This document shows positions 1-64,000 of a stretch of DNA of 64,000 nt, piece after piece. The DNA is from a virus. Taxonomy: Duplodnaviria; Caudoviricetes. Position 1 is the first letter of the stretch. Each line of letters opens with the position of its first letter. The stretch is from the IMG/VR virus record IMGVR_UViG_2905639403_000004, positions 1 through 64,000 of that record. One strand, written 5' to 3'. Made by a program: the position numbers and the translations under genes. The notes below the pieces were generated by a model. It made no database searches. It worked only from the letters and a program-made list of their open reading frames with translations, and was not told the DNA's origin.

Positions 1-1299
1 TTACCTGATGTACAGGCTTTCGCCCGGGTAGATCAGGCTGTAGATTGATTTACCATTGTTGGCCGCTAACGTGTACATGCTGATGCCATACTTTCTGGCA
101 ATGCTCCAGAAGCTGTCACCAGAGCAGACTGTGTAGTACGTGTGACTTGATACGGACACTGAGTAGCCACCAGAGACACGCAATACATCGCCTGGGTGAA
201 TCACACTGTATATTGACTTGCCGTTGTTAGAAGCCAAAGTATACATGCTCATGCCATACTTGTAAGCAATCGACCACCAACTGTCACCAGATTGGACGGT
301 GTAGGTCGATCCTGAGCTTACTGACGGCACGCTGGTTGTTGTCAGCAACTCAACATTGCTACGATTGATCCAGCTCATGATGCCACCAAGCAATACGTTA
401 GATCCAGATACTTGCTGCACAGTGTACGTCTTGCCCTGAACCCAGCTAGGCATTGCGACACCGTTCGCCCAACGGGTTGTACCGAAGTTGACCTTAACAC
501 TATCGCCAGCTTTGATCTGGCTAAGTGTGGTGTTGTTAGCTTGCTGGCCTGCGTTGGTTGCTGGTGTATCGGTTGATGGCTTGACGTAGGTCTTGCCGCT
601 GTCAGTTGTCGTGCTACCGTTGTAGCCTGAATCAGTGATGCCGGTTAGATCAACATTGCCATCAAGGCCACCAGCGCGATAGGTGGAAGTGAACTGGAAG
701 ATACCTACATTGTCAAAGCTCGGGAAGTAGCCATAGTTCGGAACGGTGGTGACATTGTAATCAGGATATTCCGCAAGCCATAACTGATAGTGGCTGGCAA
801 TTTGTGACAAGTCAATGTGGCTCATCAAGAAACTCTTGTAGCCGTAAAGCATTGGCGTGTACCCAGCATCGCGGATATAGTCGAGTGCCCACAGCAAGGT
901 TGCCGTGTTGGTTGACCCAGCTTCGTAATCAAGCGCAACAATCGACCCTTTTGGTGTCTGAACTTCAGGCAAGAAATGATCTAGCACTTGCTTGGCTAAA
1001 TTCGTGTCGTCGATATTCTGCCACCAGATATAGGTGTGTGCTCGCTTGCCAGCAGCAATCAAAGAAGCAACCTGCGTCTTATACGTGGTTTGCTCGTACG
1101 TGCCGTAGCCGCTATAGCCACCGATTTGAGAGATCCCAAACTTGTCAGTGGAATATCCAAAGACACCGTTATCTCCTTGGTACCGGCTCCAGTCGACACC
1201 TTGATCTCCCTTGGCCGCATTTACCTGCAATGGCAGGGCAAAAGAAATAGTCGCCAAGAAGGCGACTACCAAGGTGATGAGTTTAGTTTTAAATTTCAT
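1..1299 (-). CDS. Endolysin: signal peptide, GH25 muramidase, SH3-like domain, two LysM domains
   Basis: ATG at 1299 with AGGAGG RBS; GVDWSRYQG, ALDYE, QFTS and DGNVD motifs; YTVQSGDSWWSIA / YTVCSGDSFWSIA LysM repeats. Confidence 0.93.
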   Translation of the reverse strand: MKFKTKLITLVVAFLATISFALPLQVNAAKGDQGVDWSRYQGDNGVFGYSTDKFGISQIGGYSGYGTYEQTTYKTQVASLIAAGKRAHTYIWWQNIDDTNLAKQVLDHFLPEVQTPKGSIVALDYEAGSTNTATLLWALDYIRDAGYTPMLYGYKSFLMSHIDLSQIASHYQLWLAEYPDYNVTTVPNYGYFPSFDNVGIFQFTSTYRAGGLDGNVDLTGITDSGYNGSTTTDSGKTYVKPSTDTPATNAGQQANNTTLSQIKAGDSVKVNFGTTRWANGVAMPSWVQGKTYTVQQVSGSNVLLGGIMSWINRSNVELLTTTSVPSVSSGSTYTVQSGDSWWSIAYKYGMSMYTLASNNGKSIYSVIHPGDVLRVSGGYSVSVSSHTYYTVCSGDSFWSIARKYGISMYTLAANNGKSIYSLIYPGESLYIR

Positions 1300-1309
1300 G
1301 GTGCCCTCC

Positions 1310-1894
1310 TTATTGCTGCGGAGCAACAGATGATGGTGCTGCCTGAGTAGCCGATTCTCCATAGCTAGGGCCAACCAGCTTTGTCCACTGGTATTTGCTT
1401 GGATCATTGCTATCTTCTTGGTCATAGCTGAAGTATGCACCCATATATGATTTTCCAAGGGGATCCTTTGTAGAGAAGTCTACTGTGCCGTCAGCGCTGT
1501 TGGCATAAGCAACATGGGGATAATATTGTAAATCTGTTACTTGAATGCCTTCTCTTTTCGGATATGTTTCTGCTAGGCTGTCTTTCAAATTCGCATAAGA
1601 TTGTTCAACTGCATTGGCAATTGTCTGCTCGTCTGTGCTGGTGAAACCAAGCGATTTCAAACCATCTTTAACTGCTTGAATGGCAGTAGATTTCTTAACC
1701 GCACCGTCAATCGCCTGTGTCACACCAAGCTGTTCTGCCGCTGTTACCGCAGCATTTGCCAATGGGCCTAATACCTTTACCAAAGTGAGCGCTTGCTTGT
1801 TAGCCAGCAACTGTTTTGAGATCCAAGCCCCAATGACAGGGATTGCTGCTACTGCAAGTGATACCAAAAGTTCTGTCCAATTATTCATCATCAT
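1310..1894 (-). CDS. Holin (LL-H type) with a C-terminal tail-fibre-like repeat module
   Basis: N-terminal TM helix, AVTAAEQ..KK..AIQAV..IANAVEQ pattern, immediately upstream of the lysin. Confidence 0.85.
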   Translation of the reverse strand: MMMNNWTELLVSLAVAAIPVIGAWISKQLLANKQALTLVKVLGPLANAAVTAAEQLGVTQAIDGAVKKSTAIQAVKDGLKSLGFTSTDEQTIANAVEQSYANLKDSLAETYPKREGIQVTDLQYYPHVAYANSADGTVDFSTKDPLGKSYMGAYFSYDQEDSNDPSKYQWTKLVGPSYGESATQAAPSSVAPQQ

Positions 1895-2189
1895 TATCTC
1901 CTTTAATGCCTACATGGTCTTCCAATCGAGTAATCCTAACCGAGTGACTGCCAAGCTCTTCATCATGTGCTTTCAGATGAGTATTCAAGTCTGCCAGCGA
2001 TTGTTCGTGCATTTTGAGCTGACGATTAATCGTCTCTGAAAGTATTTGAATATCAGAGCGTAATGGATCTAAGGCAATCTTTTTGAACAGCCAGCTGCCC
2101 GCACTTACGCCCACCCCTATGATTGATATGAACTCCGCCCAGTCACCAATCGTGTATCCAAAAAATGTCACTTTCTCACTTCCCTCCAT
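1881..2189 (-). CDS. Small lysis-module protein (TM helix + coiled coil)
   Basis: ORF; near-identical copy at 53727-54020 in P2. Confidence 0.8.
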   Translation of the reverse strand: MEGSEKVTFFGYTIGDWAEFISIIGVGVSAGSWLFKKIALDPLRSDIQILSETINRQLKMHEQSLADLNTHLKAHDEELGSHSVRITRLEDHVGIKGDNDDE

Positions 2190-2200
2190 AAAAATAGCCG

Positions 2201-2332
2201 CTAGCTTTTGCTGGCGACATAGTCACTGCCTGTGATTTGTTTGTATTGGTCCTCCGTTATTTGCCGCCCCACGTACTGCTCTATCGGGCACCCCCAAGAA
2301 TATAGCGTGGCACAAAATTCAAAGTCACTCAT
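2201..2332 (-). CDS. XkdX-family small protein (43 aa, not in ORF track)
   Basis: Hand translation MSDFEFCATLYSWGCPIEQYVGRQITEDQYKQITGSDYVASKS; ITxxQYKQITG motif. Confidence 0.8.
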   Translation of the reverse strand: MSDFEFCATLYSWGCPIEQYVGRQITEDQYKQITGSDYVASKS

Positions 2333-2615
2333 TTTTTCCACCATCCTCAAGCTTTGTCACACGGGCATACAGCGCAGCAATCATCTGCTGTTCAGGTGAC
2401 GGGCCGGGGAGTGGATGATCATTAGCCGGATCGTAACCCTCATCGGCAACGATTTTGCCGTCTACAAGAGATGCGTGACCCTCAAAAAACGGAGACACGT
2501 CATCTGCTTCTATGATTTGTTGACCGTCCTCTGTTGGTCCTACTTTGGCATCTTCCGCTTCATAGGCCCAGTTGGTCAGGCGGTTTTGCTCATCTAGCCA
2601 AATCTTAATCTTCAT
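2325..2615 (-). CDS. Hypothetical tail-fibre-associated protein
   Basis: 96 aa ORF between Tal and the XkdX-like gene. Confidence 0.7.
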   Translation of the reverse strand: MKIKIWLDEQNRLTNWAYEAEDAKVGPTEDGQQIIEADDVSPFFEGHASLVDGKIVADEGYDPANDHPLPGPSPEQQMIAALYARVTKLEDGGKNE

Positions 2616-2616
2616 T

Positions 2617-5271
2617 TTAATTCACCACCGCATCATTGGTCGGATACACATCACGCGTAATGAAACTCAAGCTGCCAGCATACGCGCCTTGTCCACGCCA
2701 TGGAATAATGTAAATTCCACCCGCGTTAACATACAATTGACAGGCCGCACCCGTATACGCCATGCTACCGAGCAACCTTGATGCATCCTCACTGTTAAAT
2801 GGGCTATATCCTGGTCGAATGTCGGCAATTTTGACCCACCCGTTGCCAGTTTTCATTTCAAAATAAATTCCAATGGTGACATTTGGGCCTTTTCTTGCAT
2901 ATGAGATATTTAAGTTCTTGACATCATTAGTTTCGATCCCCGAGTCTTTGTGATAGTAATCAACTGCATCATGAGCATTAAAAGTGGAAGTGATGTATTT
3001 GGCAGAATTACCCAATCCGCTGACTAGGTCTGTCAGTTCAAGAACACCCATCGAGATCCTGCTGGTACGCATTTGTGTTGTTCCATCTGTCTGCGTAATG
3101 TATGACAGTAATCCATCGGGATTTACTTCCGTATGATAGATTTGGCCGTTTGGCTTGCCACTGGCGTCTTCAATGTTACCTGAAATGACATATGAGGCAC
3201 CGTTGAGCGTAAGGGAACCACTGGACAATATCCCAGATCCTGCAATTTTCACGTGTTGGAAAGGAACGTTGATATTAGGCGAATTAATCTCAGCGGAATT
3301 AAGAATAATTGAGTTGAGTTCTTTAATGTACAAGACAGCTTGAGCAATCGCATCATCTACCCACTTGGAACCGTCATAGCGCTGTACAGCCGTTGCGTCT
3401 TTTAAGCTTGTACCATGCCACCAAGTATCACCCTTTTTGGGATTCGCCGGGGCATCTAGCTGTACATAAGGATATGGCACATCCTTGCTTCCGGGAATGC
3501 CTTGTGGACCAGTATCACCTTTTGGCCCTTGTACCAGTTGCCAACTATAAACAGCTGGATTCGTGCTATCGGCTTTTGTGAAATCTGTATAACTACCGAT
3601 GTATTTTCTAGAGCCGGGAGTATCGAGCGAAAAGTTCGTTCTACCGTCACTGCTATCGGCATATGCAATATGGAAGTACGGCGTTTTGCCATCGGCACCG
3701 GCTTTACCGGGTACCCCATCTTTACCATCAGCCCCTTTAAAAAGTGCCCAATTGTAATCAGCCGGATTGTTGCTGTCAGCTTGTGTGAAGTCGCTATAGG
3801 TGCCAATATACTTTTTGCCATCACCACCGGATACCGTGAACCCACTTCGACCGCTTACATCATTCGCCCAAGCAGTGTGAAAATAGCTTGTACGGCCATC
3901 AGCGCCCTTTGCACCGGGAACACCGTCAGCGCCATCTTTGCCCTGAATCAACGCCCACTTGCCAGCGTAATCTGCCGGATTGTCACTTGGCACGGATGAC
4001 TTATTTGACCAAACGATTGCCATATACTTCTTACCAGTTGGGAAGGTACTCATATTGGTGCCTTTATCGTCATCGGCATAACGAAGCCAAGGATAGTATT
4101 GAACGGTTTTAGGGATATTTTCAATCTTAACCGCCATATCCTTAAGCGCAGAATACAAATTCGGCTGCTCGTTTGCGTAATCCCCTAAAGTGAGCTTGGT
4201 ATAATGACCAGCACGGCTGCGTTCAACTGACAACACTTTCGCAGAAAGAAATAGATTCTGGTTCTCATCGGCAATGTGTACAGTTTGATTTAACGGCACA
4301 TAAGGGGCATTTGCCAAATCAACTTCATAGTTGACATTTGGATGGTTATACTTTTTCAAATCTGCTAGGGCTGCCTGCAATAACGTGGCTTGAGTAGTCG
4401 ACTCAAATGTTTTGACCCGGTTCCAATCAGATTGTGTCGGATTAGGATTGTCATTGCTTAACAAACGTGAGTACTTCTGTACCGCAATGGTGTCGTGCAA
4501 GAACCCGTACTGATCAAGCACAAACTGTCCGGTTGGATCAGTCCAACTATACCCAATCAAATTAATTGGATCATTTGAACCGTCAGGTGTAGCACCATAG
4601 GCCTTCACCGATGTTTCCATGTCGTAGATATCAACTGTCTTTACGATATTGTTGATGTCTTTGTTCATCTCAAAGGAAATCAAGCTGTCGGAAGTTTTCT
4701 CGTGTCTGATATTGATAACACGTTTTACGGCAGTCGTACCTGCAAACTTAAAGCCAAAGCTAAGCACTGCATCAAAATCTTTTGCGACTGATTTAATGCG
4801 GCTGAGTGAAGTGTCTTCATCTGTCCATGTTAGCGTTCTGACGTCTGTAGGAAATTCATTAATACCGATCTCCCAGCCAGAATCATTCGTGAACATGAAG
4901 ATGTAATCAGCGATAGTATAGGCTTTGTCAGCGGTATAGGCACCCACCACTTCATTCATCAGATCATTACCTGCATCCGTACAAACGACTGTATGAATAT
5001 GCGCTAATGTATCGTGATTGATGCTGGCGATGACCATTTGGTGACCGTTGCCTTCTTCGTCCTGATACAAGACAAAGTTGTTTTCAGCCGCCATTTCATC
5101 AATGGCCTGCTCTTGCTCAGTTTTAAATGGAATCGTCAGGGTCAAGGCAATGGCAGGCCTATCATCAGTTGCTTTTACTTCACTATCAGCGCTAACCAGC
5201 CATTCGCCTTCCCCAGTTGTACGTGCAACACCCATGATGTTGAATTTTCGGTCTGAGAAATAGTATTCCAT
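2617..5271 (-). CDS. Tal / host-specificity tail protein with collagen-like (GxD) repeats
   Basis: Follows Dit; prophage-tail N-terminus; three YxHxAYA...KYIG...DS.NP..Y.W modules separated by GKDGADG repeats. Confidence 0.88.
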   Translation of the reverse strand: MEYYFSDRKFNIMGVARTTGEGEWLVSADSEVKATDDRPAIALTLTIPFKTEQEQAIDEMAAENNFVLYQDEEGNGHQMVIASINHDTLAHIHTVVCTDAGNDLMNEVVGAYTADKAYTIADYIFMFTNDSGWEIGINEFPTDVRTLTWTDEDTSLSRIKSVAKDFDAVLSFGFKFAGTTAVKRVINIRHEKTSDSLISFEMNKDINNIVKTVDIYDMETSVKAYGATPDGSNDPINLIGYSWTDPTGQFVLDQYGFLHDTIAVQKYSRLLSNDNPNPTQSDWNRVKTFESTTQATLLQAALADLKKYNHPNVNYEVDLANAPYVPLNQTVHIADENQNLFLSAKVLSVERSRAGHYTKLTLGDYANEQPNLYSALKDMAVKIENIPKTVQYYPWLRYADDDKGTNMSTFPTGKKYMAIVWSNKSSVPSDNPADYAGKWALIQGKDGADGVPGAKGADGRTSYFHTAWANDVSGRSGFTVSGGDGKKYIGTYSDFTQADSNNPADYNWALFKGADGKDGVPGKAGADGKTPYFHIAYADSSDGRTNFSLDTPGSRKYIGSYTDFTKADSTNPAVYSWQLVQGPKGDTGPQGIPGSKDVPYPYVQLDAPANPKKGDTWWHGTSLKDATAVQRYDGSKWVDDAIAQAVLYIKELNSIILNSAEINSPNINVPFQHVKIAGSGILSSGSLTLNGASYVISGNIEDASGKPNGQIYHTEVNPDGLLSYITQTDGTTQMRTSRISMGVLELTDLVSGLGNSAKYITSTFNAHDAVDYYHKDSGIETNDVKNLNISYARKGPNVTIGIYFEMKTGNGWVKIADIRPGYSPFNSEDASRLLGSMAYTGAACQLYVNAGGIYIIPWRGQGAYAGSLSFITRDVYPTNDAVVN

Positions 5272-7200
5272 TTACAGCCACGCCTCCTTCAAACCAACTT
5301 CACACGCAAATGGTTGTGCCCAGCTTGATGGCATGAGCTGAATGATGGTATCTCCGGGTGGCAAAAGGAACTTGTCCCACTGGTTGCCTAATGTATGCAA
5401 GGTACGATCTTCGTTGCCATTAAAATAAGTTTTGGTATTAGCAACATCAATGGTCAGTACATCGCCATTGCTGAAGCGATTCTTAATATCTGTATACCAG
5501 CTTACGTTCTGCCATTTAACGGTAGACGCAATTAGATACATAGTCGACTCGCCCCATGTCTTGTCTCGCATAAACCATGCTGAAAATTGCTTAGTCTCGA
5601 CACTAGCAGCGTCCGCAAAAGTGAATTGACGGGTAATAGTCGTCTCTCGTCCTCGATTGCCAACCCATGGTGACACTCTAAAAACAACCGAATTACCAAA
5701 TTTCTGCAATTCCAGCTGAATGAATTTGTCGTTAGTGAAGATATTGCGATCCAACTGTTCATTGACGACTAGTTGATCTTTGTAATAGCACATCCACCAT
5801 ATTTGGTCAGAAAGTGCACTGTTGTCTCTCAAGATCATTTGAAAGATTGGCTTGCCGTCACTTTCTAAGGTTGTTTCGAGTGAACCAACCTCATAGGCAT
5901 CAGTTTGAAAGCGCGTCATGACATCCCAAGTCAGATTGCTCTTGAAGTTACCGTTATGTGTCTGAGCAAGGTTGTGCTTGATTGAAGGACCGTTCCAATA
6001 CTTGTGGTCGCCAGTAATACTGGGCCAATTAGGCTCAACCTTCCAGCCATCATAGCTGTCCTGTGTCCAAATCGCATTGCCGATCTGTTCATTCGGCGTA
6101 GCTGGATTGTCTCCCCAGTAAAGATTATTAGAAGCCGCTTGATTATCCATGTGCGAGCCCTGAACGGCTGCCAAATTCAAAGCCACTTCACTTTCTTCGC
6201 TGGTATAGCCATCAATTTCTTCAGGGTTGCCAAATTGAAGCACGCCACCCTGACTATTGGCAAATCCTAGAAATCCATTATCAGCGTGCATAGTTGCCGT
6301 AATAACCGGTTCAACAGGATAGGTACCACCATTGTGAACCGCGATGGTATCGGAATAGTATGCAGCATCTGCTGGGTTAGGAGACCATGGAGAAGCAGTG
6401 GTGCCAACATTAAGCTTTTCTTTCTTCCAGTGAACTGTTGTTGTAGTGGGAACTTGTTTCACAAGTCTTGCAATATTGACAGCAATGTTATCAACTCCCG
6501 AAGGAATCGTGAACGTAACAGATGAATAGCCAGAAGTGCCAGCCTTAATGACGTTGCCAAAGTACGTGTCTTTAAATGTTTGTCCTGATAAAGCATCAAC
6601 ACCGGCATGCAAGTCAACGGTATTATCATTTGTTATAAAAATTTGATATGAAAACTTTTGACCAGAAGTTACTGAAATATTTGGGTGTTTACTCGGGTCG
6701 TAAAAGAAATAGGCGGGAATTGTTGTACTTGTCTCCTGATCACTTGTCCCTTTCAACAAATTCACTGGCATGTCCTTGTATGGCATGTTGTTAAACGTCT
6801 GCGTGGCTACCGAGTGTGCAATGCCACCATCGGGACAGACGAAGCTGATTGAGATTGTCCCTGATCGAAAGCCTTCGGTGAAAGTAGGCTGACTGTCTAC
6901 GATGGCTAGATAATATTTATCCGGTTCATCCCCAAAGATTAGTTGCTGTGGTTCGTCCGCATCAATAGCAGCAGCCAAGGAACGCCTTAGTGGCACCAAA
7001 TCATCATTCATAACGACCCCAGTTACCACAATCGGCTTGACGTCCCGTGACATGTATTGCAACATCTGACCATCGCTAATGCCGACCTTTTGCATTGTGT
7101 TGACGTGATTAGTTCCTACATCACGTTTGACCATCTGCACATACATCCATTGGGTAATATCTACTCCAGCGTATGTGATGGTCACGCCTGCTTGTTTCAA
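5272..7200 (-). CDS. Evolved distal tail protein (Dit) with inserted carbohydrate-binding modules
   Basis: Follows TMP; LIFGDEPDKYY motif; 642 aa with an NLLKGT...ASPWSPNPAD CBM-like insert. Confidence 0.88.
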   Translation of the reverse strand: MKQAGVTITYAGVDITQWMYVQMVKRDVGTNHVNTMQKVGISDGQMLQYMSRDVKPIVVTGVVMNDDLVPLRRSLAAAIDADEPQQLIFGDEPDKYYLAIVDSQPTFTEGFRSGTISISFVCPDGGIAHSVATQTFNNMPYKDMPVNLLKGTSDQETSTTIPAYFFYDPSKHPNISVTSGQKFSYQIFITNDNTVDLHAGVDALSGQTFKDTYFGNVIKAGTSGYSSVTFTIPSGVDNIAVNIARLVKQVPTTTTVHWKKEKLNVGTTASPWSPNPADAAYYSDTIAVHNGGTYPVEPVITATMHADNGFLGFANSQGGVLQFGNPEEIDGYTSEESEVALNLAAVQGSHMDNQAASNNLYWGDNPATPNEQIGNAIWTQDSYDGWKVEPNWPSITGDHKYWNGPSIKHNLAQTHNGNFKSNLTWDVMTRFQTDAYEVGSLETTLESDGKPIFQMILRDNSALSDQIWWMCYYKDQLVVNEQLDRNIFTNDKFIQLELQKFGNSVVFRVSPWVGNRGRETTITRQFTFADAASVETKQFSAWFMRDKTWGESTMYLIASTVKWQNVSWYTDIKNRFSNGDVLTIDVANTKTYFNGNEDRTLHTLGNQWDKFLLPPGDTIIQLMPSSWAQPFACEVGLKEAWL

Positions 7201-10200
7201 TTAAACGGTTCCTCCTTTCCAATAAGCGTTGAACCTGTCTGTTCTGTCGTTGTATTGCTTAACTTTTGGCGCAACTTTTGGATAAAACTGGTCGTCACCA
7301 ACTTGCAGAACAAAGCTAAGTTTCGTGAGAAGATCAGCAATGTTGTCCAACTTCTTTCCTAAATCATCTGTACTGCTGCTTTCACTCTCTGTAACCGCAC
7401 CATTACCAAGATTGTGATTGATGTTGGTAACAGCCTGACCTAGTAGTTGCCAAGCACGGCTTGTTTTAGTTAATGGCAAGATTGTTTCGGGGCCATCTTC
7501 GCCAACAAGCGCATGGATTGGCTGTGTGATCAAGCCACCATTGGCGTAACCTTCAGGGCCACTGACACGAGCAAAAGCAGAACTTCCAGAGCCGTAGATG
7601 GCCTTCATGTAGTGAATACCGGCAAGCAGATCGTCATAGCCGTTATAAACATCGTTGTGGCCGGGGAACTTAAACGCATTGAACGTTGGCCCAATGGTTT
7701 GTACAAGTCCCATGCTAGGTATGCCGGCTTTAGCGTTGCTATCCCACAAGTTAATTGCCCTAGGATTACCATTTGATTCACGCTGGATAACTCGCATCCA
7801 TGCAGCAACTTGGTATGCTGAGGCATCAAATCCATTAGCCTTTAAAGCTTGAATGACATATGGCTTCCAACGTTGCACGCCTGCCCCACCGGGGTTAGCC
7901 ATGGAATCTTCTATTTTTTTAAGCTCTTTTTTGATCCAATCGCCAATTCCGTTATATGCATGTTTAAAAATGCCTTCGCCGAGCTGCCCAAATGCTTTAA
8001 CAGGTGCCAAGTTAACTAATCCGCTTATTGACTTCTCAACTAAATCAGTTACATGCTTAACCGGGTGAGCGATCCAATCTACAATTGCTTCGAACTTATC
8101 ACCGATCCATTTGCCAACATCTTCAGCCTTATCGACTACCCACGAACTAGCGTCTTTTACGCCGTCCCACACACTACCGATGATGCCGCCTTGTGCAAAG
8201 CCGGGAATGCCATACATATCTGCAATGGCTTTACTTTCTTTGCCATTGTAAATACGGTCGCCAGTTTCCAGAGGTAAAATGGCATTCTTCTTGTCCGTAT
8301 AAAGCCATTGACCGGTTCGTTTCTTGTGGATCAATTCTTTGTAATGCTCGCTGCCGTCATCGTTAACCATAGCCAATTGCGTACCATCTTTACCAACTTC
8401 TCCGCCTTGGGCAAAGTGTACGTATGATGGGAGACTGACTTTTTTAACACCGAAGAATCCTAGAACACCATTGACGGCACTAAGACCGGTTCGAATAACA
8501 TCAATGACAAAGTTGATACCTGATTGAGCTGCTTTTTTAATACCATCCCAGATGCCGTTGAAGAAGCTACCAACGCTACCCCATACATCTGTCCAAACAT
8601 TTTTAATATTCCTGATGACACTGCCAATTGTGTCAGACATGCCATGAATGATCGGCGTGAAGAATTTAACCATGCCGTTCCAAATGTTTCCAAAGAAGTC
8701 AGAGATGGCACCCCATGTTCTATTCCAGACATTTTGAATGAAATTTAAAGTTGCGCTAATGCCCTTAGAAATGGTGTTTGATGCATTGTTATAGATCTTA
8801 ACAATGCCATTCCAAATATCTCCGAAGAAATTAGAGATTGCTTTCCAAACACTATCCCAGACTTTTTGAACTGCATTTAAGAAATTTGTGACATTCTTGA
8901 CTATCCAATTGGTAGAGAAAGATACAATCTTGACGATTGAATTCCACGTATCAGAAAAGAACTTAGAAATAGCTCCCCAAGTTTTATCCCATGCGTTTTG
9001 AACTCCTTTTGTTGTGTTGCTAATCGTTTTGCTGATTGTGTTTAGTGGAGGCTTAACAAATTTTACTAAGTCATTCCAGACATCCTTAAAGGGCTTCTCT
9101 ACTTTTCTCCATGCAATTATGAAAAGGCCAGCAATAAATGCCACAGGATATACAATTACCTTTTTAAGATCATCTAGTCCTGCTTTTGCAATTTTCACAA
9201 TATTCTTCCATATAGAAGACATTGTTTTGCTAATTGGATTCCAAACTTTAGACCACGCTGTTGAAAGTGACTTTCCCCAACCGTTAACGGTCTTTAGAAA
9301 ACCATTCCAGCCTTTACCGACACCCTTCCAAAAATCATTCCATTCTTTCTGTGCCCGCTTATTAGCTGCTTCTTGCTGTTTCTGCTGCTTTTTTTGAGCT
9401 GCATCAGTTGACTTGTTAATGCCATCCCACCATTTGACTACATTGTTAGTCATTTGACGAGCATCCCAGCCAAGACCACCTAGCCAACTATTAGCTGGCT
9501 TTTTCTTAGCATTCCAGCCATCAGTAAACTTCTTAGCGGCATCGCCGGCCCATTTACCGACTGTTTTGCCAATTGTCGCACCAACCGCTGCGCCTAAGGG
9601 ACCACCAAAGAAAGCACCGATGCCACCACCAATCAGCGTCCCGGAAGATTCACCAACGGCAGAAAACTTTTGGCCAACAGTACCTCCTTTAGAAAAGGCC
9701 TTTGTTAAATCCTTAATATCTGAAATAGCATCATAGGCAATTGTGACAGTCGCCATGCCCTTGCCAAGTGCACTGCTATTAAGCTTGCTGAAGTTTGACA
9801 GGATTGATTGAGCTAGTTTAGTATCACCCAGCGCTTTCAGACCGCTGTACACATGACCCAATCCTGCTGCAAATTCCAGTGCTTTTTTTGTCATCCAAAG
9901 CCCTGCAATCACTTTGACGGTAGTTTGAATACCAGATTTATTTTTGACAATATCATCCAGCACATCATGGATAGCTTTTAGCGGGTCTTTCATCGTCTTT
10001 GCATTGGAACCACCGACATTTAGCCAACCAGCGATGTCTTTGATTGCGGTTTTAAACAAGGACCAGACTTCTCCACCAGCAACTTTGGCAATGTCCCACA
10101 TATCTCCGGCAATACCAGTAACATCTTTTTTGTGTGCGGAAACATAGTCCAGAACGTTCTTGGCCCAATTAGCAATAGTTGCCAGCCCTTTACCTAGTGT

Positions 10201-11700
10201 AGTAGCGGCACTTTGAACAACAGATGATGTCAAAATCCCAGCAAGTGATTGCATGCCACTATTCTTAACATTAAGCAATGGTGCTGCCATCTTAGCCTTG
10301 ATTGTTGTCCAACTACCGGACAGCTGCGCAATGGCGCCTTCACTAGTTTTTCCAAATTGGTCAAATGTGCTCTTGCTTGTTGTCCCAACTTTGTAAACTA
10401 AGTTCATGAAGTCGTCAGACTTGATTTTCCCGTCAGCAACCATTTTGGCAAATGACTCCTGACTGACTCCAGCAGCTTTGGCTAATTGTGCGCCTAATGT
10501 AGGAGCCTGCTTTTCAAGTTTGGCAAGGTTTGTTGTTGTTAAATTACCTGAAGCAACGACACGTGTCATCGCTTTAGACAATGAATCCATGCCGTCTCCG
10601 CCTTTGTGCGAAGCCGTAGCAATGCTGGCAATACCAGCACTAATGACTAGAGTTTTATCAGTGACACCATGTGTCATGGTATCAACGGTGGTTTGCATTT
10701 TGTTAACTTCGCCACCGGTTGCACCAGTCTCACTGCGCAAATATGACATTTGATCGGAAAGAATCTGGATATCATTGGCTGACTTACCCATGTTCTCCCA
10801 TGTCATTTTCAGCTTTTCTCCGGCCTCGTTAAGTTCTAGCCCAGACTTTACCGTGTCAGTAATGCTTGAGCTTAGACGTTGCCAGCCGCTCGTAATGGCA
10901 TTGGTGATTAAGCCACCCTCAACAATTTTGTGAAGCAAACCCGGTGTCTTTTCGGCTTGCTTGTTTGTTCCCGATATAGCTTCCTTAACTCTGTTGAAAA
11001 CAGATGGATTAGCCTTCTCCATTTCAGCTTGCAAACCGGTCATAGAAGACTTAGCCTTTGCTAAACTGGTAGCCGTTTCATCAACACGCGTCTTCTGTGT
11101 ACGCCATGCGTCTGAATCCTTGCCACTAGCACTGGCAATCTTATCCAACTCAGCAGACTGTTTAGACAGCTGCTCATTAAGATTGGTAATGGAGGACTTA
11201 TAGCCTTCCATCTTGGCCTTGTTGGCTTCTTGCTGATTGCCTTCAGCCTCTAAGCGAGTCACATAAGCTTGGTTGGCACGTGCAGCAGCTGTGTATTCTT
11301 GCTGTAATCCTGCCAATCCAGACTTTTGATAGTCCATTGCTTGCTTGGCACGATCTTGCTGAGCTTGCATACTAGCAAGCTGCTTAGTTGCACCATCAAT
11401 TTGTTGCTGATACTTTAAAAACTGTTGAGCAACATCGGCGGTATTGCCCTTCAACTCAGCTTGTTTGGCTTTTAGGGCGTCAATCTTAGACTGCTGTGAT
11501 TCAATAGACTTACCCAAGCCGTCATACTTGGCTTGAGCAGCTCCAACTGCATCACCAGCGGATTTCATCTCCGCCTCTTGAGCTTTCCAAGCATTTTGGC
11601 TAGAACGAACAACCGCCGTTAATGATTTGACGGATTCGCTTGCCGACAATAGATCAAGGGCAATCTTGGTGCTCATTGTTGCGTTAATTTGTTGTGCCAC
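7201..11700 (-). CDS. Tape measure protein with C-terminal lytic transglycosylase
   Basis: ~1500 aa, coiled-coil N-terminus, W/F-periodic repeats, IQRESNGNP..GLVQ SLT motif; GTG start at 11700 with RBS. Confidence 0.93.
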   Translation of the reverse strand: MAQQINATMSTKIALDLLSASESVKSLTAVVRSSQNAWKAQEAEMKSAGDAVGAAQAKYDGLGKSIESQQSKIDALKAKQAELKGNTADVAQQFLKYQQQIDGATKQLASMQAQQDRAKQAMDYQKSGLAGLQQEYTAAARANQAYVTRLEAEGNQQEANKAKMEGYKSSITNLNEQLSKQSAELDKIASASGKDSDAWRTQKTRVDETATSLAKAKSSMTGLQAEMEKANPSVFNRVKEAISGTNKQAEKTPGLLHKIVEGGLITNAITSGWQRLSSSITDTVKSGLELNEAGEKLKMTWENMGKSANDIQILSDQMSYLRSETGATGGEVNKMQTTVDTMTHGVTDKTLVISAGIASIATASHKGGDGMDSLSKAMTRVVASGNLTTTNLAKLEKQAPTLGAQLAKAAGVSQESFAKMVADGKIKSDDFMNLVYKVGTTSKSTFDQFGKTSEGAIAQLSGSWTTIKAKMAAPLLNVKNSGMQSLAGILTSSVVQSAATTLGKGLATIANWAKNVLDYVSAHKKDVTGIAGDMWDIAKVAGGEVWSLFKTAIKDIAGWLNVGGSNAKTMKDPLKAIHDVLDDIVKNKSGIQTTVKVIAGLWMTKKALEFAAGLGHVYSGLKALGDTKLAQSILSNFSKLNSSALGKGMATVTIAYDAISDIKDLTKAFSKGGTVGQKFSAVGESSGTLIGGGIGAFFGGPLGAAVGATIGKTVGKWAGDAAKKFTDGWNAKKKPANSWLGGLGWDARQMTNNVVKWWDGINKSTDAAQKKQQKQQEAANKRAQKEWNDFWKGVGKGWNGFLKTVNGWGKSLSTAWSKVWNPISKTMSSIWKNIVKIAKAGLDDLKKVIVYPVAFIAGLFIIAWRKVEKPFKDVWNDLVKFVKPPLNTISKTISNTTKGVQNAWDKTWGAISKFFSDTWNSIVKIVSFSTNWIVKNVTNFLNAVQKVWDSVWKAISNFFGDIWNGIVKIYNNASNTISKGISATLNFIQNVWNRTWGAISDFFGNIWNGMVKFFTPIIHGMSDTIGSVIRNIKNVWTDVWGSVGSFFNGIWDGIKKAAQSGINFVIDVIRTGLSAVNGVLGFFGVKKVSLPSYVHFAQGGEVGKDGTQLAMVNDDGSEHYKELIHKKRTGQWLYTDKKNAILPLETGDRIYNGKESKAIADMYGIPGFAQGGIIGSVWDGVKDASSWVVDKAEDVGKWIGDKFEAIVDWIAHPVKHVTDLVEKSISGLVNLAPVKAFGQLGEGIFKHAYNGIGDWIKKELKKIEDSMANPGGAGVQRWKPYVIQALKANGFDASAYQVAAWMRVIQRESNGNPRAINLWDSNAKAGIPSMGLVQTIGPTFNAFKFPGHNDVYNGYDDLLAGIHYMKAIYGSGSSAFARVSGPEGYANGGLITQPIHALVGEDGPETILPLTKTSRAWQLLGQAVTNINHNLGNGAVTESESSSTDDLGKKLDNIADLLTKLSFVLQVGDDQFYPKVAPKVKQYNDRTDRFNAYWKGGTV

Positions 11701-11705
11701 TTTAA

Positions 11706-11936
11706 TCACCCTTTCTCTTGGTATTGCTGCCACATGATTGCCGGATCAATTGGCCGGTCTTTCTTATCCTTGGCAGACATCATTTCAAACATTTCGAAAT
11801 AATCAGCTTCATCAAAATCATTTAGTGACCAGTGAAAGAAAACGACTGCTTGTTTTTTAGACCATCTAAAATCTTGAAGCTGATTTTCAAGTTCATAAAC
11901 TTTGACGGCTGGATTAATCTTTACTTTTGCTGGCAT
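11706..11936 (-). CDS. Tail assembly chaperone, downstream (gpT-like) ORF
   Basis: Overlaps the end of the chaperone gene and precedes the TMP; lacks a clear RBS. Confidence 0.65.
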   Translation of the reverse strand: MPAKVKINPAVKVYELENQLQDFRWSKKQAVVFFHWSLNDFDEADYFEMFEMMSAKDKKDRPIDPAIMWQQYQEKG

Positions 11937-12264
11937 CCTGCTTCTTGGCAGCTAAGTCAATATCCTCATCACTCATGCCCATCATGCGTTCAAAAGTGTA
12001 ATTAACTGCCTGAATAGTGTCGGCAAATTCTAGGTCTCCAAGTTTTTCAATTTCTTGCTTGTTCAGGGCTAAAACCGTGGTCAAGAAGTCGATTGAGTCA
12101 TGCAGCATATCGCGCTGCATCTTAATAATTTCTACCGGTTCCATATCCGCAACATCGTCTGCCTTGGCCATCAGTAACTGTAAGTCGTACATCTTTTCCA
12201 TGTTCCGATTGGTTGTCTTTACCTCATGTACACGATTGCTAAGCTGACTAACTTTGATCTTCAT
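11914..12264 (-). CDS. Tail assembly chaperone (gpG-like)
   Basis: Between MTP and TMP; ATG at 12264 with AAGGATGG RBS. Confidence 0.8.
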   Translation of the reverse strand: MKIKVSQLSNRVHEVKTTNRNMEKMYDLQLLMAKADDVADMEPVEIIKMQRDMLHDSIDFLTTVLALNKQEIEKLGDLEFADTIQAVNYTFERMMGMSDEDIDLAAKKQDASKSKD

Positions 12265-12426
12265 TGTTAATACCATCCTTTGTATTTGATAAGGTCGCTG
12301 TGGTGAATCGGACACCACCAAGTTCACCAGAAAGCGACTTTTGAGCATAAAAAATAGCGCACGTTTGTGAGCCATTCATCAGTTGTTGCTATGAAATTGC
12401 GTCAGATTACGTCTGTCAGCACCGGC

Positions 12427-13038
12427 TTATTTGCCTAATGATGAGGGTGTCAATACGTATCCGCCGAACACTTCTTTGTACATGTTGGCTTTATCAAACT
12501 TGCTATCAAGATCGCTATAAATCTTGTACGGCTGATTATTAAAGGCCATAGTAGAAAGTGCTGTATAAGTCAAAGCGTCATCTACACGTTGTTCTGCTGC
12601 CGCATCAGTCTGAATGTTAGCTGCGGTTTCGGTCATGATGCCATCACCAAATCCATAGTAAACAAAGTGCGCCCGATCAATGGTTTGGGTGGTAATAAGC
12701 AAGGCCACATGAGCCTTCAAATTCTCATCGGTCCAACCGCCTTTTTTATCACTGACAAACCCTTTAATTTGCTGTTTGACTTGGTAATTCAAGTTGTTAA
12801 TATCCAAAGCCACTGTTGGTTCTGAAGTACCAACCATAACGTCTTGGACAGCATTGTTGCCATAACTCTTAGCAATCGTGCCTGCTAAGTTAGTAATGTT
12901 GGCAGTTTTAGTACCTAAATCTTTGTGATCGACAGTATAGATACCGTCTGTGCTTAGTCCTGTATCAGCGCCAGAAATTAACTTTTGCTGTGCATCAACC
13001 AAAGCTAGCTGGATTTGATATAAACCTACTGTTGCCAT
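12427..13038 (-). CDS. Major tail protein
   Basis: Synteny; 203 aa; resembles Lactobacillus phage tail tube proteins. Confidence 0.85.
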   Translation of the reverse strand: MATVGLYQIQLALVDAQQKLISGADTGLSTDGIYTVDHKDLGTKTANITNLAGTIAKSYGNNAVQDVMVGTSEPTVALDINNLNYQVKQQIKGFVSDKKGGWTDENLKAHVALLITTQTIDRAHFVYYGFGDGIMTETAANIQTDAAAEQRVDDALTYTALSTMAFNNQPYKIYSDLDSKFDKANMYKEVFGGYVLTPSSLGK

Positions 13039-13051
13039 TTAAATCGTCTCC

Positions 13052-13423
13052 TTAAATGTTTTTTGTTCTGCTGAAATAAAATGTGTTGAAAAGCTGTGAT
13101 GTGTCTGGGTCAAATGTTCGTTGCCTGACGGCCGCTACCTGCCAATGCTGATGAGTAAAAGCCTTCATCATGGCTATCTCAATGATTTCGGGATCAGAAT
13201 CAAGCAATTGCGAGTACCAAATCTGTACTTCTACTTCCTGATTTAATGCCCAGAAATCATTGTTACCATGGGCGGTAGGATCATCAGCAGCATCAGTAAT
13301 CAGCACGACTGTTTTGTTCAGATTATCGACTAATTCTTTCGGCAAGTTATTGCCTTTAACTGCATTGATATTGGCAATCCCGGCTTGTCTAAGCATCGTT
13401 ACCGCATCATCTACGGCACTCAT
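13052..13423 (-). CDS. Tail terminator-like protein (DUF806-like)
   Basis: VEVQIWYS and DPDT motifs; synteny. Confidence 0.75.
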   Translation of the reverse strand: MSAVDDAVTMLRQAGIANINAVKGNNLPKELVDNLNKTVVLITDAADDPTAHGNNDFWALNQEVEVQIWYSQLLDSDPEIIEIAMMKAFTHQHWQVAAVRQRTFDPDTSQLFNTFYFSRTKNI

Positions 13424-13839
13424 TTATCCCCACCACCATTCGCTTTGGCAATCATTGCCTGATATTTCTCGGCTTCAGCGGCAAATACAGCGTCTTTGGC
13501 ATCGTCACGGGCATTATCAACAAAGTGATCGCCGCGAATATACTTGGTGCCATCATTCAAGAAGCGGGCAATGTGGGCTTTATTGTGGAACCCAACCGTT
13601 GAACTTCCATTATGGTCACCGTCAATATCTCCCGCAGCACTCCTGATGTCATCGCTCAAATGTCCATACTTACCGCCGTCTCCCTTAGTATTTGGGTGCT
13701 TCTCTTTGGTGGTCTCTGCTAGATTCTCGGCGTAAACATCAGCACCAGCCTTGGTAATCTTCTCTTGGTCAGATACAGAAAGCTGTGCGGCCTTTGATAC
13801 TTGCTTAAGCCATTGGCCAAGTGCCTCATCCATGTCCAC
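13420..13839 (-). CDS. HK97 gp10-like tail completion protein
   Basis: ARFLNDGTKYIRGDHFV motif. Confidence 0.82.
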   Translation of the reverse strand: MDMDEALGQWLKQVSKAAQLSVSDQEKITKAGADVYAENLAETTKEKHPNTKGDGGKYGHLSDDIRSAAGDIDGDHNGSSTVGFHNKAHIARFLNDGTKYIRGDHFVDNARDDAKDAVFAAEAEKYQAMIAKANGGGDK

Positions 13840-13841
13840 GG

Positions 13842-14183
13842 TTATGCCCCCTTAGTTGTTTTGACTAGGGTCAGATAGTCATAGCGAATAGCATCGTTTG
13901 AATCGTCTGGACTAATGTCTGAAATGTCATACACGATGCAATCTATTCTTGCTTGCTGTTGGCTTGCGTTACGTACATCGTGCCTGACAATAATCGTGAT
14001 TGAATTATCCAAACGTGTGCCCACAAGCGTGTACTGCTGGGTGAGTGTCCGCGTCTGCTGCTTGAAATGCAGACTATAATTCGGAACAAAGCTAGTGATA
14101 TTAATGCCAGCACCAGTCGTGTGTGATTTTGGAGAGCCGAGATCAACCTTGCGGCTGAAATCGGCTACTTTAAATTTAGCCAT
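13842..14183 (-). CDS. Head closure / head-tail joining protein
   Basis: Synteny; TIIVRH..YDISDISPDD pattern. Confidence 0.75.
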   Translation of the reverse strand: MAKFKVADFSRKVDLGSPKSHTTGAGINITSFVPNYSLHFKQQTRTLTQQYTLVGTRLDNSITIIVRHDVRNASQQQARIDCIVYDISDISPDDSNDAIRYDYLTLVKTTKGA

Positions 14184-14520
14184 CAGTCTCACCAGCCTTT
14201 GCTGCTTGATCACGCTGAATCTTCCAACGAATGCTGTTGATCATGTAAGCATAGCTGGGTGGATAGGCCTTGCTTTGATCAGATAGTGTGCCTCGTGAGT
14301 AATACATGAAGTCCACCAGCACCCGAACCGCCTGATTGAACAGAGGGTACTTTCGATAAACTTCAACTGCAATCGTGTCATCGACAGCATTCATCACTGC
14401 GCTTTCCGCCGTGTTAATCAAGCTGCTAAGAATCTGCGCATCACCATCAGTGTCCAGATTCAGGTAGGATTGCATATCATCAGCGGTAACTCTAACGGTA
14501 TCGGTCGTTGCATCGGCCAT
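14176..14520 (-). CDS. Head-tail connector (gp6-like)
   Basis: YLNLD..D..ILSSLI..AE and AV..LV..MY..R motifs; follows the capsid gene. Confidence 0.82.
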   Translation of the reverse strand: MADATTDTVRVTADDMQSYLNLDTDGDAQILSSLINTAESAVMNAVDDTIAVEVYRKYPLFNQAVRVLVDFMYYSRGTLSDQSKAYPPSYAYMINSIRWKIQRDQAAKAGETDG

Positions 14521-14591
14521 ATTCAATCCTCCTTTAGTGGCCGCCCGCCTTATCGGCGAATTGTTTATTTCTTAGGCGACTAATAATCGTA

Positions 14592-15770
14592 TTACTTACC
14601 AAGACCGGAACCAGATACAGCATCTGTATTGGTCACAAAATATCCGGCATTGCTATCGGCCTGTTTGACGCCAAATCGGAACGCGGCACCAAGATATTGG
14701 CCCCAAATTTTATCGTCAATCCATGCAAGTGTTACCTGTTGACGATCCGTAAACAGGACACCACGCTTCAGATCACCAACGAATGCTTTTTGATCACCTG
14801 CAAGAGAGCCGAGAAGAGTATCACCAACAACATATACGGGAACACCAAGAACCGTGCCCTTTGCAGTTCCGTCAGTAATAGAATCGGAGGCGTCGTGAAG
14901 CAAGTAGCGGCCGTTCTTATCCTTTAAAGTGTCAAGTGTGTTGAACAAAGACTGAGTAACCACAAGAGCACGGCTATATGCTGGATCAAGATCAACGTTC
15001 AGGATGTGCTTAAGGCTATCTACAAGAGTATCAGTGGTTGTTGCCTTGGCTTTGAATGACTGTAATACAGGCGCAATCATCGCGTTGTAAGTATTAACAG
15101 ACTTCTCCTTAATAGATTGACCAACAAGCGCAGTCAAATCGACTTGCGAATCAGCGATGGCTTCTTCTGAAAGCGGGATGGCCCCGCGATACGTGGCCAC
15201 CGACCAATCCACTTGAGTGAAATTCGGTTCAGCAAGTGCCGGATTCTCAGCCAGCTCTGCCACACTGGAAAAACGATCAGTCGCCCGCTTCAAAATCGGG
15301 TATGTGCCCTTAGGAGTAGTAACCGGCGTCTTGGTAACCAAGGTGGACAAATCCACAACCGAATTTACCTCTGCGGTAGGGTCATAAATAATTTCTTCCG
15401 GAATCAGCACACCAGCTTCGGTCGAAGTGACGTGACTGGCTACGTTTTCAATCACCTTGCCATGGCTATGGATGAAGTCGTTGATAGCTTTCTTCTTGGC
15501 GTCAATTGGCTTTTTCTTTAAGTCTGTTCCATTTGGATTAGCCTTGTCTTTTGGCTTGTCAGAGTTAGAATCATCCTTCTTTTCAGCTTCAAGGGCTTTA
15601 ATCTGATCGTTAATAGCGTCCCGACGTGCCTTGGCAGCGGTCAAGTCGTCCTTGATCTTTTGAAAATCATCCACAGATGCATTTTCATCTTGTAATTTTG
15701 CGTTGAGCTGCGCGTTGAGGTCAGCACACTTGGCACTGACTTCATTAAAAAGCGTTTGTAATTTGTCCAT
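14592..15770 (-). CDS. Major capsid protein, HK97 fold, with N-terminal coiled-coil delta domain
   Basis: AGVLIPEE, LKDKNGRY and LGVPV motifs. Confidence 0.93.
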   Translation of the reverse strand: MDKLQTLFNEVSAKCADLNAQLNAKLQDENASVDDFQKIKDDLTAAKARRDAINDQIKALEAEKKDDSNSDKPKDKANPNGTDLKKKPIDAKKKAINDFIHSHGKVIENVASHVTSTEAGVLIPEEIIYDPTAEVNSVVDLSTLVTKTPVTTPKGTYPILKRATDRFSSVAELAENPALAEPNFTQVDWSVATYRGAIPLSEEAIADSQVDLTALVGQSIKEKSVNTYNAMIAPVLQSFKAKATTTDTLVDSLKHILNVDLDPAYSRALVVTQSLFNTLDTLKDKNGRYLLHDASDSITDGTAKGTVLGVPVYVVGDTLLGSLAGDQKAFVGDLKRGVLFTDRQQVTLAWIDDKIWGQYLGAAFRFGVKQADSNAGYFVTNTDAVSGSGLGK

Positions 15771-16465
15771 TATTGGACCTCCTTTTTGTCATAAAAAATA
15801 GCCAGCTTCTTGTTTAGCAGATCATTCTGCTTTGGAAGTTGACTACGTAGCTTTTCATTTTCATCTTTCAGATTCTTAATTAGTTGAACTGCGTGATGTG
15901 GAATAATCGGACCCATAGCGTTTACAATTGGCGTATCGAAGTCTAGCTTTTCATCTGCCAATCCTAGTTCGACAGCTTGATCAGCGTCTAGCCAAGTTTC
16001 TTTATCCATCAATGCTAAAAAGTCATCGGCAGATTTCCCAGTCTTTGCAGAGTACAGGCTTGCGATTGCGCTATCGGTAGTTTGCAGCATTCCAGAAGCG
16101 GCATCCATCTCGTGCGAATTACCACTAGCATCACTTGATGCTCGATGAATCATCATCTTGGCGCCTGGCGCCATCTGAACCTTATTAGCCCCCATGGCAA
16201 CAATTGTTGCAGCAGAATACGCGTTTGACATCACCTTCGCTGTCACATTTCCTTGATAGCTACGCAAAGCATTGCAAATTTCCGTTGCTGGATCTACCTC
16301 GCCACCATTTGATGTAATTTCAAGTGTGACATCGGATCCGTCCGCTGGCAGAGACCCAATCACATCAGCCGGCGAAACAACTGCTTGTCCAAACCAATCA
16401 CGATAAATCGGAGCATCATCGTCATTAGTAATTGCACCATTAATTTTAATTGTCACCTTCATCAC
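15770..16465 (-). CDS. ClpP-type prohead protease
   Basis: ITSNGGEV, AYSAAT, MMIHRAS and ETWLDADQAVELGLAD motifs. Confidence 0.92.
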   Translation of the reverse strand: MMKVTIKINGAITNDDDAPIYRDWFGQAVVSPADVIGSLPADGSDVTLEITSNGGEVDPATEICNALRSYQGNVTAKVMSNAYSAATIVAMGANKVQMAPGAKMMIHRASSDASGNSHEMDAASGMLQTTDSAIASLYSAKTGKSADDFLALMDKETWLDADQAVELGLADEKLDFDTPIVNAMGPIIPHHAVQLIKNLKDENEKLRSQLPKQNDLLNKKLAIFYDKKEVQ

Positions 16466-17603
16466 CTCCCTTCACTTGTGTAGTAAGTGGCTCGAACTCA
16501 GGCAAGTTATTGGGGAAAAATTTCGATCCCTTGAGCATGGATTGAGCCTGATCTACTCCCACTAAACCAGCCTTTGCAAGATTTGATAACTGGTTAATCA
16601 GTATTGAGTCGTCAACATCCAACATGTTTTTGATATCTAGCTCAAGGTCCGGTGCGTTCATCTTCAAACGCAGCTCATCCACGATTGGATTAACATATGA
16701 GTTTAAGTTCGCCAGATATGTTGCCTTGATCTGGTCAATGTTTGAGTGTTGGCTTTCGGTCGATGTTCCGCCGCCCAAAATATCGCTAGGCACACCAAAG
16801 GCCTTGGAGATTTGATCAGCAGAGTATGCTGAATTATCAGCCAAAGCTTTAAAAACGTCAGTCTTCATTTCAAGCTGGGTGTAATCGAACCCATCCGGTA
16901 AAACCATCAAGCGACCGGAGTTATCACCGGTATTTGCCTTCTCAAACTCTTCACGAGCCGCTTCTAAGTCCTTGCCATCGCTTAAATAGTTGCTTATTTT
17001 TAGCTGACCGGCTGGATTGATCTGATTTTCCATAGCGCTCATGTTGCTCTTTGAGGCTTTATCGTCCAAATTAAGGGCGTTTTGTAAGCTTTCTAAAGGC
17101 GATCGGCCAATCAAATATCGATATTGTGGGTCTGGCATGAGCCTAAAATGCAGCATTTGGTCTTGCCTAAGCACCATTTGAGGACGATCATTGCTCTCCA
17201 AAACCGTATAAACAATGCCCATATTGCCTGGTAAATAGTTAATTTGGACGTCAGAGTTAGGAATATGCTCCAGATTCTGCCCAACTAACGGGATATAGTC
17301 GTTGCCTGACAAACAAAGTTGCATCAACGCACCTTGCCAGAAAGAAAACCGGCCTATCAAGCTGCTAGGGCTCTCAAGTCGGTTCAATGTTGCAGTATTT
17401 TCAGTTTTGAAGTGTGCCGAGGCAACATCGCTAGCAATACGGTTAATCACACTATAAACATTAGTGTTTTGCAAAGCGGACAGCGCCGAAACATAAGACA
17501 GCTGCATGCCGCCAACCGTGGTCGTGAAAAAAGCATAATTGCTCGGATAAACCATGTTTTTGGCCTTGCGTTTGCTGAAATTTTTAGGGGTTAGAAGTCC
17601 CAT
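16446..17603 (-). CDS. Portal protein, HK97 family
   Basis: VYSVINRIASDVA, MLHFRL, GRSPL and ISKAFGVP motifs. Confidence 0.92.
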   Translation of the reverse strand: MGLLTPKNFSKRKAKNMVYPSNYAFFTTTVGGMQLSYVSALSALQNTNVYSVINRIASDVASAHFKTENTATLNRLESPSSLIGRFSFWQGALMQLCLSGNDYIPLVGQNLEHIPNSDVQINYLPGNMGIVYTVLESNDRPQMVLRQDQMLHFRLMPDPQYRYLIGRSPLESLQNALNLDDKASKSNMSAMENQINPAGQLKISNYLSDGKDLEAAREEFEKANTGDNSGRLMVLPDGFDYTQLEMKTDVFKALADNSAYSADQISKAFGVPSDILGGGTSTESQHSNIDQIKATYLANLNSYVNPIVDELRLKMNAPDLELDIKNMLDVDDSILINQLSNLAKAGLVGVDQAQSMLKGSKFFPNNLPEFEPLTTQVKGGDEGDN

Positions 17604-17609
17604 TTAGCT

Positions 17610-17783
17610 TCACCCCCTTTCTTTGTCCAAAATATAAGCAGCTAAGCACGTCTCAAGACCTGCAACTAGATAACCAATAACAACGTTAAAGGTGAATGCT
17701 GCTACCGCAATTAGTGCCAAACCGATGATAAAGAGCATCACTGTGCCCCAATTGCTGAACAAATTGCTAATAATTTTTGCCAT
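17610..17783 (-). CDS. Small two-TM protein between terL and portal (57 aa, not in ORF track)
   Basis: Hand translation MAKIISNLFSNWGTVMLFIIGLALIAVAAF...ILDKERG; GGAGG RBS. Confidence 0.75.
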   Translation of the reverse strand: MAKIISNLFSNWGTVMLFIIGLALIAVAAFTFNVVIGYLVAGLETCLAAYILDKERG

Positions 17784-19681
17784 TATTTACCACCTCCAAA
17801 CATTGCCTTGAAGAAGTCACGTTTTCCTTTTGCGTCTAGGTCATTAAGCGGGTTATATCCATCATCATGATAGTTTTCGAAGTAGAATTTTGCCTGCGCA
17901 TGGGCATTAATAAGCGCATCGGTCGTATCAATATGATCACTCGTGCGATTTTGACGGTCAATCTTGACCGAACCGCCGCGATCTTCTACCAGTACAGCAT
18001 TGTTTAGCCCATCAATCAGCAGCGGATCGTTCAACATCGAAATGTTGCCATTAATAAACAGATTCTGAAAATCCTTGGTAGGTTCATTCAGCTTGAACGA
18101 GGTAGGAGGCAAAGGAAACCATTGCCACTGCGGTTGATAATTCTCCAGTTTCTTTTCTAGCCATTCACCGTGGTTTGGATCAGCAATGATGAATTTTACT
18201 TTGAGCCGATGTTGATTAACGTAATCAACCAACCACTGGTAAACCTGATCGGTGTTGATTACGCCTGATGCAAGATTCGTAATATCCACAAAACCTTCAT
18301 CTTGCAATTTAAGGTAATCTAATCCGTCCTGTTTCGACTTGGCTTCAATGGTTTTTGCCTGTGCAAATGGAATGAAGCTATGCTGCTGAACATGAAACAT
18401 GTGTTTATCATGATCAGTGTACGGATAAATGAAGCCAAAAGACGTATTGTCATTGGTCTGCGACCCGTCAAACCCTATGAACACATCACGTCCATTCACA
18501 TCGAAATGGTCGATAATACTGCGCTGAATGTTGTCTAGGGACAAATAGCTGTTTTGAAATCGCCGGCTCCATAGATTTAGGGACTTATTTACGAAGGTTT
18601 CAAGTGTTCCTTCACGTTCGTTATCGTTGCGATCTTGGTTAAGCGCATTTTGAAGGTTGTCCCGTTTACTCTTTTGCAGCTCAAGCAGATTAGGATTAGA
18701 TTTTGCCCATGTTTCGGGTTCAAATACCTCATCCTCCGAGTCCTGAGAATAAATTACTTGGAATACGTTGTCAGCGTCTCGAACGGCGTCATGCTCAATG
18801 GCAGCCCTAGTTACGTCTTCATCATTCTTAAACTTGACCTTGATATCAGGGTAAGCTGTTGAAATCTTGACGAACATTCGGTTCTTAATGCCATTTTGCC
18901 CGGATGTAATCTGCTTTAAGGTCTCATTCAAGGCTGGCCTCAAGTTACCAATTTCATCATAAACAGCGATTGCATTGTGGAAACTATCAAAGCCACCGCC
19001 TTGTGAGGTACCTTTTCGGATCGTGTTCTTAGTGTTTTTTGCAATAACTTGCGTGGTTTGAGATTCCACGCCTCGCTCTCTAGCATCATCTGCAAAGTCC
19101 GGCAGGGATAAAATTGTCTTCGCCTGCAAAGACACGTCATTGAACAGCTTGGTTGCGTGTTCACTATCGTAGCTGGCCACCAGCAAGTCCTGTGATGTCG
19201 CATTCCAGCACACTACAAAGTAGTAGAAATTGATCAGGATAGAAGCAAGCCAAGTCTTGCCCTGTTGGCGAGCAATAGATATGTTGGAAGTTGTGAATCG
19301 AGTACCGTTGTCAACGGTTCGCCAACCAATCAAGCTATCAAGGATAAACGATTGCCATTTGAATGGCTGAATTGTTTTTGAAGTATCGTCTGGATTGGGC
19401 AGCAACCGTGAAAAGTATTCAATTGCGTTGACCATGTCTGAGCTGTATTGGTAGGGGAAATCATCATTGCCAATTCTAAGCAAATCGTTTAAGTGCCGAA
19501 TACATGCCAGCTGAACGTCTCTACCAGTCATGTACTTATCCGTAAACATCACGTCATAAGCGTACCTTGTCCCTGGATCATGGTACTTATCAAACAGTCC
19601 TTGGTAATCTGATTGGTACGGCTTTACGTAGCCGCGAATATCTTGCACACCGGTAAAATCAAACGTCTGCACCAAAGCCAA
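17783..19681 (-). CDS. terL: Terminase large subunit
   Basis: WQSF, IARQQGKT (Walker A), YDE (Walker B), ISTA and GFDGS motifs. Confidence 0.94.
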   Translation of the reverse strand: MALVQTFDFTGVQDIRGYVKPYQSDYQGLFDKYHDPGTRYAYDVMFTDKYMTGRDVQLACIRHLNDLLRIGNDDFPYQYSSDMVNAIEYFSRLLPNPDDTSKTIQPFKWQSFILDSLIGWRTVDNGTRFTTSNISIARQQGKTWLASILINFYYFVVCWNATSQDLLVASYDSEHATKLFNDVSLQAKTILSLPDFADDARERGVESQTTQVIAKNTKNTIRKGTSQGGGFDSFHNAIAVYDEIGNLRPALNETLKQITSGQNGIKNRMFVKISTAYPDIKVKFKNDEDVTRAAIEHDAVRDADNVFQVIYSQDSEDEVFEPETWAKSNPNLLELQKSKRDNLQNALNQDRNDNEREGTLETFVNKSLNLWSRRFQNSYLSLDNIQRSIIDHFDVNGRDVFIGFDGSQTNDNTSFGFIYPYTDHDKHMFHVQQHSFIPFAQAKTIEAKSKQDGLDYLKLQDEGFVDITNLASGVINTDQVYQWLVDYVNQHRLKVKFIIADPNHGEWLEKKLENYQPQWQWFPLPPTSFKLNEPTKDFQNLFINGNISMLNDPLLIDGLNNAVLVEDRGGSVKIDRQNRTSDHIDTTDALINAHAQAKFYFENYHDDGYNPLNDLDAKGKRDFFKAMFGGGK

Positions 19682-20126
19682 CCTCCTTCAGCGGACTGTT
19701 TTTCTTAGGCTTTTCTGGTTCTTCAACAGTGATCTGGCGTAGTCCAGAGTCAAATGTAAGACCTAAATCATGCCCTAGTGCCTTCATGTTTTTAACACAC
19801 GAGTCCATTTGAACAGCTCCCGGAGAGCGCTTCACCGCAACATCATCGTTGTCATAAATCCACAGCCCTTGTTTTTCGATTAGCTGCTCAGACTTAATGT
19901 AAATAGAGTAATAACGGCAATACAATTCAAGCGCTGGCTGATCTATCTTTTTAAGATAGCCAATTTTCTTTATTTCCGGAACAATCGCCTTCCAAAGACG
20001 CGATGCTTCATCATCAAGATGAGCTGGCGGTGTGTTCTGGATCTCCTTAAGATCATCGTCATCAGCTGTCACGGTATTTGAGCTTTTTGAGTGCAATACT
20101 GTCAATTTTGGTTGATTTTCAGGCAA
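19659..20126 (-). CDS. terS: Terminase small subunit (P27-like)
   Basis: PPAHL..A..LW, LELYC and LGLT motifs; TTG start with AGGAGG RBS. Confidence 0.88.
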   Translation of the reverse strand: MPENQPKLTVLHSKSSNTVTADDDDLKEIQNTPPAHLDDEASRLWKAIVPEIKKIGYLKKIDQPALELYCRYYSIYIKSEQLIEKQGLWIYDNDDVAVKRSPGAVQMDSCVKNMKALGHDLGLTFDSGLRQITVEEPEKPKKNSPLKEVGFGADV

Positions 20127-20199
20127 AAAACACACCTCCTTTCAGCATCAGAAACCGCTATTTATTGGGATTCAAGTCTAAAAAGCCGAAATTTTTCAA

Positions 20200-20266
20200 A
20201 AAATGGTTTTTCGGCAAATGGACACTGGTGTGTGAGGTCCCCTGCGATCTACATAGGGGCCCCCGT
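20200..20266. other. Possible cos/packaging region
   Basis: GC-rich non-coding stretch between HNH and terS, the usual cos position in HK97-like phages; exact site not identified. Confidence 0.3.
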
Positions 20267-20760
20267 TATTTTTTGTGAGCGAGAATCCATGCTGATATTT
20301 TTTCTCGTGTCCATTTTGTCGCAGTGTCAAGATTTTCTATTCGTGATTGTGATTTATATATCTTGTCCTCTAGCTGTGTCTTCCAATAGTGACAGCCTTT
20401 GCACAGCACCCATAGGTTGTCATGATCTAAGCACTTGCTTCTGTCAACTCTCAAAGGCACGATGTGATCAGTGACTAGATAGCCAGGCTTGTCATAGGTC
20501 TTGCCACAACATGCGCAAGTGAAGTAGGCATGAGCCTTAGCATCACGTGCGGTGTGTTCCCATATCTTAGACTTATAGAATGCAGCAGACTCTTTGTCGC
20601 GCTTGTACTTGTCATAGTACGATGTGTCACGTTTAACGTGCTTTGCGACATCAGCATAGTTAGGCTTATACAGGGATGCGTGCTTAGCGCAGTATGGATT
20701 CTCTTGGCTATAAGGGATTACATTGTTACATCCAGCCTTGCGGCATACCTTCACACGCAT
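20266..20760 (-). CDS. HNH endonuclease (terminase-associated)
   Basis: CACC, DHIVP, NLWVLCKGCH motifs; upstream of terS. Confidence 0.9.
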   Translation of the reverse strand: MRVKVCRKAGCNNVIPYSQENPYCAKHASLYKPNYADVAKHVKRDTSYYDKYKRDKESAAFYKSKIWEHTARDAKAHAYFTCACCGKTYDKPGYLVTDHIVPLRVDRSKCLDHDNLWVLCKGCHYWKTQLEDKIYKSQSRIENLDTATKWTREKISAWILAHKK

Positions 20761-20770
20761 GTGCTAGTCC

Positions 20771-20929
20771 TCATTTAGTCCAATGACGATTGCCAATACT
20801 ATAAACCAAAATCACCGCAGCAATAACAACTATTGCTGGCATGAATACTAGCAGCCAAATCCATGCAATCAAGCCGAATAGCTTGGCCAGCACTAATATT
20901 AGTGTGAGCAGTAATAAGAAATTTAACAT
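20771..20929 (-). CDS. Small membrane protein, possibly frameshifted near its 3' end
   Basis: MLNFLLLLTLILVLAKLFGLIAW hydrophobic ORF with GGAGG RBS. Confidence 0.6.
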   Translation of the reverse strand: MLNFLLLLTLILVLAKLFGLIAWIWLLVFMPAIVVIAAVILVYSIGNRHWTK

Positions 20930-20930
20930 G

Positions 20931-21425
20931 CTAAATCCTCCCACGATATCGCGCTTGCTTGTGATGATAGTCATTCAGCGCTTTGTCTAGCTTTGCAATG
21001 AACGACTTGCTGAATTTTAGATCATCAGATAGCGTGACGCCTTTGATCTTGGTAGACATTCCAGCCTTGATATCTTTTAACTGATCCAAGATTGGATGAG
21101 TGTCTATATGAATCGGAGTGTTGATATTTTCGATTGGTTCGTCAACCGGCTTGAATTTCTTGTCGAAGTCTTCCTGACTCATTGCATGCACCACATATCC
21201 ACACAGGTCACTGTAGTCAGCCACAAGCATATCGCCTTGTTTCACAAAATGCTGATCATTTCCTTCTCCAAATGTAGTAACGACATGGTTGTCATAGCGA
21301 ACGTTAACTCTAATTGGGATACCGTTCTCTTTAAACTCGTTGCTGACGAACTTACCTACGTCTTCGCAATCTTCCGGCACCTTGATTGCAATGTATTCCT
21401 TTGGCCGTTTCACTACTTTAAGCAT
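20931..21425 (-). CDS. Hypothetical phage protein
   Basis: 164 aa ORF with AGGAGG RBS. Confidence 0.7.
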   Translation of the reverse strand: MLKVVKRPKEYIAIKVPEDCEDVGKFVSNEFKENGIPIRVNVRYDNHVVTTFGEGNDQHFVKQGDMLVADYSDLCGYVVHAMSQEDFDKKFKPVDEPIENINTPIHIDTHPILDQLKDIKAGMSTKIKGVTLSDDLKFSKSFIAKLDKALNDYHHKQARYRGRI

Positions 21426-21437
21426 GCATAATTCCTC

Positions 21438-21860
21438 CTAAGATAATATGATTGTCGAATAGGAACCGTTACCGTCAATATTTAGACTAGTAACATCCCA
21501 TCCTGATTTATTTAGCAAACTGATTACTTCATTAACGACTGCTGGATTGTACTTGGCAACGCTAATTGAGATTGGGGATGTAGTATTGATTCCTTGATTA
21601 ATGGCATCGTTCACATCAGCAATCAGACTGTCTTTGTATTTCTTAGTTGCATTGGCACGAGTTGGTAGGGATCCTTCCATTTTTGGTAGCACTGGTGCTG
21701 GTGGAGGCAACTGACGGTGAGAAAATTGCCTACTTTGGCTTTTAGCATTATTTGAGAGCATATGTTTCCCTCCGTGTATTGTTTCCCTTGATAGCTCTTC
21801 AATGATTTTTTGCTCCGTGCGGCTAACGTAGCCATAGCTAACACGTTTCATACCTGACAT
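21438..21860 (-). CDS. Hypothetical phage protein
   Basis: ORF co-oriented with neighbours; alternative start MLSNN at 21761. Confidence 0.65.
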   Translation of the reverse strand: MSGMKRVSYGYVSRTEQKIIEELSRETIHGGKHMLSNNAKSQSRQFSHRQLPPPAPVLPKMEGSLPTRANATKKYKDSLIADVNDAINQGINTTSPISISVAKYNPAVVNEVISLLNKSGWDVTSLNIDGNGSYSTIILS

Positions 21861-21863
21861 GAC

Positions 21864-22394
21864 TTACACCGCCAACTCGAAGGAAAAACCTCCGTGATAT
21901 TTGCGCTTGCCACGAAGACACTTAGATACAGCGCTTCGGTCTAGTCCAAGAAGTTCCGCGGCTTTTCTGGCACTTTCAAAGAAATAGCGATGTCCCGAGC
22001 CACTTACCGCATAGATTGGACGCTCGTTTGCCTTTGCCGCGCGCTCGGTGCGAGTACCGTAATTGGTATTATATAATGCTGTACACCACTCAAGATTTTC
22101 AACTAAGTTGTTGCCTTTGTCCTCGTCCATGTGATTGACTTCTGGCAAGTTGTCGGGATTGTCTAAAAATGCTGCGGCTACCAAGCGATGAATGAACACT
22201 TGCTTTATGCTTCTGTCCCAATATAAATTGACCTTGAGGTACCCGTTTCTATTTGGAAAGCTGGCGATCATCTTCCCTTTTAAGCGGCGTCCTTGTGCGT
22301 CTTCGCGATCAAGGCTTCTTACTCTGCCCATATTGCTAACTTGGTATAGTCCCTCAAAGCCTTCAATATCTTTCCAAATTTCAGTTGAGTTCAT
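21864..22394 (-). CDS. NUMOD4-HNH homing endonuclease with C-terminal HTH
   Basis: EIWKDIEGFEGLYQVSNMGRVRS, HRLVA, VNH..NLEWCT motifs. Confidence 0.92.
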   Translation of the reverse strand: MNSTEIWKDIEGFEGLYQVSNMGRVRSLDREDAQGRRLKGKMIASFPNRNGYLKVNLYWDRSIKQVFIHRLVAAAFLDNPDNLPEVNHMDEDKGNNLVENLEWCTALYNTNYGTRTERAAKANERPIYAVSGSGHRYFFESARKAAELLGLDRSAVSKCLRGKRKYHGGFSFELAV

Positions 22395-23598
22395 AAGTAC
22401 ACCTCAATCTTTCGTCGTCATAAACGAACGCATACAGCAAATGCTTGCCCGTGGTGAAGCCATTCTTAATCTCATAGGGATCATTTGGTTTCGCAGTTCC
22501 AAGCTGGCGCCACATAATGCCACGATCATCTTTAAACCGCTCGCTATGATAGTGGCCTGAGTGAAGTTCGTATGTTTTTGCCATATTGAATATCTTTTTG
22601 TACTCAAATGGAAAAAGCCCTGTCAGCTTGTCCTTGGCTACATCTCCATGGGCGAGCATAATGCCAACATGCCCTAGCAAGTATGCACAGCGCCAGTCGG
22701 TTGCCAAATTACTGTCATTGAGATCAACGTGGACTTGTGGATAGCGATCTATCAGCGCATAAAGAAAAGCGTATTCGAGATCACCTGAATGGTTACCGAA
22801 CACGCTCTTGATTGAGACGCGATTGCTATATTCAATTGCCAGCGGAATAATCTGATCAAACAACTTCACAGCATCATGGAATGCCTGACGCATGTTTGCG
22901 TGATCTAGTTGCGTTCCTCTAACCGTTTGTGTTACATGAATCTGATCACTATGGAATAGATCTCCCAATTGCTCGATCACAATTTCGTTGTAGCCGTCCA
23001 TGATGATCTCTCTAAGTTGACTCACCATGTCTTTTAGATCGGCGAATGTTGTCCAGCCAAAATGCAGGTCAGGCAATGGGATGACTAAGTTGCGATCGCC
23101 CGATTTCTTCATGCCGTAATTGACCGGAATGATTTTGCCGTTGAATGCTTCAGCCATTTCACTTATCGATAAGCCTTGTTTCGGCTTTACGCGAATATGA
23201 ATGCTGTACTGCGGAACTGTGCCATTTTCGGTACTATGCTGCTCATACACTTTGTAGTCGCCTAAGACCATCTCGAACTTATCAGGATCGTATCCACACA
23301 ACTCCATCAAAGTCCGTGGGTCTTTATTTGGCTCATGCTTGAGTCTCATTAAGGCCGTGACTGTTTGACTACCATCAGCATTAAGAGCTACTTTTCTATC
23401 AACGGGTTGGCTCTTTCTATCTGTTTTCGCTGAATCGTATTCATTCTTCAATGGCTTTTGGAACTCGATACCAAGCCGTCTTGCTTTGCCTTGAAGCGCA
23501 TCATAGCTAATCCCGAGTTTGTCGGCTGTCTCGCGTCTGGTAAAGCCTTCAGAGGCGAGCTTCCTAATGTCACCAATCTGTTCATCTGTCCATTGCAT
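22381..23598 (-). CDS. Calcineurin-like metallophosphoesterase with N-terminal GcrA-like HTH
   Basis: DLHFG, GDLFHSD, GNH, HGD and GHYH motifs; MQWTDEQI...LGISYDALQGKARRLG. Confidence 0.82.
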   Translation of the reverse strand: MQWTDEQIGDIRKLASEGFTRRETADKLGISYDALQGKARRLGIEFQKPLKNEYDSAKTDRKSQPVDRKVALNADGSQTVTALMRLKHEPNKDPRTLMELCGYDPDKFEMVLGDYKVYEQHSTENGTVPQYSIHIRVKPKQGLSISEMAEAFNGKIIPVNYGMKKSGDRNLVIPLPDLHFGWTTFADLKDMVSQLREIIMDGYNEIVIEQLGDLFHSDQIHVTQTVRGTQLDHANMRQAFHDAVKLFDQIIPLAIEYSNRVSIKSVFGNHSGDLEYAFLYALIDRYPQVHVDLNDSNLATDWRCAYLLGHVGIMLAHGDVAKDKLTGLFPFEYKKIFNMAKTYELHSGHYHSERFKDDRGIMWRQLGTAKPNDPYEIKNGFTTGKHLLYAFVYDDERLRCTYELN

Positions 23599-23627
23599 CT
23601 ACTCGCCTCCTGAAATATAATAATTGA

Positions 23628-23701
23628 GGCACATGCAATCATGTGCTGCTCTTTTCATTTTTATTCCTCAGGCTCTCGGACTCGACCCCGAGAGCTTTTT
23701 T
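23628..23701 (+). ncRNA. Putative sRNA cassette A1
   Basis: TTGCAT-17-TATAAT promoter (23593-23621); GCACATG/CATGTGC hairpin; pyrimidine-rich seed; GCTCTCGG/CCGAGAGC-T6 terminator. Confidence 0.6.
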
Positions 23702-23737
23702 GTTGCTTAAAAGATTTCAATAAGCTAAAATTAAATT

Positions 23738-23815
23738 GTTCCCAATAAATACTCATTTTCACTCCTCGGTACTACCCCACTCCTTAGCTCTCGGCCCCCA
23801 ACCGAGGGCTTTTTT
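23738..23815 (+). ncRNA. Putative sRNA cassette A2
   Basis: TTGCTT-17-TAAAAT promoter (23703-23731); CTCATTTTCACTCCTC seed; GCTCTCGG/CCGAGGGC-T6 terminator. Confidence 0.6.
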
Positions 23816-23851
23816 AGTATCCTTATACACAGGATGTGCTATTATGTAGCC

Positions 23852-23953
23852 ATGAGCAGTGGCCTTTCTCCTCCAAGTCAATCGCTGCTACTCACACAAG
23901 TATTTCGTTTTTTCATCCTTTTGGCCCTTGGACTGGTCTCTGAGGGCTTTTTT
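23852..23953 (+). ncRNA. Putative sRNA cassette A3
   Basis: Extended -10 TGcTATTAT (23837-23845); hairpin with TTTCTCCTCC in its loop; GCCCTTGG/CTGAGGGC-T6 terminator. Confidence 0.55.
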
Positions 23954-24003
23954 GTTGCATAAAAATAGCACCTCACCGGTTGGCGGAGTGCTCGTGTAAA
24001 TAA

Positions 24004-24022
24004 AAAGACGCCGTGGCGTCTT
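24004..24022 (-). terminator. Intrinsic terminator downstream of the 223-aa moron
   Basis: AAGACGCC/GGCGTCTT stem followed by a T run on the minus strand. Confidence 0.6.
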
Positions 24023-24125
24023 GATATCTCACCGATTTGTCTTTCGTTTGATGTCGCTTGATCCGAGATTACAAACAGAAAAGCACAAACTAAATATTCC
24101 TAGAAAAAGACTAAAAAGAATCATT

Positions 24126-24797
24126 TTATTTCCCTCCATATACGTTCAAATCGCCACTGACTCTTTCATTCAAATCCTTGCCGTTCTTTTCTTGGAATTT
24201 TTGATTGAACTTTAAGTATTTTGTGGCTAGATCATTCCTCTTCTGCAAAGCATTTCTGTCGTCAAGAAGAACCCGTCTAACTAAAGCCAATGAATTCATG
24301 AAGTCTTCCCGGTCTCCTGCAGTTAGATAGAAAGACTGCTTGTACTTTTTATTTTCAAACAGCTCAGTTACTTTGGCATTTAATCGATAAATGACATCAG
24401 CTAAGTCCTTGCGATAGACTTGGTAATTCATTGAATTGCGTTGAGGCAAACGAGTTATTTGAATATCTTCAATTACTTGCAAATTTTGTTTCAAGCTATA
24501 TATTTGATAGTCAATTTGATTTTTTGTAACGGCTATGTGATCTGACTCTGCAACTTTTCCAGTCAAAATATCAATGTCAGTTTCGGCTAGTTTAGAAGAG
24601 TTTACCAACGCTTGATTTGACCTTTGCATGTATTCTTCATTTGCTGTCCTATAACTATTCCACGTATTCAAACTGATCGCAACCGAAACTATTGATATTA
24701 TTATTGGAATAATCTTGTCCCACTTTGTCTTCATTACGTGGAATATTCCTAAGACAAAATCACCAATTCGCTCATACAGTGGCAGCTTCACTTTCAA
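24126..24797 (-). CDS. AT-rich moron, membrane-anchored hypothetical protein
   Basis: Single N-terminal TM helix (IIPIIISIVSVAISLNTW); visibly lower GC than flanks. Confidence 0.75.
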   Translation of the reverse strand: MKVKLPLYERIGDFVLGIFHVMKTKWDKIIPIIISIVSVAISLNTWNSYRTANEEYMQRSNQALVNSSKLAETDIDILTGKVAESDHIAVTKNQIDYQIYSLKQNLQVIEDIQITRLPQRNSMNYQVYRKDLADVIYRLNAKVTELFENKKYKQSFYLTAGDREDFMNSLALVRRVLLDDRNALQKRNDLATKYLKFNQKFQEKNGKDLNERVSGDLNVYGGK

Positions 24798-24935
24798 TCA
24801 CCTCAAAAAAATAGTACTCCAGCGTGAACTGGAATACTACATTGAGGTGATATCTGTGCTTCATATGTCTGCTGCTCGCTCTCCCAGTGTCAGATAGGGT
24901 CATCGCAAGCTGTGTCCGGTCGCTAAACTGGACAA

Positions 24936-24990
24936 TGTGGCATGCGGGAATCGAACCCACCTGACTATCTCAGCCAGTCCTCATTGCCAC
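24936..24990 (-). other. D-armless tRNA-like structure
   Basis: GTGGCA/TGCCAC acceptor stem, GACTG/TAGTC stem with 7-nt loop, GTGGG-TTCGATT-CCCGC T-arm. Confidence 0.5.
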
Positions 24991-25069
24991 GCCTTGCCAC
25001 AGCTTTATCATCACTGAGGCTCGGAGGAAAAACGCGGTGTCTCAGGTTTCTCACCTTTGGCACAATACC

Positions 25070-25113
25070 ATCATATGACGGAAAAACAGTTGAAAGGTCT
25101 CACAAAGGTCTCA
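25070..25113 (-). promoter_or_regulatory. Putative ArpU-activated late promoter
   Basis: Tandem AAAGGTCTCA repeats (25093-25102, 25104-25113) at the arpU 3' end; -10 TATGAT at 25070-25075. Confidence 0.5.
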
Positions 25114-25537
25114 TCTCGATTTCAACCAATGGACAAATCTCAGCGAATGCGATTAGCGCTTCTCGTTTTGTTCGATAATACTGGGCTTTTGATAAAAACA
25201 GCTTGTCCATTATTTGCTGGTCACTATATCGTTTGGTTAAGTAAGAACTTGTTAATATAAGCCGATGATTCGCTGAATCCAGAGATTCGATAGCACCTTC
25301 ACAGCACGCTATATAGTACAGCTCGTCAGCGTGCGATACGAGCTTTTCCTCGGCTTTGTTGCCATAGCTAGGTGACTTGGGCATGCCGTCCATCACGGGG
25401 CTTCTGAGCGCTATTTTGGTGCGTTGAGCGAGCCGCTTGTGATGCCAGTAGTTCCCCAAGACCTCTTTGGCGTTTTCAATTGTTTTGTCATGATCAATTG
25501 GGCTAAAATATCTCGTTGCTCGCACCACTGCGTCCAC
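25100..25537 (-). CDS. arpU: ArpU-family late transcriptional activator
   Basis: RSPVMDGMPK, RLIL..Y, S..QYYR.KREALIAFAE motifs. Confidence 0.85.
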   Translation of the reverse strand: MDAVVRATRYFSPIDHDKTIENAKEVLGNYWHHKRLAQRTKIALRSPVMDGMPKSPSYGNKAEEKLVSHADELYYIACCEGAIESLDSANHRLILTSSYLTKRYSDQQIMDKLFLSKAQYYRTKREALIAFAEICPLVEIEMRPL

Positions 25538-25610
25538 TCCTTATGGTTTGATTTGGTTGGGTTTGTAGGATAAGCGTGCCTTCGTGGTGCGCTTTTGTTA
25601 TACTGTTTGT

Positions 25611-25699
25611 GAAGATGGTGGCTTAAGTTCCATTATTCAAAAGCCATGTATTGCATAAAAGTCCCTGTCTTCCACCCGTCGCTAATCCGGCGGTTTTTT
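25611..25699 (+). ncRNA. Putative sRNA cassette B1
   Basis: Extended -10 TGtTATACT (25596-25604); GAAGATGG/CTGTCTTC stem; CCGTCG-ctaatc-CGGCGG-T6 terminator. Confidence 0.55.
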
Positions 25700-25712
25700 G
25701 TTATACTGTCTT

Positions 25713-25796
25713 CGGAGGCCCACTCCAAAATGACTATTACCCTGGTGCAATTCACACACTGGCCTCCGGCGCGTCCCTAATCAGGCGCGCTTTTTT
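25713..25796 (+). ncRNA. Putative sRNA cassette B2
   Basis: Extended -10 TGtTATACT (25699-25707); CGGAGGCC/GGCCTCCG stem; GCGCGT-ccctaatcag-GCGCGC-T6 terminator. Confidence 0.55.
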
Positions 25797-26022
25797 ATTT
25801 GCTTTCAGGAGGCCGAATGAGCTCCCATGGATCAATCCCAGCTCCATCTGCGATTTTATCTAAGGTGTTAAGTGAAACACTGCCCTTCCCAGAGATTGCA
25901 TATTGAAGCGTGTTGATGGGTATTCCGATCTCTTTTGCATATTTTGCTTGTGTCATGTTCAGATCGTATATATTCTTCCTAAGGTTTTCGGACAATGCTC
26001 GTTTGCTGTCCAATCTGCTCAT
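25795..26022 (-). CDS. XRE-family HTH protein
   Basis: MTQAKYAKEIGIPINTLQYAISG..SLNTLDKIA motif. Confidence 0.85.
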   Translation of the reverse strand: MSRLDSKRALSENLRKNIYDLNMTQAKYAKEIGIPINTLQYAISGKGSVSLNTLDKIADGAGIDPWELIRPPESK

Positions 26023-26093
26023 CTCCTAATGCTTGTTTTTCCAGTTAGCCCACATCCACATTGCAGCACCTGAGATTAGCAGCATGACGGCAA

Positions 26094-26381
26094 TCATTGC
26101 TTTGCTTCCAGCCTGCGTCCGCACATCGGACAATAATTAATCACGATTGGATCATCGACCTCAGCATTATCAAAGCCAACAGCTTCGCATGTGTGTATTG
26201 CTGCACCGTTTATTTTTTCAGGCTCGATTCTATCCCATTCATTTCCACCAGTCATACCGATTCGAAAAAAGTTGCCAAGTTCTGATTCAATGAGCTTATG
26301 TGGTTCATGACAATATGGACAGTTTTTCTGGTTCTCCGTAAAGGAGGTCGGATTCGACCCCTTTTCCACTTTTTCAGTCAT
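26094..26381 (-). CDS. Hypothetical Zn-finger protein
   Basis: CPYC and INYCPMCGR motifs. Confidence 0.7.
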   Translation of the reverse strand: MTEKVEKGSNPTSFTENQKNCPYCHEPHKLIESELGNFFRIGMTGGNEWDRIEPEKINGAAIHTCEAVGFDNAEVDDPIVINYCPMCGRRLEAKQ

Positions 26382-26749
26382 TGCTTTCCCTCCAGTAGCT
26401 GTTTGTCTTCAAAAATGTTGCCAATGACCTCTAGAGTTTTGCCAGATCCAATCGTTCCAAAATAATAATCACCAACACCAAAAGCAGCATATCTAGGATC
26501 GTATTGAACCTCCATTACTTTCCCATATTCGTTTTTCACGATATCGCCTTCGTAGATTTCCCGCCCGTTCTTGTCGTGGCGGCCAACGTACTGCATCAAA
26601 TGGGCTTCTTCGTCAATTAGTTCAATGCCATTTTTGCCATCATCAGCAGTTACCCAAATACGGCCATCAATATCCCATTCAATATTACTGACTGGATATA
26701 TTTTGTGGTTGTGACTGCTATACGCTCTGAACTTAATCTCTCGTTTCAT
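26378..26749 (-). CDS. yopX: YopX-family protein
   Basis: MKREIKFRAY, LMQY.G..DKNGREIYEGDIV, LEVIGNIFE motifs. Confidence 0.88.
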   Translation of the reverse strand: MKREIKFRAYSSHNHKIYPVSNIEWDIDGRIWVTADDGKNGIELIDEEAHLMQYVGRHDKNGREIYEGDIVKNEYGKVMEVQYDPRYAAFGVGDYYFGTIGSGKTLEVIGNIFEDKQLLEGKQ

Positions 26750-26856
26750 TTCTCCGCCTCCAGTTTCACGATTTCTTCCATGTTCCACATTGCTAAATAC
26801 ATCCTGGCTTTCCTTCCGCAGCGCCGCTTGGTGTATGTCTTCATGGTGATGTACTC

Positions 26857-27066
26857 CTACTCAAATTCGATTGCTGGTATGTTCAGGTGCTCAATCAAGC
26901 CGAGGCGTTCCAACCGCTCATAGTTGAGACGCTCGCAGTATAAATCTGCTTCGTACTGAGACCTGAATTCCTTGATTTTGGTTTCGCCATTGCGGCCCAC
27001 AATCTTGAATTTCATTTTTTTATCAATCCTCTCCAGTTGGCTCATTTCTTCAAAATGTTTACTCAT
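26857..27066 (-). CDS. Hypothetical phage protein
   Basis: 69 aa ORF with GGAGG RBS. Confidence 0.65.
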   Translation of the reverse strand: MSKHFEEMSQLERIDKKMKFKIVGRNGETKIKEFRSQYEADLYCERLNYERLERLGLIEHLNIPAIEFE

Positions 27067-27455
27067 TTTTCTTCCTCCAATTTCACGATTTCGCCGGTTT
27101 CCTCAACGCGCCAGGAACCTAGCAGCCAAGCACGGGCGAAAGCATTGCTTGAGCTGATAATCCAGCTTTCCACATCATCCGTTAGTTTTTTAAACCCTTG
27201 ACTGTGAATGAATTTGAAGCTGTACATCATGTAGAGCTGAATATCGTATGACTTACCCCACTGGATGTATTCACTAACTGCTTCCGGAATCACCGGCAGA
27301 TCATCTGGCAAGGCGGCAGCGTAACGAGCACTATAATCAGACAGGCTTTCCGACCAATCTTCAAATGACCCGTCCCTAGGCAAACTACTAATAAAATTTT
27401 GTTTCCAGTCGTCTAGTACCACCTTGAACACGTCCCGCTTCGTCTCATTGCTCAT
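27063..27455 (-). CDS. DUF1642-like protein
   Basis: LPVIPEAVSEYI...FARAWLLG pattern. Confidence 0.7.
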   Translation of the reverse strand: MSNETKRDVFKVVLDDWKQNFISSLPRDGSFEDWSESLSDYSARYAAALPDDLPVIPEAVSEYIQWGKSYDIQLYMMYSFKFIHSQGFKKLTDDVESWIISSSNAFARAWLLGSWRVEETGEIVKLEEEK

Positions 27456-27960
27456 CGTCAGTCACCTCTTCTTTCTCGCAGTCTTGCAAACCGTAATGTT
27501 CGATCTCTGCTTCGGTGAACTTGCCGCGAAGTTTTTTATCCGCTGGGCAAATCGTCAGCAAATATACTTCACTATCCTTGTAATACCAAACATCTTTGGT
27601 ATGTGGATCCTTGACGTTGTATTTCTTATCCTTTGCCACGGTGTAGCCGTTGACGTAAGCTTCCATAATCAATTTTTCATCATCAGAACAGAAAGTGTGA
27701 CGAACAATATAGCTTGCTGGCCATGCCTCATCACGTGCGACTTCAACGATTTCGGCTTGCTCTTTGGTTAGCACTACCTTTTCAGGCTCCTCAATCAAAG
27801 TGACAACGTGGCCACCATAATAATTAGCCATAGCCTCAGCACTATCTTCGCTGACCAGAACCGGACAATACGATTTGGACAATGGCAGAAATTTTGCATT
27901 TTCACAGTCAAAATATTTTCCTACATCGTTCTTTACCGCGTACAGTTTTTCTTTGCTCAT
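27445..27960 (-). CDS. DUF1642-like protein
   Basis: PEKVVLT, AYVNGYTV and FTEAEI motifs. Confidence 0.7.
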   Translation of the reverse strand: MSKEKLYAVKNDVGKYFDCENAKFLPLSKSYCPVLVSEDSAEAMANYYGGHVVTLIEEPEKVVLTKEQAEIVEVARDEAWPASYIVRHTFCSDDEKLIMEAYVNGYTVAKDKKYNVKDPHTKDVWYYKDSEVYLLTICPADKKLRGKFTEAEIEHYGLQDCEKEEVTDDEQ

Positions 27961-28196
27961 TTTTCTTTCTCGAATTTTCTACCACACATTGGACAATAAT
28001 TTATAGCAATTCCTCTTTGATAGACAATATCAGGTAAGCCAATACTAACAGTCAATTCATGCCCACTATCTTGCCGCATTAGTCCCACAAGAAGAAAACG
28101 TAAATGTTTATCTGCAAAGTTTGTCTCTTCATACATTTTAAGTTGCGAACTGTAAGCATACTTATCTCTAAATTTACAATATTCACATTCGCTCAT
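27957..28196 (-). CDS. Hypothetical Zn-finger protein
   Basis: CEYC and INYCPMCGR motifs. Confidence 0.7.
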   Translation of the reverse strand: MSECEYCKFRDKYAYSSQLKMYEETNFADKHLRFLLVGLMRQDSGHELTVSIGLPDIVYQRGIAINYCPMCGRKFEKEK

Positions 28197-28600
28197 TTTT
28201 CGTCCTCCAACTTGTGTAAGATGTTCATGCTATGAATGTGTGCCAGCGTATCATCAAGTTCCTCTTGCGAATGGATTAATGGAATGCTAAAGTGCGCGTC
28301 ATCTCCCTTGTATTCTTCTGGAATATGATGGCCAATGTCATATGCTGTGTGGCAACGACCATCCGGTGTACCATCTAACACGATGACTGCAATGTCATTT
28401 GACGGCTCCCATTCAACAATCATCAAGTTAGGAATCTTAAAGATTTCCCGTGCGTAATTGCAAAGCACGATATTGTACTTTCGGAAGTTTTCATGATCAT
28501 TGTCAACTAAGCAGTTACGCGTAACCATCGCCAACTGATATAGCCCCTGATTCCAGTCATAGTGGTCATGTGGCAATGCAAATGCTGCTGTTACTTTCAT
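28193..28600 (-). CDS. Hypothetical phage protein
   Basis: 135 aa ORF with GGAGG RBS. Confidence 0.65.
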   Translation of the reverse strand: MKVTAAFALPHDHYDWNQGLYQLAMVTRNCLVDNDHENFRKYNIVLCNYAREIFKIPNLMIVEWEPSNDIAVIVLDGTPDGRCHTAYDIGHHIPEEYKGDDAHFSIPLIHSQEELDDTLAHIHSMNILHKLEDEK

Positions 28601-28722
28601 TTTTCGTCCTCCTGTTTGATTGGCACTAGCTTGTAGTCCACATCTTCGTACATGACGCCTACGACCTTGCCAGTATTTTTGCTGATGTAGATGTCATCGA
28701 ACGTGTCGTCTCCTGTTTTCAT
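28597..28722 (-). CDS. Small hypothetical protein (41 aa, not in ORF track)
   Basis: Hand translation MKTGDDTFDDIYISKNTGKVVGVMYEDVDYKLVPIKQEDEK; ATGA overlaps on both sides. Confidence 0.65.
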   Translation of the reverse strand: MKTGDDTFDDIYISKNTGKVVGVMYEDVDYKLVPIKQEDEK

Positions 28723-29420
28723 TGATCGGCCTCCTTTTCCACTGCTAATTTCTGAATGACTTCGTTGTATCTTGCGGGTATCTCTGTTGATTCAATGTGA
28801 TTTTGTTCAGGTTCTAGCCATTGTCGAATATCAAATTCTTGTTCAACGTCTTTGCTATGCGGCATCACATTTACTGTGCTGAAATGCAAATAGTCGTCTT
28901 CATCGTTTTGAATGAAATATACTTGTCTAGCAGCACGTGTCAGGCTGTCACCATGAACAATTGTTGCGTTCATACCGCGAATGGCACAATTGAATATCAA
29001 AAACGGCAACGTACTATCGCCAAGCTCTTCCAGATGGTAAAAATACATGCTTGGCAGATAATCCCACGGCTTGTGCTTCAAACGGTCTTGTTGCCATCGT
29101 TGAATCATCATTGATCCAGTCCCAGCGGCAACCTCGTAATACTCGCTACTGTCATTCGATCCAACGAGCATGTTCACGAGCTTGCTAATGCTTTCAGGGG
29201 TGAAATCTTGTTTCTTGTCTTTGCGATCAGCTTGAACACTCATGAAATATTCTGAAAACCAGTCATGTGATACGTCTGTGCTGACATCTAGGAATTGTTT
29301 AAAAAGCTCGTTACGCTTTTGCTGATCCATGACAATGCCCATCAATGCTGATGGCGCCTGCTGTGCCTCACGAACACCAATCAGCTTGTGAACGATATCA
29401 GCCGTAAATTTTACTGACAT
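28719..29420 (-). CDS. N-6 DNA methylase-like SAM-binding protein without a visible NPPY motif
   Basis: QDFTPESI, EVAAGTGSM (motif I), NCAIRG and HGDSL motifs. Confidence 0.75.
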   Translation of the reverse strand: MSVKFTADIVHKLIGVREAQQAPSALMGIVMDQQKRNELFKQFLDVSTDVSHDWFSEYFMSVQADRKDKKQDFTPESISKLVNMLVGSNDSSEYYEVAAGTGSMMIQRWQQDRLKHKPWDYLPSMYFYHLEELGDSTLPFLIFNCAIRGMNATIVHGDSLTRAARQVYFIQNDEDDYLHFSTVNVMPHSKDVEQEFDIRQWLEPEQNHIESTEIPARYNEVIQKLAVEKEADQ

Positions 29421-29599
29421 ATTTCCTCTACTTTCTTGATAATCAGTGGTTCCGGAATATCGACTTTAATGTCATCACCACGGGTGTTGCGTGCCTTTTT
29501 GTGCTTGGCCATGTTCTCGTTAATCCAGCGGATACACCGAGATTGATACTTGGCTCGGTAATACTCGGTTCCTGTGTTTAATCCTGCTACTACGTACAT
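29411..29599 (-). CDS. Hypothetical phage protein
   Basis: MYVVAGLN start with GGAGG RBS. Confidence 0.6.
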   Translation of the reverse strand: MYVVAGLNTGTEYYRAKYQSRCIRWINENMAKHKKARNTRGDDIKVDIPEPLIIKKVEEICQ

Positions 29600-29916
29600 T
29601 TGTTTTCCTCCAATAGCTTCACAGCATCGTCTGCCGATCTGCATACGCCGTAAATTACCTTTGTTCCTGATATGGCGGCCGCAAAACGTTTTTGATCTTC
29701 ACGAAGTCTTCCTTTTTCGTTTTTGCATTCAACCAGTACAGCACGTCCGTCCGCCTTACGGACAGCCGTAATATCAGGCCACCCAGGCGGTGGTCCTGCG
29801 TTGAAAAGTCTTCCGTCCACAGTTCTTACAGTTCCCACGTTCGTTCTAGCAACAATGCAACCATGTTCCGATAGTGCCAGCATGATTTCTGATTGAATGG
29901 CATGCTCTGATTTCAT
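29590..29916 (-). CDS. VRR-NUC domain nuclease (Holliday junction resolvase-like)
   Basis: SEHAIQ, GWPDI, VECK...GRLREDQ motifs. Confidence 0.9.
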   Translation of the reverse strand: MKSEHAIQSEIMLALSEHGCIVARTNVGTVRTVDGRLFNAGPPPGWPDITAVRKADGRAVLVECKNEKGRLREDQKRFAAAISGTKVIYGVCRSADDAVKLLEENKCT

Positions 29917-29937
29917 GTATGCTCCTTTAATGTCGGA

Positions 29938-30172
29938 TGTGACGGATAATGTGACGGATGATTAGAATCATCTAGGCCTACTCTCGCAACGCTTCTAGTC
30001 TATTTGTGACGGATGTGACGGATGAATTGAAAAAATGAGTTTACACTATACTTTTTATATTTATCTATATATACTTTTTAACTATTCATCCGTCACAAGA
30101 AAGAAATATAGGCTAAAGCCTTACAGCCGTAAGGGTTGTCGATAAAATTCATCCGTCACACCATCCGTCACA
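29938..30172. repeat. Phage replication origin with iterons
   Basis: Four direct TGTGACGGA copies (29938, 29950, 30005, 30014) and three inverted CATCCGTCACA copies (30087, 30150, 30162) around an AT-rich core, just downstream of the primase gene. Confidence 0.8.
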
Positions 30173-30178
30173 CATCTT

Positions 30179-32479
30179 TCATATTTTTGCCCAATTTAAG
30201 CGCGGATCGGTTTTTTCTTTAATTCCTAAATACATCCGCCCGTTTCGCTTTCTAACGTATTCGAATTTCTTCTGCATTTCTGCACCAAACTTTTGCTTGC
30301 GCATCTTGTACTCACCCGATTTGTCACACCAGTCAACATATGTTTGGTAAAGCTGACCAGCGGCGGCCTGATAGCCGGGCCCTTTTTCACAGCAATCATT
30401 GATAAACAGTTCAAGAACATCCATTTCTGTTCGATACTCATTGCTTGCATCTTTCACACTCTGCGGCGGCTCTAATCCTTCGCGCTGCCACTTAAGTGCT
30501 CCATCAACTGCCCAATTTAGAATTCCGATCGATTCACGTTCTAGCTTGTATGTGAGTCTTTTGTCTACCTGATCCACTGGCACTTGATGAGTAAATGGAA
30601 TTAGCATCAATCTTCGCCAGATACCATCATCTGTTCCTCGAATAATTGGCTTGTGGTTAGTTGACAGCCAAAGCTTGAATTCTGGTTTGAATTCGAACTC
30701 TGATCCGTATAAAAAACGTGCGGTAACAGATTCTCCTCCGGTTAACTCTTTGATAAGTCCTTCATCTAGTCGGACGCCTTCATTTGGTTCACTTGCAGAT
30801 ACCAGACGAGCTCCCTTTAGTCTTGCAATATCGCTGTTGGCACCCCCGCTAGACTGCTGAACCATAATTGATTTGGCTTGCATCGTGCGTGAATAACTTC
30901 CAGCTATGTGCTTGAGAGTATCCATGAAAACAGATTTACCATTTCGCCCTGATCCATAAAGGATAAACATGACCTGCTCTTCAACTGATCCTGTTAATGA
31001 GTACCCGACCGCTTTTTGAATGTAGTCAATTAATTCGTTGTCTCCATTGAAAGTCTGATTCAAAAAAGCTTGCCATTCAGGACACTCAACAGTGTCTGAA
31101 TATTCAACGTTTGATTTCTTCGAGAACATTTTCTTGATGTCATGCTCGTGAAGAGTCCCATCAGATAAATCAATATATCCGTTGTCAACATTCATTAAGG
31201 TCTGATCAGCATCAAATTCATCAGTTGTCACCGGTAGACGATGTTGAATCTCATCTTCAAGCGCTCTTTTAGCACGATTTCCACGACTGGTTTTGCAAAA
31301 CTTTGCCCATTCCTTCTCAGCTTTTTCCGGATCAACATCAGGAGGAGTTTTTGGCTTTTCTTTTTTCAAGTCAGCAATTACTTCGTCAATCATGGTTCGC
31401 AATAAGCCACGCTTATCAAGTTCCCAGAAGCTACCATTGTAGATATACCAAGCCTTATCGATATAGCTGTACCTTGCGACATCACCATATCGATCAACAA
31501 ACCTATCTGCATTGCCTGTGTCATCCCACGAACGAGGAGGAAACGCTTTTGGCTTGCCAGTGTCAGTAATAAATCCAAGCTTGTATTTAGGCTTTTCATG
31601 TTTCGGCTGATAAGTGTCACGCACATCATTAATGGCTCGGTTGAGTGTTGAAACGCCGTAGGTTGTTTTTCCGTGCTTCTCGTCCCACTTTGGTCTCATT
31701 AACGATGAATGTCGGAATATACTGTCCATCCGGGTGAAATCTCTGCCTGTCCAAAATGCCAAGTCATTTGCGAATGCCAGATCAGCCTCCGATTGAGATG
31801 GATATAATGGTTCCCAGCCTCCGTTGAGCAGTTTCTTAATTCGATCACCACTTTTAGATTTCAGCATTTTAATGATGATCTCATCTTCAGAAAGATTGTT
31901 AGGTGCTAAATTGCACCTGCTGGGCAAATCGATGACGGTTTTTGGCTCCAACTACTTTGTATATATCCGTTTGAATTCCTCTTTTGATGGAGAATTGATT
32001 GAATGAAACTTGCCAATCTCATCGCCAGTCATTGCAAAGAACCGCCCGCTTTGATACATCTCAACATTAGATTTTCTTCGGCGTGTACCGGGTATTTCGC
32101 CTTTGACAATGATGTGAATACCAGCACCAGACATTGATCTTTCGGTATATGACTTGAAAGTATTCATGAACTCCCATGCGACATTGTCGTCGGTTTGTCC
32201 CTCTTCTAGTCTCTCCAAATCATCGCCAATATGATCAACGTCAATTCCTACATATCCGTTTGCAAAGAAAAATCCAAGTCCGTCAAGGTCATAAGCCTGT
32301 AATGCTGTGATTGCTTCTTCAAAAGTTACCCACTGTTTCGAGTCCGTTGAGCTTGTTTTTGTGCCAGTTAAGGCAGAATAAGGAATCTTAGTATATTTAT
32401 TTTTTTCTGGTTGCCAGATTCGGTGAAAGCAGCCCCATTGTTTTAGGGACCGTAGTTCTGCTGGAATGCGTTCATACAT
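30179..32479 (-). pseudogene. P4-family primase-helicase (NrS-1-like primpol + D5 helicase) interrupted by an in-frame TAG at 31952-31954
   Basis: GIDVD and ERSMSGAGIH primpol motifs, then ...RIYTK*LEPK... in the same frame, followed by SQSEAD, DTGNADRF and GSGRNGKS (Walker A). Confidence 0.85.
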
Positions 32480-32490
32480 TCTTAATCCTC

Positions 32491-33009
32491 CTAGAATGGC
32501 AAGTCGGAATCGCCAATTGGTTCATGAGGCTGACTTGGTTGAGAATCATCCTTAAATTTGTGCGCAACTTGTGGATACTTGCTAGCATGAACACTCCACG
32601 GGGCCACTGTGTTCCGATCACCATATTCAGGGCTTTTCTCAACTTTGACATAAACTCGTACAGGCTTGTGATAAATAGCTTTGCAGAAATCATCGATGCT
32701 ATTTAACGGAGTGCCTTCAGGGATCTTTGTCGCTTCCAATACATACTGGAGACCGTCCATATCGTATTGGTTCGTAGCTTTGCGCTTCCAGTTATCGAAA
32801 AAGACAACTCGGTTATGGTACTTTCCGTTCGTTTTTGGCTCTGCTGCATCAAGATCATTGCGAACCGTGAGACGTAGCTGTAGTGATTCTGATCCACCCT
32901 TGGTTGCAATTTCACCGGCCTGCGTAATGACCATTTCATATTCACCCTGTGGAAGTGGTGAAAAATCGTTTTCCTGATTCTTGCTATAATCTGCGGTAAT
33001 GAATGACAT
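32491..33009 (-). CDS. DUF669-family single-stranded DNA-binding-like protein
   Basis: PLPQGEYEMVI, VRND motifs; acidic DLPF C-terminus. Confidence 0.8.
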   Translation of the reverse strand: MSFITADYSKNQENDFSPLPQGEYEMVITQAGEIATKGGSESLQLRLTVRNDLDAAEPKTNGKYHNRVVFFDNWKRKATNQYDMDGLQYVLEATKIPEGTPLNSIDDFCKAIYHKPVRVYVKVEKSPEYGDRNTVAPWSVHASKYPQVAHKFKDDSQPSQPHEPIGDSDLPF

Positions 33010-33021
33010 ATTAGTTTCCTC

Positions 33022-33138
33022 CTAAAAAATTGTGTTCGGCAGCAATTCGGTTCCCGCACTTCTTGATGTAAAGCCGGTGCGCCCAATCATTTTAAGTTTT
33101 CCGAATGTTTTTACTTCATATTCAATGGCTCCACGCAT
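33022..33138 (-). pseudogene. Short ORF, possible homing-endonuclease N-terminal remnant (38 aa)
   Basis: Hand translation MRGAIEYEVKTFGKLKMIGRTG..., resembling the FGxLxVI motif of phage HNH proteins. Confidence 0.3.
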
Positions 33139-34515
33139 CTATGCTCGCTTCCTTTCCTTTAGCCATCCCCTGGCCACAATCTGGTGGTAAGCCCACCCAG
33201 GCTTATAGCCATGTGCTTTTGCAATTGCATACATGTCTTCGGGTGACTCGGCATCTTCGGCTTTCATTTGTCCATATTTTGTTTTTGAATAGTCCGCAAC
33301 TATTTTGAATACTTTCTTGTCTACCTTTTTTAACTTGGCTGTAGGATCAACTTCAAGATCAGCACCATCTGCTCTGAATGAATATCCGCAAAGTGGGCAT
33401 TGCTTAACCTGTGCAGGAACAATTCCGTAACATTTTGGACAGCTCTTGATCGCAGGTCCGTCTGATTTACCCCTGCGCTTTTCCTGCTTAGGTCTATCTT
33501 CAAGCGACCATTCACGGTCAGCATCAGGAAGACCAAAGCGATAAACGTTCGCAACGTGATCAATAATGATTGCCCTTTTGTTCGGCCTATAGCGCATTCC
33601 TCGCATCGATTGCTGAATAAACAACGTTAGCGAATCAGTTGGACGAAGCATAATAACTGTCTGACAATCTGGAACATCCACACCTTCGCCGTATAATTCT
33701 GCGTTAACGAGTATTTGTGTTTTACCCGATCGGAAGTTGACCATGGCTTCCTTCCGTTTTTCCGCTGGCGTCTTACCGTCCACTTGCTGAGCATGATATC
33801 CTGCACAATTAAATGCTTTGGCAATATCAATGCTCGCTTGGACGTTATGCGCATATACGATCGTTTTTGTGCCGTCTGCAACTGTTCGATAAGTCTTTAA
33901 TACATCTCCGAATACTGCTCGAATCTTAACTGCATCATCCATTGACTTGTTGGAATAATCGCCTGTAGATGTACGTTTCAATTTTTCAACATCAATCAAT
34001 GTTGGTGCATAATAATCAAATGGTGCTAGAAAATGGTTATTTATCAGCCAGTCGATCTGTGGACCGATAATTAAATCATCGTACACGTCCCCCAAACCCT
34101 TCCCTGACAGGCGGACAGGTGTTGCCGTGAAACCAACCAATGTTGCATTGTCGAAATGTCTAAATACTCGTTTGTAACTAGTAGCGAGAGAGTGGTGAGC
34201 TTCATCGCACAAAATTAGTTGTGGTGTTTTCATTTTTGCTATTCGTCTCGTAACAGTTTGAATCATGCCGATATCGCACAAGCTCATATTCACGCCCCAG
34301 TTATCAAACGTTCGTGTCACTTGTTGGATAATCTCTTGCCTGTGGACAACAAAAAGTACACGATTTCCCTTATCGGTAGCAGACTTTGCTATTTCTGCCA
34401 TTGTTATGGTCTTGCCTGATCCAGCTGGCGATTGCACTAGGACGTGCCTATGTCCGTTTAAAAGCGATTGCTTTGTCTTTTCAATTAACTTCGCTTGGTA
34501 TGGTCGAATGCCCAC
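33139..34515 (-). CDS. Superfamily 2 DEAH helicase with Zn ribbon
   Basis: RPYQ, PAGSGKT, DEAHH, TATP, EGVDVP, QQSMRGMR motifs. Confidence 0.92.
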   Translation of the reverse strand: MGIRPYQAKLIEKTKQSLLNGHRHVLVQSPAGSGKTITMAEIAKSATDKGNRVLFVVHRQEIIQQVTRTFDNWGVNMSLCDIGMIQTVTRRIAKMKTPQLILCDEAHHSLATSYKRVFRHFDNATLVGFTATPVRLSGKGLGDVYDDLIIGPQIDWLINNHFLAPFDYYAPTLIDVEKLKRTSTGDYSNKSMDDAVKIRAVFGDVLKTYRTVADGTKTIVYAHNVQASIDIAKAFNCAGYHAQQVDGKTPAEKRKEAMVNFRSGKTQILVNAELYGEGVDVPDCQTVIMLRPTDSLTLFIQQSMRGMRYRPNKRAIIIDHVANVYRFGLPDADREWSLEDRPKQEKRRGKSDGPAIKSCPKCYGIVPAQVKQCPLCGYSFRADGADLEVDPTAKLKKVDKKVFKIVADYSKTKYGQMKAEDAESPEDMYAIAKAHGYKPGWAYHQIVARGWLKERKRA

Positions 34516-35086
34516 GTCTATAGTTCCCCCTTCTTGCAGGAATAGTCACTGCAAGTACTGGATCCCATCCGCGCTCGATTCGAGATGAAATCAAACAATA
34601 TTTCTTTCCAGTAATGCTTGACCACTCTTTCATACTGTGGCTTTCTCCATTAATCGTGATGATTACAGGACGTGGATCTTTTCCAAATATTGCGTCCTCA
34701 GCCGAATATCCCCGAACAATTCGAGAACGGATGCAAGAAGCAGAATATGCTGATCTTTTAGCCCATTCCGAAGCAGTTTTGGTAACTCCTTGGCATAAAA
34801 TTGTGAAGTTATTACTTCTGTTATTCTGCTGAACCTTTTGGTTTACCCAGCGACAATTAGCAGGCTCGTAATTTCCGTCTACTTTTATGCGATCAATAGT
34901 TAGTCCCTTCTCATACCCAGATGCTTGTGCCCAGACGTTAAATGCTTGAAAATCGTGCATCCATTCACTACAAACACGAATTCCGCGAGCACCGTATCGA
35001 TAAAATTTGTGGTTATTTGGATTGTTGCACCGCTGTTTCATGGTGCTCCACACTCCGTACAAGGGGTTTTCTCTCACTCTGCTCAT
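34481..35086 (-). CDS. HNH-like homing endonuclease inserted between the recombinase and helicase genes
   Basis: WSTMKQRC, YGARGIRVC, TIDRI..GNYEPANCRW...QQNNR motifs. Confidence 0.82.
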   Translation of the reverse strand: MSRVRENPLYGVWSTMKQRCNNPNNHKFYRYGARGIRVCSEWMHDFQAFNVWAQASGYEKGLTIDRIKVDGNYEPANCRWVNQKVQQNNRSNNFTILCQGVTKTASEWAKRSAYSASCIRSRIVRGYSAEDAIFGKDPRPVIITINGESHSMKEWSSITGKKYCLISSRIERGWDPVLAVTIPARRGNYRRGHSTIPSEVN

Positions 35087-35771
35087 CACTGTCACCTCCA
35101 AACTTAAAGAGGTCCTCAATGGCGCACGCAGTTCGATCATCCAAACGATTTTTGGCAAAGATTGCATCTGAACCTGCAAGGATAACTCCTCGGTGGCTTG
35201 TCTTTGTGCTGATGACTACGCGTCCTACAACGTCCGTCAGGCCTAATAGCCCGTCACGCACGCTGTCACGAATTGCTGGTGCATACTGGCTGAACGATTG
35301 TCCGGTTTCGCTCGTAACATCTCGTGTGTTCTCCCAAGCGGTTACTAGCACGTTAACTGGTGCGTCCATGAAGATCATGGTCATGATACGAGCAAAGTAA
35401 TTTGTCCATCGTGAGTAGTCCTGAAGCTCGTTACCAATACCGTTTTTACTGTGCTTGCCCATCTCGACAAACCAGTCTTTTTCGAACGCTGATACGTTGT
35501 CGATCACCAGATTGTCATATCCGGAAACACGCTCAGCCAGATTTTTCAGGAACTCTTTCCATTCTTCGCTTGGCTTGCTTCGGTCAAATGGCTGCACATC
35601 GATGTTCGGTGCACCGGATAGCACTTTTGAACTGTCATCCAGATCTAGCACAAGTGTTTTGCCATCAAGATTGCGAATGGCTGATGTTTTGCCGACGCCA
35701 GGCTTTCCATAAATCAAAACTCGCCAGTTCTTTGTTCGATCAATTGCAGATGCATGTTTAATTGGCTGCAT
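35013..35771 (-). CDS. AAA_24 / Sak4-like phage NTP-binding recombinase
   Basis: LIYGKPGVGKT, LVIDN, TAWE and AKNRL motifs. Confidence 0.85.
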   Translation of the reverse strand: MQPIKHASAIDRTKNWRVLIYGKPGVGKTSAIRNLDGKTLVLDLDDSSKVLSGAPNIDVQPFDRSKPSEEWKEFLKNLAERVSGYDNLVIDNVSAFEKDWFVEMGKHSKNGIGNELQDYSRWTNYFARIMTMIFMDAPVNVLVTAWENTRDVTSETGQSFSQYAPAIRDSVRDGLLGLTDVVGRVVISTKTSHRGVILAGSDAIFAKNRLDDRTACAIEDLFKFGGDSDEQSERKPLVRSVEHHETAVQQSK

Positions 35772-35780
35772 GATTTCCTC

Positions 35781-36272
35781 CTACTTAATCAATAAATGCT
35801 CACCGCGTGGCTTAAGCTCCGCACCAAGCACTTTTTCTCCGGCTTCTAATCGTTCTCGAATCTTGTCTGTATCTGGTTCGCGTTTTATCTTGAATACATC
35901 AGCCTGCAAATTGTCTTGATCGATGTAAATTTGCTGTTTTCCGCCATTCTTAGCAACACTGATAGTGAATAGCGGTGTCTTGATTTTGCGTTGATTAGTT
36001 TCGTTCATTGCTTCAACCAACCGCTGTGAAATAGTACCGAGATTAGATTGATAAGCTTTAATCCGTGCTTCGAAACGGTCACGTTCTTTTTTGTTAGCTT
36101 CAATATCGGCCTTGATTTGGCGAATAACCTGTGCATATCCTTCGGCTTTGTCATTAATTGCATCCACGATTGAATCCATGGTGTCGGCCAATACTTCGGG
36201 ATCAGTTGTCCCGTCTTCAGCTAGTTCTAATAAACTCGCATATTTTCCTTGTAAGTCGTATAATGTTGACAT
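35781..36272 (-). CDS. Siphovirus Gp157-family protein
   Basis: MSTLYDL, KAEGY, KIKTPLFTISV and GAEL motifs. Confidence 0.88.
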   Translation of the reverse strand: MSTLYDLQGKYASLLELAEDGTTDPEVLADTMDSIVDAINDKAEGYAQVIRQIKADIEANKKERDRFEARIKAYQSNLGTISQRLVEAMNETNQRKIKTPLFTISVAKNGGKQQIYIDQDNLQADVFKIKREPDTDKIRERLEAGEKVLGAELKPRGEHLLIK

Positions 36273-36289
36273 AATAACTTTCCTTTCTA

Positions 36290-36496
36290 TCAGTCGTTGG
36301 CGTGCGGGCCAGCGGCTTTTTTCATAGCTTGTTTGATAATGAATAGGATTGCGTGTGCGCCATCTTCCTGACCCATGGCGTACGTTTGATGAGGGTCTGT
36401 GTTGTTCTGGCCATAATCAGTGGCAACCTTGTGATATTTGGCGATCTGGCGGTTCGCTTCGGCTAGAATTCGTTCGTATTCCTCATTAGTCATCAC
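36290..36496 (-). CDS. Hypothetical early protein
   Basis: ORF in the early operon. Confidence 0.6.
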   Translation of the reverse strand: MMTNEEYERILAEANRQIAKYHKVATDYGQNNTDPHQTYAMGQEDGAHAILFIIKQAMKKAAGPHAND

Positions 36497-36497
36497 G

Positions 36498-36650
36498 TCA
36501 TCCCCTTAGTTTTGCTAGCCGTGCACGCAGCTTCTCATTCTGGACAAGCAACATCTTTGCAATTGGTGTGTGGTTGCCACGAATGATGTCTAACGTCAAT
36601 TTGTTGTGATCTTTCAGCAAATCACCAATGGTACGTTCTGCTTCATTCAA
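36498..36650 (-). CDS. Small hypothetical early protein (50 aa, not in ORF track)
   Basis: TTG start with GGAGG RBS; MNEAERTIGDLLKDHNKL... Confidence 0.55.
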   Translation of the reverse strand: MNEAERTIGDLLKDHNKLTLDIIRGNHTPIAKMLLVQNEKLRARLAKLRG

Positions 36651-36731
36651 TCCACTGCCTCCAATTTCCGCTGTGGCCTAAGCAGTGACCAATGATCACG
36701 CCGAAGCCACCAGCAATTAGTAAATAACCAA

Positions 36732-37055
36732 TCATTTCTCCGCCCTCTTACTGATTTCTGGAAAGTGGCTCTGCACAAAATCGTCAAATGGAATTGGCTT
36801 GCATAAGTAGCTCGACTTTCCGCCATGTGGGTACATCACAATACGATCTCGAAGTTCGCGTTCATACGGAGAAAATACGTTCCGCTTAAACCATTCCTTG
36901 TCACGGTGATACCGGTTTTTCAGGTCTGTAACATCCCACCAGCGACGATAATCAGCGTCTCGCTTCAATTGCTCGTATCCTGAACGGTCAACGATTGTCT
37001 TGTCTTCAGGTAGCGTGATAGTGATTTCGGGGTTAATCTTCAATGTTGTTTCCAT
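36732..37055 (-). CDS. DUF771-like protein (possible excisionase/DNA-binding)
   Basis: WWDVTDL..R...W and YP..G..Y..F pattern; strong AGGAAAGGAGG RBS. Confidence 0.65.
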   Translation of the reverse strand: METTLKINPEITITLPEDKTIVDRSGYEQLKRDADYRRWWDVTDLKNRYHRDKEWFKRNVFSPYERELRDRIVMYPHGGKSSYLCKPIPFDDFVQSHFPEISKRAEK

Positions 37056-37153
37056 GGCATTTCCTCCTTTCCTACGATGCTTAATTTAAAATGATTGCGC
37101 TTCCTTTATTTGTGAGATAATAGAAATATCTCATGATGAAGGAGGCGAATTCC

Positions 37154-37291
37154 ATGTATCATACAGGCGATAAACCAGGTACCGGTAATTACAGATGTAT
37201 CAACTGCGGTGAGATCATCACTCTCGACCAGTCAACGGACACGCTTCCACCGTGCCCATCTTGTAACGGAACCAACTGGATAAAGCTTTAA
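37154..37291 (+). CDS. Small Zn-ribbon protein, antisense to the early operon (45 aa, not in ORF track)
   Basis: Hand translation MYHTGDKPGTGNYRCINCGEIITLDQSTDTLPPCPSCNGTNWIKL; AAGGAGG RBS; TGaGATAAT upstream. Confidence 0.8.
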   Translation: MYHTGDKPGTGNYRCINCGEIITLDQSTDTLPPCPSCNGTNWIKL

Positions 37292-37308
37292 ATCTTTGAC
37301 GAGGTGGC

Positions 37309-37422
37309 TTAGGCCACCTTTTTGTGTTTGATGAACATGCATTTACCGAAAATCATGATCCAACGGCACGTAAACTTGCCTTCATCGTTCGAATAGTTTG
37401 TCTTGAAAAATCCTGTTTTCAT
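37309..37422 (-). CDS. Small hypothetical protein (37 aa)
   Basis: MKTGFFKTNYS... with AGGAAAGGAGG RBS. Confidence 0.5.
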   Translation of the reverse strand: MKTGFFKTNYSNDEGKFTCRWIMIFGKCMFIKHKKVA

Positions 37423-37486
37423 TACATTTCCTCCTTTCCTGTGATCGCCTCCTGACGGATAATGAAACCGAAAGGAGGTGATTATT

Positions 37487-37672
37487 TTGGAGCCTAAAAA
37501 GATTGATGATGCTCTGCAACGGGCAGTCGACAAGCTTGAGCCAGAACTCAACGTCACTATTCATGCTAGTGACGTTATTGACGCTGTTTCTGAGTCCAAT
37601 AAGGACAGCAAAAGTTTCTCAATTCGTTTAATTCAGGAAACCCTGCACGAACTTTTTGATGATCGCAATTAA
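37487..37672 (+). CDS. Small hypothetical protein, antisense to the early operon
   Basis: AAAGGAGG RBS before a TTG start. Confidence 0.6.
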   Translation: MEPKKIDDALQRAVDKLEPELNVTIHASDVIDAVSESNKDSKSFSIRLIQETLHELFDDRN

Positions 37673-37779
37673 TCGCTTGTGATGGCCGTTAATTACGATG
37701 TTGGTACTCATGCCTGCTGAAATCCTAGAGTGCTCATTGGTGTCGCTGGCATTAATGGGCATTTTTTTATTGCGTTCGT

Positions 37780-38028
37780 TCATACCGTCATCCCCTTTTG
37801 CTGTGACTGCTTATATTTGACGTATTCGATAGCTCGCTTCCAACGATCTTTGTCGATTTGATTAGCAGTTAATCCCTGGCCGTCAGTCATCTTCTTAACT
37901 AGAATTGCCATTACCTGATCACTGATACCGAGAAATTCCGCGATTTCGAGCTGCGACAAATTCAAATGTAATAAGTAGCCTTTCCAGTCATTACGATTAG
38001 CAGTCCAATTGAGCTGCACGTTTACCAT
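37780..38028 (-). CDS. Cro-like HTH protein
   Basis: LSQLEIAEFLGIS HTH; first gene oriented opposite to cI. Confidence 0.7.
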   Translation of the reverse strand: MVNVQLNWTANRNDWKGYLLHLNLSQLEIAEFLGISDQVMAILVKKMTDGQGLTANQIDKDRWKRAIEYVKYKQSQQKGMTV

Positions 38029-38065
38029 GTACTCACCTCCTGTATTTAATTAATTAATCAAGCAG

Positions 38066-38250
38066 TTGAAATTAGGTATCGAATGCGGTACTATTTGTGC
38101 ATAGCAAATAGCCGAATGTAGTTACTCTTACCGGTCATCTCGTCAAAGTGTCAATCGGTAAGGGCTTGTTCGTATATTGCTCAATTACTTGATGAACTTA
38201 TAATAATCGAATTCGGTACTTTTGTAAAGCCGTTTTTACCAAATTCGGTA
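38066..38250. promoter_or_regulatory. Genetic switch: face-to-face promoters and three palindromic operators
   Basis: Plus TTGAAA-17-TACTAT (38066-38094); minus TTTACA-17-TATTAT (38228-38200); TACCGAATTCGGTA-like sites at 38077, 38205 and 38237. Confidence 0.7.
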
Positions 38251-38286
38251 TTTATAACGTTCTCTCGAAAGAGGGATGCTTAGAAA

Positions 38287-38628
38287 ATGATGTTTGACCG
38301 CATAAAAGAAACAGGAAAAAAGCTTAACTTGAACGTAAAAGAGATTGCCATAAAGGCAGGAATTGGAGAAAACGCAATCTACCGTTGGAAAACCTCTCAA
38401 CCTTCTGCTGATAAGCTACAGGCCGTAGCAGACGTTCTTCATGTTTCTGTGGACTATCTATTGGGGAATACGGATAACCCTTCACCTAAGTCATCAGTTA
38501 AACCACCTGACCTTGCCGACGACAATCTTTTTATGTATCAAGGTAAGCCTATTCCAGAAGAGGACATGGAAACTCTCCGTTACATTCTTGACAGTTATCG
38601 TAAGAAAAAGGGTAAGAACCATGAATGA
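38287..38628 (+). CDS. CI-like / ImmR XRE repressor
   Basis: IAIKAGIGENAIYRWK..PSADKL..VSVDYLLG; YQGKPI C-terminus. Confidence 0.9.
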   Translation: MMFDRIKETGKKLNLNVKEIAIKAGIGENAIYRWKTSQPSADKLQAVADVLHVSVDYLLGNTDNPSPKSSVKPPDLADDNLFMYQGKPIPEEDMETLRYILDSYRKKKGKNHE

Positions 38629-39043
38629 AATGCTTGCTAATGTTCTCAACTATGCATATGACCACAACATCAGCTATAGCATGGTACCCTTTGACAACTC
38701 CGAAACACCACCAACTTGCGACACTGAATTGAGGTTGATTGTTCTAAACTCAAACTGGTATCAGCCAAACGAGATGGCCTTCCAAGCGGCACATGAATGC
38801 TCACATGTTCTAAACGGGGATCGTGGAAAATTTAAATATTCAAACTTTTATTCCAAAAGTAGAACTGAGGGCAATGCTAATAAGCGAGCACTTTCAATTG
38901 TCATTCCGATGTACTTTAAAGATCTAGAAGCTGATGAAGCGAATCTATTTCAGTTTATGAATGACCTAGCAATACCAAGTTGGCTTGAAGACGCTGCGTC
39001 ATCTTCAATTAATTCATACTATCAACGCAATCTTTTAATTTAG
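38621..39043 (+). CDS. ImmA/IrrE-family metallopeptidase (anti-repressor protease)
   Basis: FQAAHECSH (HExxH) and EGNAN; overlaps the cI stop. Confidence 0.85.
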   Translation: MNEMLANVLNYAYDHNISYSMVPFDNSETPPTCDTELRLIVLNSNWYQPNEMAFQAAHECSHVLNGDRGKFKYSNFYSKSRTEGNANKRALSIVIPMYFKDLEADEANLFQFMNDLAIPSWLEDAASSSINSYYQRNLLI

Positions 39044-39110
39044 CCAAGGACTATGCTACGTCCAAACCCTGATCGACGTTAAAAGCTGAATTTTTTTGGA
39101 GGGATTCATC

Positions 39111-39473
39111 ATGAAGAAGCTCAAGATTAATATTTGGACTGGCATTTATAACATTTTTGCATGTGTTATCTTCGCCTCGTCTTGGTTCATCATCTTTTCA
39201 ACCGCATTTAGCGATGCTGCAAACAAGACCAATGCAACTGGTGGTGCTGCCACATTCTTCTATGCTGTTGCTTGGATTGGCGTTGTGTTAAATGCTCTTG
39301 CTTTATGGCAAAGCTATAAACACAACATTTCGTTAGTGGGCGGTGTTTTGGGCGTAATTGGTTCGCTTTGCTTTGGTTTGACCGCTGCAATGGCATTTCC
39401 AGCTATTGTTTTGTTGATTATTGCAATTGTATTCCTGTTCTTACAGCACCCTCGCAATAAGGCAGCTATTTAG
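39111..39473 (+). CDS. Multi-TM membrane protein in the lysogeny module (Sie candidate)
   Basis: Three to four hydrophobic helices; GGAGG RBS; lies between immA and int. Confidence 0.7.
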   Translation: MKKLKINIWTGIYNIFACVIFASSWFIIFSTAFSDAANKTNATGGAATFFYAVAWIGVVLNALALWQSYKHNISLVGGVLGVIGSLCFGLTAAMAFPAIVLLIIAIVFLFLQHPRNKAAI

Positions 39474-39648
39474 CATATATTCTTCCCCCACGCAAGCGGC
39501 GTCCCCGTGCAAGCCGGAGAGTGGGGCTGAATACAAAATAAAAAGCGCCTACCCCACCGACCAAAGTGAACGGGTAGACGCTAAACAATTACTCGGAGTC
39601 ATAAGGCTCTTTGTATACACAATTGTACCAGAAAAGGAGGAAGATTGC

Positions 39649-40818
39649 ATGGCAACATTTAGGAAACGCGGCAAGTATTGGGAATACAGGGTTAAGTATA
39701 CGGACTCTGCCGGTAAACAGCTGGTTGCTTCACACGGTGGGTATCGTCTCAAATCATCTGCACAAGACGCTGCAGAAGCTGTAGAAGATGACCTCAAACG
39801 TGGTGGCGATCCTTCCAAAGCTGGAACACTGTTTTTAGATTATTGGGATCAATGGATTGATGCTTATAAGTCAGGCGATAAGTCCCTCAATACTGAATAT
39901 AGATACACGTTGCTAAGAAAACATTTGAAGTCACGTTTTGACGGCCGTGAGCTTGGCTCAATCCGTCCAATCGAATGGCAACGTTTCTTGAACGACTTTG
40001 CTGCCGGTAAGGACCGCAAGAAAGAGACCACACGCAAAGGCCCTCGCGAACGCTCAAAGGATATTGTCAGCAAGATGAATAGCTATGTCCGCTCAATGGT
40101 TAAGGCAGCCATCAATGATCGTCTGCTCTTTTCTGACTTCACTTTTGGTGCCAAGGTTGGTGGAATCCGTTCAGGAAGCAAAGTTAAAGTGCTTGATCGG
40201 GACGACTTTGCACAGGTTAAGTCTCAGGCGGCCGAGAAGGCTTCATATCGAAGCATAGGGGCGCTTGCAGTGTATTTAGGGGCAATGACAGGCATGCGGG
40301 TTTCTGAGGTTCTAGCACTCACGTGGGCTGATATAGATACTATTAACAACGTGATACATGTTACCCGTTCTTGGGATCATCAGTATGGGACTGGATTCAA
40401 GCCTACAAAAACCGAAGCGTCAATACGAGATATTGAAGTGTCACTAGCAGTTATTAAGCTACTCGAGCGTATTCATCAAGAGCAAATGGCAGCATACTTG
40501 CGAACTGGTTATAGAGATCCCGATCAAATGATCATGCGGAATCAATGGCACACGGTCATTACTGACACTGCCTGCAATAAGGCACTTGCGATTTTGCAAA
40601 GCGATGCAGGGATCCCAAAAGAAAAACAAATTACTTTCCATGGCCTTCGTCACAGCCACGTTAGCTATCTGATTAGTCAAGGCATTGACATCTATTACAT
40701 CTCAAAACGTCTTGGCCATTCAGACATCACGATCACCATGCGAGTATATGGCCATCTTTTAGACTCTCAAAAAAAGAAGGAAGCTCTGAAAGCCACGGCT
40801 GCCATGGATCGGCTTTGA
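39649..40818 (+). CDS. int: Tyrosine integrase of P1
   Basis: TGMRVSE, HGLRHSH, RLGHSDITITMRVY motifs; AGGAGG RBS. Confidence 0.95.
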   Translation: MATFRKRGKYWEYRVKYTDSAGKQLVASHGGYRLKSSAQDAAEAVEDDLKRGGDPSKAGTLFLDYWDQWIDAYKSGDKSLNTEYRYTLLRKHLKSRFDGRELGSIRPIEWQRFLNDFAAGKDRKKETTRKGPRERSKDIVSKMNSYVRSMVKAAINDRLLFSDFTFGAKVGGIRSGSKVKVLDRDDFAQVKSQAAEKASYRSIGALAVYLGAMTGMRVSEVLALTWADIDTINNVIHVTRSWDHQYGTGFKPTKTEASIRDIEVSLAVIKLLERIHQEQMAAYLRTGYRDPDQMIMRNQWHTVITDTACNKALAILQSDAGIPKEKQITFHGLRHSHVSYLISQGIDIYYISKRLGHSDITITMRVYGHLLDSQKKKEALKATAAMDRL

Positions 40819-40823
40819 ATATC

Positions 40824-41019
40824 TTTGTCCCCTTTTTGTCCCCCTCAAAACAAAAACAAAGCCCTCCTAACATTAGCTAGGAGGGCTAAAACGTTGATTT
40901 AAAGGCATTCTATAAAGCTAAAAGAGACTAAAGAACGCTAATAAATGCCGCGAACAGGAACAATATATGCCTATTGTATCAGCGCTTGTAACGTTCTTGG
41001 TCTCAATTTGGTCTCAATT
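40824..41019. other. Hybrid att junction: P1 arm repeats, tRNA-3'-like core, foreign arm repeats
   Basis: TTTGTCCCC x2 (40824-40843); core TGCCGCGAACAGGAA (40946-40960); TTGGTCTCAAT x2 (40997-41018). Confidence 0.7.
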
Positions 41020-41156
41020 AAAATTTCTCAAAATAAAGTGCAATTAAAATAACTAGATTATTTGCGCTAAAAGTACCATTTTGAATGTCATAATCGCATT
41101 GTTGCAGCGATTTTACAATTTTTCTTGTGTTTTGCAACTATGTAATTTATGCACAA

Positions 41157-41196
41157 AAACAGCCCTCCACCCGCATTAGCGAGCAGAGGGCTGTTT
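41157..41196 (-). terminator. Lysin-gene terminator (duplicated at 52202-52242)
   Basis: CAGCCCTC/GAGGGCTG stem with a T run on the minus strand. Confidence 0.7.
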
Positions 41197-41197
41197 G

Positions 41198-41452
41198 TTA
41201 TCGGATATACAGGCTTTCGCCAGGATAAATCAGACTGTTAATTGTCTTGCCATTGTTAGCCGCAAGCGTGTACATGCTGATGCCATACTTACTGGCAATA
41301 CTCCAGAGGCTATCATCAGAGCGGACTGTGTAGTACGTGTGGCTTGCCACAATTGAATAGTTTGCGCCAAAACTCGGAGAACGTCTCCGGGGTGAATCAC
41401 ACTATTGATCTTCTTTCCGTTGTTAGAGGCCAACGTATACATGCTCATTCCC
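41198..41452 (-). pseudogene. 3' remnant of a LysM-LysM endolysin, frameshifted and truncated by the IME att
   Basis: GMSMYTLASNNGK...PGDVLRV, then in another frame SHTYYTVRSDDSLWSIASKYG...PGESLYIR*, paralogous to the P1 lysin end. Confidence 0.85.
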
Positions 41453-41512
41453 ACTCAATTGTAACGGTCGATTACAATCGTTGTTACAACGGCATTTATG
41501 CCAGTTTATTAT

Positions 41513-42739
41513 TCATTGGCGGAGCTGCGGCGGAGCAACAACCTGATTACCATTAAACTTCACCTTAGATTCCTTTGGTGCTGCATAGGTTATATGACCT
41601 GACATCATCTGTGCTAGTTCCTTATCTGCACCAACATACATGTGCGCATAGTGCCTTAACGTAATTTCCGGGGATGAGTGTCCCAGCCGTTTAGACAGAA
41701 CAAGCACTGATACATTGAACTCATTAATCAAGTAACTAGCATGACTATGCCGAAGTCCTTTACCTTGTATCGGGTGAACATTGGCCAACTTGGCGTACCG
41801 ATGGATAATACGCATGAGCGTTGATTTCAGCATCGGGCTTCCGTCATAGCTAAAGACAAAATCGTCCTGCTTACCAAAACCATTCTGAGTTTGACGCTTT
41901 TTCCAAACACGGAGCACCTTCAAAGTATCCCGATCTATGGAGATAGTTCTCAAACCGCTATCAGTTTTGGTGTAGTCATGCCGTTTCCAATTTTGTTTGG
42001 TCTTGATTACCAGCATGTGAGTAACGCGTAATTGTGCATGCGTGAAGTCCACGTCCGCCCATTGTAGCGCCATCCCCTCATTGACACGAACACCCGTCAT
42101 AAAGTAAACATACAGCATGACAAAGTTCAGGTGTTCGTAGTAGTCGCTAGTACAAATCTGGTTTAGTACGGTTTGAAACTCACTCTTAGTCCAATACGGC
42201 ACCGTAGCACGTCCCTTAGATATCGCCTTAACACGCTTTGACACATTACTAGGTAAGTAATTCATCTCAACCGCAAAATCCAACGACTTACGAAACATAC
42301 CGAAAACTAAACTTGCATAGCTCTGCGAGTAACCAGCGTCTGTCAGCAGCCAGTTCCTAAAGCCCTGAACCTGCCTAACATCCAGCTTTCGTAATTCTAC
42401 ATCTCCAAACTTTTGTACGAAGACGTTTAACGCAGTCTTACGCGTTTCAAACGTTTCCTTTTGTACGCTAGCTTGGTATGCAGGAATATACGATTTTCGC
42501 ATGTACACACCATAAGTTAACGCATAGACGGTATGGCCACTCTCACGGTCAAATTCTGCCTTTAATCGTACAACTTCCTTGTGCGCGGCAGTCGCTGACT
42601 TGAACAACTGGCCATCCGCGTCTTTTTGGCTCTTTTTCCGGATTCTTTTTCCGGTACTTTCATCCACCCCCAACTGTATATCATAGTAGTAGCGGCCATT
42701 TTGGCCACTGTATACACCAGCGAACTTAGTCTTTGGCAT
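41513..42739 (-). CDS. int: Tyrosine integrase of the IME
   Basis: TGVRVNE, KGLRHSHAS, RLGHSSPEITLRHY motifs. Confidence 0.93.
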   Translation of the reverse strand: MPKTKFAGVYSGQNGRYYYDIQLGVDESTGKRIRKKSQKDADGQLFKSATAAHKEVVRLKAEFDRESGHTVYALTYGVYMRKSYIPAYQASVQKETFETRKTALNVFVQKFGDVELRKLDVRQVQGFRNWLLTDAGYSQSYASLVFGMFRKSLDFAVEMNYLPSNVSKRVKAISKGRATVPYWTKSEFQTVLNQICTSDYYEHLNFVMLYVYFMTGVRVNEGMALQWADVDFTHAQLRVTHMLVIKTKQNWKRHDYTKTDSGLRTISIDRDTLKVLRVWKKRQTQNGFGKQDDFVFSYDGSPMLKSTLMRIIHRYAKLANVHPIQGKGLRHSHASYLINEFNVSVLVLSKRLGHSSPEITLRHYAHMYVGADKELAQMMSGHITYAAPKESKVKFNGNQVVAPPQLRQ

Positions 42740-42938
42740 CGTCTGCATCCTTTCGAATGGATGCTCCAATTATCGCCTCAACCGCTGCAACCGGCACCCG
42801 ACCTAGGCGTCGATTGGTATAAAACTCATATCCTTGTTGTACCATGCTCCGCTTGGCTTGTCTAATCAATTCGGCAGCGGTATTTTCACGATACCCAAGC
42901 GATATTAGGTCTTTTTTAGTAACTGTGTTGTTTTCCAT
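42726..42938 (-). CDS. DUF3173-like excisionase
   Basis: TVTKKDLISLGY..TA..LIRQAK..MV..GY.FY.N.RLGRVP motif; directly upstream of int. Confidence 0.85.
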   Translation of the reverse strand: MENNTVTKKDLISLGYRENTAAELIRQAKRSMVQQGYEFYTNRRLGRVPVAAVEAIIGASIRKDADDAKD

Positions 42939-43811
42939 TTAAGGGCCTCCTTCATTCCCATAATCGACAGTGTTTTTTAATTTCCAGACGGTCTTTATAC
43001 CGTCTTCCTGTTCTAACTCGCCTTCTCTCGTAATATCAATCTGATAAATTGCTACATCTGTTTCTAGCGCACTATCTGAACCGCTCAGATGACCAACAAC
43101 AAAATTCGGTCTAAATAATGTGAAATAACTTTCATCTAGATCACAGTAATCCACAGTCGGCTGCTTTAGTCCATGGCTCACAAAGTACCGTGGTTGATGA
43201 TACGCGTGCGGTATTTGCATAAGCTCCTTAGTTATATACTTAGTAATATAGTTAGCTGCCTTACGTTTATCAGCAATATGGCTTACTGTACTAAAGCCCT
43301 TTTCCCAGCTATCAGCATTGTATATCTGCAATCCTTTTTTCTTAATTAGCCGTTGACTCTTGGGATAACGCGCCGGTGTTAAAGGTGGCGCAAGTCCACC
43401 AGTAACACCATGAAAATGAATTCTGCCTGTTGATGGATGAAGTTCAGGGATAAAGAGATAATCAAACCTCCCAAACTTTTCTCGCTGATACTTTAACCAG
43501 GCACGCAGACGATTTCGTGCATACACATAGTTTTTTGCGTTCACTTTCGAGTCATCAAACGTAAGCGTCCAAAACAGATTGAACGGATTTGCCTCTAGAT
43601 AGTATTTCACCTTTCTCTTAATCCTAAATGCCTGCTGCACGAGTTGAGTTTCATCACTATCTGACACGTTTATAGGCATATTCGACTCTGGATTTTTCAG
43701 TAATTTCGGAGCTTTGTGAACCCTTGGTACGCCATATTTCACAATTTCGATATGATCTTCAAACGTAATAACTTTGGCGTTGTATTCATACTCACCGCTA
43801 TTCTTACTCAT
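42939..43811 (-). CDS. HUH rolling-circle Rep / relaxase (viral-Rep-like, two Tyr)
   Basis: Motif I FWTLTF, motif II HFHGV, motif III YITKYITK. Confidence 0.85.
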   Translation of the reverse strand: MSKNSGEYEYNAKVITFEDHIEIVKYGVPRVHKAPKLLKNPESNMPINVSDSDETQLVQQAFRIKRKVKYYLEANPFNLFWTLTFDDSKVNAKNYVYARNRLRAWLKYQREKFGRFDYLFIPELHPSTGRIHFHGVTGGLAPPLTPARYPKSQRLIKKKGLQIYNADSWEKGFSTVSHIADKRKAANYITKYITKELMQIPHAYHQPRYFVSHGLKQPTVDYCDLDESYFTLFRPNFVVGHLSGSDSALETDVAIYQIDITREGELEQEDGIKTVWKLKNTVDYGNEGGP

Positions 43812-43819
43812 TGTTTCAG

Positions 43820-43910
43820 CTTATCTTGCCTGTATGTCAAGTAACAGGCAAGTCCTTGCTGGCAGTCGCAGCTTGTGGCGTCCCGCCACCGCCACGCCTA
43901 CCAGCAAGCA
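43820..43910. promoter_or_regulatory. Putative oriT/dso of the IME
   Basis: GC-rich inverted repeats (GCTTG..GGCG/CGCC..CAAGC) overlapping the ftsK 3' end just upstream of rep. Confidence 0.4.
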
Positions 43911-45312
43911 TTGTAAGTGTTGCTTTGAATGGCAGTTTATCTTCATCATATTTTGGCGGTAAAAATGCTTTTGGCCCATCCCAATTCAGACCATCCAACC
44001 ATATAACACCACCAAATTCTTTCGCATCAATGAACGGCAAATTATGGTGACTCTCTCCAAACACTTCCTGAGCTTGCTGAGGCGACGTTCTACCTAAGCT
44101 GATACGCATTCCCAGTGAACTTCTAGCTTCCGTTGGAAGTACAGAGGCGGGCATCATTTGCCCCGCTACAATAACCGAGATAGAACTCTGCCGTCCCTTT
44201 GTAATCAAGGACAACAGTTTGGCGTTGAATTGGGGATATAGTTTGTCGGCTGTTTTCCTCTGCTGATCCTCAGCCTTCATGTTTGCAACCAACGACAGTA
44301 GTTCATCAACGACAAGTAAAATCGTACCCTGATGAAATTTTTCGCAATGCGTAATATCCCGCTCATCATCGGGATCTGCATTTAGCTCCTTGTATCGCTG
44401 ATCCATGATTTTGCACAATTCGTCAACGAGCTGAATTGCCTCTTCCGCATTCATGGCAACCTTACCAATACGCTTCATCGACTGACCCAAGAACGCTGCC
44501 TTACCATCGATCGTATACACGACATTATCGGGATTATTTACCAAGAAGGATATAATCAGGACCTTTAGCAAACTAGTTTTCCCCGTTCCTGTTGGACCGA
44601 CTATCAACCCCATCGGCTGTTTAGATGTTAGCGACATTCTGCCAGTCAATTGAATATTGATCTTTTCGCTTGTCTGCAACGCGTCCAAACGGTTGATTGT
44701 AATTCGCTCATCCTTATTGTGAGTTAGGTTAATTTCGATAATGCCGTTTCCAGACTTCTTATCACGAATTTCCCAGTAAGCTGTCGTCTCCTTGGTGAGG
44801 AATGCAACCAGGCGGCGTCCAATATCCGCTTCGAAATCCGAGCTGACACGGCCACCCGTTAGTAGCGTGATCTTAACTTCATCATTCGAGACCACATATC
44901 CCCATCTTACGTATGCGACATGGCCAGTCACGCCTTGCTTAATCAAATTAACGTTTTCCGAAAATTGCCAAAGCAAACGTTCCATCTTCCAACGTTCAAC
45001 TGGCGAATATCTACTGTGGAGATATCTCCAAGCCCCAGCAAGAGACACAACTACTCCAAGTAGTCCAAGCATCAGGATAATTGGCCATAGATCTAATTCC
45101 GATTTTTGGCCAATTATTTTAGCCCACGTCCACTTAGCGCAGCTCCAGAGAATGATTAGCACTGTAACACATGCCCAGACCTTAAACAATAATCTTGACC
45201 GTACCTGCTTGCGTTGATCAACCTCATCAATGGATTCATAGATGCTCAGCTTCGCAGTATGCGTAGAGACTGGCAAAAATCTGCTAATTGCTTCCCTTGT
45301 TTTTTCTATCAT
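43837..45312 (-). CDS. FtsK/SpoIIIE (TcpA-like) coupling protein
   Basis: Two N-terminal TM helices; GPTGTGKT, IDGK, LVVDE and KGRQ motifs. Confidence 0.88.
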   Translation of the reverse strand: MIEKTREAISRFLPVSTHTAKLSIYESIDEVDQRKQVRSRLLFKVWACVTVLIILWSCAKWTWAKIIGQKSELDLWPIILMLGLLGVVVSLAGAWRYLHSRYSPVERWKMERLLWQFSENVNLIKQGVTGHVAYVRWGYVVSNDEVKITLLTGGRVSSDFEADIGRRLVAFLTKETTAYWEIRDKKSGNGIIEINLTHNKDERITINRLDALQTSEKINIQLTGRMSLTSKQPMGLIVGPTGTGKTSLLKVLIISFLVNNPDNVVYTIDGKAAFLGQSMKRIGKVAMNAEEAIQLVDELCKIMDQRYKELNADPDDERDITHCEKFHQGTILLVVDELLSLVANMKAEDQQRKTADKLYPQFNAKLLSLITKGRQSSISVIVAGQMMPASVLPTEARSSLGMRISLGRTSPQQAQEVFGESHHNLPFIDAKEFGGVIWLDGLNWDGPKAFLPPKYDEDKLPFKATLTMLAGRRGGGGTPQAATASKDLPVT

Positions 45313-45478
45313 TCAAGAAATCCTCTTCAAAGTCTCCTACTTGCTGGCCGGTAAAAATTCTGTACGCAGCTGCAATCAAAGACTCAATTCTTTCAACATC
45401 GAATGCGTCACGGTTCGTGAGACAATATTGAGCTTCATTCAAGTACGCCCAAACAGATAGCTTCTTTTTTTCACTCAT
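45284..45478 (-). CDS. Small IME hypothetical protein
   Basis: 64 aa ORF in the mobilization operon. Confidence 0.55.
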   Translation of the reverse strand: MSEKKKLSVWAYLNEAQYCLTNRDAFDVERIESLIAAAYRIFTGQQVGDFEEDFLNDRKNKGSN

Positions 45479-45486
45479 ACCTACGC

Positions 45487-45876
45487 CTACTTCCCATCGC
45501 TAATATTCATAACAAGCTTCACGTCACGCCAGCCACTAGTACGCCCCGCGCTCCACTTAAGCATTACCTTGGCGTCTTTCAATTCAATCTCTGTGCCCAA
45601 AAGTTCTGCCTCAGAAATTTCCAGCAGATCCTTCTCATCCCCAACAAGTTCCAGTGCATACGTCTTTAAGTCCTCTACCCCGTCGCCAGATTTCTCCAAT
45701 GTTTTGGCAAGTTCAGCATCTACTATTTGGCATACTACCTTTGCGACCGATCCGTTGATTGGATCACCGTTATCTGCGTAGCGCGGACTTTTTGATACCG
45801 ATACCACGCGAGCTGCTTTTGGCTTCTCAACATTGCTAATTTCAACTTCTGAAAGTTTGACCTTGGCTAGTTTCAT
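45487..45876 (-). CDS. IME accessory protein, possible OB-fold/SSB-like
   Basis: First gene of the mobilization operon; AAAGGAG RBS; beta-rich sequence. Confidence 0.55.
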   Translation of the reverse strand: MKLAKVKLSEVEISNVEKPKAARVVSVSKSPRYADNGDPINGSVAKVVCQIVDAELAKTLEKSGDGVEDLKTYALELVGDEKDLLEISEAELLGTEIELKDAKVMLKWSAGRTSGWRDVKLVMNISDGK

Positions 45877-46050
45877 GCATTTCTCCTTTTCTGGATAAAC
45901 ATCCAACACAGTTTTAATAGACTAACTTTTATCAAAGGCCTTTGATTGACTACATCTTATCTTCAATTACGCCCAATATATATATCAGGCTTCGCCAATA
46001 TCTTGACACCTGAAAAACCGGGTATTGACGTATCGGAAAAGATGTGCATC

Positions 46051-46082
46051 AAAAAAGGCGAAGTTTTAAAAACTTCGCCCTA
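46051..46082 (-). terminator. Intrinsic terminator of the cargo operon
   Basis: GGCGAAGTTTT/AAAACTTCGCC stem with T6 on the minus strand. Confidence 0.7.
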
Positions 46083-46087
46083 AGTGA

Positions 46088-46870
46088 CTATTTTGATATT
46101 TGTTGGAGAAACTGATTCATTATCAGCGGTGTTACCCGATAATCAACAAATCTTTTTAATGGTTCACCAAGTTGCTTAAGTTCGAGAACCTCACCTAACC
46201 CTTCTCTCGAGACACCGCCAGAATCAATCTTATCTATTAGTGGGATTCCTGCGGCAATGCTTTCGTTATCAGCACTACTTTCGAAGTTAATTACTGTCGC
46301 TATTTTCGTTTCTTGATTCCGAACTCTTGTGAATTTGTCCCACTCATTCAGCAAGTCGCTTTTTATTCCTTCATATATTTGTTGAATCGTATTGTTCGGA
46401 ATCCTAAGAGGCTGTGTCTGCTTTATATCATTAATAAGGCTACCTAGTCGGTTATTTTGGAATTGCGCTTCATTACACACTGACTCAAATACATTAGGCA
46501 GATAGTTTCTAATTTCATAATTAGACCCCCAAATGCACTCATACACATCCTTAAAATTCAAGGTATCTACAAATCGTAGATAGTACTTGGAAGAAGGCAC
46601 TAGATAAGGATTCTGACGCGTATCCAATCGGGGAATAGGTGCGGTTATGGAGTCAACCATCGAATAACTTACTTCGTGTTGGTAACTTGGAGCCTCATTA
46701 TACTCTTTTGCATTCTTGAACCCAGCAGTTTGATATTTGGATACGCCCTGCTCCTTCATACGCCGCTTGAGTCTTTCTGAAAACACCCTGTAGATAAACC
46801 AGACCGTATCTCCATATTCGCCGAATGCTTTTTCCCTCGCGGCTACAGTGCTCATATCTATTCGTACCAT
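46088..46870 (-). CDS. Hypothetical protein (possible IME regulator or fourth cargo gene)
   Basis: 260 aa; AAGGAG RBS; starts 15 nt after the DUF262-HNH stop. Confidence 0.7.
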   Translation of the reverse strand: MVRIDMSTVAAREKAFGEYGDTVWFIYRVFSERLKRRMKEQGVSKYQTAGFKNAKEYNEAPSYQHEVSYSMVDSITAPIPRLDTRQNPYLVPSSKYYLRFVDTLNFKDVYECIWGSNYEIRNYLPNVFESVCNEAQFQNNRLGSLINDIKQTQPLRIPNNTIQQIYEGIKSDLLNEWDKFTRVRNQETKIATVINFESSADNESIAAGIPLIDKIDSGGVSREGLGEVLELKQLGEPLKRFVDYRVTPLIMNQFLQQISK

Positions 46871-46885
46871 ATTAGCTCCTTGGCA

Positions 46886-47977
46886 TTATACTCCGGATTT
46901 TTTTCGATTGTCGTCTTTGCACAGCATTTGCAAATTGGAGAGTACTGTATGCCCACCTTGAGACCAAGGAGTAATATGATCGCCCTCCATCTCGTCGTAC
47001 TCAAAATGCTTGCCGCATACCGGACAGATTCCATTCTGTTTTGCGTATGCTGCTCGCTTGTCCTTAGGCTTAAATGCCCGAATTGATAATACGCGCTCTG
47101 GCCCGCCAAGCACGTACTCAAATATCCCCTTCTGCTTGGTAACATCCTCGTCCTCTATCAGCTCGCTAACTCTAGCTTCGAGCGTAGCCGGATTATACGT
47201 ATTCTCATGATAAGTATCGTATAGAAACCCCCATTCAATCCCCTTCATCAGCTTACGATAGTTAGGAAAAATAGAGGTTGTCCAATTAATTACGTTTTGA
47301 AAGTATAGCCACAGTTCGATTGCCGTTTCATCGTGCTGGTGCTGCGCCATGTACTCCTCAAGCTCAATATCCTGTTTCGACGAGATCCACTTGAGTGTGG
47401 TTTCCAAAAAGTCTTGTCGAATAGCAGAACCATTTAAATAGTCACCGCCAATCTGATATGCGGGACACTGTGATTTCGAAAAGTACTTCTTGGCATCTGT
47501 CAACCATGGCCCCGTATAGATTGCATTTCTAAGTTCTTGTGCAGTAAGCTGCTCCCCAACAGTATTGATCACTTTGAACCAATCCAATTTTTCTCGATCT
47601 GTACCAGTACAAATATAAACCGTCAGAGGATAGTCCAATATTTGCTGCTGTTCTTCCTGTGTGAGCGTGTGAAAGTACTGAAAATTGATGGAGTAATCAC
47701 CCTGTACAAATTGACATATTGAGATTGTTCGCTGCTGTCCATCTAAAATTTCATAGTGTCCATCTTCTGCAACAACCCAATACATAACATTCAGTGGGAA
47801 CCCCTTGCGGACGGTATTAATAACTTCATCACGTTGCTTAGGTTTGTAGACGAATTCACGCTGAAAGGCCGGACGAATATTTAATTTTCCGTCATATCCA
47901 TATACACCATCTTCATCGGAATCTACATATCCGTTTACGATTTGGCTTACTGGAATATCCTTTTTCTCAATTTGCAT
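46886..47977 (-). CDS. DUF262 (GmrS/ParB-like) + HNH endonuclease
   Basis: RPAFQREFVY, LDGQQR, FKVINT.G..L..QELRNA; C-terminal CPVC..DHITPWSQGGHT..NLQMLC..N. Confidence 0.9.
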   Translation of the reverse strand: MQIEKKDIPVSQIVNGYVDSDEDGVYGYDGKLNIRPAFQREFVYKPKQRDEVINTVRKGFPLNVMYWVVAEDGHYEILDGQQRTISICQFVQGDYSINFQYFHTLTQEEQQQILDYPLTVYICTGTDREKLDWFKVINTVGEQLTAQELRNAIYTGPWLTDAKKYFSKSQCPAYQIGGDYLNGSAIRQDFLETTLKWISSKQDIELEEYMAQHQHDETAIELWLYFQNVINWTTSIFPNYRKLMKGIEWGFLYDTYHENTYNPATLEARVSELIEDEDVTKQKGIFEYVLGGPERVLSIRAFKPKDKRAAYAKQNGICPVCGKHFEYDEMEGDHITPWSQGGHTVLSNLQMLCKDDNRKKSGV

Positions 47978-48929
47978 GCGTTTGGCCTCCCTTGTTGCGA
48001 ATTAACACTCTCTTGTACATTGATTTAACGGTGCCATCTTTTTTAGTCAACAAAAGCCCTGAACTTTTTACATCAACAATTTCAAACTGATCTGGATTGT
48101 ACCGCGTCATGTAAGTAATTGGCACACCAATGACACCAAAGTAGTCACAAGGAATATCCGCAACCCGGGATACCTCAATGGCATCATAGTTATCATATTT
48201 TGGATATATCTCTGGAGAATAGTTCTTGAAGATTGTCAGCTTTTCGTGACGTTGTGTCGTATCTAAGTTGGTATACCAGCAAATGTTTCCCATTCTCCGC
48301 CATTTTTGTCCATTTTCATCAATCTTGAAATCCGTTTTCTTCGCCTCATAGCTTTCAGGTACCTTAAACCAAAAGTGTCCAGAATTGTACCCTAGCCAAA
48401 TTTCGTTGGCCATAATTGAAGGCAGTACCTCTTTATAGGTAATTGCGTTGAGATTACCAATCACTAGGAATGTTTTGTGAAAAGCTCTTAACTGTGCGAT
48501 GTAATCAGTAAATAGACTGAAAGGGGGATTGGTTACGACAATATCGGCTTCTTTAAGTAACTGAATTGCTTCCGGACTTCGAAAATCGCCATCTCCAGTT
48601 AGTGGTGTTTCAACGTAATCCGGTAAAAATGCAAGTTGTCCAATCTTGTCATCTTGTCTAATTATTTCCAATTTATAACTGGGTTTGTCGGATTCATAGT
48701 GCGTAGATATTAGTTTTTTTAGGCCTAACATGTAAAAGTTAATCTGAAAGTATTTCCAGAAATTACTGATGGCTGGATCATCACAATTACAAAACACAAC
48801 CTTATTCTTGAAATACTCACGATAATGGCGTAACTCGTTTTCAATCATTGAAATATCAGTATAAAACTCATCTGTTTTTCCAGCACGTGATACATGAAGG
48901 TTACTGTTTGTTTGCTCTTTCACGTTCAT
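47967..48929 (-). CDS. Adenine-specific DNA methyltransferase, EcoRI family
   Basis: DEFYT, VVFCNCDDP, GDFRS, VVTNPPFSLF, YDNYDAIEV and GVPIT motifs. Confidence 0.9.
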   Translation of the reverse strand: MNVKEQTNSNLHVSRAGKTDEFYTDISMIENELRHYREYFKNKVVFCNCDDPAISNFWKYFQINFYMLGLKKLISTHYESDKPSYKLEIIRQDDKIGQLAFLPDYVETPLTGDGDFRSPEAIQLLKEADIVVTNPPFSLFTDYIAQLRAFHKTFLVIGNLNAITYKEVLPSIMANEIWLGYNSGHFWFKVPESYEAKKTDFKIDENGQKWRRMGNICWYTNLDTTQRHEKLTIFKNYSPEIYPKYDNYDAIEVSRVADIPCDYFGVIGVPITYMTRYNPDQFEIVDVKSSGLLLTKKDGTVKSMYKRVLIRNKGGQTHAN

Positions 48930-48946
48930 TACTCCAATTTATTATT

Positions 48947-49873
48947 TTATCTCTGTACATGTCTGTCATTGACTCTGAGATAGTAGGTAGCCAGACTAAC
49001 AGACGTATTGAGTAGTAGTTCCGCCTCTGCTGCCTGAATTTTTACTCGTTCATTGCTAGCATGTGCATCGCCATCTTTATTGCGCATTTCTGCGATTAAA
49101 TCGGTGATTCCATTTAAGTGACTAATCATTTTCGTAATACGTGGATTCCACTCCCGAGAAGGTCTCATTCCCAATGCTTTAACCACTAAATTACGATATT
49201 GACCAATATCGCCATTACGCTTACACTCTACGTCGTTATCGGACAATATTTGAAGAAACACCTCTTCGATAAGTGTTCTAGCCTTTGTAACTACGCTGTC
49301 AAAATCATTATCCTGCAAGTCATCTTGTCCCTGGGCCAACAACTCTGAAATGTATCCTGAATTGATCCTCTTGATCGGCACGAGGACTTTTACATTCTCA
49401 TCTGCTGCGATAATTTCCCACGAATTACCACTAGATACGAGTTTTAAGTTGCTGTAGAGAAGAATGGCGTTTATCTCTCTGATTACGCGCTGCTTAATTG
49501 CGTCTGCTACAATCAGGATGTCCTTAGATTCATCACCAGTAAGGCCTTCCAGAATAAAGTTATCAATTTCCTTCAGTTGCGAAAACTGACTTCCAGAAAG
49601 ATACTCATTAATCACAGGTCGCAACTGTGCTGGTGAAAATAGAAACGATAATAAAGAAGCCGTTCGATCATTTGCATGAGTTGCACTGATTATCGAACTC
49701 ATTCGGCGTAATCTGTTTGAACCTTCTGGATTTGGAGAACCAAATCTGGATCCCAGAGCGTCAAGATCTGCATTTGTTCGGTAAGTTATCCACGGTCGGT
49801 CAATCAAGAAAGTTGTAATATCTGTGTTTTCCAGTAATTTAAAATTTTCTGACTCCAATGCCGTTTCCCCCAC
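48947..49873 (-). CDS. Abortive-infection Abi_C (HEPN-like) domain protein
   Basis: VTKARTLIEEV...MRNKDGDAH...AEAELLLN; start may be the TTG at 49858. Confidence 0.82.
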   Translation of the reverse strand: MGETALESENFKLLENTDITTFLIDRPWITYRTNADLDALGSRFGSPNPEGSNRLRRMSSIISATHANDRTASLLSFLFSPAQLRPVINEYLSGSQFSQLKEIDNFILEGLTGDESKDILIVADAIKQRVIREINAILLYSNLKLVSSGNSWEIIAADENVKVLVPIKRINSGYISELLAQGQDDLQDNDFDSVVTKARTLIEEVFLQILSDNDVECKRNGDIGQYRNLVVKALGMRPSREWNPRITKMISHLNGITDLIAEMRNKDGDAHASNERVKIQAAEAELLLNTSVSLATYYLRVNDRHVQR

Positions 49874-49892
49874 AGTATTAATAACTTATTTA

Positions 49893-49921
49893 ATTATATA
49901 TCCTAAGCCCATAAGTGCCAA
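49893..49921 (-). promoter_or_regulatory. Consensus sigma-A promoter for the cargo operon
   Basis: TTGGCA-17-TATAAT. Confidence 0.7.
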
Positions 49922-50155
49922 GCACTCTACTGTGTATTCTCGCAAGTTCATTTTTCCGCCAGACTAAAAAAGGCCACCAGAACCAAGTAAGTTCTAGCAG
50001 TCTTAAATGAGTTTTCGATTGATTGTCCACCATAATTAGGCGGAGTTTCGGCGGAGCACCATATTTTTTTGGCGGAGTTGGCGGAGTTTGAGCTGCCTTG
50101 AGCAAATCCAAAATGCCTCTGTATCACTCTTTCTAGCTCAAATTGGCCTACATCG

Positions 50156-50226
50156 CTATTCCCACTCAATCGTTGCATGTAACTGAGATGATCACCATTA
50201 ATTGACCTGTACCTGTTTTGTACCTG
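50156..50226. other. guaA-derived att core shared by the IME and P2, with P2 arm repeats
   Basis: Minus strand GCAACGATTGAGTGGGAATAG = ATIEWE* (GMP synthase C-terminus); TGTACCTG x2 at 50208 and 50219. Confidence 0.8.
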
Positions 50227-50261
50227 CAAATAGCCTTTTTAAATGTTTTTTGTTATTCACC

Positions 50262-50287
50262 ATACTAACAAGCCTGCTTGTTAGTAT
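50262..50287 (-). terminator. Hairpin downstream of the moron operon
   Basis: ATACTAACAAGC/GCTTGTTAGTAT perfect 12-bp stem. Confidence 0.55.
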
Positions 50288-50295
50288 AGTTGTCG

Positions 50296-51438
50296 TTATT
50301 TTAGAACCCTAAGCTTGAAACGTCCAGAATCTTTTTTTTCATCGCTTTTCAATCCAAGCACCTCGCTAGCTTGATCCACATTTAAACCAGTTTTAAATGC
50401 TACTGAATTCAGTGTCTTTAGTGCTCCGTTCGAGGTAAATGAAATGGCACTACCAAGAAATGACGGGAGTTCGGTCGGTATGCTGTCATCAAGAGGTTCT
50501 TCTTCACGCCACCCATTTCTGTAAATAGTCTGTCTTAGAAAAAGAGCCTGAGAATCAGAAATAAGACCAAGTTGATTACCACGATAAATTAATGACTGAA
50601 TTGATACCTTCCAGTGTTCCTTCAGTTGTATTAAATAATTCATGTTATTTCTGATCATGTCAAGTGCTATACCTTTTGCAGGCATTAATATTGCTCCGGC
50701 AATATGTTGTGCCTCCGATTCGATAGTCCTCCTGTTATCTGTGTTTTGAACATCAGATTCAGAATAGTGCGAATGAAGCAAAATGTGACCCAACTCATGC
50801 GCTAAATTAAATCGTATTCTGACACTAGATTTTCGTCTAGAATTTAAAATTATATACGGTCTTTTGTTGATCCATCCCGTAACGGCGTCAACCTTTTCGC
50901 TTTCAAGATCCGCGAACTTAACGCGTATTCCCATTCTCTCAACTAAGAGTGTCATATTTGTTATGGGACCGACTCCCAGATCATAATCTTCTCTCACGTT
51001 TTCTGCCATTTTTTCAACATAGTCAAATGACAAGGGGGTAAACTTCGATAAAGTATTCGCATAAGCTTGCGGCTTAAATGCTGGTAATTGTAACTCTCGA
51101 TCTAAATCTTGTTCAACATATGCAAAAAAGAGCGCATTGTATTTTGCTTGAAGCACTTTCCGCTTTGGCAGCACTGCTGCCTTACGGAAAAAAACTGGAC
51201 CAGCAAACGAAGGAATTTTTTGATTCACCAAAAAAAACTGATGATTGACTCCGAAGTGACGTGCCAATGCCTCAATTCCACGAAAATCAGGTTCACGTTC
51301 TCCTCGTTCCAGCATTGATATATAGTTCGCACTATAGCCAGTCTCTTTCCCGACTTCCGCAAGACTCTCACTCTTTAAGCGCCGTAGAAACGAAAGCTTG
51401 CTTGACTCGAAGTGACCACTAAGACGAATTAACGACAT
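50296..51438 (-). CDS. XRE-HTH + ImmA/IrrE (peptidase M78) protein
   Basis: SLAEVGKETGYSANYISMLERGEREP HTH; FFRK; RFNLAHELGH; ESEA; WKVSIQSLIYR. Confidence 0.9.
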   Translation of the reverse strand: MSLIRLSGHFESSKLSFLRRLKSESLAEVGKETGYSANYISMLERGEREPDFRGIEALARHFGVNHQFFLVNQKIPSFAGPVFFRKAAVLPKRKVLQAKYNALFFAYVEQDLDRELQLPAFKPQAYANTLSKFTPLSFDYVEKMAENVREDYDLGVGPITNMTLLVERMGIRVKFADLESEKVDAVTGWINKRPYIILNSRRKSSVRIRFNLAHELGHILLHSHYSESDVQNTDNRRTIESEAQHIAGAILMPAKGIALDMIRNNMNYLIQLKEHWKVSIQSLIYRGNQLGLISDSQALFLRQTIYRNGWREEEPLDDSIPTELPSFLGSAISFTSNGALKTLNSVAFKTGLNVDQASEVLGLKSDEKKDSGRFKLRVLK

Positions 51439-51444
51439 TCTGCC

Positions 51445-52122
51445 TCACCCTTTACTACTATCTTGTTTGAAACGACGAAACTCCTCTGGACTAAATGCTG
51501 CCATCTGTTTAGCAGTAGTTTTAATATCTCGCCTTTCACCACCAGATGACACGCTTAGCCCTGTGGGCAAACTAACACCCTGCAAACGTCCATTCTTACA
51601 TGGTTTCCCCAAGACTGCAAACTTTGGGATTTGTGATTGATACCCGTGATTGAGTTCAAGATATGTTGCCCCTTTATAGAGTTCCTCATCATCGAACAAA
51701 ATCAGTCGAGAATCATATTCATCAAATAATGCCATACGAAATTTTGCATCTCGACTAATTGAGTGTTTGGTTCGAGTCTGATTTACCGTTATTACTACTT
51801 GACCATCACGACTGTGTAATTGTAAGAAAAGCCCTTTATTTTGTGGGACTTCACCAAAATCATAACTAAATGGGATCACCTTCTGATCACAAGCCCGGGC
51901 CAAAGCGCACTCAACAGCCATATTCTTATACTCTGGAATTAACTTCTTTGCTCTGGGGGTCATCAAAAAATCAGGAGCTTCTGCACCCAAAAAATTTTGA
52001 ACTGCTTGATAACTCGCAGCAACGATACCCCCCATGAGAATTCTTTGTGTCGGTGTAACTGTGTGTTCCAAAAGTGAAAAAACAGATTTGGGAGCTGGAA
52101 CAAATTTTGCTGAGAAGACCAT
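51445..52122 (-). CDS. Hypothetical protein, partner of the HTH-ImmA/IrrE gene (toxin/effector candidate)
   Basis: 225 aa; ends 6 nt before the HTH-peptidase start; own promoter. Confidence 0.75.
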   Translation of the reverse strand: MVFSAKFVPAPKSVFSLLEHTVTPTQRILMGGIVAASYQAVQNFLGAEAPDFLMTPRAKKLIPEYKNMAVECALARACDQKVIPFSYDFGEVPQNKGLFLQLHSRDGQVVITVNQTRTKHSISRDAKFRMALFDEYDSRLILFDDEELYKGATYLELNHGYQSQIPKFAVLGKPCKNGRLQGVSLPTGLSVSSGGERRDIKTTAKQMAAFSPEEFRRFKQDSSKG

Positions 52123-52137
52123 TGAAATCTCCGCCTT

Positions 52138-52190
52138 TCACATCGTTTAAACTATATTACATCTTTATGACTTTTTTGTAAACAATGTGA
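52138..52190 (-). promoter_or_regulatory. Moron promoter bracketed by an inverted-repeat operator
   Basis: TTTACA-17-TAATAT (52182-52154); TCACATCGTTTA (52138) / TAAACAATGTGA (52179) inverted repeat. Confidence 0.65.
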
Positions 52191-52251
52191 TTTATACACA
52201 AAAATAGCCCTCCACCCGCATTAGCGAGCAGAGGGCTGTTTTGTAATGTAC

Positions 52252-53304
52252 TTAAAATGGACTGGCGGAACTAATGCTGATTTGCAAACGATCAAGCGGT
52301 TCTCCAAACATGCCGGCGTATGTGTCTGTGTACTGTGGCAAACTCGTGCCATCATCACATACAACGCCGAGCCAGCCAGCCCGTTGTGTCGTCTGACTGC
52401 GGTAATACGCTTGCTGGTACGACTCACCAGCAGGAGTAAGAAAGATGATCTGGACTCCATCAATCACTTCGCCAGCATTACCGGCACAGCCGTTGACCGT
52501 ATCATTGCGATCACCTTTGGCTACCCAAGGCAGCCAACCACTTTGAACTGTGTGGACGCGATACTTAACGCTACCATGATCAACTTTGATGTACAGCAGA
52601 TCATGCTGATAATTAGGCATACCAGCAAAACCGTTGTCACCAGATCCGAAGTTGGTCACCTCATCAAGCCAACGGACACCGAGCAGATGCAGACCGTAGG
52701 CTACGTTGACATTTCTAGTTACAATTGCTTGTGGACGCGCGCTTTGTGCTGCTGGTGCGCTCTTAGATGCATCTACGGTAGTTGTCCCATTAGCAAGGTC
52801 GGCCGCCAGCTTCTCCTTTGTAATGCCCCAACGTGCTAGATAACCATAAGGATCAGTGTGATCACCCCAAATATGCTGTGTTACCCACAAATGAGACTTG
52901 ATGCCAGGTGTTCCAGCACCGCCAGCATCCAAACTAGTCGGAATGCCATATTGAGCAGCCATATCACGTGCAAGCTCAATATAAACGGCATAATCCTTCT
53001 TGAAAGTTTCGGGATCACGAGTGTGGCCCAATTCAATTTGGACCGGGCTGTTAGCATTTGCCACTGTCCCAGCGCCCCACTGAACATAACCAGGTTCACC
53101 AACTTGATAAACCTGACCGCCATCGCCCACAACAAATGCCGTATAAGCAATTTCAGCAGCAATATTGTTTTTGAAGTAAGCGGCATTTGCACGCGCGCCA
53201 GATTCGGCACCTACATCATGCAGGATAATGTAAAGTCGATTAGCTACTTGCGATGAGCCTTCATTTGCACCCAAAGCAAATTCTTTGTTGATGGTATAAC
53301 TCAT
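52252..53304 (-). CDS. Endolysin, N-acetylmuramoyl-L-alanine amidase (Amidase_2)
   Basis: IILHDVG, WGAG..AN..QIEL, SHLWV, DHTDP motifs; YRVH..GWLPWV C-terminal domain. Confidence 0.9.
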   Translation of the reverse strand: MSYTINKEFALGANEGSSQVANRLYIILHDVGAESGARANAAYFKNNIAAEIAYTAFVVGDGGQVYQVGEPGYVQWGAGTVANANSPVQIELGHTRDPETFKKDYAVYIELARDMAAQYGIPTSLDAGGAGTPGIKSHLWVTQHIWGDHTDPYGYLARWGITKEKLAADLANGTTTVDASKSAPAAQSARPQAIVTRNVNVAYGLHLLGVRWLDEVTNFGSGDNGFAGMPNYQHDLLYIKVDHGSVKYRVHTVQSGWLPWVAKGDRNDTVNGCAGNAGEVIDGVQIIFLTPAGESYQQAYYRSQTTQRAGWLGVVCDDGTSLPQYTDTYAGMFGEPLDRLQISISSASPF

Positions 53305-53305
53305 A

Positions 53306-53737
53306 CTATTTTGCCTCCTCACTAGCTACTGAAGCAACAGATTCCGGAGCTGACTCCGCCGGTGCTGCAGAAGACGTCTCTGGAACCACTTCACTAGCAG
53401 CAGAAGTTGCCTGATCAGCTGCTTTATCCGCTTGCAGCGCCTTAATTTGATCCTCTAGCGCCTTGATCTTAGCCGCCTTAGTGGTAATAATGCCGGAGTA
53501 GGTTAATGCTTGCTGGCTATCACTTAACCCTTGGGTGGTTGGATCGACTGCCACTCCGACAATGGTCAACAGTGCAAATACGGCATTGACCACTGCGGTG
53601 AGTTCCTTACCCAAGTTGGCAAAGTCCCAGTTGTAACCGAAAACCGCTGCTACCGTTTGAACTACCAACAAAGAAGCTGGCACCAAAGCCAGCCAGAATT
53701 TGACGCTTAATAATCGTACTTTCCAATTAATCTTCAT
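53306..53737 (-). CDS. Holin, phiLC3 family
   Basis: MKINWKVRL..FWLALVP and VDPTT.GLSDS motifs. Confidence 0.92.
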   Translation of the reverse strand: MKINWKVRLLSVKFWLALVPASLLVVQTVAAVFGYNWDFANLGKELTAVVNAVFALLTIVGVAVDPTTQGLSDSQQALTYSGIITTKAAKIKALEDQIKALQADKAADQATSAASEVVPETSSAAPAESAPESVASVASEEAK

Positions 53738-54020
53738 GGTTATCTTCTCCTTTAATGCCTACGTTAGCTTCTAATCGAGTGATTCTTACCGAGTGACTGC
53801 CAAGCTCGTCATCGTGTGCTTTCAGATGAGCATTCAAGTCTGCCAGCGATTGTTCATGCAGTTTTAGCTGACGATTAATTGTCTCTGAAAGCATTTGAAT
53901 ATCAGAACGCAATGGATCTAAGGCAATCTTTTTGAACAGCCAGCTGCCCGCACTTACACCCACCCCTATGATTGATATGAACTCCGCCCAGTCAGCCATC
54001 GTATATCCCAAAAATGTCAC
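53727..54020 (-). CDS. Small lysis-module protein, paralog of 1881-2189
   Basis: Near-identical protein sequence. Confidence 0.8.
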   Translation of the reverse strand: MTFLGYTMADWAEFISIIGVGVSAGSWLFKKIALDPLRSDIQMLSETINRQLKLHEQSLADLNAHLKAHDDELGSHSVRITRLEANVGIKGEDNHED

Positions 54021-54065
54021 TTTCTCACTTCTTCCATAAGGATGTAACGGCTAGTTATAGTTGAC

Positions 54066-54335
54066 TCAATTTTCCGATGTTTTGCTGCTATCTGTGCCCT
54101 TTTTTTCAGAAGTCAAAGAATCCTCTGTGTCATAAAGCAATTGCTGAAATTTGGCAATGTCAGCTCGAACTTCTTTCTTGTTCGCGTCATAGAGTGCCTG
54201 ATTCTGAATTGATTGATTGACCGTATTGGCTCCATTTCCTTCTTGGTCAATAGTTGCGTTCAAATAAGCGACCTGAACATCACCAATGGTGGATGTACCT
54301 GTAAGACTGATGCTCTTGTTAGTTTTCAATGTCAT
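54066..54335 (-). CDS. Hypothetical phage protein
   Basis: LKTNKSISLTGTS..LYDANKKEVRAD..FQ pattern common after Tal in LAB phages. Confidence 0.7.
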   Translation of the reverse strand: MTLKTNKSISLTGTSTIGDVQVAYLNATIDQEGNGANTVNQSIQNQALYDANKKEVRADIAKFQQLLYDTEDSLTSEKKGTDSSKTSEN

Positions 54336-54346
54336 GATTACTTCTC

Positions 54347-54763
54347 TCATTTTTCGAATGCTTCATACAACGCTAAATATGCATCAAGATCGGGTCCGCC
54401 TATTTCGTTCTCATCAACGTAGTCACTGATGATTCGCTGAACATCGTCAATGTGATTCACATAGGTACCACCTTCGATTTCGGCCTTCTGCTCAAGCCAT
54501 TCACCATGAACCTTGTTGTACTCACGAGCTAGGTCGGGATTCAGCTGAATATTACCGTTCGAATCTGTTTTTGATTCTCCGTTCTCGTCTTTAAGAGCAT
54601 ACTGAGCGACTAAGGCTTGCTCATCCTCACCAGCAGATTTCAAAGTTTGCTTTAACAATTTGATGAACTTGGCAAGCGCCAGAGCATCCCTGCCCTTAAC
54701 TTTTATTTGTTCAACAAGTCTGTATACGTTAGCAATATTTGCATTTTCAAGTGTGATTTTCAT
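54347..54763 (-). CDS. DUF1617-like protein
   Basis: MKITLEN..YALKDENG pattern; GGGAGG RBS. Confidence 0.65.
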   Translation of the reverse strand: MKITLENANIANVYRLVEQIKVKGRDALALAKFIKLLKQTLKSAGEDEQALVAQYALKDENGESKTDSNGNIQLNPDLAREYNKVHGEWLEQKAEIEGGTYVNHIDDVQRIISDYVDENEIGGPDLDAYLALYEAFEK

Positions 54764-54791
54764 GTTTTCCTCCCAAATTAAAAGCGCCAGC

Positions 54792-57700
54792 CTATGCCGT
54801 CGCTTTGAGTTCATCGATTTCAGTTTTCATTTGTGCCAGCAACGGCAAGAGCGCTGCCGCGATCCGGTCGTACTGGATCCCTTCAAGCTCACCATCTGGC
54901 CCACGGACAACCAGATCCTCAAGACCGGCAGCTTCCAAATCCTCAGCAATCAGGCCAAAGTTGGTCTGTGGTAACTCTTTTTGCTCGCCGCTTGCATATC
55001 GCTCCATGGCTGCCTTGTCCAGCCAGTGAGCCGTCGGTAACGTCAGCAGCTGCTCAGCCAACTCGGTTGAACGATCGCGCTTAATGTTGACCTTGTACTT
55101 GCTGGCAGACGTGCTTCGGACGAGAGCACCATCAGAAGCAACAAATGCGTTTGGAGATGATGAGGTTGTTTTTGACCACGCAGAAGGTATCTGCACGTAG
55201 TCAGCTTCAATGTCAATGCGTGTTCCTCCAGTTAATCCGCTTTTGTTGTAGCCAACCATAATAGATGGAACGGAATCTATTCCCTCAACTATTGAATATG
55301 ATGCGCCTCCGATGATTGTCACACCACGATTAGCGCCACCTACAACAGTGTTATAGTCTTTTGAAACCGAAATACCACTGAACTTTTTTGTAAAAAGTCC
55401 TGCCCCACCAAGAAAAGCATTATTTTCTCCAGAAACAGAGACGGTTAAAACATCACGGCCTACGATTTCAGCGCCCCTTCCCAAAGATTGACTTGCTCCG
55501 ACATTATCGATAGTCAAATAAGGTGTCTGAGCCGAGTCAAAAGCATGGGGTTGGACAAATGTCATCGATCCGCCCTTAAGCAAAACACTGTTGGTGCTGT
55601 CCGTTACGGATATATATTTTTGGTCGATGTTGATATCAATGTTGTTGTCAGTTGAGTGTATGCGGCCTTTCTGGAACTCAACCATCCCTGTATTCAAATT
55701 GATGGCCAAGTTAGCGCCAGAAATCGTGCCAGTCACAATAGCTGAGGCGTTCAGGTTGATCACGTTGAGATTGGCCGCATTCAACGTCCCGGTGGTGATC
55801 TTGTCAGCAGACAAACTTGCGATCGCTGCTGAGGGGATGAAGGCATTGCCTGTAAAGACAACTGTTGGTGCATCTAGAACAAGCTTTCCACTTTGAATCA
55901 GAGTACGGTTGGCTTCCAGATTGATCTGACTAAGCACATCGCCTTTAGACACACGGAGATTAATCGCATCTTGCAGCTGGGTTATCTGAGAACTTCCTGC
56001 GTTGCGAGTAATGCGCATGCCTAGTACGAGTGCAAAACCAAGATCAGATCCTGCGGTTCCATCAATTTGAATCCAAGGAATTGCGGACCGTCCCTTTTCC
56101 GGAATTGTGACATTTCCGCTGATGTGTATTAGGCCATGGTTGGGATCCATTGATGCTGCGGGAACCCATGCCCAACCGCCATCACCCGTTGTGATTTGCA
56201 AACCAATTGAAACGGGATACTTCGTGTTATACGTATTTACCCAAGCATCAATGTAATATACTTCGTTAGAACTAACTGTGAAGTCGTTACCATGCTCGAT
56301 GTTGTCGCGAGCGCTAAGCTTCAAGTAGTTTTTGTGTCCGGTAACTGTGATGGTATCGTCAGTTGTAAATATTGAGCCTGGCCATCCTCCCACCTTGCTA
56401 TCATCAAACCACGCTTTTCTGACAATGTTATCACGGCTCTCAATGATGGTTGTGATTTGATCAGATAATTGCGTTTGTTGTGATTGCAACCCAGTCAGCT
56501 GATTCGTTGCGGTTTGCTGGAATCCCTGCAAAGTTTGCAGTGCTGTTGTCACTTGACCATGATTATTAGCAACTGTCGTCGTCAGACCGTCAACCGTCAT
56601 CTTTAGGTTAGAAAACTGGGTAACGGTTGCCTGTGATGACGTATCCAATTCTAAATTAAGGTGACTCAATTTGAATACAAAAGCGCGTCCATCTGGCACG
56701 TTACCAAATCTCAAAAGCAGCTTGTCGTTGCCTTTGGCGGTGAATGTCAAAATAAAGCGTTTGTTAGTAACATTTGATTCCAGAACCGCGTGATTGTCAG
56801 CATCAAATCCGAGGTCAACACCACGACCCCAACCCCACCCATCATTTGGGTTGAAATCCGGTGCATCCCAGTCAACGGTCAAGAGATAGTGGTTGCCAGC
56901 CTCAGTTGGCAAAGTGGTGCTCAGCTCTTCAACACTGGCAACTCCAAGATAATTGATGACGTTGACTGTGTTATCGTAATCAATCGACTTCACCGCATTA
57001 TTTGCTGGCGTGTTTTTGTCCCATGTCCGCAAATCTTGCCACTTGCCTTTAATCAAATTCGGCCGATCCTCAGTCTGCAATCGTTGATTTATTGAATTGA
57101 ACTGAGCATTAAACTGACTGGCAGTTGCTGTGATCTGACCCTGCGTCCATGACTGTGTTGCATACGGCGTCAGCAGGCCGGTCACATCATTCTTGGTCAT
57201 CGTCAAAGACAACTGATCATTTGCAACCTTGAGATCAGCACGCAGTTGATTGACTGACCCATTGATGGTGTTAACGACACTTTGATCGGCTTTAAGTTGC
57301 AATCCATCGGCAGTCTGTTGAGCCAGCGTTTTCGCTGTGGTGACTTCACCCGACAACTTGTTTATGTCCGTCTTAGTCGCCAATGTTGCCATCGTTCCTG
57401 CTAGATCATCGGTTTTAGTGACCAATGTAGCCACCGTTGTCTTCTGATCTGTCGCAGTCTCCAAAGCAGAATTTGCGGTCGCCAATGCGGTTTTCGCATC
57501 AGATGCTGCTGACACTGCTTGTGTTGCAAGAGCATTGGCCGAGTCGGCTGTACTTTTAGCCGCCTGTGCAGTCTGATTGCTCATTGAAGCCAACTGTGCG
57601 CTACTATTTGCTTTTGCCACAGCATCATTGGCAGCTTCTTTGGCAGCAGCAACATCCGCGATTGCGGTGTCAACCTTCTTCTGAACCTCGGTGCCAAAAG

Positions 57701-59006
57701 CGTCACCGGTTTCGGCATTCCATTGGCCATCATGAAAGAGCCACATAATTGTTCCCTTGGCAGTCGTTTGATAGTATACGTCACCGGTTTTACCAGCAAT
57801 ATTCAGATCGACCGGCGATTGATCTCCCCAGCCTGTTGAATTCATGCCATTTGTTGCCTTCGCAATCACGACCTTATCAACTAACTCAATCTGTGACTTG
57901 ATCTCGTTGACCTGGCTACTGAGATTGCTATATGCAACATCTGGCCTCGATGTACTGTCGTACGTCTGTGTTAGATAGCTATGATTTGACGGTTGCCAGG
58001 TATATCCAGTCAAACGCGCTCTCACATCAATATCATCAAGCTTGTGCGTGATGGTGACCGTATCGCCTGGCAACACAGTGGTAGTGATGCTTAAATCCTT
58101 GTACTCTTCAGTATTCTCAAGCAACGCCACATTCAACTTGTACGTCCACTTGGCCTCATCAATATGACTTTCGGAGAACTCTTTCGTAGCGGCAGCACGA
58201 AGTAACTCGTACGCTTCTTGAACCGGAACAGCACCTTTTTGATCTCCTGTTGCCTGTGTTTCGTCAATGGCCTTGATGTCTTGATAGGTTTTGGTGCCAA
58301 TCTTCGGTTTGCGATAATTGCCTAACTTGGGGCTGTCAACATAAAGCTCAGGTAGTAAAAGACCATTGTAGCCTTCTGGCAGCAGTCGCGTAATAATACC
58401 ACTACTGTCCTTGGTCGCTTCGTATCCGGTCAAGTTGTGTGCATATTCAAAATGAACACCACGATCTTTTCCTAGACGAGGGTTGACGCTGAAACTAAAG
58501 TCCTGCCAATCGAATTCACCACCCCAGCGGTTAAGAAACGAGTTGTCATCCGTTCCCAAAAGTGCCTTGATGATTGACATTCTAACCAGCCGGGCATTGG
58601 TTACATTTCCGATTGTTGATAGAACTTTGAAGCTAGTTGGATAGTTGGCAGCGCGCATGATCTGATCAAGTGCGCCCTGGCCATCCTTGTCAACGATGTT
58701 GGTGTCCGCGATGAAATCATCGTTAAGATCCCAGAACACGTGATAAGCAGTGATGCTAAGATGACCCATGGACTTGATCACTTGCGCGATTCGAAAAGCA
58801 GCCTTGCCCCCCGGAACTGGCACGCGCACGATATTTTCAGCCACGAGGTCTCCAGCATGTTCGCTAAACATCGGATAATCGAACGTCAAGGTGAACTTCG
58901 CGTTGAGCTGCCAAGTGACGATATCATTGCTGATGTCGTCCAAAGCATAGCCGTGGTGACTGAAATCAGTCTGGTCACGCGGATAGAGTTCAATATCGGT
59001 ACTCAT
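54792..59006 (-). CDS. Tal / tail fibre with coiled coil, CBM-like inserts, gp58-like domain and C-terminal peptidase S74 chaperone
   Basis: RWGGE, ITRLLPEG, SQINL, LSADKITTGTL, STSASKYK, GLIAED, YDRI motifs. Confidence 0.9.
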   Translation of the reverse strand: MSTDIELYPRDQTDFSHHGYALDDISNDIVTWQLNAKFTLTFDYPMFSEHAGDLVAENIVRVPVPGGKAAFRIAQVIKSMGHLSITAYHVFWDLNDDFIADTNIVDKDGQGALDQIMRAANYPTSFKVLSTIGNVTNARLVRMSIIKALLGTDDNSFLNRWGGEFDWQDFSFSVNPRLGKDRGVHFEYAHNLTGYEATKDSSGIITRLLPEGYNGLLLPELYVDSPKLGNYRKPKIGTKTYQDIKAIDETQATGDQKGAVPVQEAYELLRAAATKEFSESHIDEAKWTYKLNVALLENTEEYKDLSITTTVLPGDTVTITHKLDDIDVRARLTGYTWQPSNHSYLTQTYDSTSRPDVAYSNLSSQVNEIKSQIELVDKVVIAKATNGMNSTGWGDQSPVDLNIAGKTGDVYYQTTAKGTIMWLFHDGQWNAETGDAFGTEVQKKVDTAIADVAAAKEAANDAVAKANSSAQLASMSNQTAQAAKSTADSANALATQAVSAASDAKTALATANSALETATDQKTTVATLVTKTDDLAGTMATLATKTDINKLSGEVTTAKTLAQQTADGLQLKADQSVVNTINGSVNQLRADLKVANDQLSLTMTKNDVTGLLTPYATQSWTQGQITATASQFNAQFNSINQRLQTEDRPNLIKGKWQDLRTWDKNTPANNAVKSIDYDNTVNVINYLGVASVEELSTTLPTEAGNHYLLTVDWDAPDFNPNDGWGWGRGVDLGFDADNHAVLESNVTNKRFILTFTAKGNDKLLLRFGNVPDGRAFVFKLSHLNLELDTSSQATVTQFSNLKMTVDGLTTTVANNHGQVTTALQTLQGFQQTATNQLTGLQSQQTQLSDQITTIIESRDNIVRKAWFDDSKVGGWPGSIFTTDDTITVTGHKNYLKLSARDNIEHGNDFTVSSNEVYYIDAWVNTYNTKYPVSIGLQITTGDGGWAWVPAASMDPNHGLIHISGNVTIPEKGRSAIPWIQIDGTAGSDLGFALVLGMRITRNAGSSQITQLQDAINLRVSKGDVLSQINLEANRTLIQSGKLVLDAPTVVFTGNAFIPSAAIASLSADKITTGTLNAANLNVINLNASAIVTGTISGANLAINLNTGMVEFQKGRIHSTDNNIDINIDQKYISVTDSTNSVLLKGGSMTFVQPHAFDSAQTPYLTIDNVGASQSLGRGAEIVGRDVLTVSVSGENNAFLGGAGLFTKKFSGISVSKDYNTVVGGANRGVTIIGGASYSIVEGIDSVPSIMVGYNKSGLTGGTRIDIEADYVQIPSAWSKTTSSSPNAFVASDGALVRSTSASKYKVNIKRDRSTELAEQLLTLPTAHWLDKAAMERYASGEQKELPQTNFGLIAEDLEAAGLEDLVVRGPDGELEGIQYDRIAAALLPLLAQMKTEIDELKATA

Positions 59007-59698
59007 ACATAACACCACCTAGGTTGCACTGTGATACTTGTGACGCCGGTCAAAATGACATGATTGACACCTGGCACAAAGAGCGGCCAATCACCCGCTG
59101 TCGAAGTTGTGATATCCTTGTCAGCCATGGTCGCCGTGTGTCTAGCACAGTCGAGAGTGACAGGCGCTGTCAGGCTGTCGATTGAGAACTGGTTCGTGTT
59201 CACGGAGATCTTGACTGTTCCGGACCCTGACACGGTGAGCAACGGTTCCGCTGCCACGTTACCGGGGTTCACGATGTCAAAGTTAGCCGTGAACGTCTTT
59301 GGATCAGTCATCTGATACTCAAGCGGATCCAAAGTGAAGCTGGGCTTGTAGGAGCCACTGACCTCCACATCGTCTACCGAAAACTCGCCGATCGTGACTG
59401 ACTTGATGAGCCGATAGAAGTCGGGGTCATCACTCAACACTAGCTTCGACGCGGATTGCAGTAACTGCCGTGTCTTCCGCCATGACTGGTTGAGCGTCTT
59501 GAAGTCCACGAGTTGGAGTTCTGGTGACCAAGTAATATCCTTCCAACCACGTTTCTCGGTTAATGAACCACTCAAACGGCCAGGCACGTCTGTGAACTGC
59601 ACATCGCGCTTAGCTGCGGGAATGTTTGGCTTCTTAGTGACCAACGTCCCCGGCACAGACTGGGCCAGAGATTGACCGTCCAGAATTAATTCAACCAT
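59003..59698 (-). CDS. Distal tail protein (classical Dit)
   Basis: VPGR, LSDDPDFY, NPG..AEP, PGVN, VQPRWCY motifs. Confidence 0.88.
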   Translation of the reverse strand: MVELILDGQSLAQSVPGTLVTKKPNIPAAKRDVQFTDVPGRLSGSLTEKRGWKDITWSPELQLVDFKTLNQSWRKTRQLLQSASKLVLSDDPDFYRLIKSVTIGEFSVDDVEVSGSYKPSFTLDPLEYQMTDPKTFTANFDIVNPGNVAAEPLLTVSGSGTVKISVNTNQFSIDSLTAPVTLDCARHTATMADKDITTSTAGDWPLFVPGVNHVILTGVTSITVQPRWCYV

Positions 59699-59704
59699 CT
59701 GTTA

Positions 59705-62700
59705 TCAAAGCCTCCTTCCATAGCTAAAGTTTTGAGTTGCATCCTGCTGTTTCAAGTAGTCCGAGGTGTATGGACCGGTGATAGTTGCAAACGTGCGGCC
59801 ATCCACCTGCAGCGTAATTGGTCCCTGGGATGGCATATGAGCCGCAATAGCTGCGCCCATCTTATTCCACGTATCATCGTTCAGTGGAATAACGCCCTCC
59901 GGCCCAGCTTCGCCACCAACCTGTGCCCGGCCATTGTTATCGGCAAACATAGTCGGCTGCGTCATAATGCCACCTTGCGCGTACCAGTCAATACCCAAAT
60001 AAGGGATAGATCCATGCAAAAGATCACCAACAGACCAACCACTGGGTTGGATGCTGAAATGCGGCATTGGAATATGTGGCCAGTGGATACTGAAGTTGAA
60101 GAAACCTCGAATGGCGTCAATCGCTCCTCGAACGATATCTTTTGCAGTATTGATTGGCCCAGAGATTGCATTTTTGATACTGTTCCAGACGTTAGATGTC
60201 ACAGAACTAACCGCATTCCAAGCACTTGAAACAGCATTTCTAATACTTCCCACAACATTTGAGATAGTCGATTTAATGCTGTTCCACACATTTGATACTG
60301 CACTTTTAACACTATTGAAAATGTTTGAAGTAGTCGAACTAACTGCGTTCCATGCATTAGATACAACTGACTTGACTGCATTAACAACATTTGAAACGAC
60401 ATTCTTGATATTGTTCCAAATGCTTGAAACAACACTTTTAACCTCGTTGAACACACTAGAGGTAACACTACTAATGGAATTCCATGCACTCCGAATCACG
60501 TTACCTATGCTGGCTAGGATTGGCCCAAAGAATGATTTAATACCATTCCAAACATTGGTGATGATACCCTTAATTAAATTCATTGCGGTCGTAATAATGG
60601 TCTTCCAGATATTGAGATACGTACCAATAATGACAGCAATAGCGGTAATCGCCACCGTAAAGATTACTTTGATTCCGTTCCAGAAAGCAGAAAAGAAGGA
60701 CTTAATACCGTTCCAAATTGACTTAATGACATTTACAGCAGCTTTAAAAGCTGGCTTCAAAAAATTGGTAATGGCATTAATCGCAATCGTGAAGATTTGC
60801 TTGATACCATTCCACAACTGCTTGAAGAAACTGGTAACAGTACTCCAAACACCCTTGAGCCAAGTGACAATCGCACCCCAGTTCTTGATAACCAAAACGA
60901 CTGCGGTAATCGCGGCAATTACAGCCGCAATCACTCCGACAAACGGCAGGAGCGTGGCCATAAAAGCTCCCATGCCTGCAGCTCCTAGGCCAGCCCCTGT
61001 ACCGGCAGCAGTCGCGCCAACACCGAGCATTGGTAGAACTGTTGCAACTGCAGTGATAACTGGTGCCAAGACACCAAGTGCGACAGTGATCGCACCAAAC
61101 GCAACAACCAGCGCTTTCACGGGTGCTGGTGCCTTATGGAATGCATCACTGACACCTTTGACAATTGGCAGAAGCCTCTTGATCACAGGCAATAGGGTCT
61201 CTTGAATTGTTCCACCAATCTTGCCCATAGTCTGTTCGTATTCTTTCTGAGCTTGTTTGGCCTTGTCTACTGGATCCAAGGTCTGCTTAAAAGATTTCGA
61301 GACGGTTCCACCAGTGTCTTGGGCTGATTTTTTTAGACCATCAAGTGAAACTTTGCCATCACGGATGGCTTGAGCCATCTGTGGACCTGACTTGGCGCCA
61401 AATGTTTGAATTGCAATGTTAAAAGCATCTTGGTCTGTCTTGGCATCTTTGATTCCTTTGAAAGATTGCGTCATGACATCGCTGAAAGATTTGTTCTCAG
61501 TTTTAGCGGCAGAGAATGCCTTCTGCATGCCCTTGAGCACTGTGGAAGAATCAATCCCAGATTTGCTCCAGGACGCAAGTAGTGGAATTCCCTGCTGAAG
61601 ACTAATGTGCAATTGTTTGAAGGCTGGGTATGCCTTTGATGCATCTTCTTCAAGGTCGGCAACTGGTACACCTGTCCGCTGAGACGCTGCAGCAAAGGCA
61701 TCAAGTACGCTAGGAATATCTTTAGCGCTGAGATTGAATCGTGACATGGAATCATGTAACGCGTTGACCGCGTCAGTCCCAGACTGACCTGTGATCTGGC
61801 TGAACTTGGCAACGTCTTCGGATGTCTTTTCCAGCTGCGGACCACTCAAATTGAATTGACTAGTAAGCCCTGCCATAGTATTCGACAAGTCCATCGATTC
61901 CATCTGCGCACCAGACTCGGAGCGTTCAACTTTCTCAAATGACTCACCGAGTTTATCTGCAACGCCTCCAACAGCGCCAGTTTTGCTGGTCAGGTTATCA
62001 ACAGCATCATCAGTTTGTGTCCATGCTTCTTGCGCCTTTTGGTTAAAATCTTGTAGGCCTTGACCAGCAGATTGGAATCCATTGGCGACAGTCTGCAATC
62101 GTTCAGCAGCTGTGTTCTTAGCAATCTCGTCAAGTTTGGAGCTAGTATCTTGTGACTCCTTACCCAATTTATCCATTTGGTTACCCAAATTGGCCACAGA
62201 TGTTTCGGCGTCATTCAACTTGACTTTCATCTGTGTTGCTTCAGCTGAGTTTTCTCCGTAAGCGGTGACCGTTTCCTTCAACTGTTGCTTCAAGTTATCA
62301 ACTTTTTGCCGAGACAAGTCCATTTGTTCGGACAGTTGCCGTTGGGCGGCAGCTGTCTTCTGCGACTCGGAAGCATTATCACCTAGTTGGGCATTTTCCA
62401 GTTTAGCCGATGTAGACGCGAGCTTAAGCTTAGAATCAAGCTCGCCCTCTTCCTGCTGCAGGTTACTGATATGATCTTTGGCATCGTTAGCTTTGGAACC
62501 TTGCTCACTGAGTTGGCTGTTAACTTGATCAAGAGCACCTTTCAAATTATTTTCAACCCGTTGTGCATCCGCAACCTTGCCGACGAGCCGATCAAATGAA
62601 GAGCCAGATGTTTCACCACGATCCTGCATCGTCTTCAATTGTTCAGACAGAATTTGCGTTCTTTTAGCAGCAGCTTCGGATTGAATTTGCAATTTTTGTT

Positions 62701-62875
62701 GTTCAGCAGCCAGTTTCTGAGTCGAACTAGCATTATCATCCATAGACGATATCTGGGCTCGATATTCCTTTGCGGCCGTGTTCATCACGGCGTTGATGTC
62801 TTTCACTGTGTTAGCAAACTGTACTTGACCATTCATCTTGAAATCAAGAACAACGTTTTGAGTTTCGTCAGCCAT
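59705..62875 (-). CDS. Tape measure protein
   Basis: Coiled coil, W-periodic repeats, WYAQGG and GEAGPE motifs. Confidence 0.93.
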   Translation of the reverse strand: MADETQNVVLDFKMNGQVQFANTVKDINAVMNTAAKEYRAQISSMDDNASSTQKLAAEQQKLQIQSEAAAKRTQILSEQLKTMQDRGETSGSSFDRLVGKVADAQRVENNLKGALDQVNSQLSEQGSKANDAKDHISNLQQEEGELDSKLKLASTSAKLENAQLGDNASESQKTAAAQRQLSEQMDLSRQKVDNLKQQLKETVTAYGENSAEATQMKVKLNDAETSVANLGNQMDKLGKESQDTSSKLDEIAKNTAAERLQTVANGFQSAGQGLQDFNQKAQEAWTQTDDAVDNLTSKTGAVGGVADKLGESFEKVERSESGAQMESMDLSNTMAGLTSQFNLSGPQLEKTSEDVAKFSQITGQSGTDAVNALHDSMSRFNLSAKDIPSVLDAFAAASQRTGVPVADLEEDASKAYPAFKQLHISLQQGIPLLASWSKSGIDSSTVLKGMQKAFSAAKTENKSFSDVMTQSFKGIKDAKTDQDAFNIAIQTFGAKSGPQMAQAIRDGKVSLDGLKKSAQDTGGTVSKSFKQTLDPVDKAKQAQKEYEQTMGKIGGTIQETLLPVIKRLLPIVKGVSDAFHKAPAPVKALVVAFGAITVALGVLAPVITAVATVLPMLGVGATAAGTGAGLGAAGMGAFMATLLPFVGVIAAVIAAITAVVLVIKNWGAIVTWLKGVWSTVTSFFKQLWNGIKQIFTIAINAITNFLKPAFKAAVNVIKSIWNGIKSFFSAFWNGIKVIFTVAITAIAVIIGTYLNIWKTIITTAMNLIKGIITNVWNGIKSFFGPILASIGNVIRSAWNSISSVTSSVFNEVKSVVSSIWNNIKNVVSNVVNAVKSVVSNAWNAVSSTTSNIFNSVKSAVSNVWNSIKSTISNVVGSIRNAVSSAWNAVSSVTSNVWNSIKNAISGPINTAKDIVRGAIDAIRGFFNFSIHWPHIPMPHFSIQPSGWSVGDLLHGSIPYLGIDWYAQGGIMTQPTMFADNNGRAQVGGEAGPEGVIPLNDDTWNKMGAAIAAHMPSQGPITLQVDGRTFATITGPYTSDYLKQQDATQNFSYGRRL

Positions 62876-62894
62876 TATTTTCCTCCTTTCTTAA

Positions 62895-63140
62895 TTAGTT
62901 AAAAAATGGAATATCGTCCAGTGTGACCTGTTTCCGAATGGGATTAGGTTTCTCTTTGTAAATACCATCAGGATTATTAATCTCGATATAGATTAGATAT
63001 TGTTTCAGCCACAGATTCGGCGTTAATTTCATGAATTCTTGAAGCGAGTATCCCATCAGCGCTTTCGCCACATACAAATAAAAGGCCCAGGGGTAATCGT
63101 TATCCTCCTGGGCCTCACCTTCCTGTTGTGGCGACTTTAT
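62895..63140 (-). CDS. gpT-like chaperone extension reached by a -1 frameshift
   Basis: Open -1 frame from the A AAA AAA site (63140-63146) into MYVAKALMGY... Confidence 0.75.
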   Translation of the reverse strand: MKSPQQEGEAQEDNDYPWAFYLYVAKALMGYSLQEFMKLTPNLWLKQYLIYIEINNPDGIYKEKPNPIRKQVTLDDIPFFN

Positions 63141-63502
63141 TTTTTTATGTCACTTAGTTGGAAGTTCTGCTCATTTAGAATATCCATTGCCTCTTGAATA
63201 ACACTAGGAATTTCCGAAAAGGGAATAGCACGGTTCATCTCATCGAAGGTAGTTTCCGTACCTCCACCGACAAGTAAGCCGTAAACAAGCGCCCAAATGA
63301 GTTTCATGGTTTTCTGATCGCGATGAATCACTTTCCGTTTGAGCATAAGATTCAAATCCTTCTCGAATGTTTTGTAGCCTTGCCCATATGCGGATTCAAT
63401 AGCGTCAATTGAGGAAAAAGTGAACGCTGCAGGTACCTTTGCACCTTGAATCGTGATGAAATGATTGTCTCGGAGCCTAACTAGATCAGAGAGCTTCACC
63501 AT
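63137..63502 (-). CDS. Tail assembly chaperone (gpG-like)
   Basis: Between MTP and TMP; ends ...ATA AAA AAA TAA. Confidence 0.85.
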   Translation of the reverse strand: MVKLSDLVRLRDNHFITIQGAKVPAAFTFSSIDAIESAYGQGYKTFEKDLNLMLKRKVIHRDQKTMKLIWALVYGLLVGGGTETTFDEMNRAIPFSEIPSVIQEAMDILNEQNFQLSDIKK

Positions 63503-63578
63503 ATTCCTTTGTCCTCCTAATTAGCAAAAATCGTTAATTTCCCGCCTTGTTTGGCAATCGTCTTAACTGCTTGCGGGG

Positions 63579-64000
63579 CTACACTTTTGGGATTGCTTTT
63601 TGTTTTGCGATCGTTTCAAGCTGTTCTGGAGAAAAAATAACCTGCTTGAAAAAGTCGTCAACAGTCAGGTCAGCACTGTCTCGGGCTGAATTATAGCGTG
63701 CGTAGTAAATACTCGAATTACGCAAACCACCTGCGTTGTAGACGATATCAGGGTTGACTTCCTTGAATGACTCTTCAGAAGTTGCATGGGTTTCATTAAC
63801 AGCAGGGTTAAGTGTACAAGACGTCAACCAGATGCCATCATGCTGTCCATTGGCCAACCATGTGTCAAAACCAATTGCAAACTCTGGCATTGATTGTGCA
63901 AGCGTGGATCCAAACTCGACCCCATGCTTCGCTGCGATGCCTTTCATTGCATCCATAACTGCAATTGGCATCCCGATGTGGGTGTGTGTCACTGCAATAC
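63579..64000 (-). CDS. Major tail protein, 3' part (truncated by the window edge)
   Basis: Synteny; EFAIGF..GIWL pattern; CCCAAAA slippery site at its end. Confidence 0.8.
   Translation of the reverse strand, partial: IAVTHTHIGMPIAVMDAMKGIAAKHGVEFGSTLAQSMPEFAIGFDTWLANGQHDGIWLTSCTLNPAVNETHATSEESFKEVNPDIVYNAGGLRNSSIYYARYNSARDSADLTVDDFFKQVIFSPEQLETIAKQKAIPKV

Follow-up and report, generated by a model that had tools for sequence, protein, structure and literature searches.

On balance, we read positions 23593 to 23960 of the window (the whole 64,000-nucleotide stretch of DNA analyzed here) as a tandem array of three independent + strand small RNA genes (~76, 78, and 103 nt) that fills a hypervariable moron slot and whose products would act as base-pairing regulators. 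That the three units are functional, independently transcribed small RNA genes is very likely, a conclusion drawn from their anatomy, the variation of the slot across related phages, RNA depth, folding on the + strand, and the lack of both a peptide and an Rfam match. The sequence-only reading of this DNA had proposed three self-contained + strand cassettes, and this proposal is borne out: each unit has a −10 element and a hairpin-plus-T6 terminator at the predicted place, small RNAs from related cassettes are abundant, and the units are modular, noncoding, and without an Rfam family.

Anatomy of the array and its slot

The element that hosts the array is an A2-like Lacticaseibacillus prophage. 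The array is bordered on one side by a pair of predicted minus-strand terminators and on the other by the gene that opens the packaging-side operon, with the following features:

22381 to 23598, minus strand: 405-aa gene, the slot's nearest gene on the left, with a GcrA-like domain at its N terminus (PF07750, E = 7e-8)
23593 to 23621, + strand: predicted unit 1 promoter, read from the sequence (TTGCAT, 17 nt, TATAAT)
23628 to 23703, + strand: unit 1 small RNA, ~72 to 76 nt; 5′ hairpin, single strand GCUCUUUUCAUUUUUAUUCCUCAGG, terminator
23670 to 23697, + strand: unit 1 terminator hairpin and T-run
23704 to 23732, + strand: predicted unit 2 promoter (TTGCTT, 17 nt, TAAAAT)
23739 to 23816, + strand: unit 2 small RNA, ~78 nt; open 5′ part with ACUCAUUUUCACUCCUC, then terminator
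23786 to 23810, + strand: unit 2 terminator hairpin and T-run
23837 to 23845, + strand: predicted unit 3 promoter, extended −10 (TGcTATTAT)
23852 to 23954, + strand: unit 3 small RNA, ~103 nt; 5′ hairpin (loop CCUUUCUCCUCC), single strand with UUUUUUCAUCCUUUUGG, terminator
23923 to 23948, + strand: unit 3 terminator hairpin and T-run
23962 to 23992, minus strand: right border of the slot, an inverted repeat AGCACTCCGCC...GGTGAGGTGCT followed by TGCTATTTTTAT; conserved
24005 to 24022, minus strand: intrinsic terminator closing the lytic transcription unit that lies upstream

The array shares its strand with the genes for a repressor-like HTH protein, an M78 peptidase, and the integrase; all lytic genes lie on the opposite strand. 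In relatives, the 405-aa gene bears the annotation "DNA repair exonuclease" or "GcrA"; its leader is complementary to the array. The right border would be either a second minus-strand terminator or a late promoter region with a putative extended −10. Of 100 distinct slot sequences, 75 had its core, AATAGCACCT, within 1,600 nt, and minus-strand TGnTAnnnT gave 51 matches in total, about one per array-bearing slot with the right anchor. No tRNA was found in the window by ARAGORN.

The promoter strings quoted in the sequence-only reading are all present; none passes a sigma-70 consensus filter, and a consensus scan listed no array promoter. Units 1 and 2 fail because their −35 hexamers match TTGACA at only three of six positions, and the case for the predicted array promoters rests on the −10 elements. 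The unit 1 −35 shares nucleotides with the 405-aa gene's start codon, and the TATAAT of unit 1, present in cassette-bearing slots, is missing in phage A2 and in an empty slot. RNA contigs from a related strain start 5 to 10 nt downstream of this TATAAT, bearing in mind that contigs cannot show ends. In an alignment of 29 family B (unit 2) sequences, the promoter hexamers were near-constant (TTGCTT/TTGCCT/TTGTTT and TAAAAT/TAGAAT) and at least five columns of the spacer were variable. TGTGCTA[T/A]TAT was kept in all 14 family C (unit 3) sequences, and the extended −10 TGnTAnnnT precedes families C, C2, D, E, F, and G.

As had been claimed, the junction behind the unit 1 terminator recurs behind unit 3 (family D1, 55 nt, 76% identity), and it supplies the TTGC of the unit 2 −35. 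Relatives carry, behind the junction TTGCAC, a −10, a Shine-Dalgarno (SD) sequence, and a CsbD-like open reading frame (ORF; Pfam PF05532, E = 1e-12). The gene behind the junction therefore indicates that the junction works as a −35, in agreement with the earlier claim that it serves the next unit, and that the slot hosts + strand morons. A −10 that coincides with the translation start of a gene on the minus strand, from which the RNA then leads away, is a design seen again at 25538 to 25800 and, to judge from the sequence, probably also at 36259 to 36323.

In the 3-kb region around the array we counted seven terminator-like sites, against 2.7 ± 1.7 in shuffled sequences. In the predicted fold of the unit 1 RNA, 22 nt of single strand separate a 5′ hairpin from the terminator (z = −5.0; matched by none of 200 shuffles), and that of unit 2 has a 47-nt open 5′ part before the terminator and no 5′ stem-loop (z = −2.9). 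For unit 3, the prediction is a long 5′ hairpin, then 28 nt of single strand and a terminator whose stem has two G·U pairs on the + strand; this fold is weak and not better than shuffles (z = −1.1). Because Tandem Repeats Finder detected no tandem repeat in the array, we regard it as an array of different cassettes, not a repeat array. A type III toxin-antitoxin array of the ToxI kind was rejected as a candidate: there is no tandem repeat, the units differ, each with a predicted promoter and a terminator of its own, and the window has no protein gene on the + strand behind them.

RNA abundance, strand, and coding potential

Small RNAs from related cassettes were very abundant in small-RNA libraries. 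The data come from two size-fractionated RNA-seq runs (X3 and X14) of one study, made on a related strain and not on this provirus. Summed contig depth in these runs was 65,000 to 350,000 across units 1 and 2 (23594 to 23809) and 3,500 to 85,000 across unit 3 (23810 to 23971), compared with ~10 over the flanking gene, a contrast between array and mRNA that is inflated by size selection; depths of assembled contigs are also a poor gauge of expression, and the ends of transcripts cannot be shown by them. For unit 1, contigs of 60 to 68 nt covered 23626 to 23700 at a summed depth of 71,000 to 350,000. Unit 2 reached 65,000 to 145,000 over 23702 to 23809, and a single listed contig over 23745 to 23814 had a depth of 4. 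Unit 3 reached 3,500 to 19,000 in the body and 8,000 to 85,000 at the terminator. The highest signal fell on terminator hairpins (bins 23648 to 23701 and 23918 to 23971). Bins past 24026 had zero cover in all four runs inspected, but this is no finding because related strains differ there in sequence (loose contig ends). The other two runs, ordinary RNA-seq from another study (X7 and X11), gave long contigs with depths of 66 to 340 over genes and array alike and were uninformative on discrete RNAs. The strand sense of the RNA rests on a single X14 contig, of + sense, in which a tail that we take to be adapter stands directly 5′ of + strand sequence at 23903, within unit 3.

Folding pointed to the same strand. 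Predicted pairs were canonical in 97 to 100% of cases on the + strand versus 74 to 93% when mirrored to the minus strand, in eight of eight families (98.9% versus 75.0% in family C), and the RNAalifold energy was better on the + strand in seven of eight. The exception was family A2, which folds better on the minus strand (−29.8 versus −22.5) and whose commonest terminator has a C·A mismatch on the + strand that would be a G·U pair on the minus strand. Sequence diversity was 0.057 in 292 paired columns versus 0.134 in 348 unpaired columns (2.4-fold), a difference reached in none of 10,000 permutations and found in the same direction in seven of eight families; it is partly circular, because RNAalifold prefers conserved columns. 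True compensatory double changes were limited to 0 to 2 pairs per family, scarce because the sequences are close relatives (family A1, that of unit 1, comprises 10 distinct aligned sequences).

The cassettes are noncoding on both strands. On the minus strand, the middles of units 1 to 3 open micro-ORFs of 19, 31 (33 from GTG), and 12 aa, in line with the earlier remark that they lead into no substantial ORF. The family B micro-ORF occurred as 15 peptide variants in 29 sequences, two of them stopped early (MSI* and MSIYWE*), and 2 of the 29 had no SD-preceded ATG on the minus strand at all. No minus-strand ORF was present in 19 of 22 A2 sequences or in 8 of 8 E sequences, and no conserved SD-preceded ORF was found on the + strand.

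These data bear on two readings in which the minus strand carries the function. If the ribosome-binding sites (RBSs) were real and opened leader micro-ORFs, with the hairpins as leader structures, one could account for the well-spaced SD-ATG of units 1 and 2, for the unit 1 micro-ORF ending exactly where the 405-aa gene has its start codon, and for the better minus-strand pairing of the A2 terminator. We consider this reading very improbable: the peptides are unconserved, some stop early, and whole families lack an ORF; T-runs follow the hairpins on the + strand only (139 versus 8); the G·U asymmetry of mirrored pairs favors the + strand in every family; and the adapter-bearing contig is of + sense. 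Even less credible is a second reading, in which the RNAs are antitoxins of type I toxin-antitoxin systems and the toxins are the small minus-strand peptides. The RNA does cover the SD and start of the opposite micro-ORF, a geometry that resembles SymR/SymE or Sib/Ibs, and the unit 2 promoter lies inside its micro-ORF. Against it, the peptides lack any transmembrane stretch, being hydrophilic or of mixed character, and are poorly conserved and often absent; a hydrophobic 36-aa ORF at 24029 to 24139 is overlapped by no cassette; and the annotated upstream gene differs in the array-bearing relatives R10.1, P7.1, and PLE3.

A known RNA family had been named as a finding that would speak against a new system. 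Rfam gave no hit at the gathering score in the window, and none at E ≤ 1 on the arrays of five loci.

Variation of the slot across related phages

Between the same anchors, the slot ranged from 47 to 1,455 nt in length. One to six cassettes, from at least nine families, were present in 64 of 100 distinct slot sequences, and the other 36 had none, so that the array is dispensable for the phage; the 0 to 6 cassettes per slot agree with the variable unit number across prophages that had been proposed as a check. All 194 cassette hits were on the + strand and in fixed order. In the 75 distinct slots with both anchors, + strand terminators outnumbered minus-strand ones by 139 to 8. Some slots also carry the CsbD-like protein moron, with the post-terminator junction as its −35. 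The cassettes were without annotation in the related phage records examined, and a second, similar array of putative cassettes lies within the window at 25560 to 25800.

The families have a common architecture, and some also share the sequence of the 5′ hairpin or the terminator. The earlier picture of a conserved scaffold with an exchangeable guide survives in part: stems vary less than single strands within families, and the A2 linker is hypervariable, the would-be seed being its most variable part. There are nine or more families and not one scaffold, however, and the anti-RBS stretch of families A1 and B belongs to their best-conserved parts. Cassette combinations seen in phages include A1-D and A2-B-C-E.

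The dispensability of the cassettes invites the alternative that they are decayed or minimal morons, or an insulating stack of terminators, whose shells spread by recombination at their ends and whose stable hairpins have no regulatory role. Similar GC-rich terminators and recurring junctions at the cassette ends could drive such recombination, the strongest RNA signal lies on the terminator hairpins, and no target was found. We nevertheless hold this to be unlikely. Not just the terminators but also the 5′ hairpins are conserved, with G·U-compatible changes on the + strand; paired columns are 2.4 times less variable than unpaired ones; the −10 elements are kept across families; and the fixed order in many lineages, with a second array of the same design, suggests maintenance by selection.

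Candidate targets, known systems, and possible roles

In the favored reading of the array as regulatory RNA genes, the products would probably pair through CU-rich single strands and loops, and pairing would block translation initiation or lead to cleavage. The single strands of units 1 and 2 and of family F carry CAU-N5-7-CCUC, and loops of families C, C2, E, and G carry CCUUUCU or CACCUC, like the 16S tail. The variable middles had been described as reverse complements of SD-spacer-ATG; this is exact for units 1 and 2, and unit 3 fits less cleanly. The anti-initiation pattern occurred five times versus 1.6 in shuffles (P about 0.02), and five-mers of the 16S anti-SD tail 23 times versus 14.7 in shuffles (P about 0.05), with 4 on the opposite strand; both enrichments are marginal.

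Searches for targets used the 73-kb provirus record and one host-species genome, and short-seed targets are beyond their resolving power. With nine cassette RNAs, blastn-short against the provirus record returned chance-level hits only, the best being 14 of 15 nt of unit 1 at 27063 to 27077 (E = 0.92). In the host-species genome, the complement of the unit 1 seed occurred at a single generic site with three mismatches, and that of the unit 2 seed only in the arrays themselves. When units 1 to 3 were matched with 156 candidate translation starts from the 73-kb record, their duplex energies did not surpass those of shuffled RNAs, a test that we discarded because the energies were implausibly large. 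The proposal that the RNAs silence host or rival-phage mRNAs thus found no trans target above chance in these two sequences. One candidate, the SD of a DUF1492 late-regulator gene (10-nt match to unit 2, 25534 to 25543), was dropped since the match does not co-vary across phages: the SD is invariant in 15 of 15 locus pairs, and the matching unit 2 segment is present in 6 of the 15.

The sole target that the sequence itself would guarantee is the minus-strand leader RNA of the array's own operon, together with the same leader of an incoming phage with the same cassettes; this complementarity is given by position. Provided that the units are functional small RNA genes, there is close to an even chance that they act in cis on the phage leader or against homologous phages; action in trans on RBSs of the host or other phages is somewhat less probable, and some other role has a fairly low probability.

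A stricter version of trans action would make the RNAs pure trans regulators like the csRNAs or LhrC, blocking RBSs of the host or of unrelated rival phages, with the complementarity to their own leader incidental. The anti-initiation motifs of units 1 and 2 and family F and the 16S-tail-like loops of C, C2, E, and G are in keeping with it, as is the CsbD-like moron in the same slot, a protein of benefit to the host. In LhrC, moreover, UCCC motifs in loops and a single strand are described as blocking an SD (PMC4132741). The lack of extended trans complementarity in the sequences searched, the failure of the unit 2 match to the late-regulator SD to be kept (6 of 15 phage pairs), and the position of the would-be A2 seed in the most variable part all weigh against it, and we regard it as doubtful while still a serious possibility.

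Comparison with known systems places the array, in our assessment, with the prophage small RNA morons. Lambdoid prophages of pathogenic Escherichia coli are reported to carry small RNAs and anti-small RNAs (PMC4104026), and svsR is described as a small RNA of prophage NC-SV (PMC12803456). As far as these accounts go, the array resembles such morons in having its own terminators and predicted promoters, in lying between conserved phage genes, in being present or absent in relatives, and in being presumably expressed from the prophage; it differs in that up to six different cassettes stand head to tail in one slot opposite the lytic operon. The array phages are siphophages of Gram-positive (Lacticaseibacillus) hosts, and no Hfq or anti-small RNA role is implied.

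The CiaR-dependent csRNAs of streptococci are characterized as RNAs of ~80 to 150 nt, with several related copies per genome and two stem-loops around an unpaired middle complementary to an SD and start codon (CAU) (PMC3091779). That architecture, as outlined there, fits unit 1, loosely unit 3, and not unit 2; the csRNAs are near-identical paralogs, whereas the cassettes are phage borne and belong to different families. LhrC1-5 of Listeria monocytogenes are likewise presented as multicopy RNAs with their own promoters and with CU-rich loop and single-strand motifs that block an SD (PMC4132741). By that account the LhrC copies are almost identical, chromosomal, and LisRK controlled, in contrast to cassettes that differ, are phage borne, and vary in number. 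Neither csRNA nor LhrC families of Rfam matched the array units. The window held 12 matches with up to two mismatches to a CiaR-type direct repeat versus 8.2 expected, and none within 23593 to 23960. The CiaR direct-repeat motif lies upstream of the −10.

Lysogen-made RNAs whose pairing partner is a lytic operon leader are known from c4 of P1 and P7, CI RNA of P4, and sar of P22, where variation in the pairing segment sets specificity between related phages. Each of these is one RNA with a known target, and several are processing products of longer transcripts; here there are several self-contained cassettes, and an immunity role is only putative. By analogy, the arrays might form a modular RNA lock and superinfection barrier, an idea to which we attach a small probability. 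The cassette RNAs of a lysogen would then pair with the leaders of the packaging-side operon (23.6 to 24.0 kb) and the late-regulator gene (25.5 to 25.8 kb), and perhaps also with that of an early gene at 36.3 kb, silencing leaky expression from the resident prophage and the same operons of an incoming phage with matching cassettes. Recombination at the shared terminator/−35 junctions would shuffle cassettes into new specificity types. If true, this would be a combinatorial, multicassette counterpart of the single c4/CI-type immunity RNAs.

Our literature search found no description of the array. The catalogue of small RNAs of L. casei BL23 comprises 307 putative small RNAs, named without positions in its main text (PMC8220740), and the portion of the BL23 prophage paper available to us makes no mention of small RNAs (PMC9600169). 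That paper places prophage PLE3 at 1,248,493 to 1,294,544 of NC_010999, and PLE3 carries an A1-D array. If the catalogue numbers its RNAs by locus tag divided by ten, which is a guess of ours, two entries validated by northern blot, sLCB1299+ and sLCB1312+, would fall within PLE3 or close to it.

Should the cassettes prove to be real regulators, they would rank with the most abundant small RNAs of strains in the Lacticaseibacillus casei/paracasei/rhamnosus group and would add to prophage control or lysogenic conversion a layer that has escaped annotation. This group includes widely used probiotic and dairy strains, most of which carry A2-like prophages. With at least nine families in one slot, in fixed order and with presence or absence of each, the slot offers a tractable system for the gain, loss, and shuffling of noncoding phage genes. 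It could also show whether antisense RNAs set the specificity of phage-phage exclusion in Gram-positive hosts, those concerned here being, to our knowledge, without Hfq-type chaperones.

Anatomy and setting of the array

The window represents an A2-like Lacticaseibacillus prophage, and a 501-nt query around the array matched 44 phage records, all from the casei/paracasei/rhamnosus group. The minus strand carries every lytic gene (1 to about 37,000), with HNH/NUMOD endonuclease genes and the small terminase downstream of the array in the lytic direction and a DUF1492 gene, which from its family we take to be a putative late regulator, upstream. The array fills the gap between a 405-aa gene and a terminator, both on the minus strand:

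22381-23598, minus: 405-aa gene with an N-terminal GcrA-like domain (PF07750)
23670-23697, plus: unit 1 terminator, hairpin and T6 (terminator scan)
23786-23810, plus: unit 2 terminator, hairpin and T6 (terminator scan)
23923-23948, plus: unit 3 terminator, hairpin and T6 (terminator scan)
24022-24005, minus: intrinsic terminator after the 223-aa gene (terminator scan)
24126-24797, minus: 223-aa gene, no Pfam family
25100-25537: DUF1492 gene
38287-40818, plus: Cro/CI-type HTH, M78 peptidase, and integrase genes

We conclude that units 1 to 3 (families A1, B, and C) are very probably independently transcribed small-RNA genes forming a variable cassette array. The sequence-only reading had described three plus-strand units, each with its own promoter and terminator, and this description of the sequence is correct. 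Terminator-like sites in the surrounding 3 kb numbered 7, versus 2.7 ± 1.7 in shuffles. All of the quoted promoter strings are present. Only 3/6 positions of their −35 hexamers agree with the consensus, so the promoters are absent from the consensus scan listing. In the fold of unit 1, a single strand of 22 nt separates a 5′ hairpin from the terminator (z = −5.0); unit 2 has a 47-nt open 5′ part before its terminator (z = −2.9); and in unit 3 a single strand of 28 nt lies between a long 5′ hairpin and the terminator (z = −1.1, no better than shuffles). The 55-nt stretches at the ends of units 1 and 3 share 76% identity, and, strictly defined, no tandem repeat occurs in the array (23593-23960).

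In related phages, different genes fill the position of the 223-aa gene, making it another variable accessory position adjoining the array. A 36-aa ORF with a good SD (24029-24139, minus) overlaps the end of this gene and directly precedes the minus-strand terminator. Its product has a hydrophobic core and then a basic tail (MEGNKMILFSLFLGIFSLCFSVCNLGSSDIKRKTNR), lacks a Pfam match, and could be a small membrane protein; relatives show no link between this ORF and the cassettes. At about 24936-25001 (minus) lies a remnant resembling a tRNA, with a T-arm-like string (GGAATCGAACCC), where ARAGORN found no tRNA and Rfam gave only a 23-bit tRNA-Sec match (E = 0.83). At the corresponding place in phage PLE3, a tRNA-Ile is annotated.

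Cassette variation among relatives

Used as an anchor, 22 nt from the start of the 405-aa gene matched at least 118 IMG/VR stretches. Adding phage records, the window itself, and loci from its own record gave at least 128 anchored segments; because some duplicate one place, counts are given as distinct sequences, of which there were 100 among the matches listed. The conserved right border (core AATAGCACCT) lay 47 to 1455 nt from the anchor in 75 of these 100, delimiting a variable slot. Within these 75 listed slots, a hairpin-plus-T-run scan placed 139 terminators on the plus strand and 8 on the minus strand.

Architectures were assigned with nine cassette references. Among the matches listed, 64 of the 100 distinct slots held at least one cassette, every cassette match (194/194) was on the plus strand, and the order was fixed: A1/A2, B, C/C2/D, E, a CsbD-like gene, F/G. 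Counted as redundant segments in the same matches, the commonest types were A1-D (15), A2-B-C-E (10), A1-B-D (10), A2-B-C-CsbD-F (10), A2-B-D (8), and A2-D (7); the window's own type, A1-B-C, is rare (3 segments, 2 of them the window itself). The remaining slots were either empty (47-48 nt) or occupied by protein genes on the minus strand, one example being phage A2 ORF54. The proposed variation in unit number across Lacticaseibacillus prophages is thus borne out, with 36 of the 100 listed distinct slots lacking a cassette and the others differing in type. The longest listed slot (locus L102, 1455 nt) has an extra insert between A2 and B, at slot positions of about 130-450, containing a T-arm-like string (GGTTCGATTCC) that is possibly a tRNA fragment or attachment-site remnant.

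The provirus record containing the window (73,375 bases) includes a second prophage:

41513-42769 of the window, minus: integrase of the second prophage
71748-72611 of the record, outside the window (locus L006, 1406-2260): its array, type A2-B-C-CsbD-F, including a 72-aa CsbD-like gene (plus)

Families A and B have promoters of the form TTGCAT/TTGCTT-17-TATAAT/TAAAAT; within family B several spacer columns are variable but the hexamers hardly change. An extended −10 (TGnTAnnnT) precedes each of families C, C2, D, E, F, and G. In several relatives, a 72-aa CsbD-like ORF (PF05532) with its own terminator lies beyond the post-terminator junction (TTTTTTGTTGCA), with a −10 and an SD in between. 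The junction therefore supplies a working −35, as the sequence-only reading had held, and the slot is a plus-strand moron island.

No Rfam family matched the units, at the gathering score or at E ≤ 1. Small-RNA morons of prophages are already known, from the accessible parts of two reports (PMC4104026, PMC12803456); our literature search turned up no account of a variable array of several cassettes in phages of Lacticaseibacillus. Strain BL23 has a phage, PLE3, with an A1-D array, and a BL23 catalogue of 307 putative sRNAs, available to us in part (PMC8220740), may therefore already list single such RNAs.

Transcripts and strand

Four of 24 listed RNA runs were examined on the window, and the cassette signal came from X3 and X14, two size-fractionated runs of one study. 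The depths given are sums over contigs from a related strain, and size selection disfavors mRNA. Units 1 and 2 (23594-23809) reached 93,000-349,000 in X3 and 65,000-264,000 in X14, the unit 3 body (23810-23917) 3,500-19,000 across both runs, and the unit 3 terminator bin (23918-23971) 85,000 in X3 and 8,300 in X14. The adjacent 405-aa gene had a depth of about 10 (X3) or 0-8 (X14), and depth beyond 24026 was 0. Contigs of 60-68 nt cover 23626-23700, consistent with the predicted unit 1 RNA. In one X14 contig, plus-strand sequence at 23903 is directly preceded by a tail that ends in TCCGACGATC plus 10 nt; we take this tail to come from the 3′ portion of the Illumina small-RNA 5′ adapter, possibly together with random bases, and this would fix the plus sense for that contig. 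Two ordinary RNA-seq runs from another study (X7, X11) were uninformative on discrete RNAs.

RNAalifold pairs were 97.4-100% canonical on the plus strand and 74.0-92.7% when read on the minus strand (8/8 families), because many are G·U pairs on plus. Folding energy favored plus in 7/8 families, the exception being A2 (−22.5 on plus, −29.8 on minus). Compensatory double changes were sparse (0-2 pairs per family). Column diversity, a partly circular contrast, was 0.057 for paired versus 0.134 for unpaired columns, a difference reached in 0/10,000 permutations; paired columns were less variable in 7/8 families, all but E. Minus-strand micro-ORFs showed no conservation in the families compared: family B had 15 peptide variants among 29 sequences, 2 variants with early stops, and lacked the SD-preceded ATG in 2/29, and the ORF was wholly missing from 19/22 A2 and 8/8 E sequences. 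No conserved SD-preceded ORF was found on the plus strand of the cassette families.

Related cassettes and possible targets

In the design of the array, a plus-strand −10 coincides with the point where translation of a minus-strand gene begins, and the RNA is transcribed away from that point through the gene's leader. Two further regions resemble it:

25572-25594, 25676-25693, and 25768-25791, plus: three terminators, within 25538-25800
35781-36272, minus: 163-aa gene
36292-36317, plus: strong terminator, within 36259-36323

The first region, flanked by the DUF1492 gene and an HTH gene, looks like a putative second sRNA array, placed before the DUF1492 gene. It contains two copies of the junction TTTTTTGTTATACT, in which a T-run is fused to an extended −10; in relatives, TGGTATAAT of its first unit lies exactly at the DUF1492 translation start; and related loci have the region whole, without the middle unit, or with the last unit duplicated. 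At 36259-36323 (plus), a TATAAT overlaps the start codon region of the 163-aa gene and is followed by a CU-rich stretch complementary to that gene's SD and then by the terminator. Here a lone antisense cassette may cover a real ribosome-binding site, and the region is a probable further case of the −10-on-start design; 6 full-length matches were found among the sequences compared, 1 being the window's own record.

The variable middles had been read as anti-RBS guides silencing host or rival-phage mRNAs in trans. Single strands and loops are CU-rich, and units 1 and 2 and family F read CAU-N5-7-CCUC. Loop stretches of C, C2, E, and G are identical to what we take to be the 16S anti-SD tail. Enrichment was modest, both for the pattern complementary to translation-initiation regions (5 occurrences versus 1.6 in shuffles, P about 0.02) and for anti-SD 5-mers (23 versus 14.7, P about 0.05; 4 on the other strand). 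The mode that such single strands suggest is the one described for csRNAs (PMC3091779) and LhrC (PMC4132741) in the accessible parts of those papers. The silencing part of the reading fared less well: no trans targets were found in the provirus record or one host-species genome. Targeting of the DUF1492 SD by unit 2 was rejected, as the match does not covary across relatives.

Only one complement of the array RNAs is certain: the leader of the 405-aa gene, on the minus strand. Read on that strand, the conserved right border has an inverted repeat followed by TGCTATTTT and is a candidate late promoter; if so, every late transcript would begin by reading the array antisense. Because this leader is a certain complement and the −10-on-start design recurs at other leaders, we slightly favor a possible action on phage leaders over a possible trans action on host messages. 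Cassette RNAs would then act on the leaders of their own phage and of incoming phages with the same cassettes.
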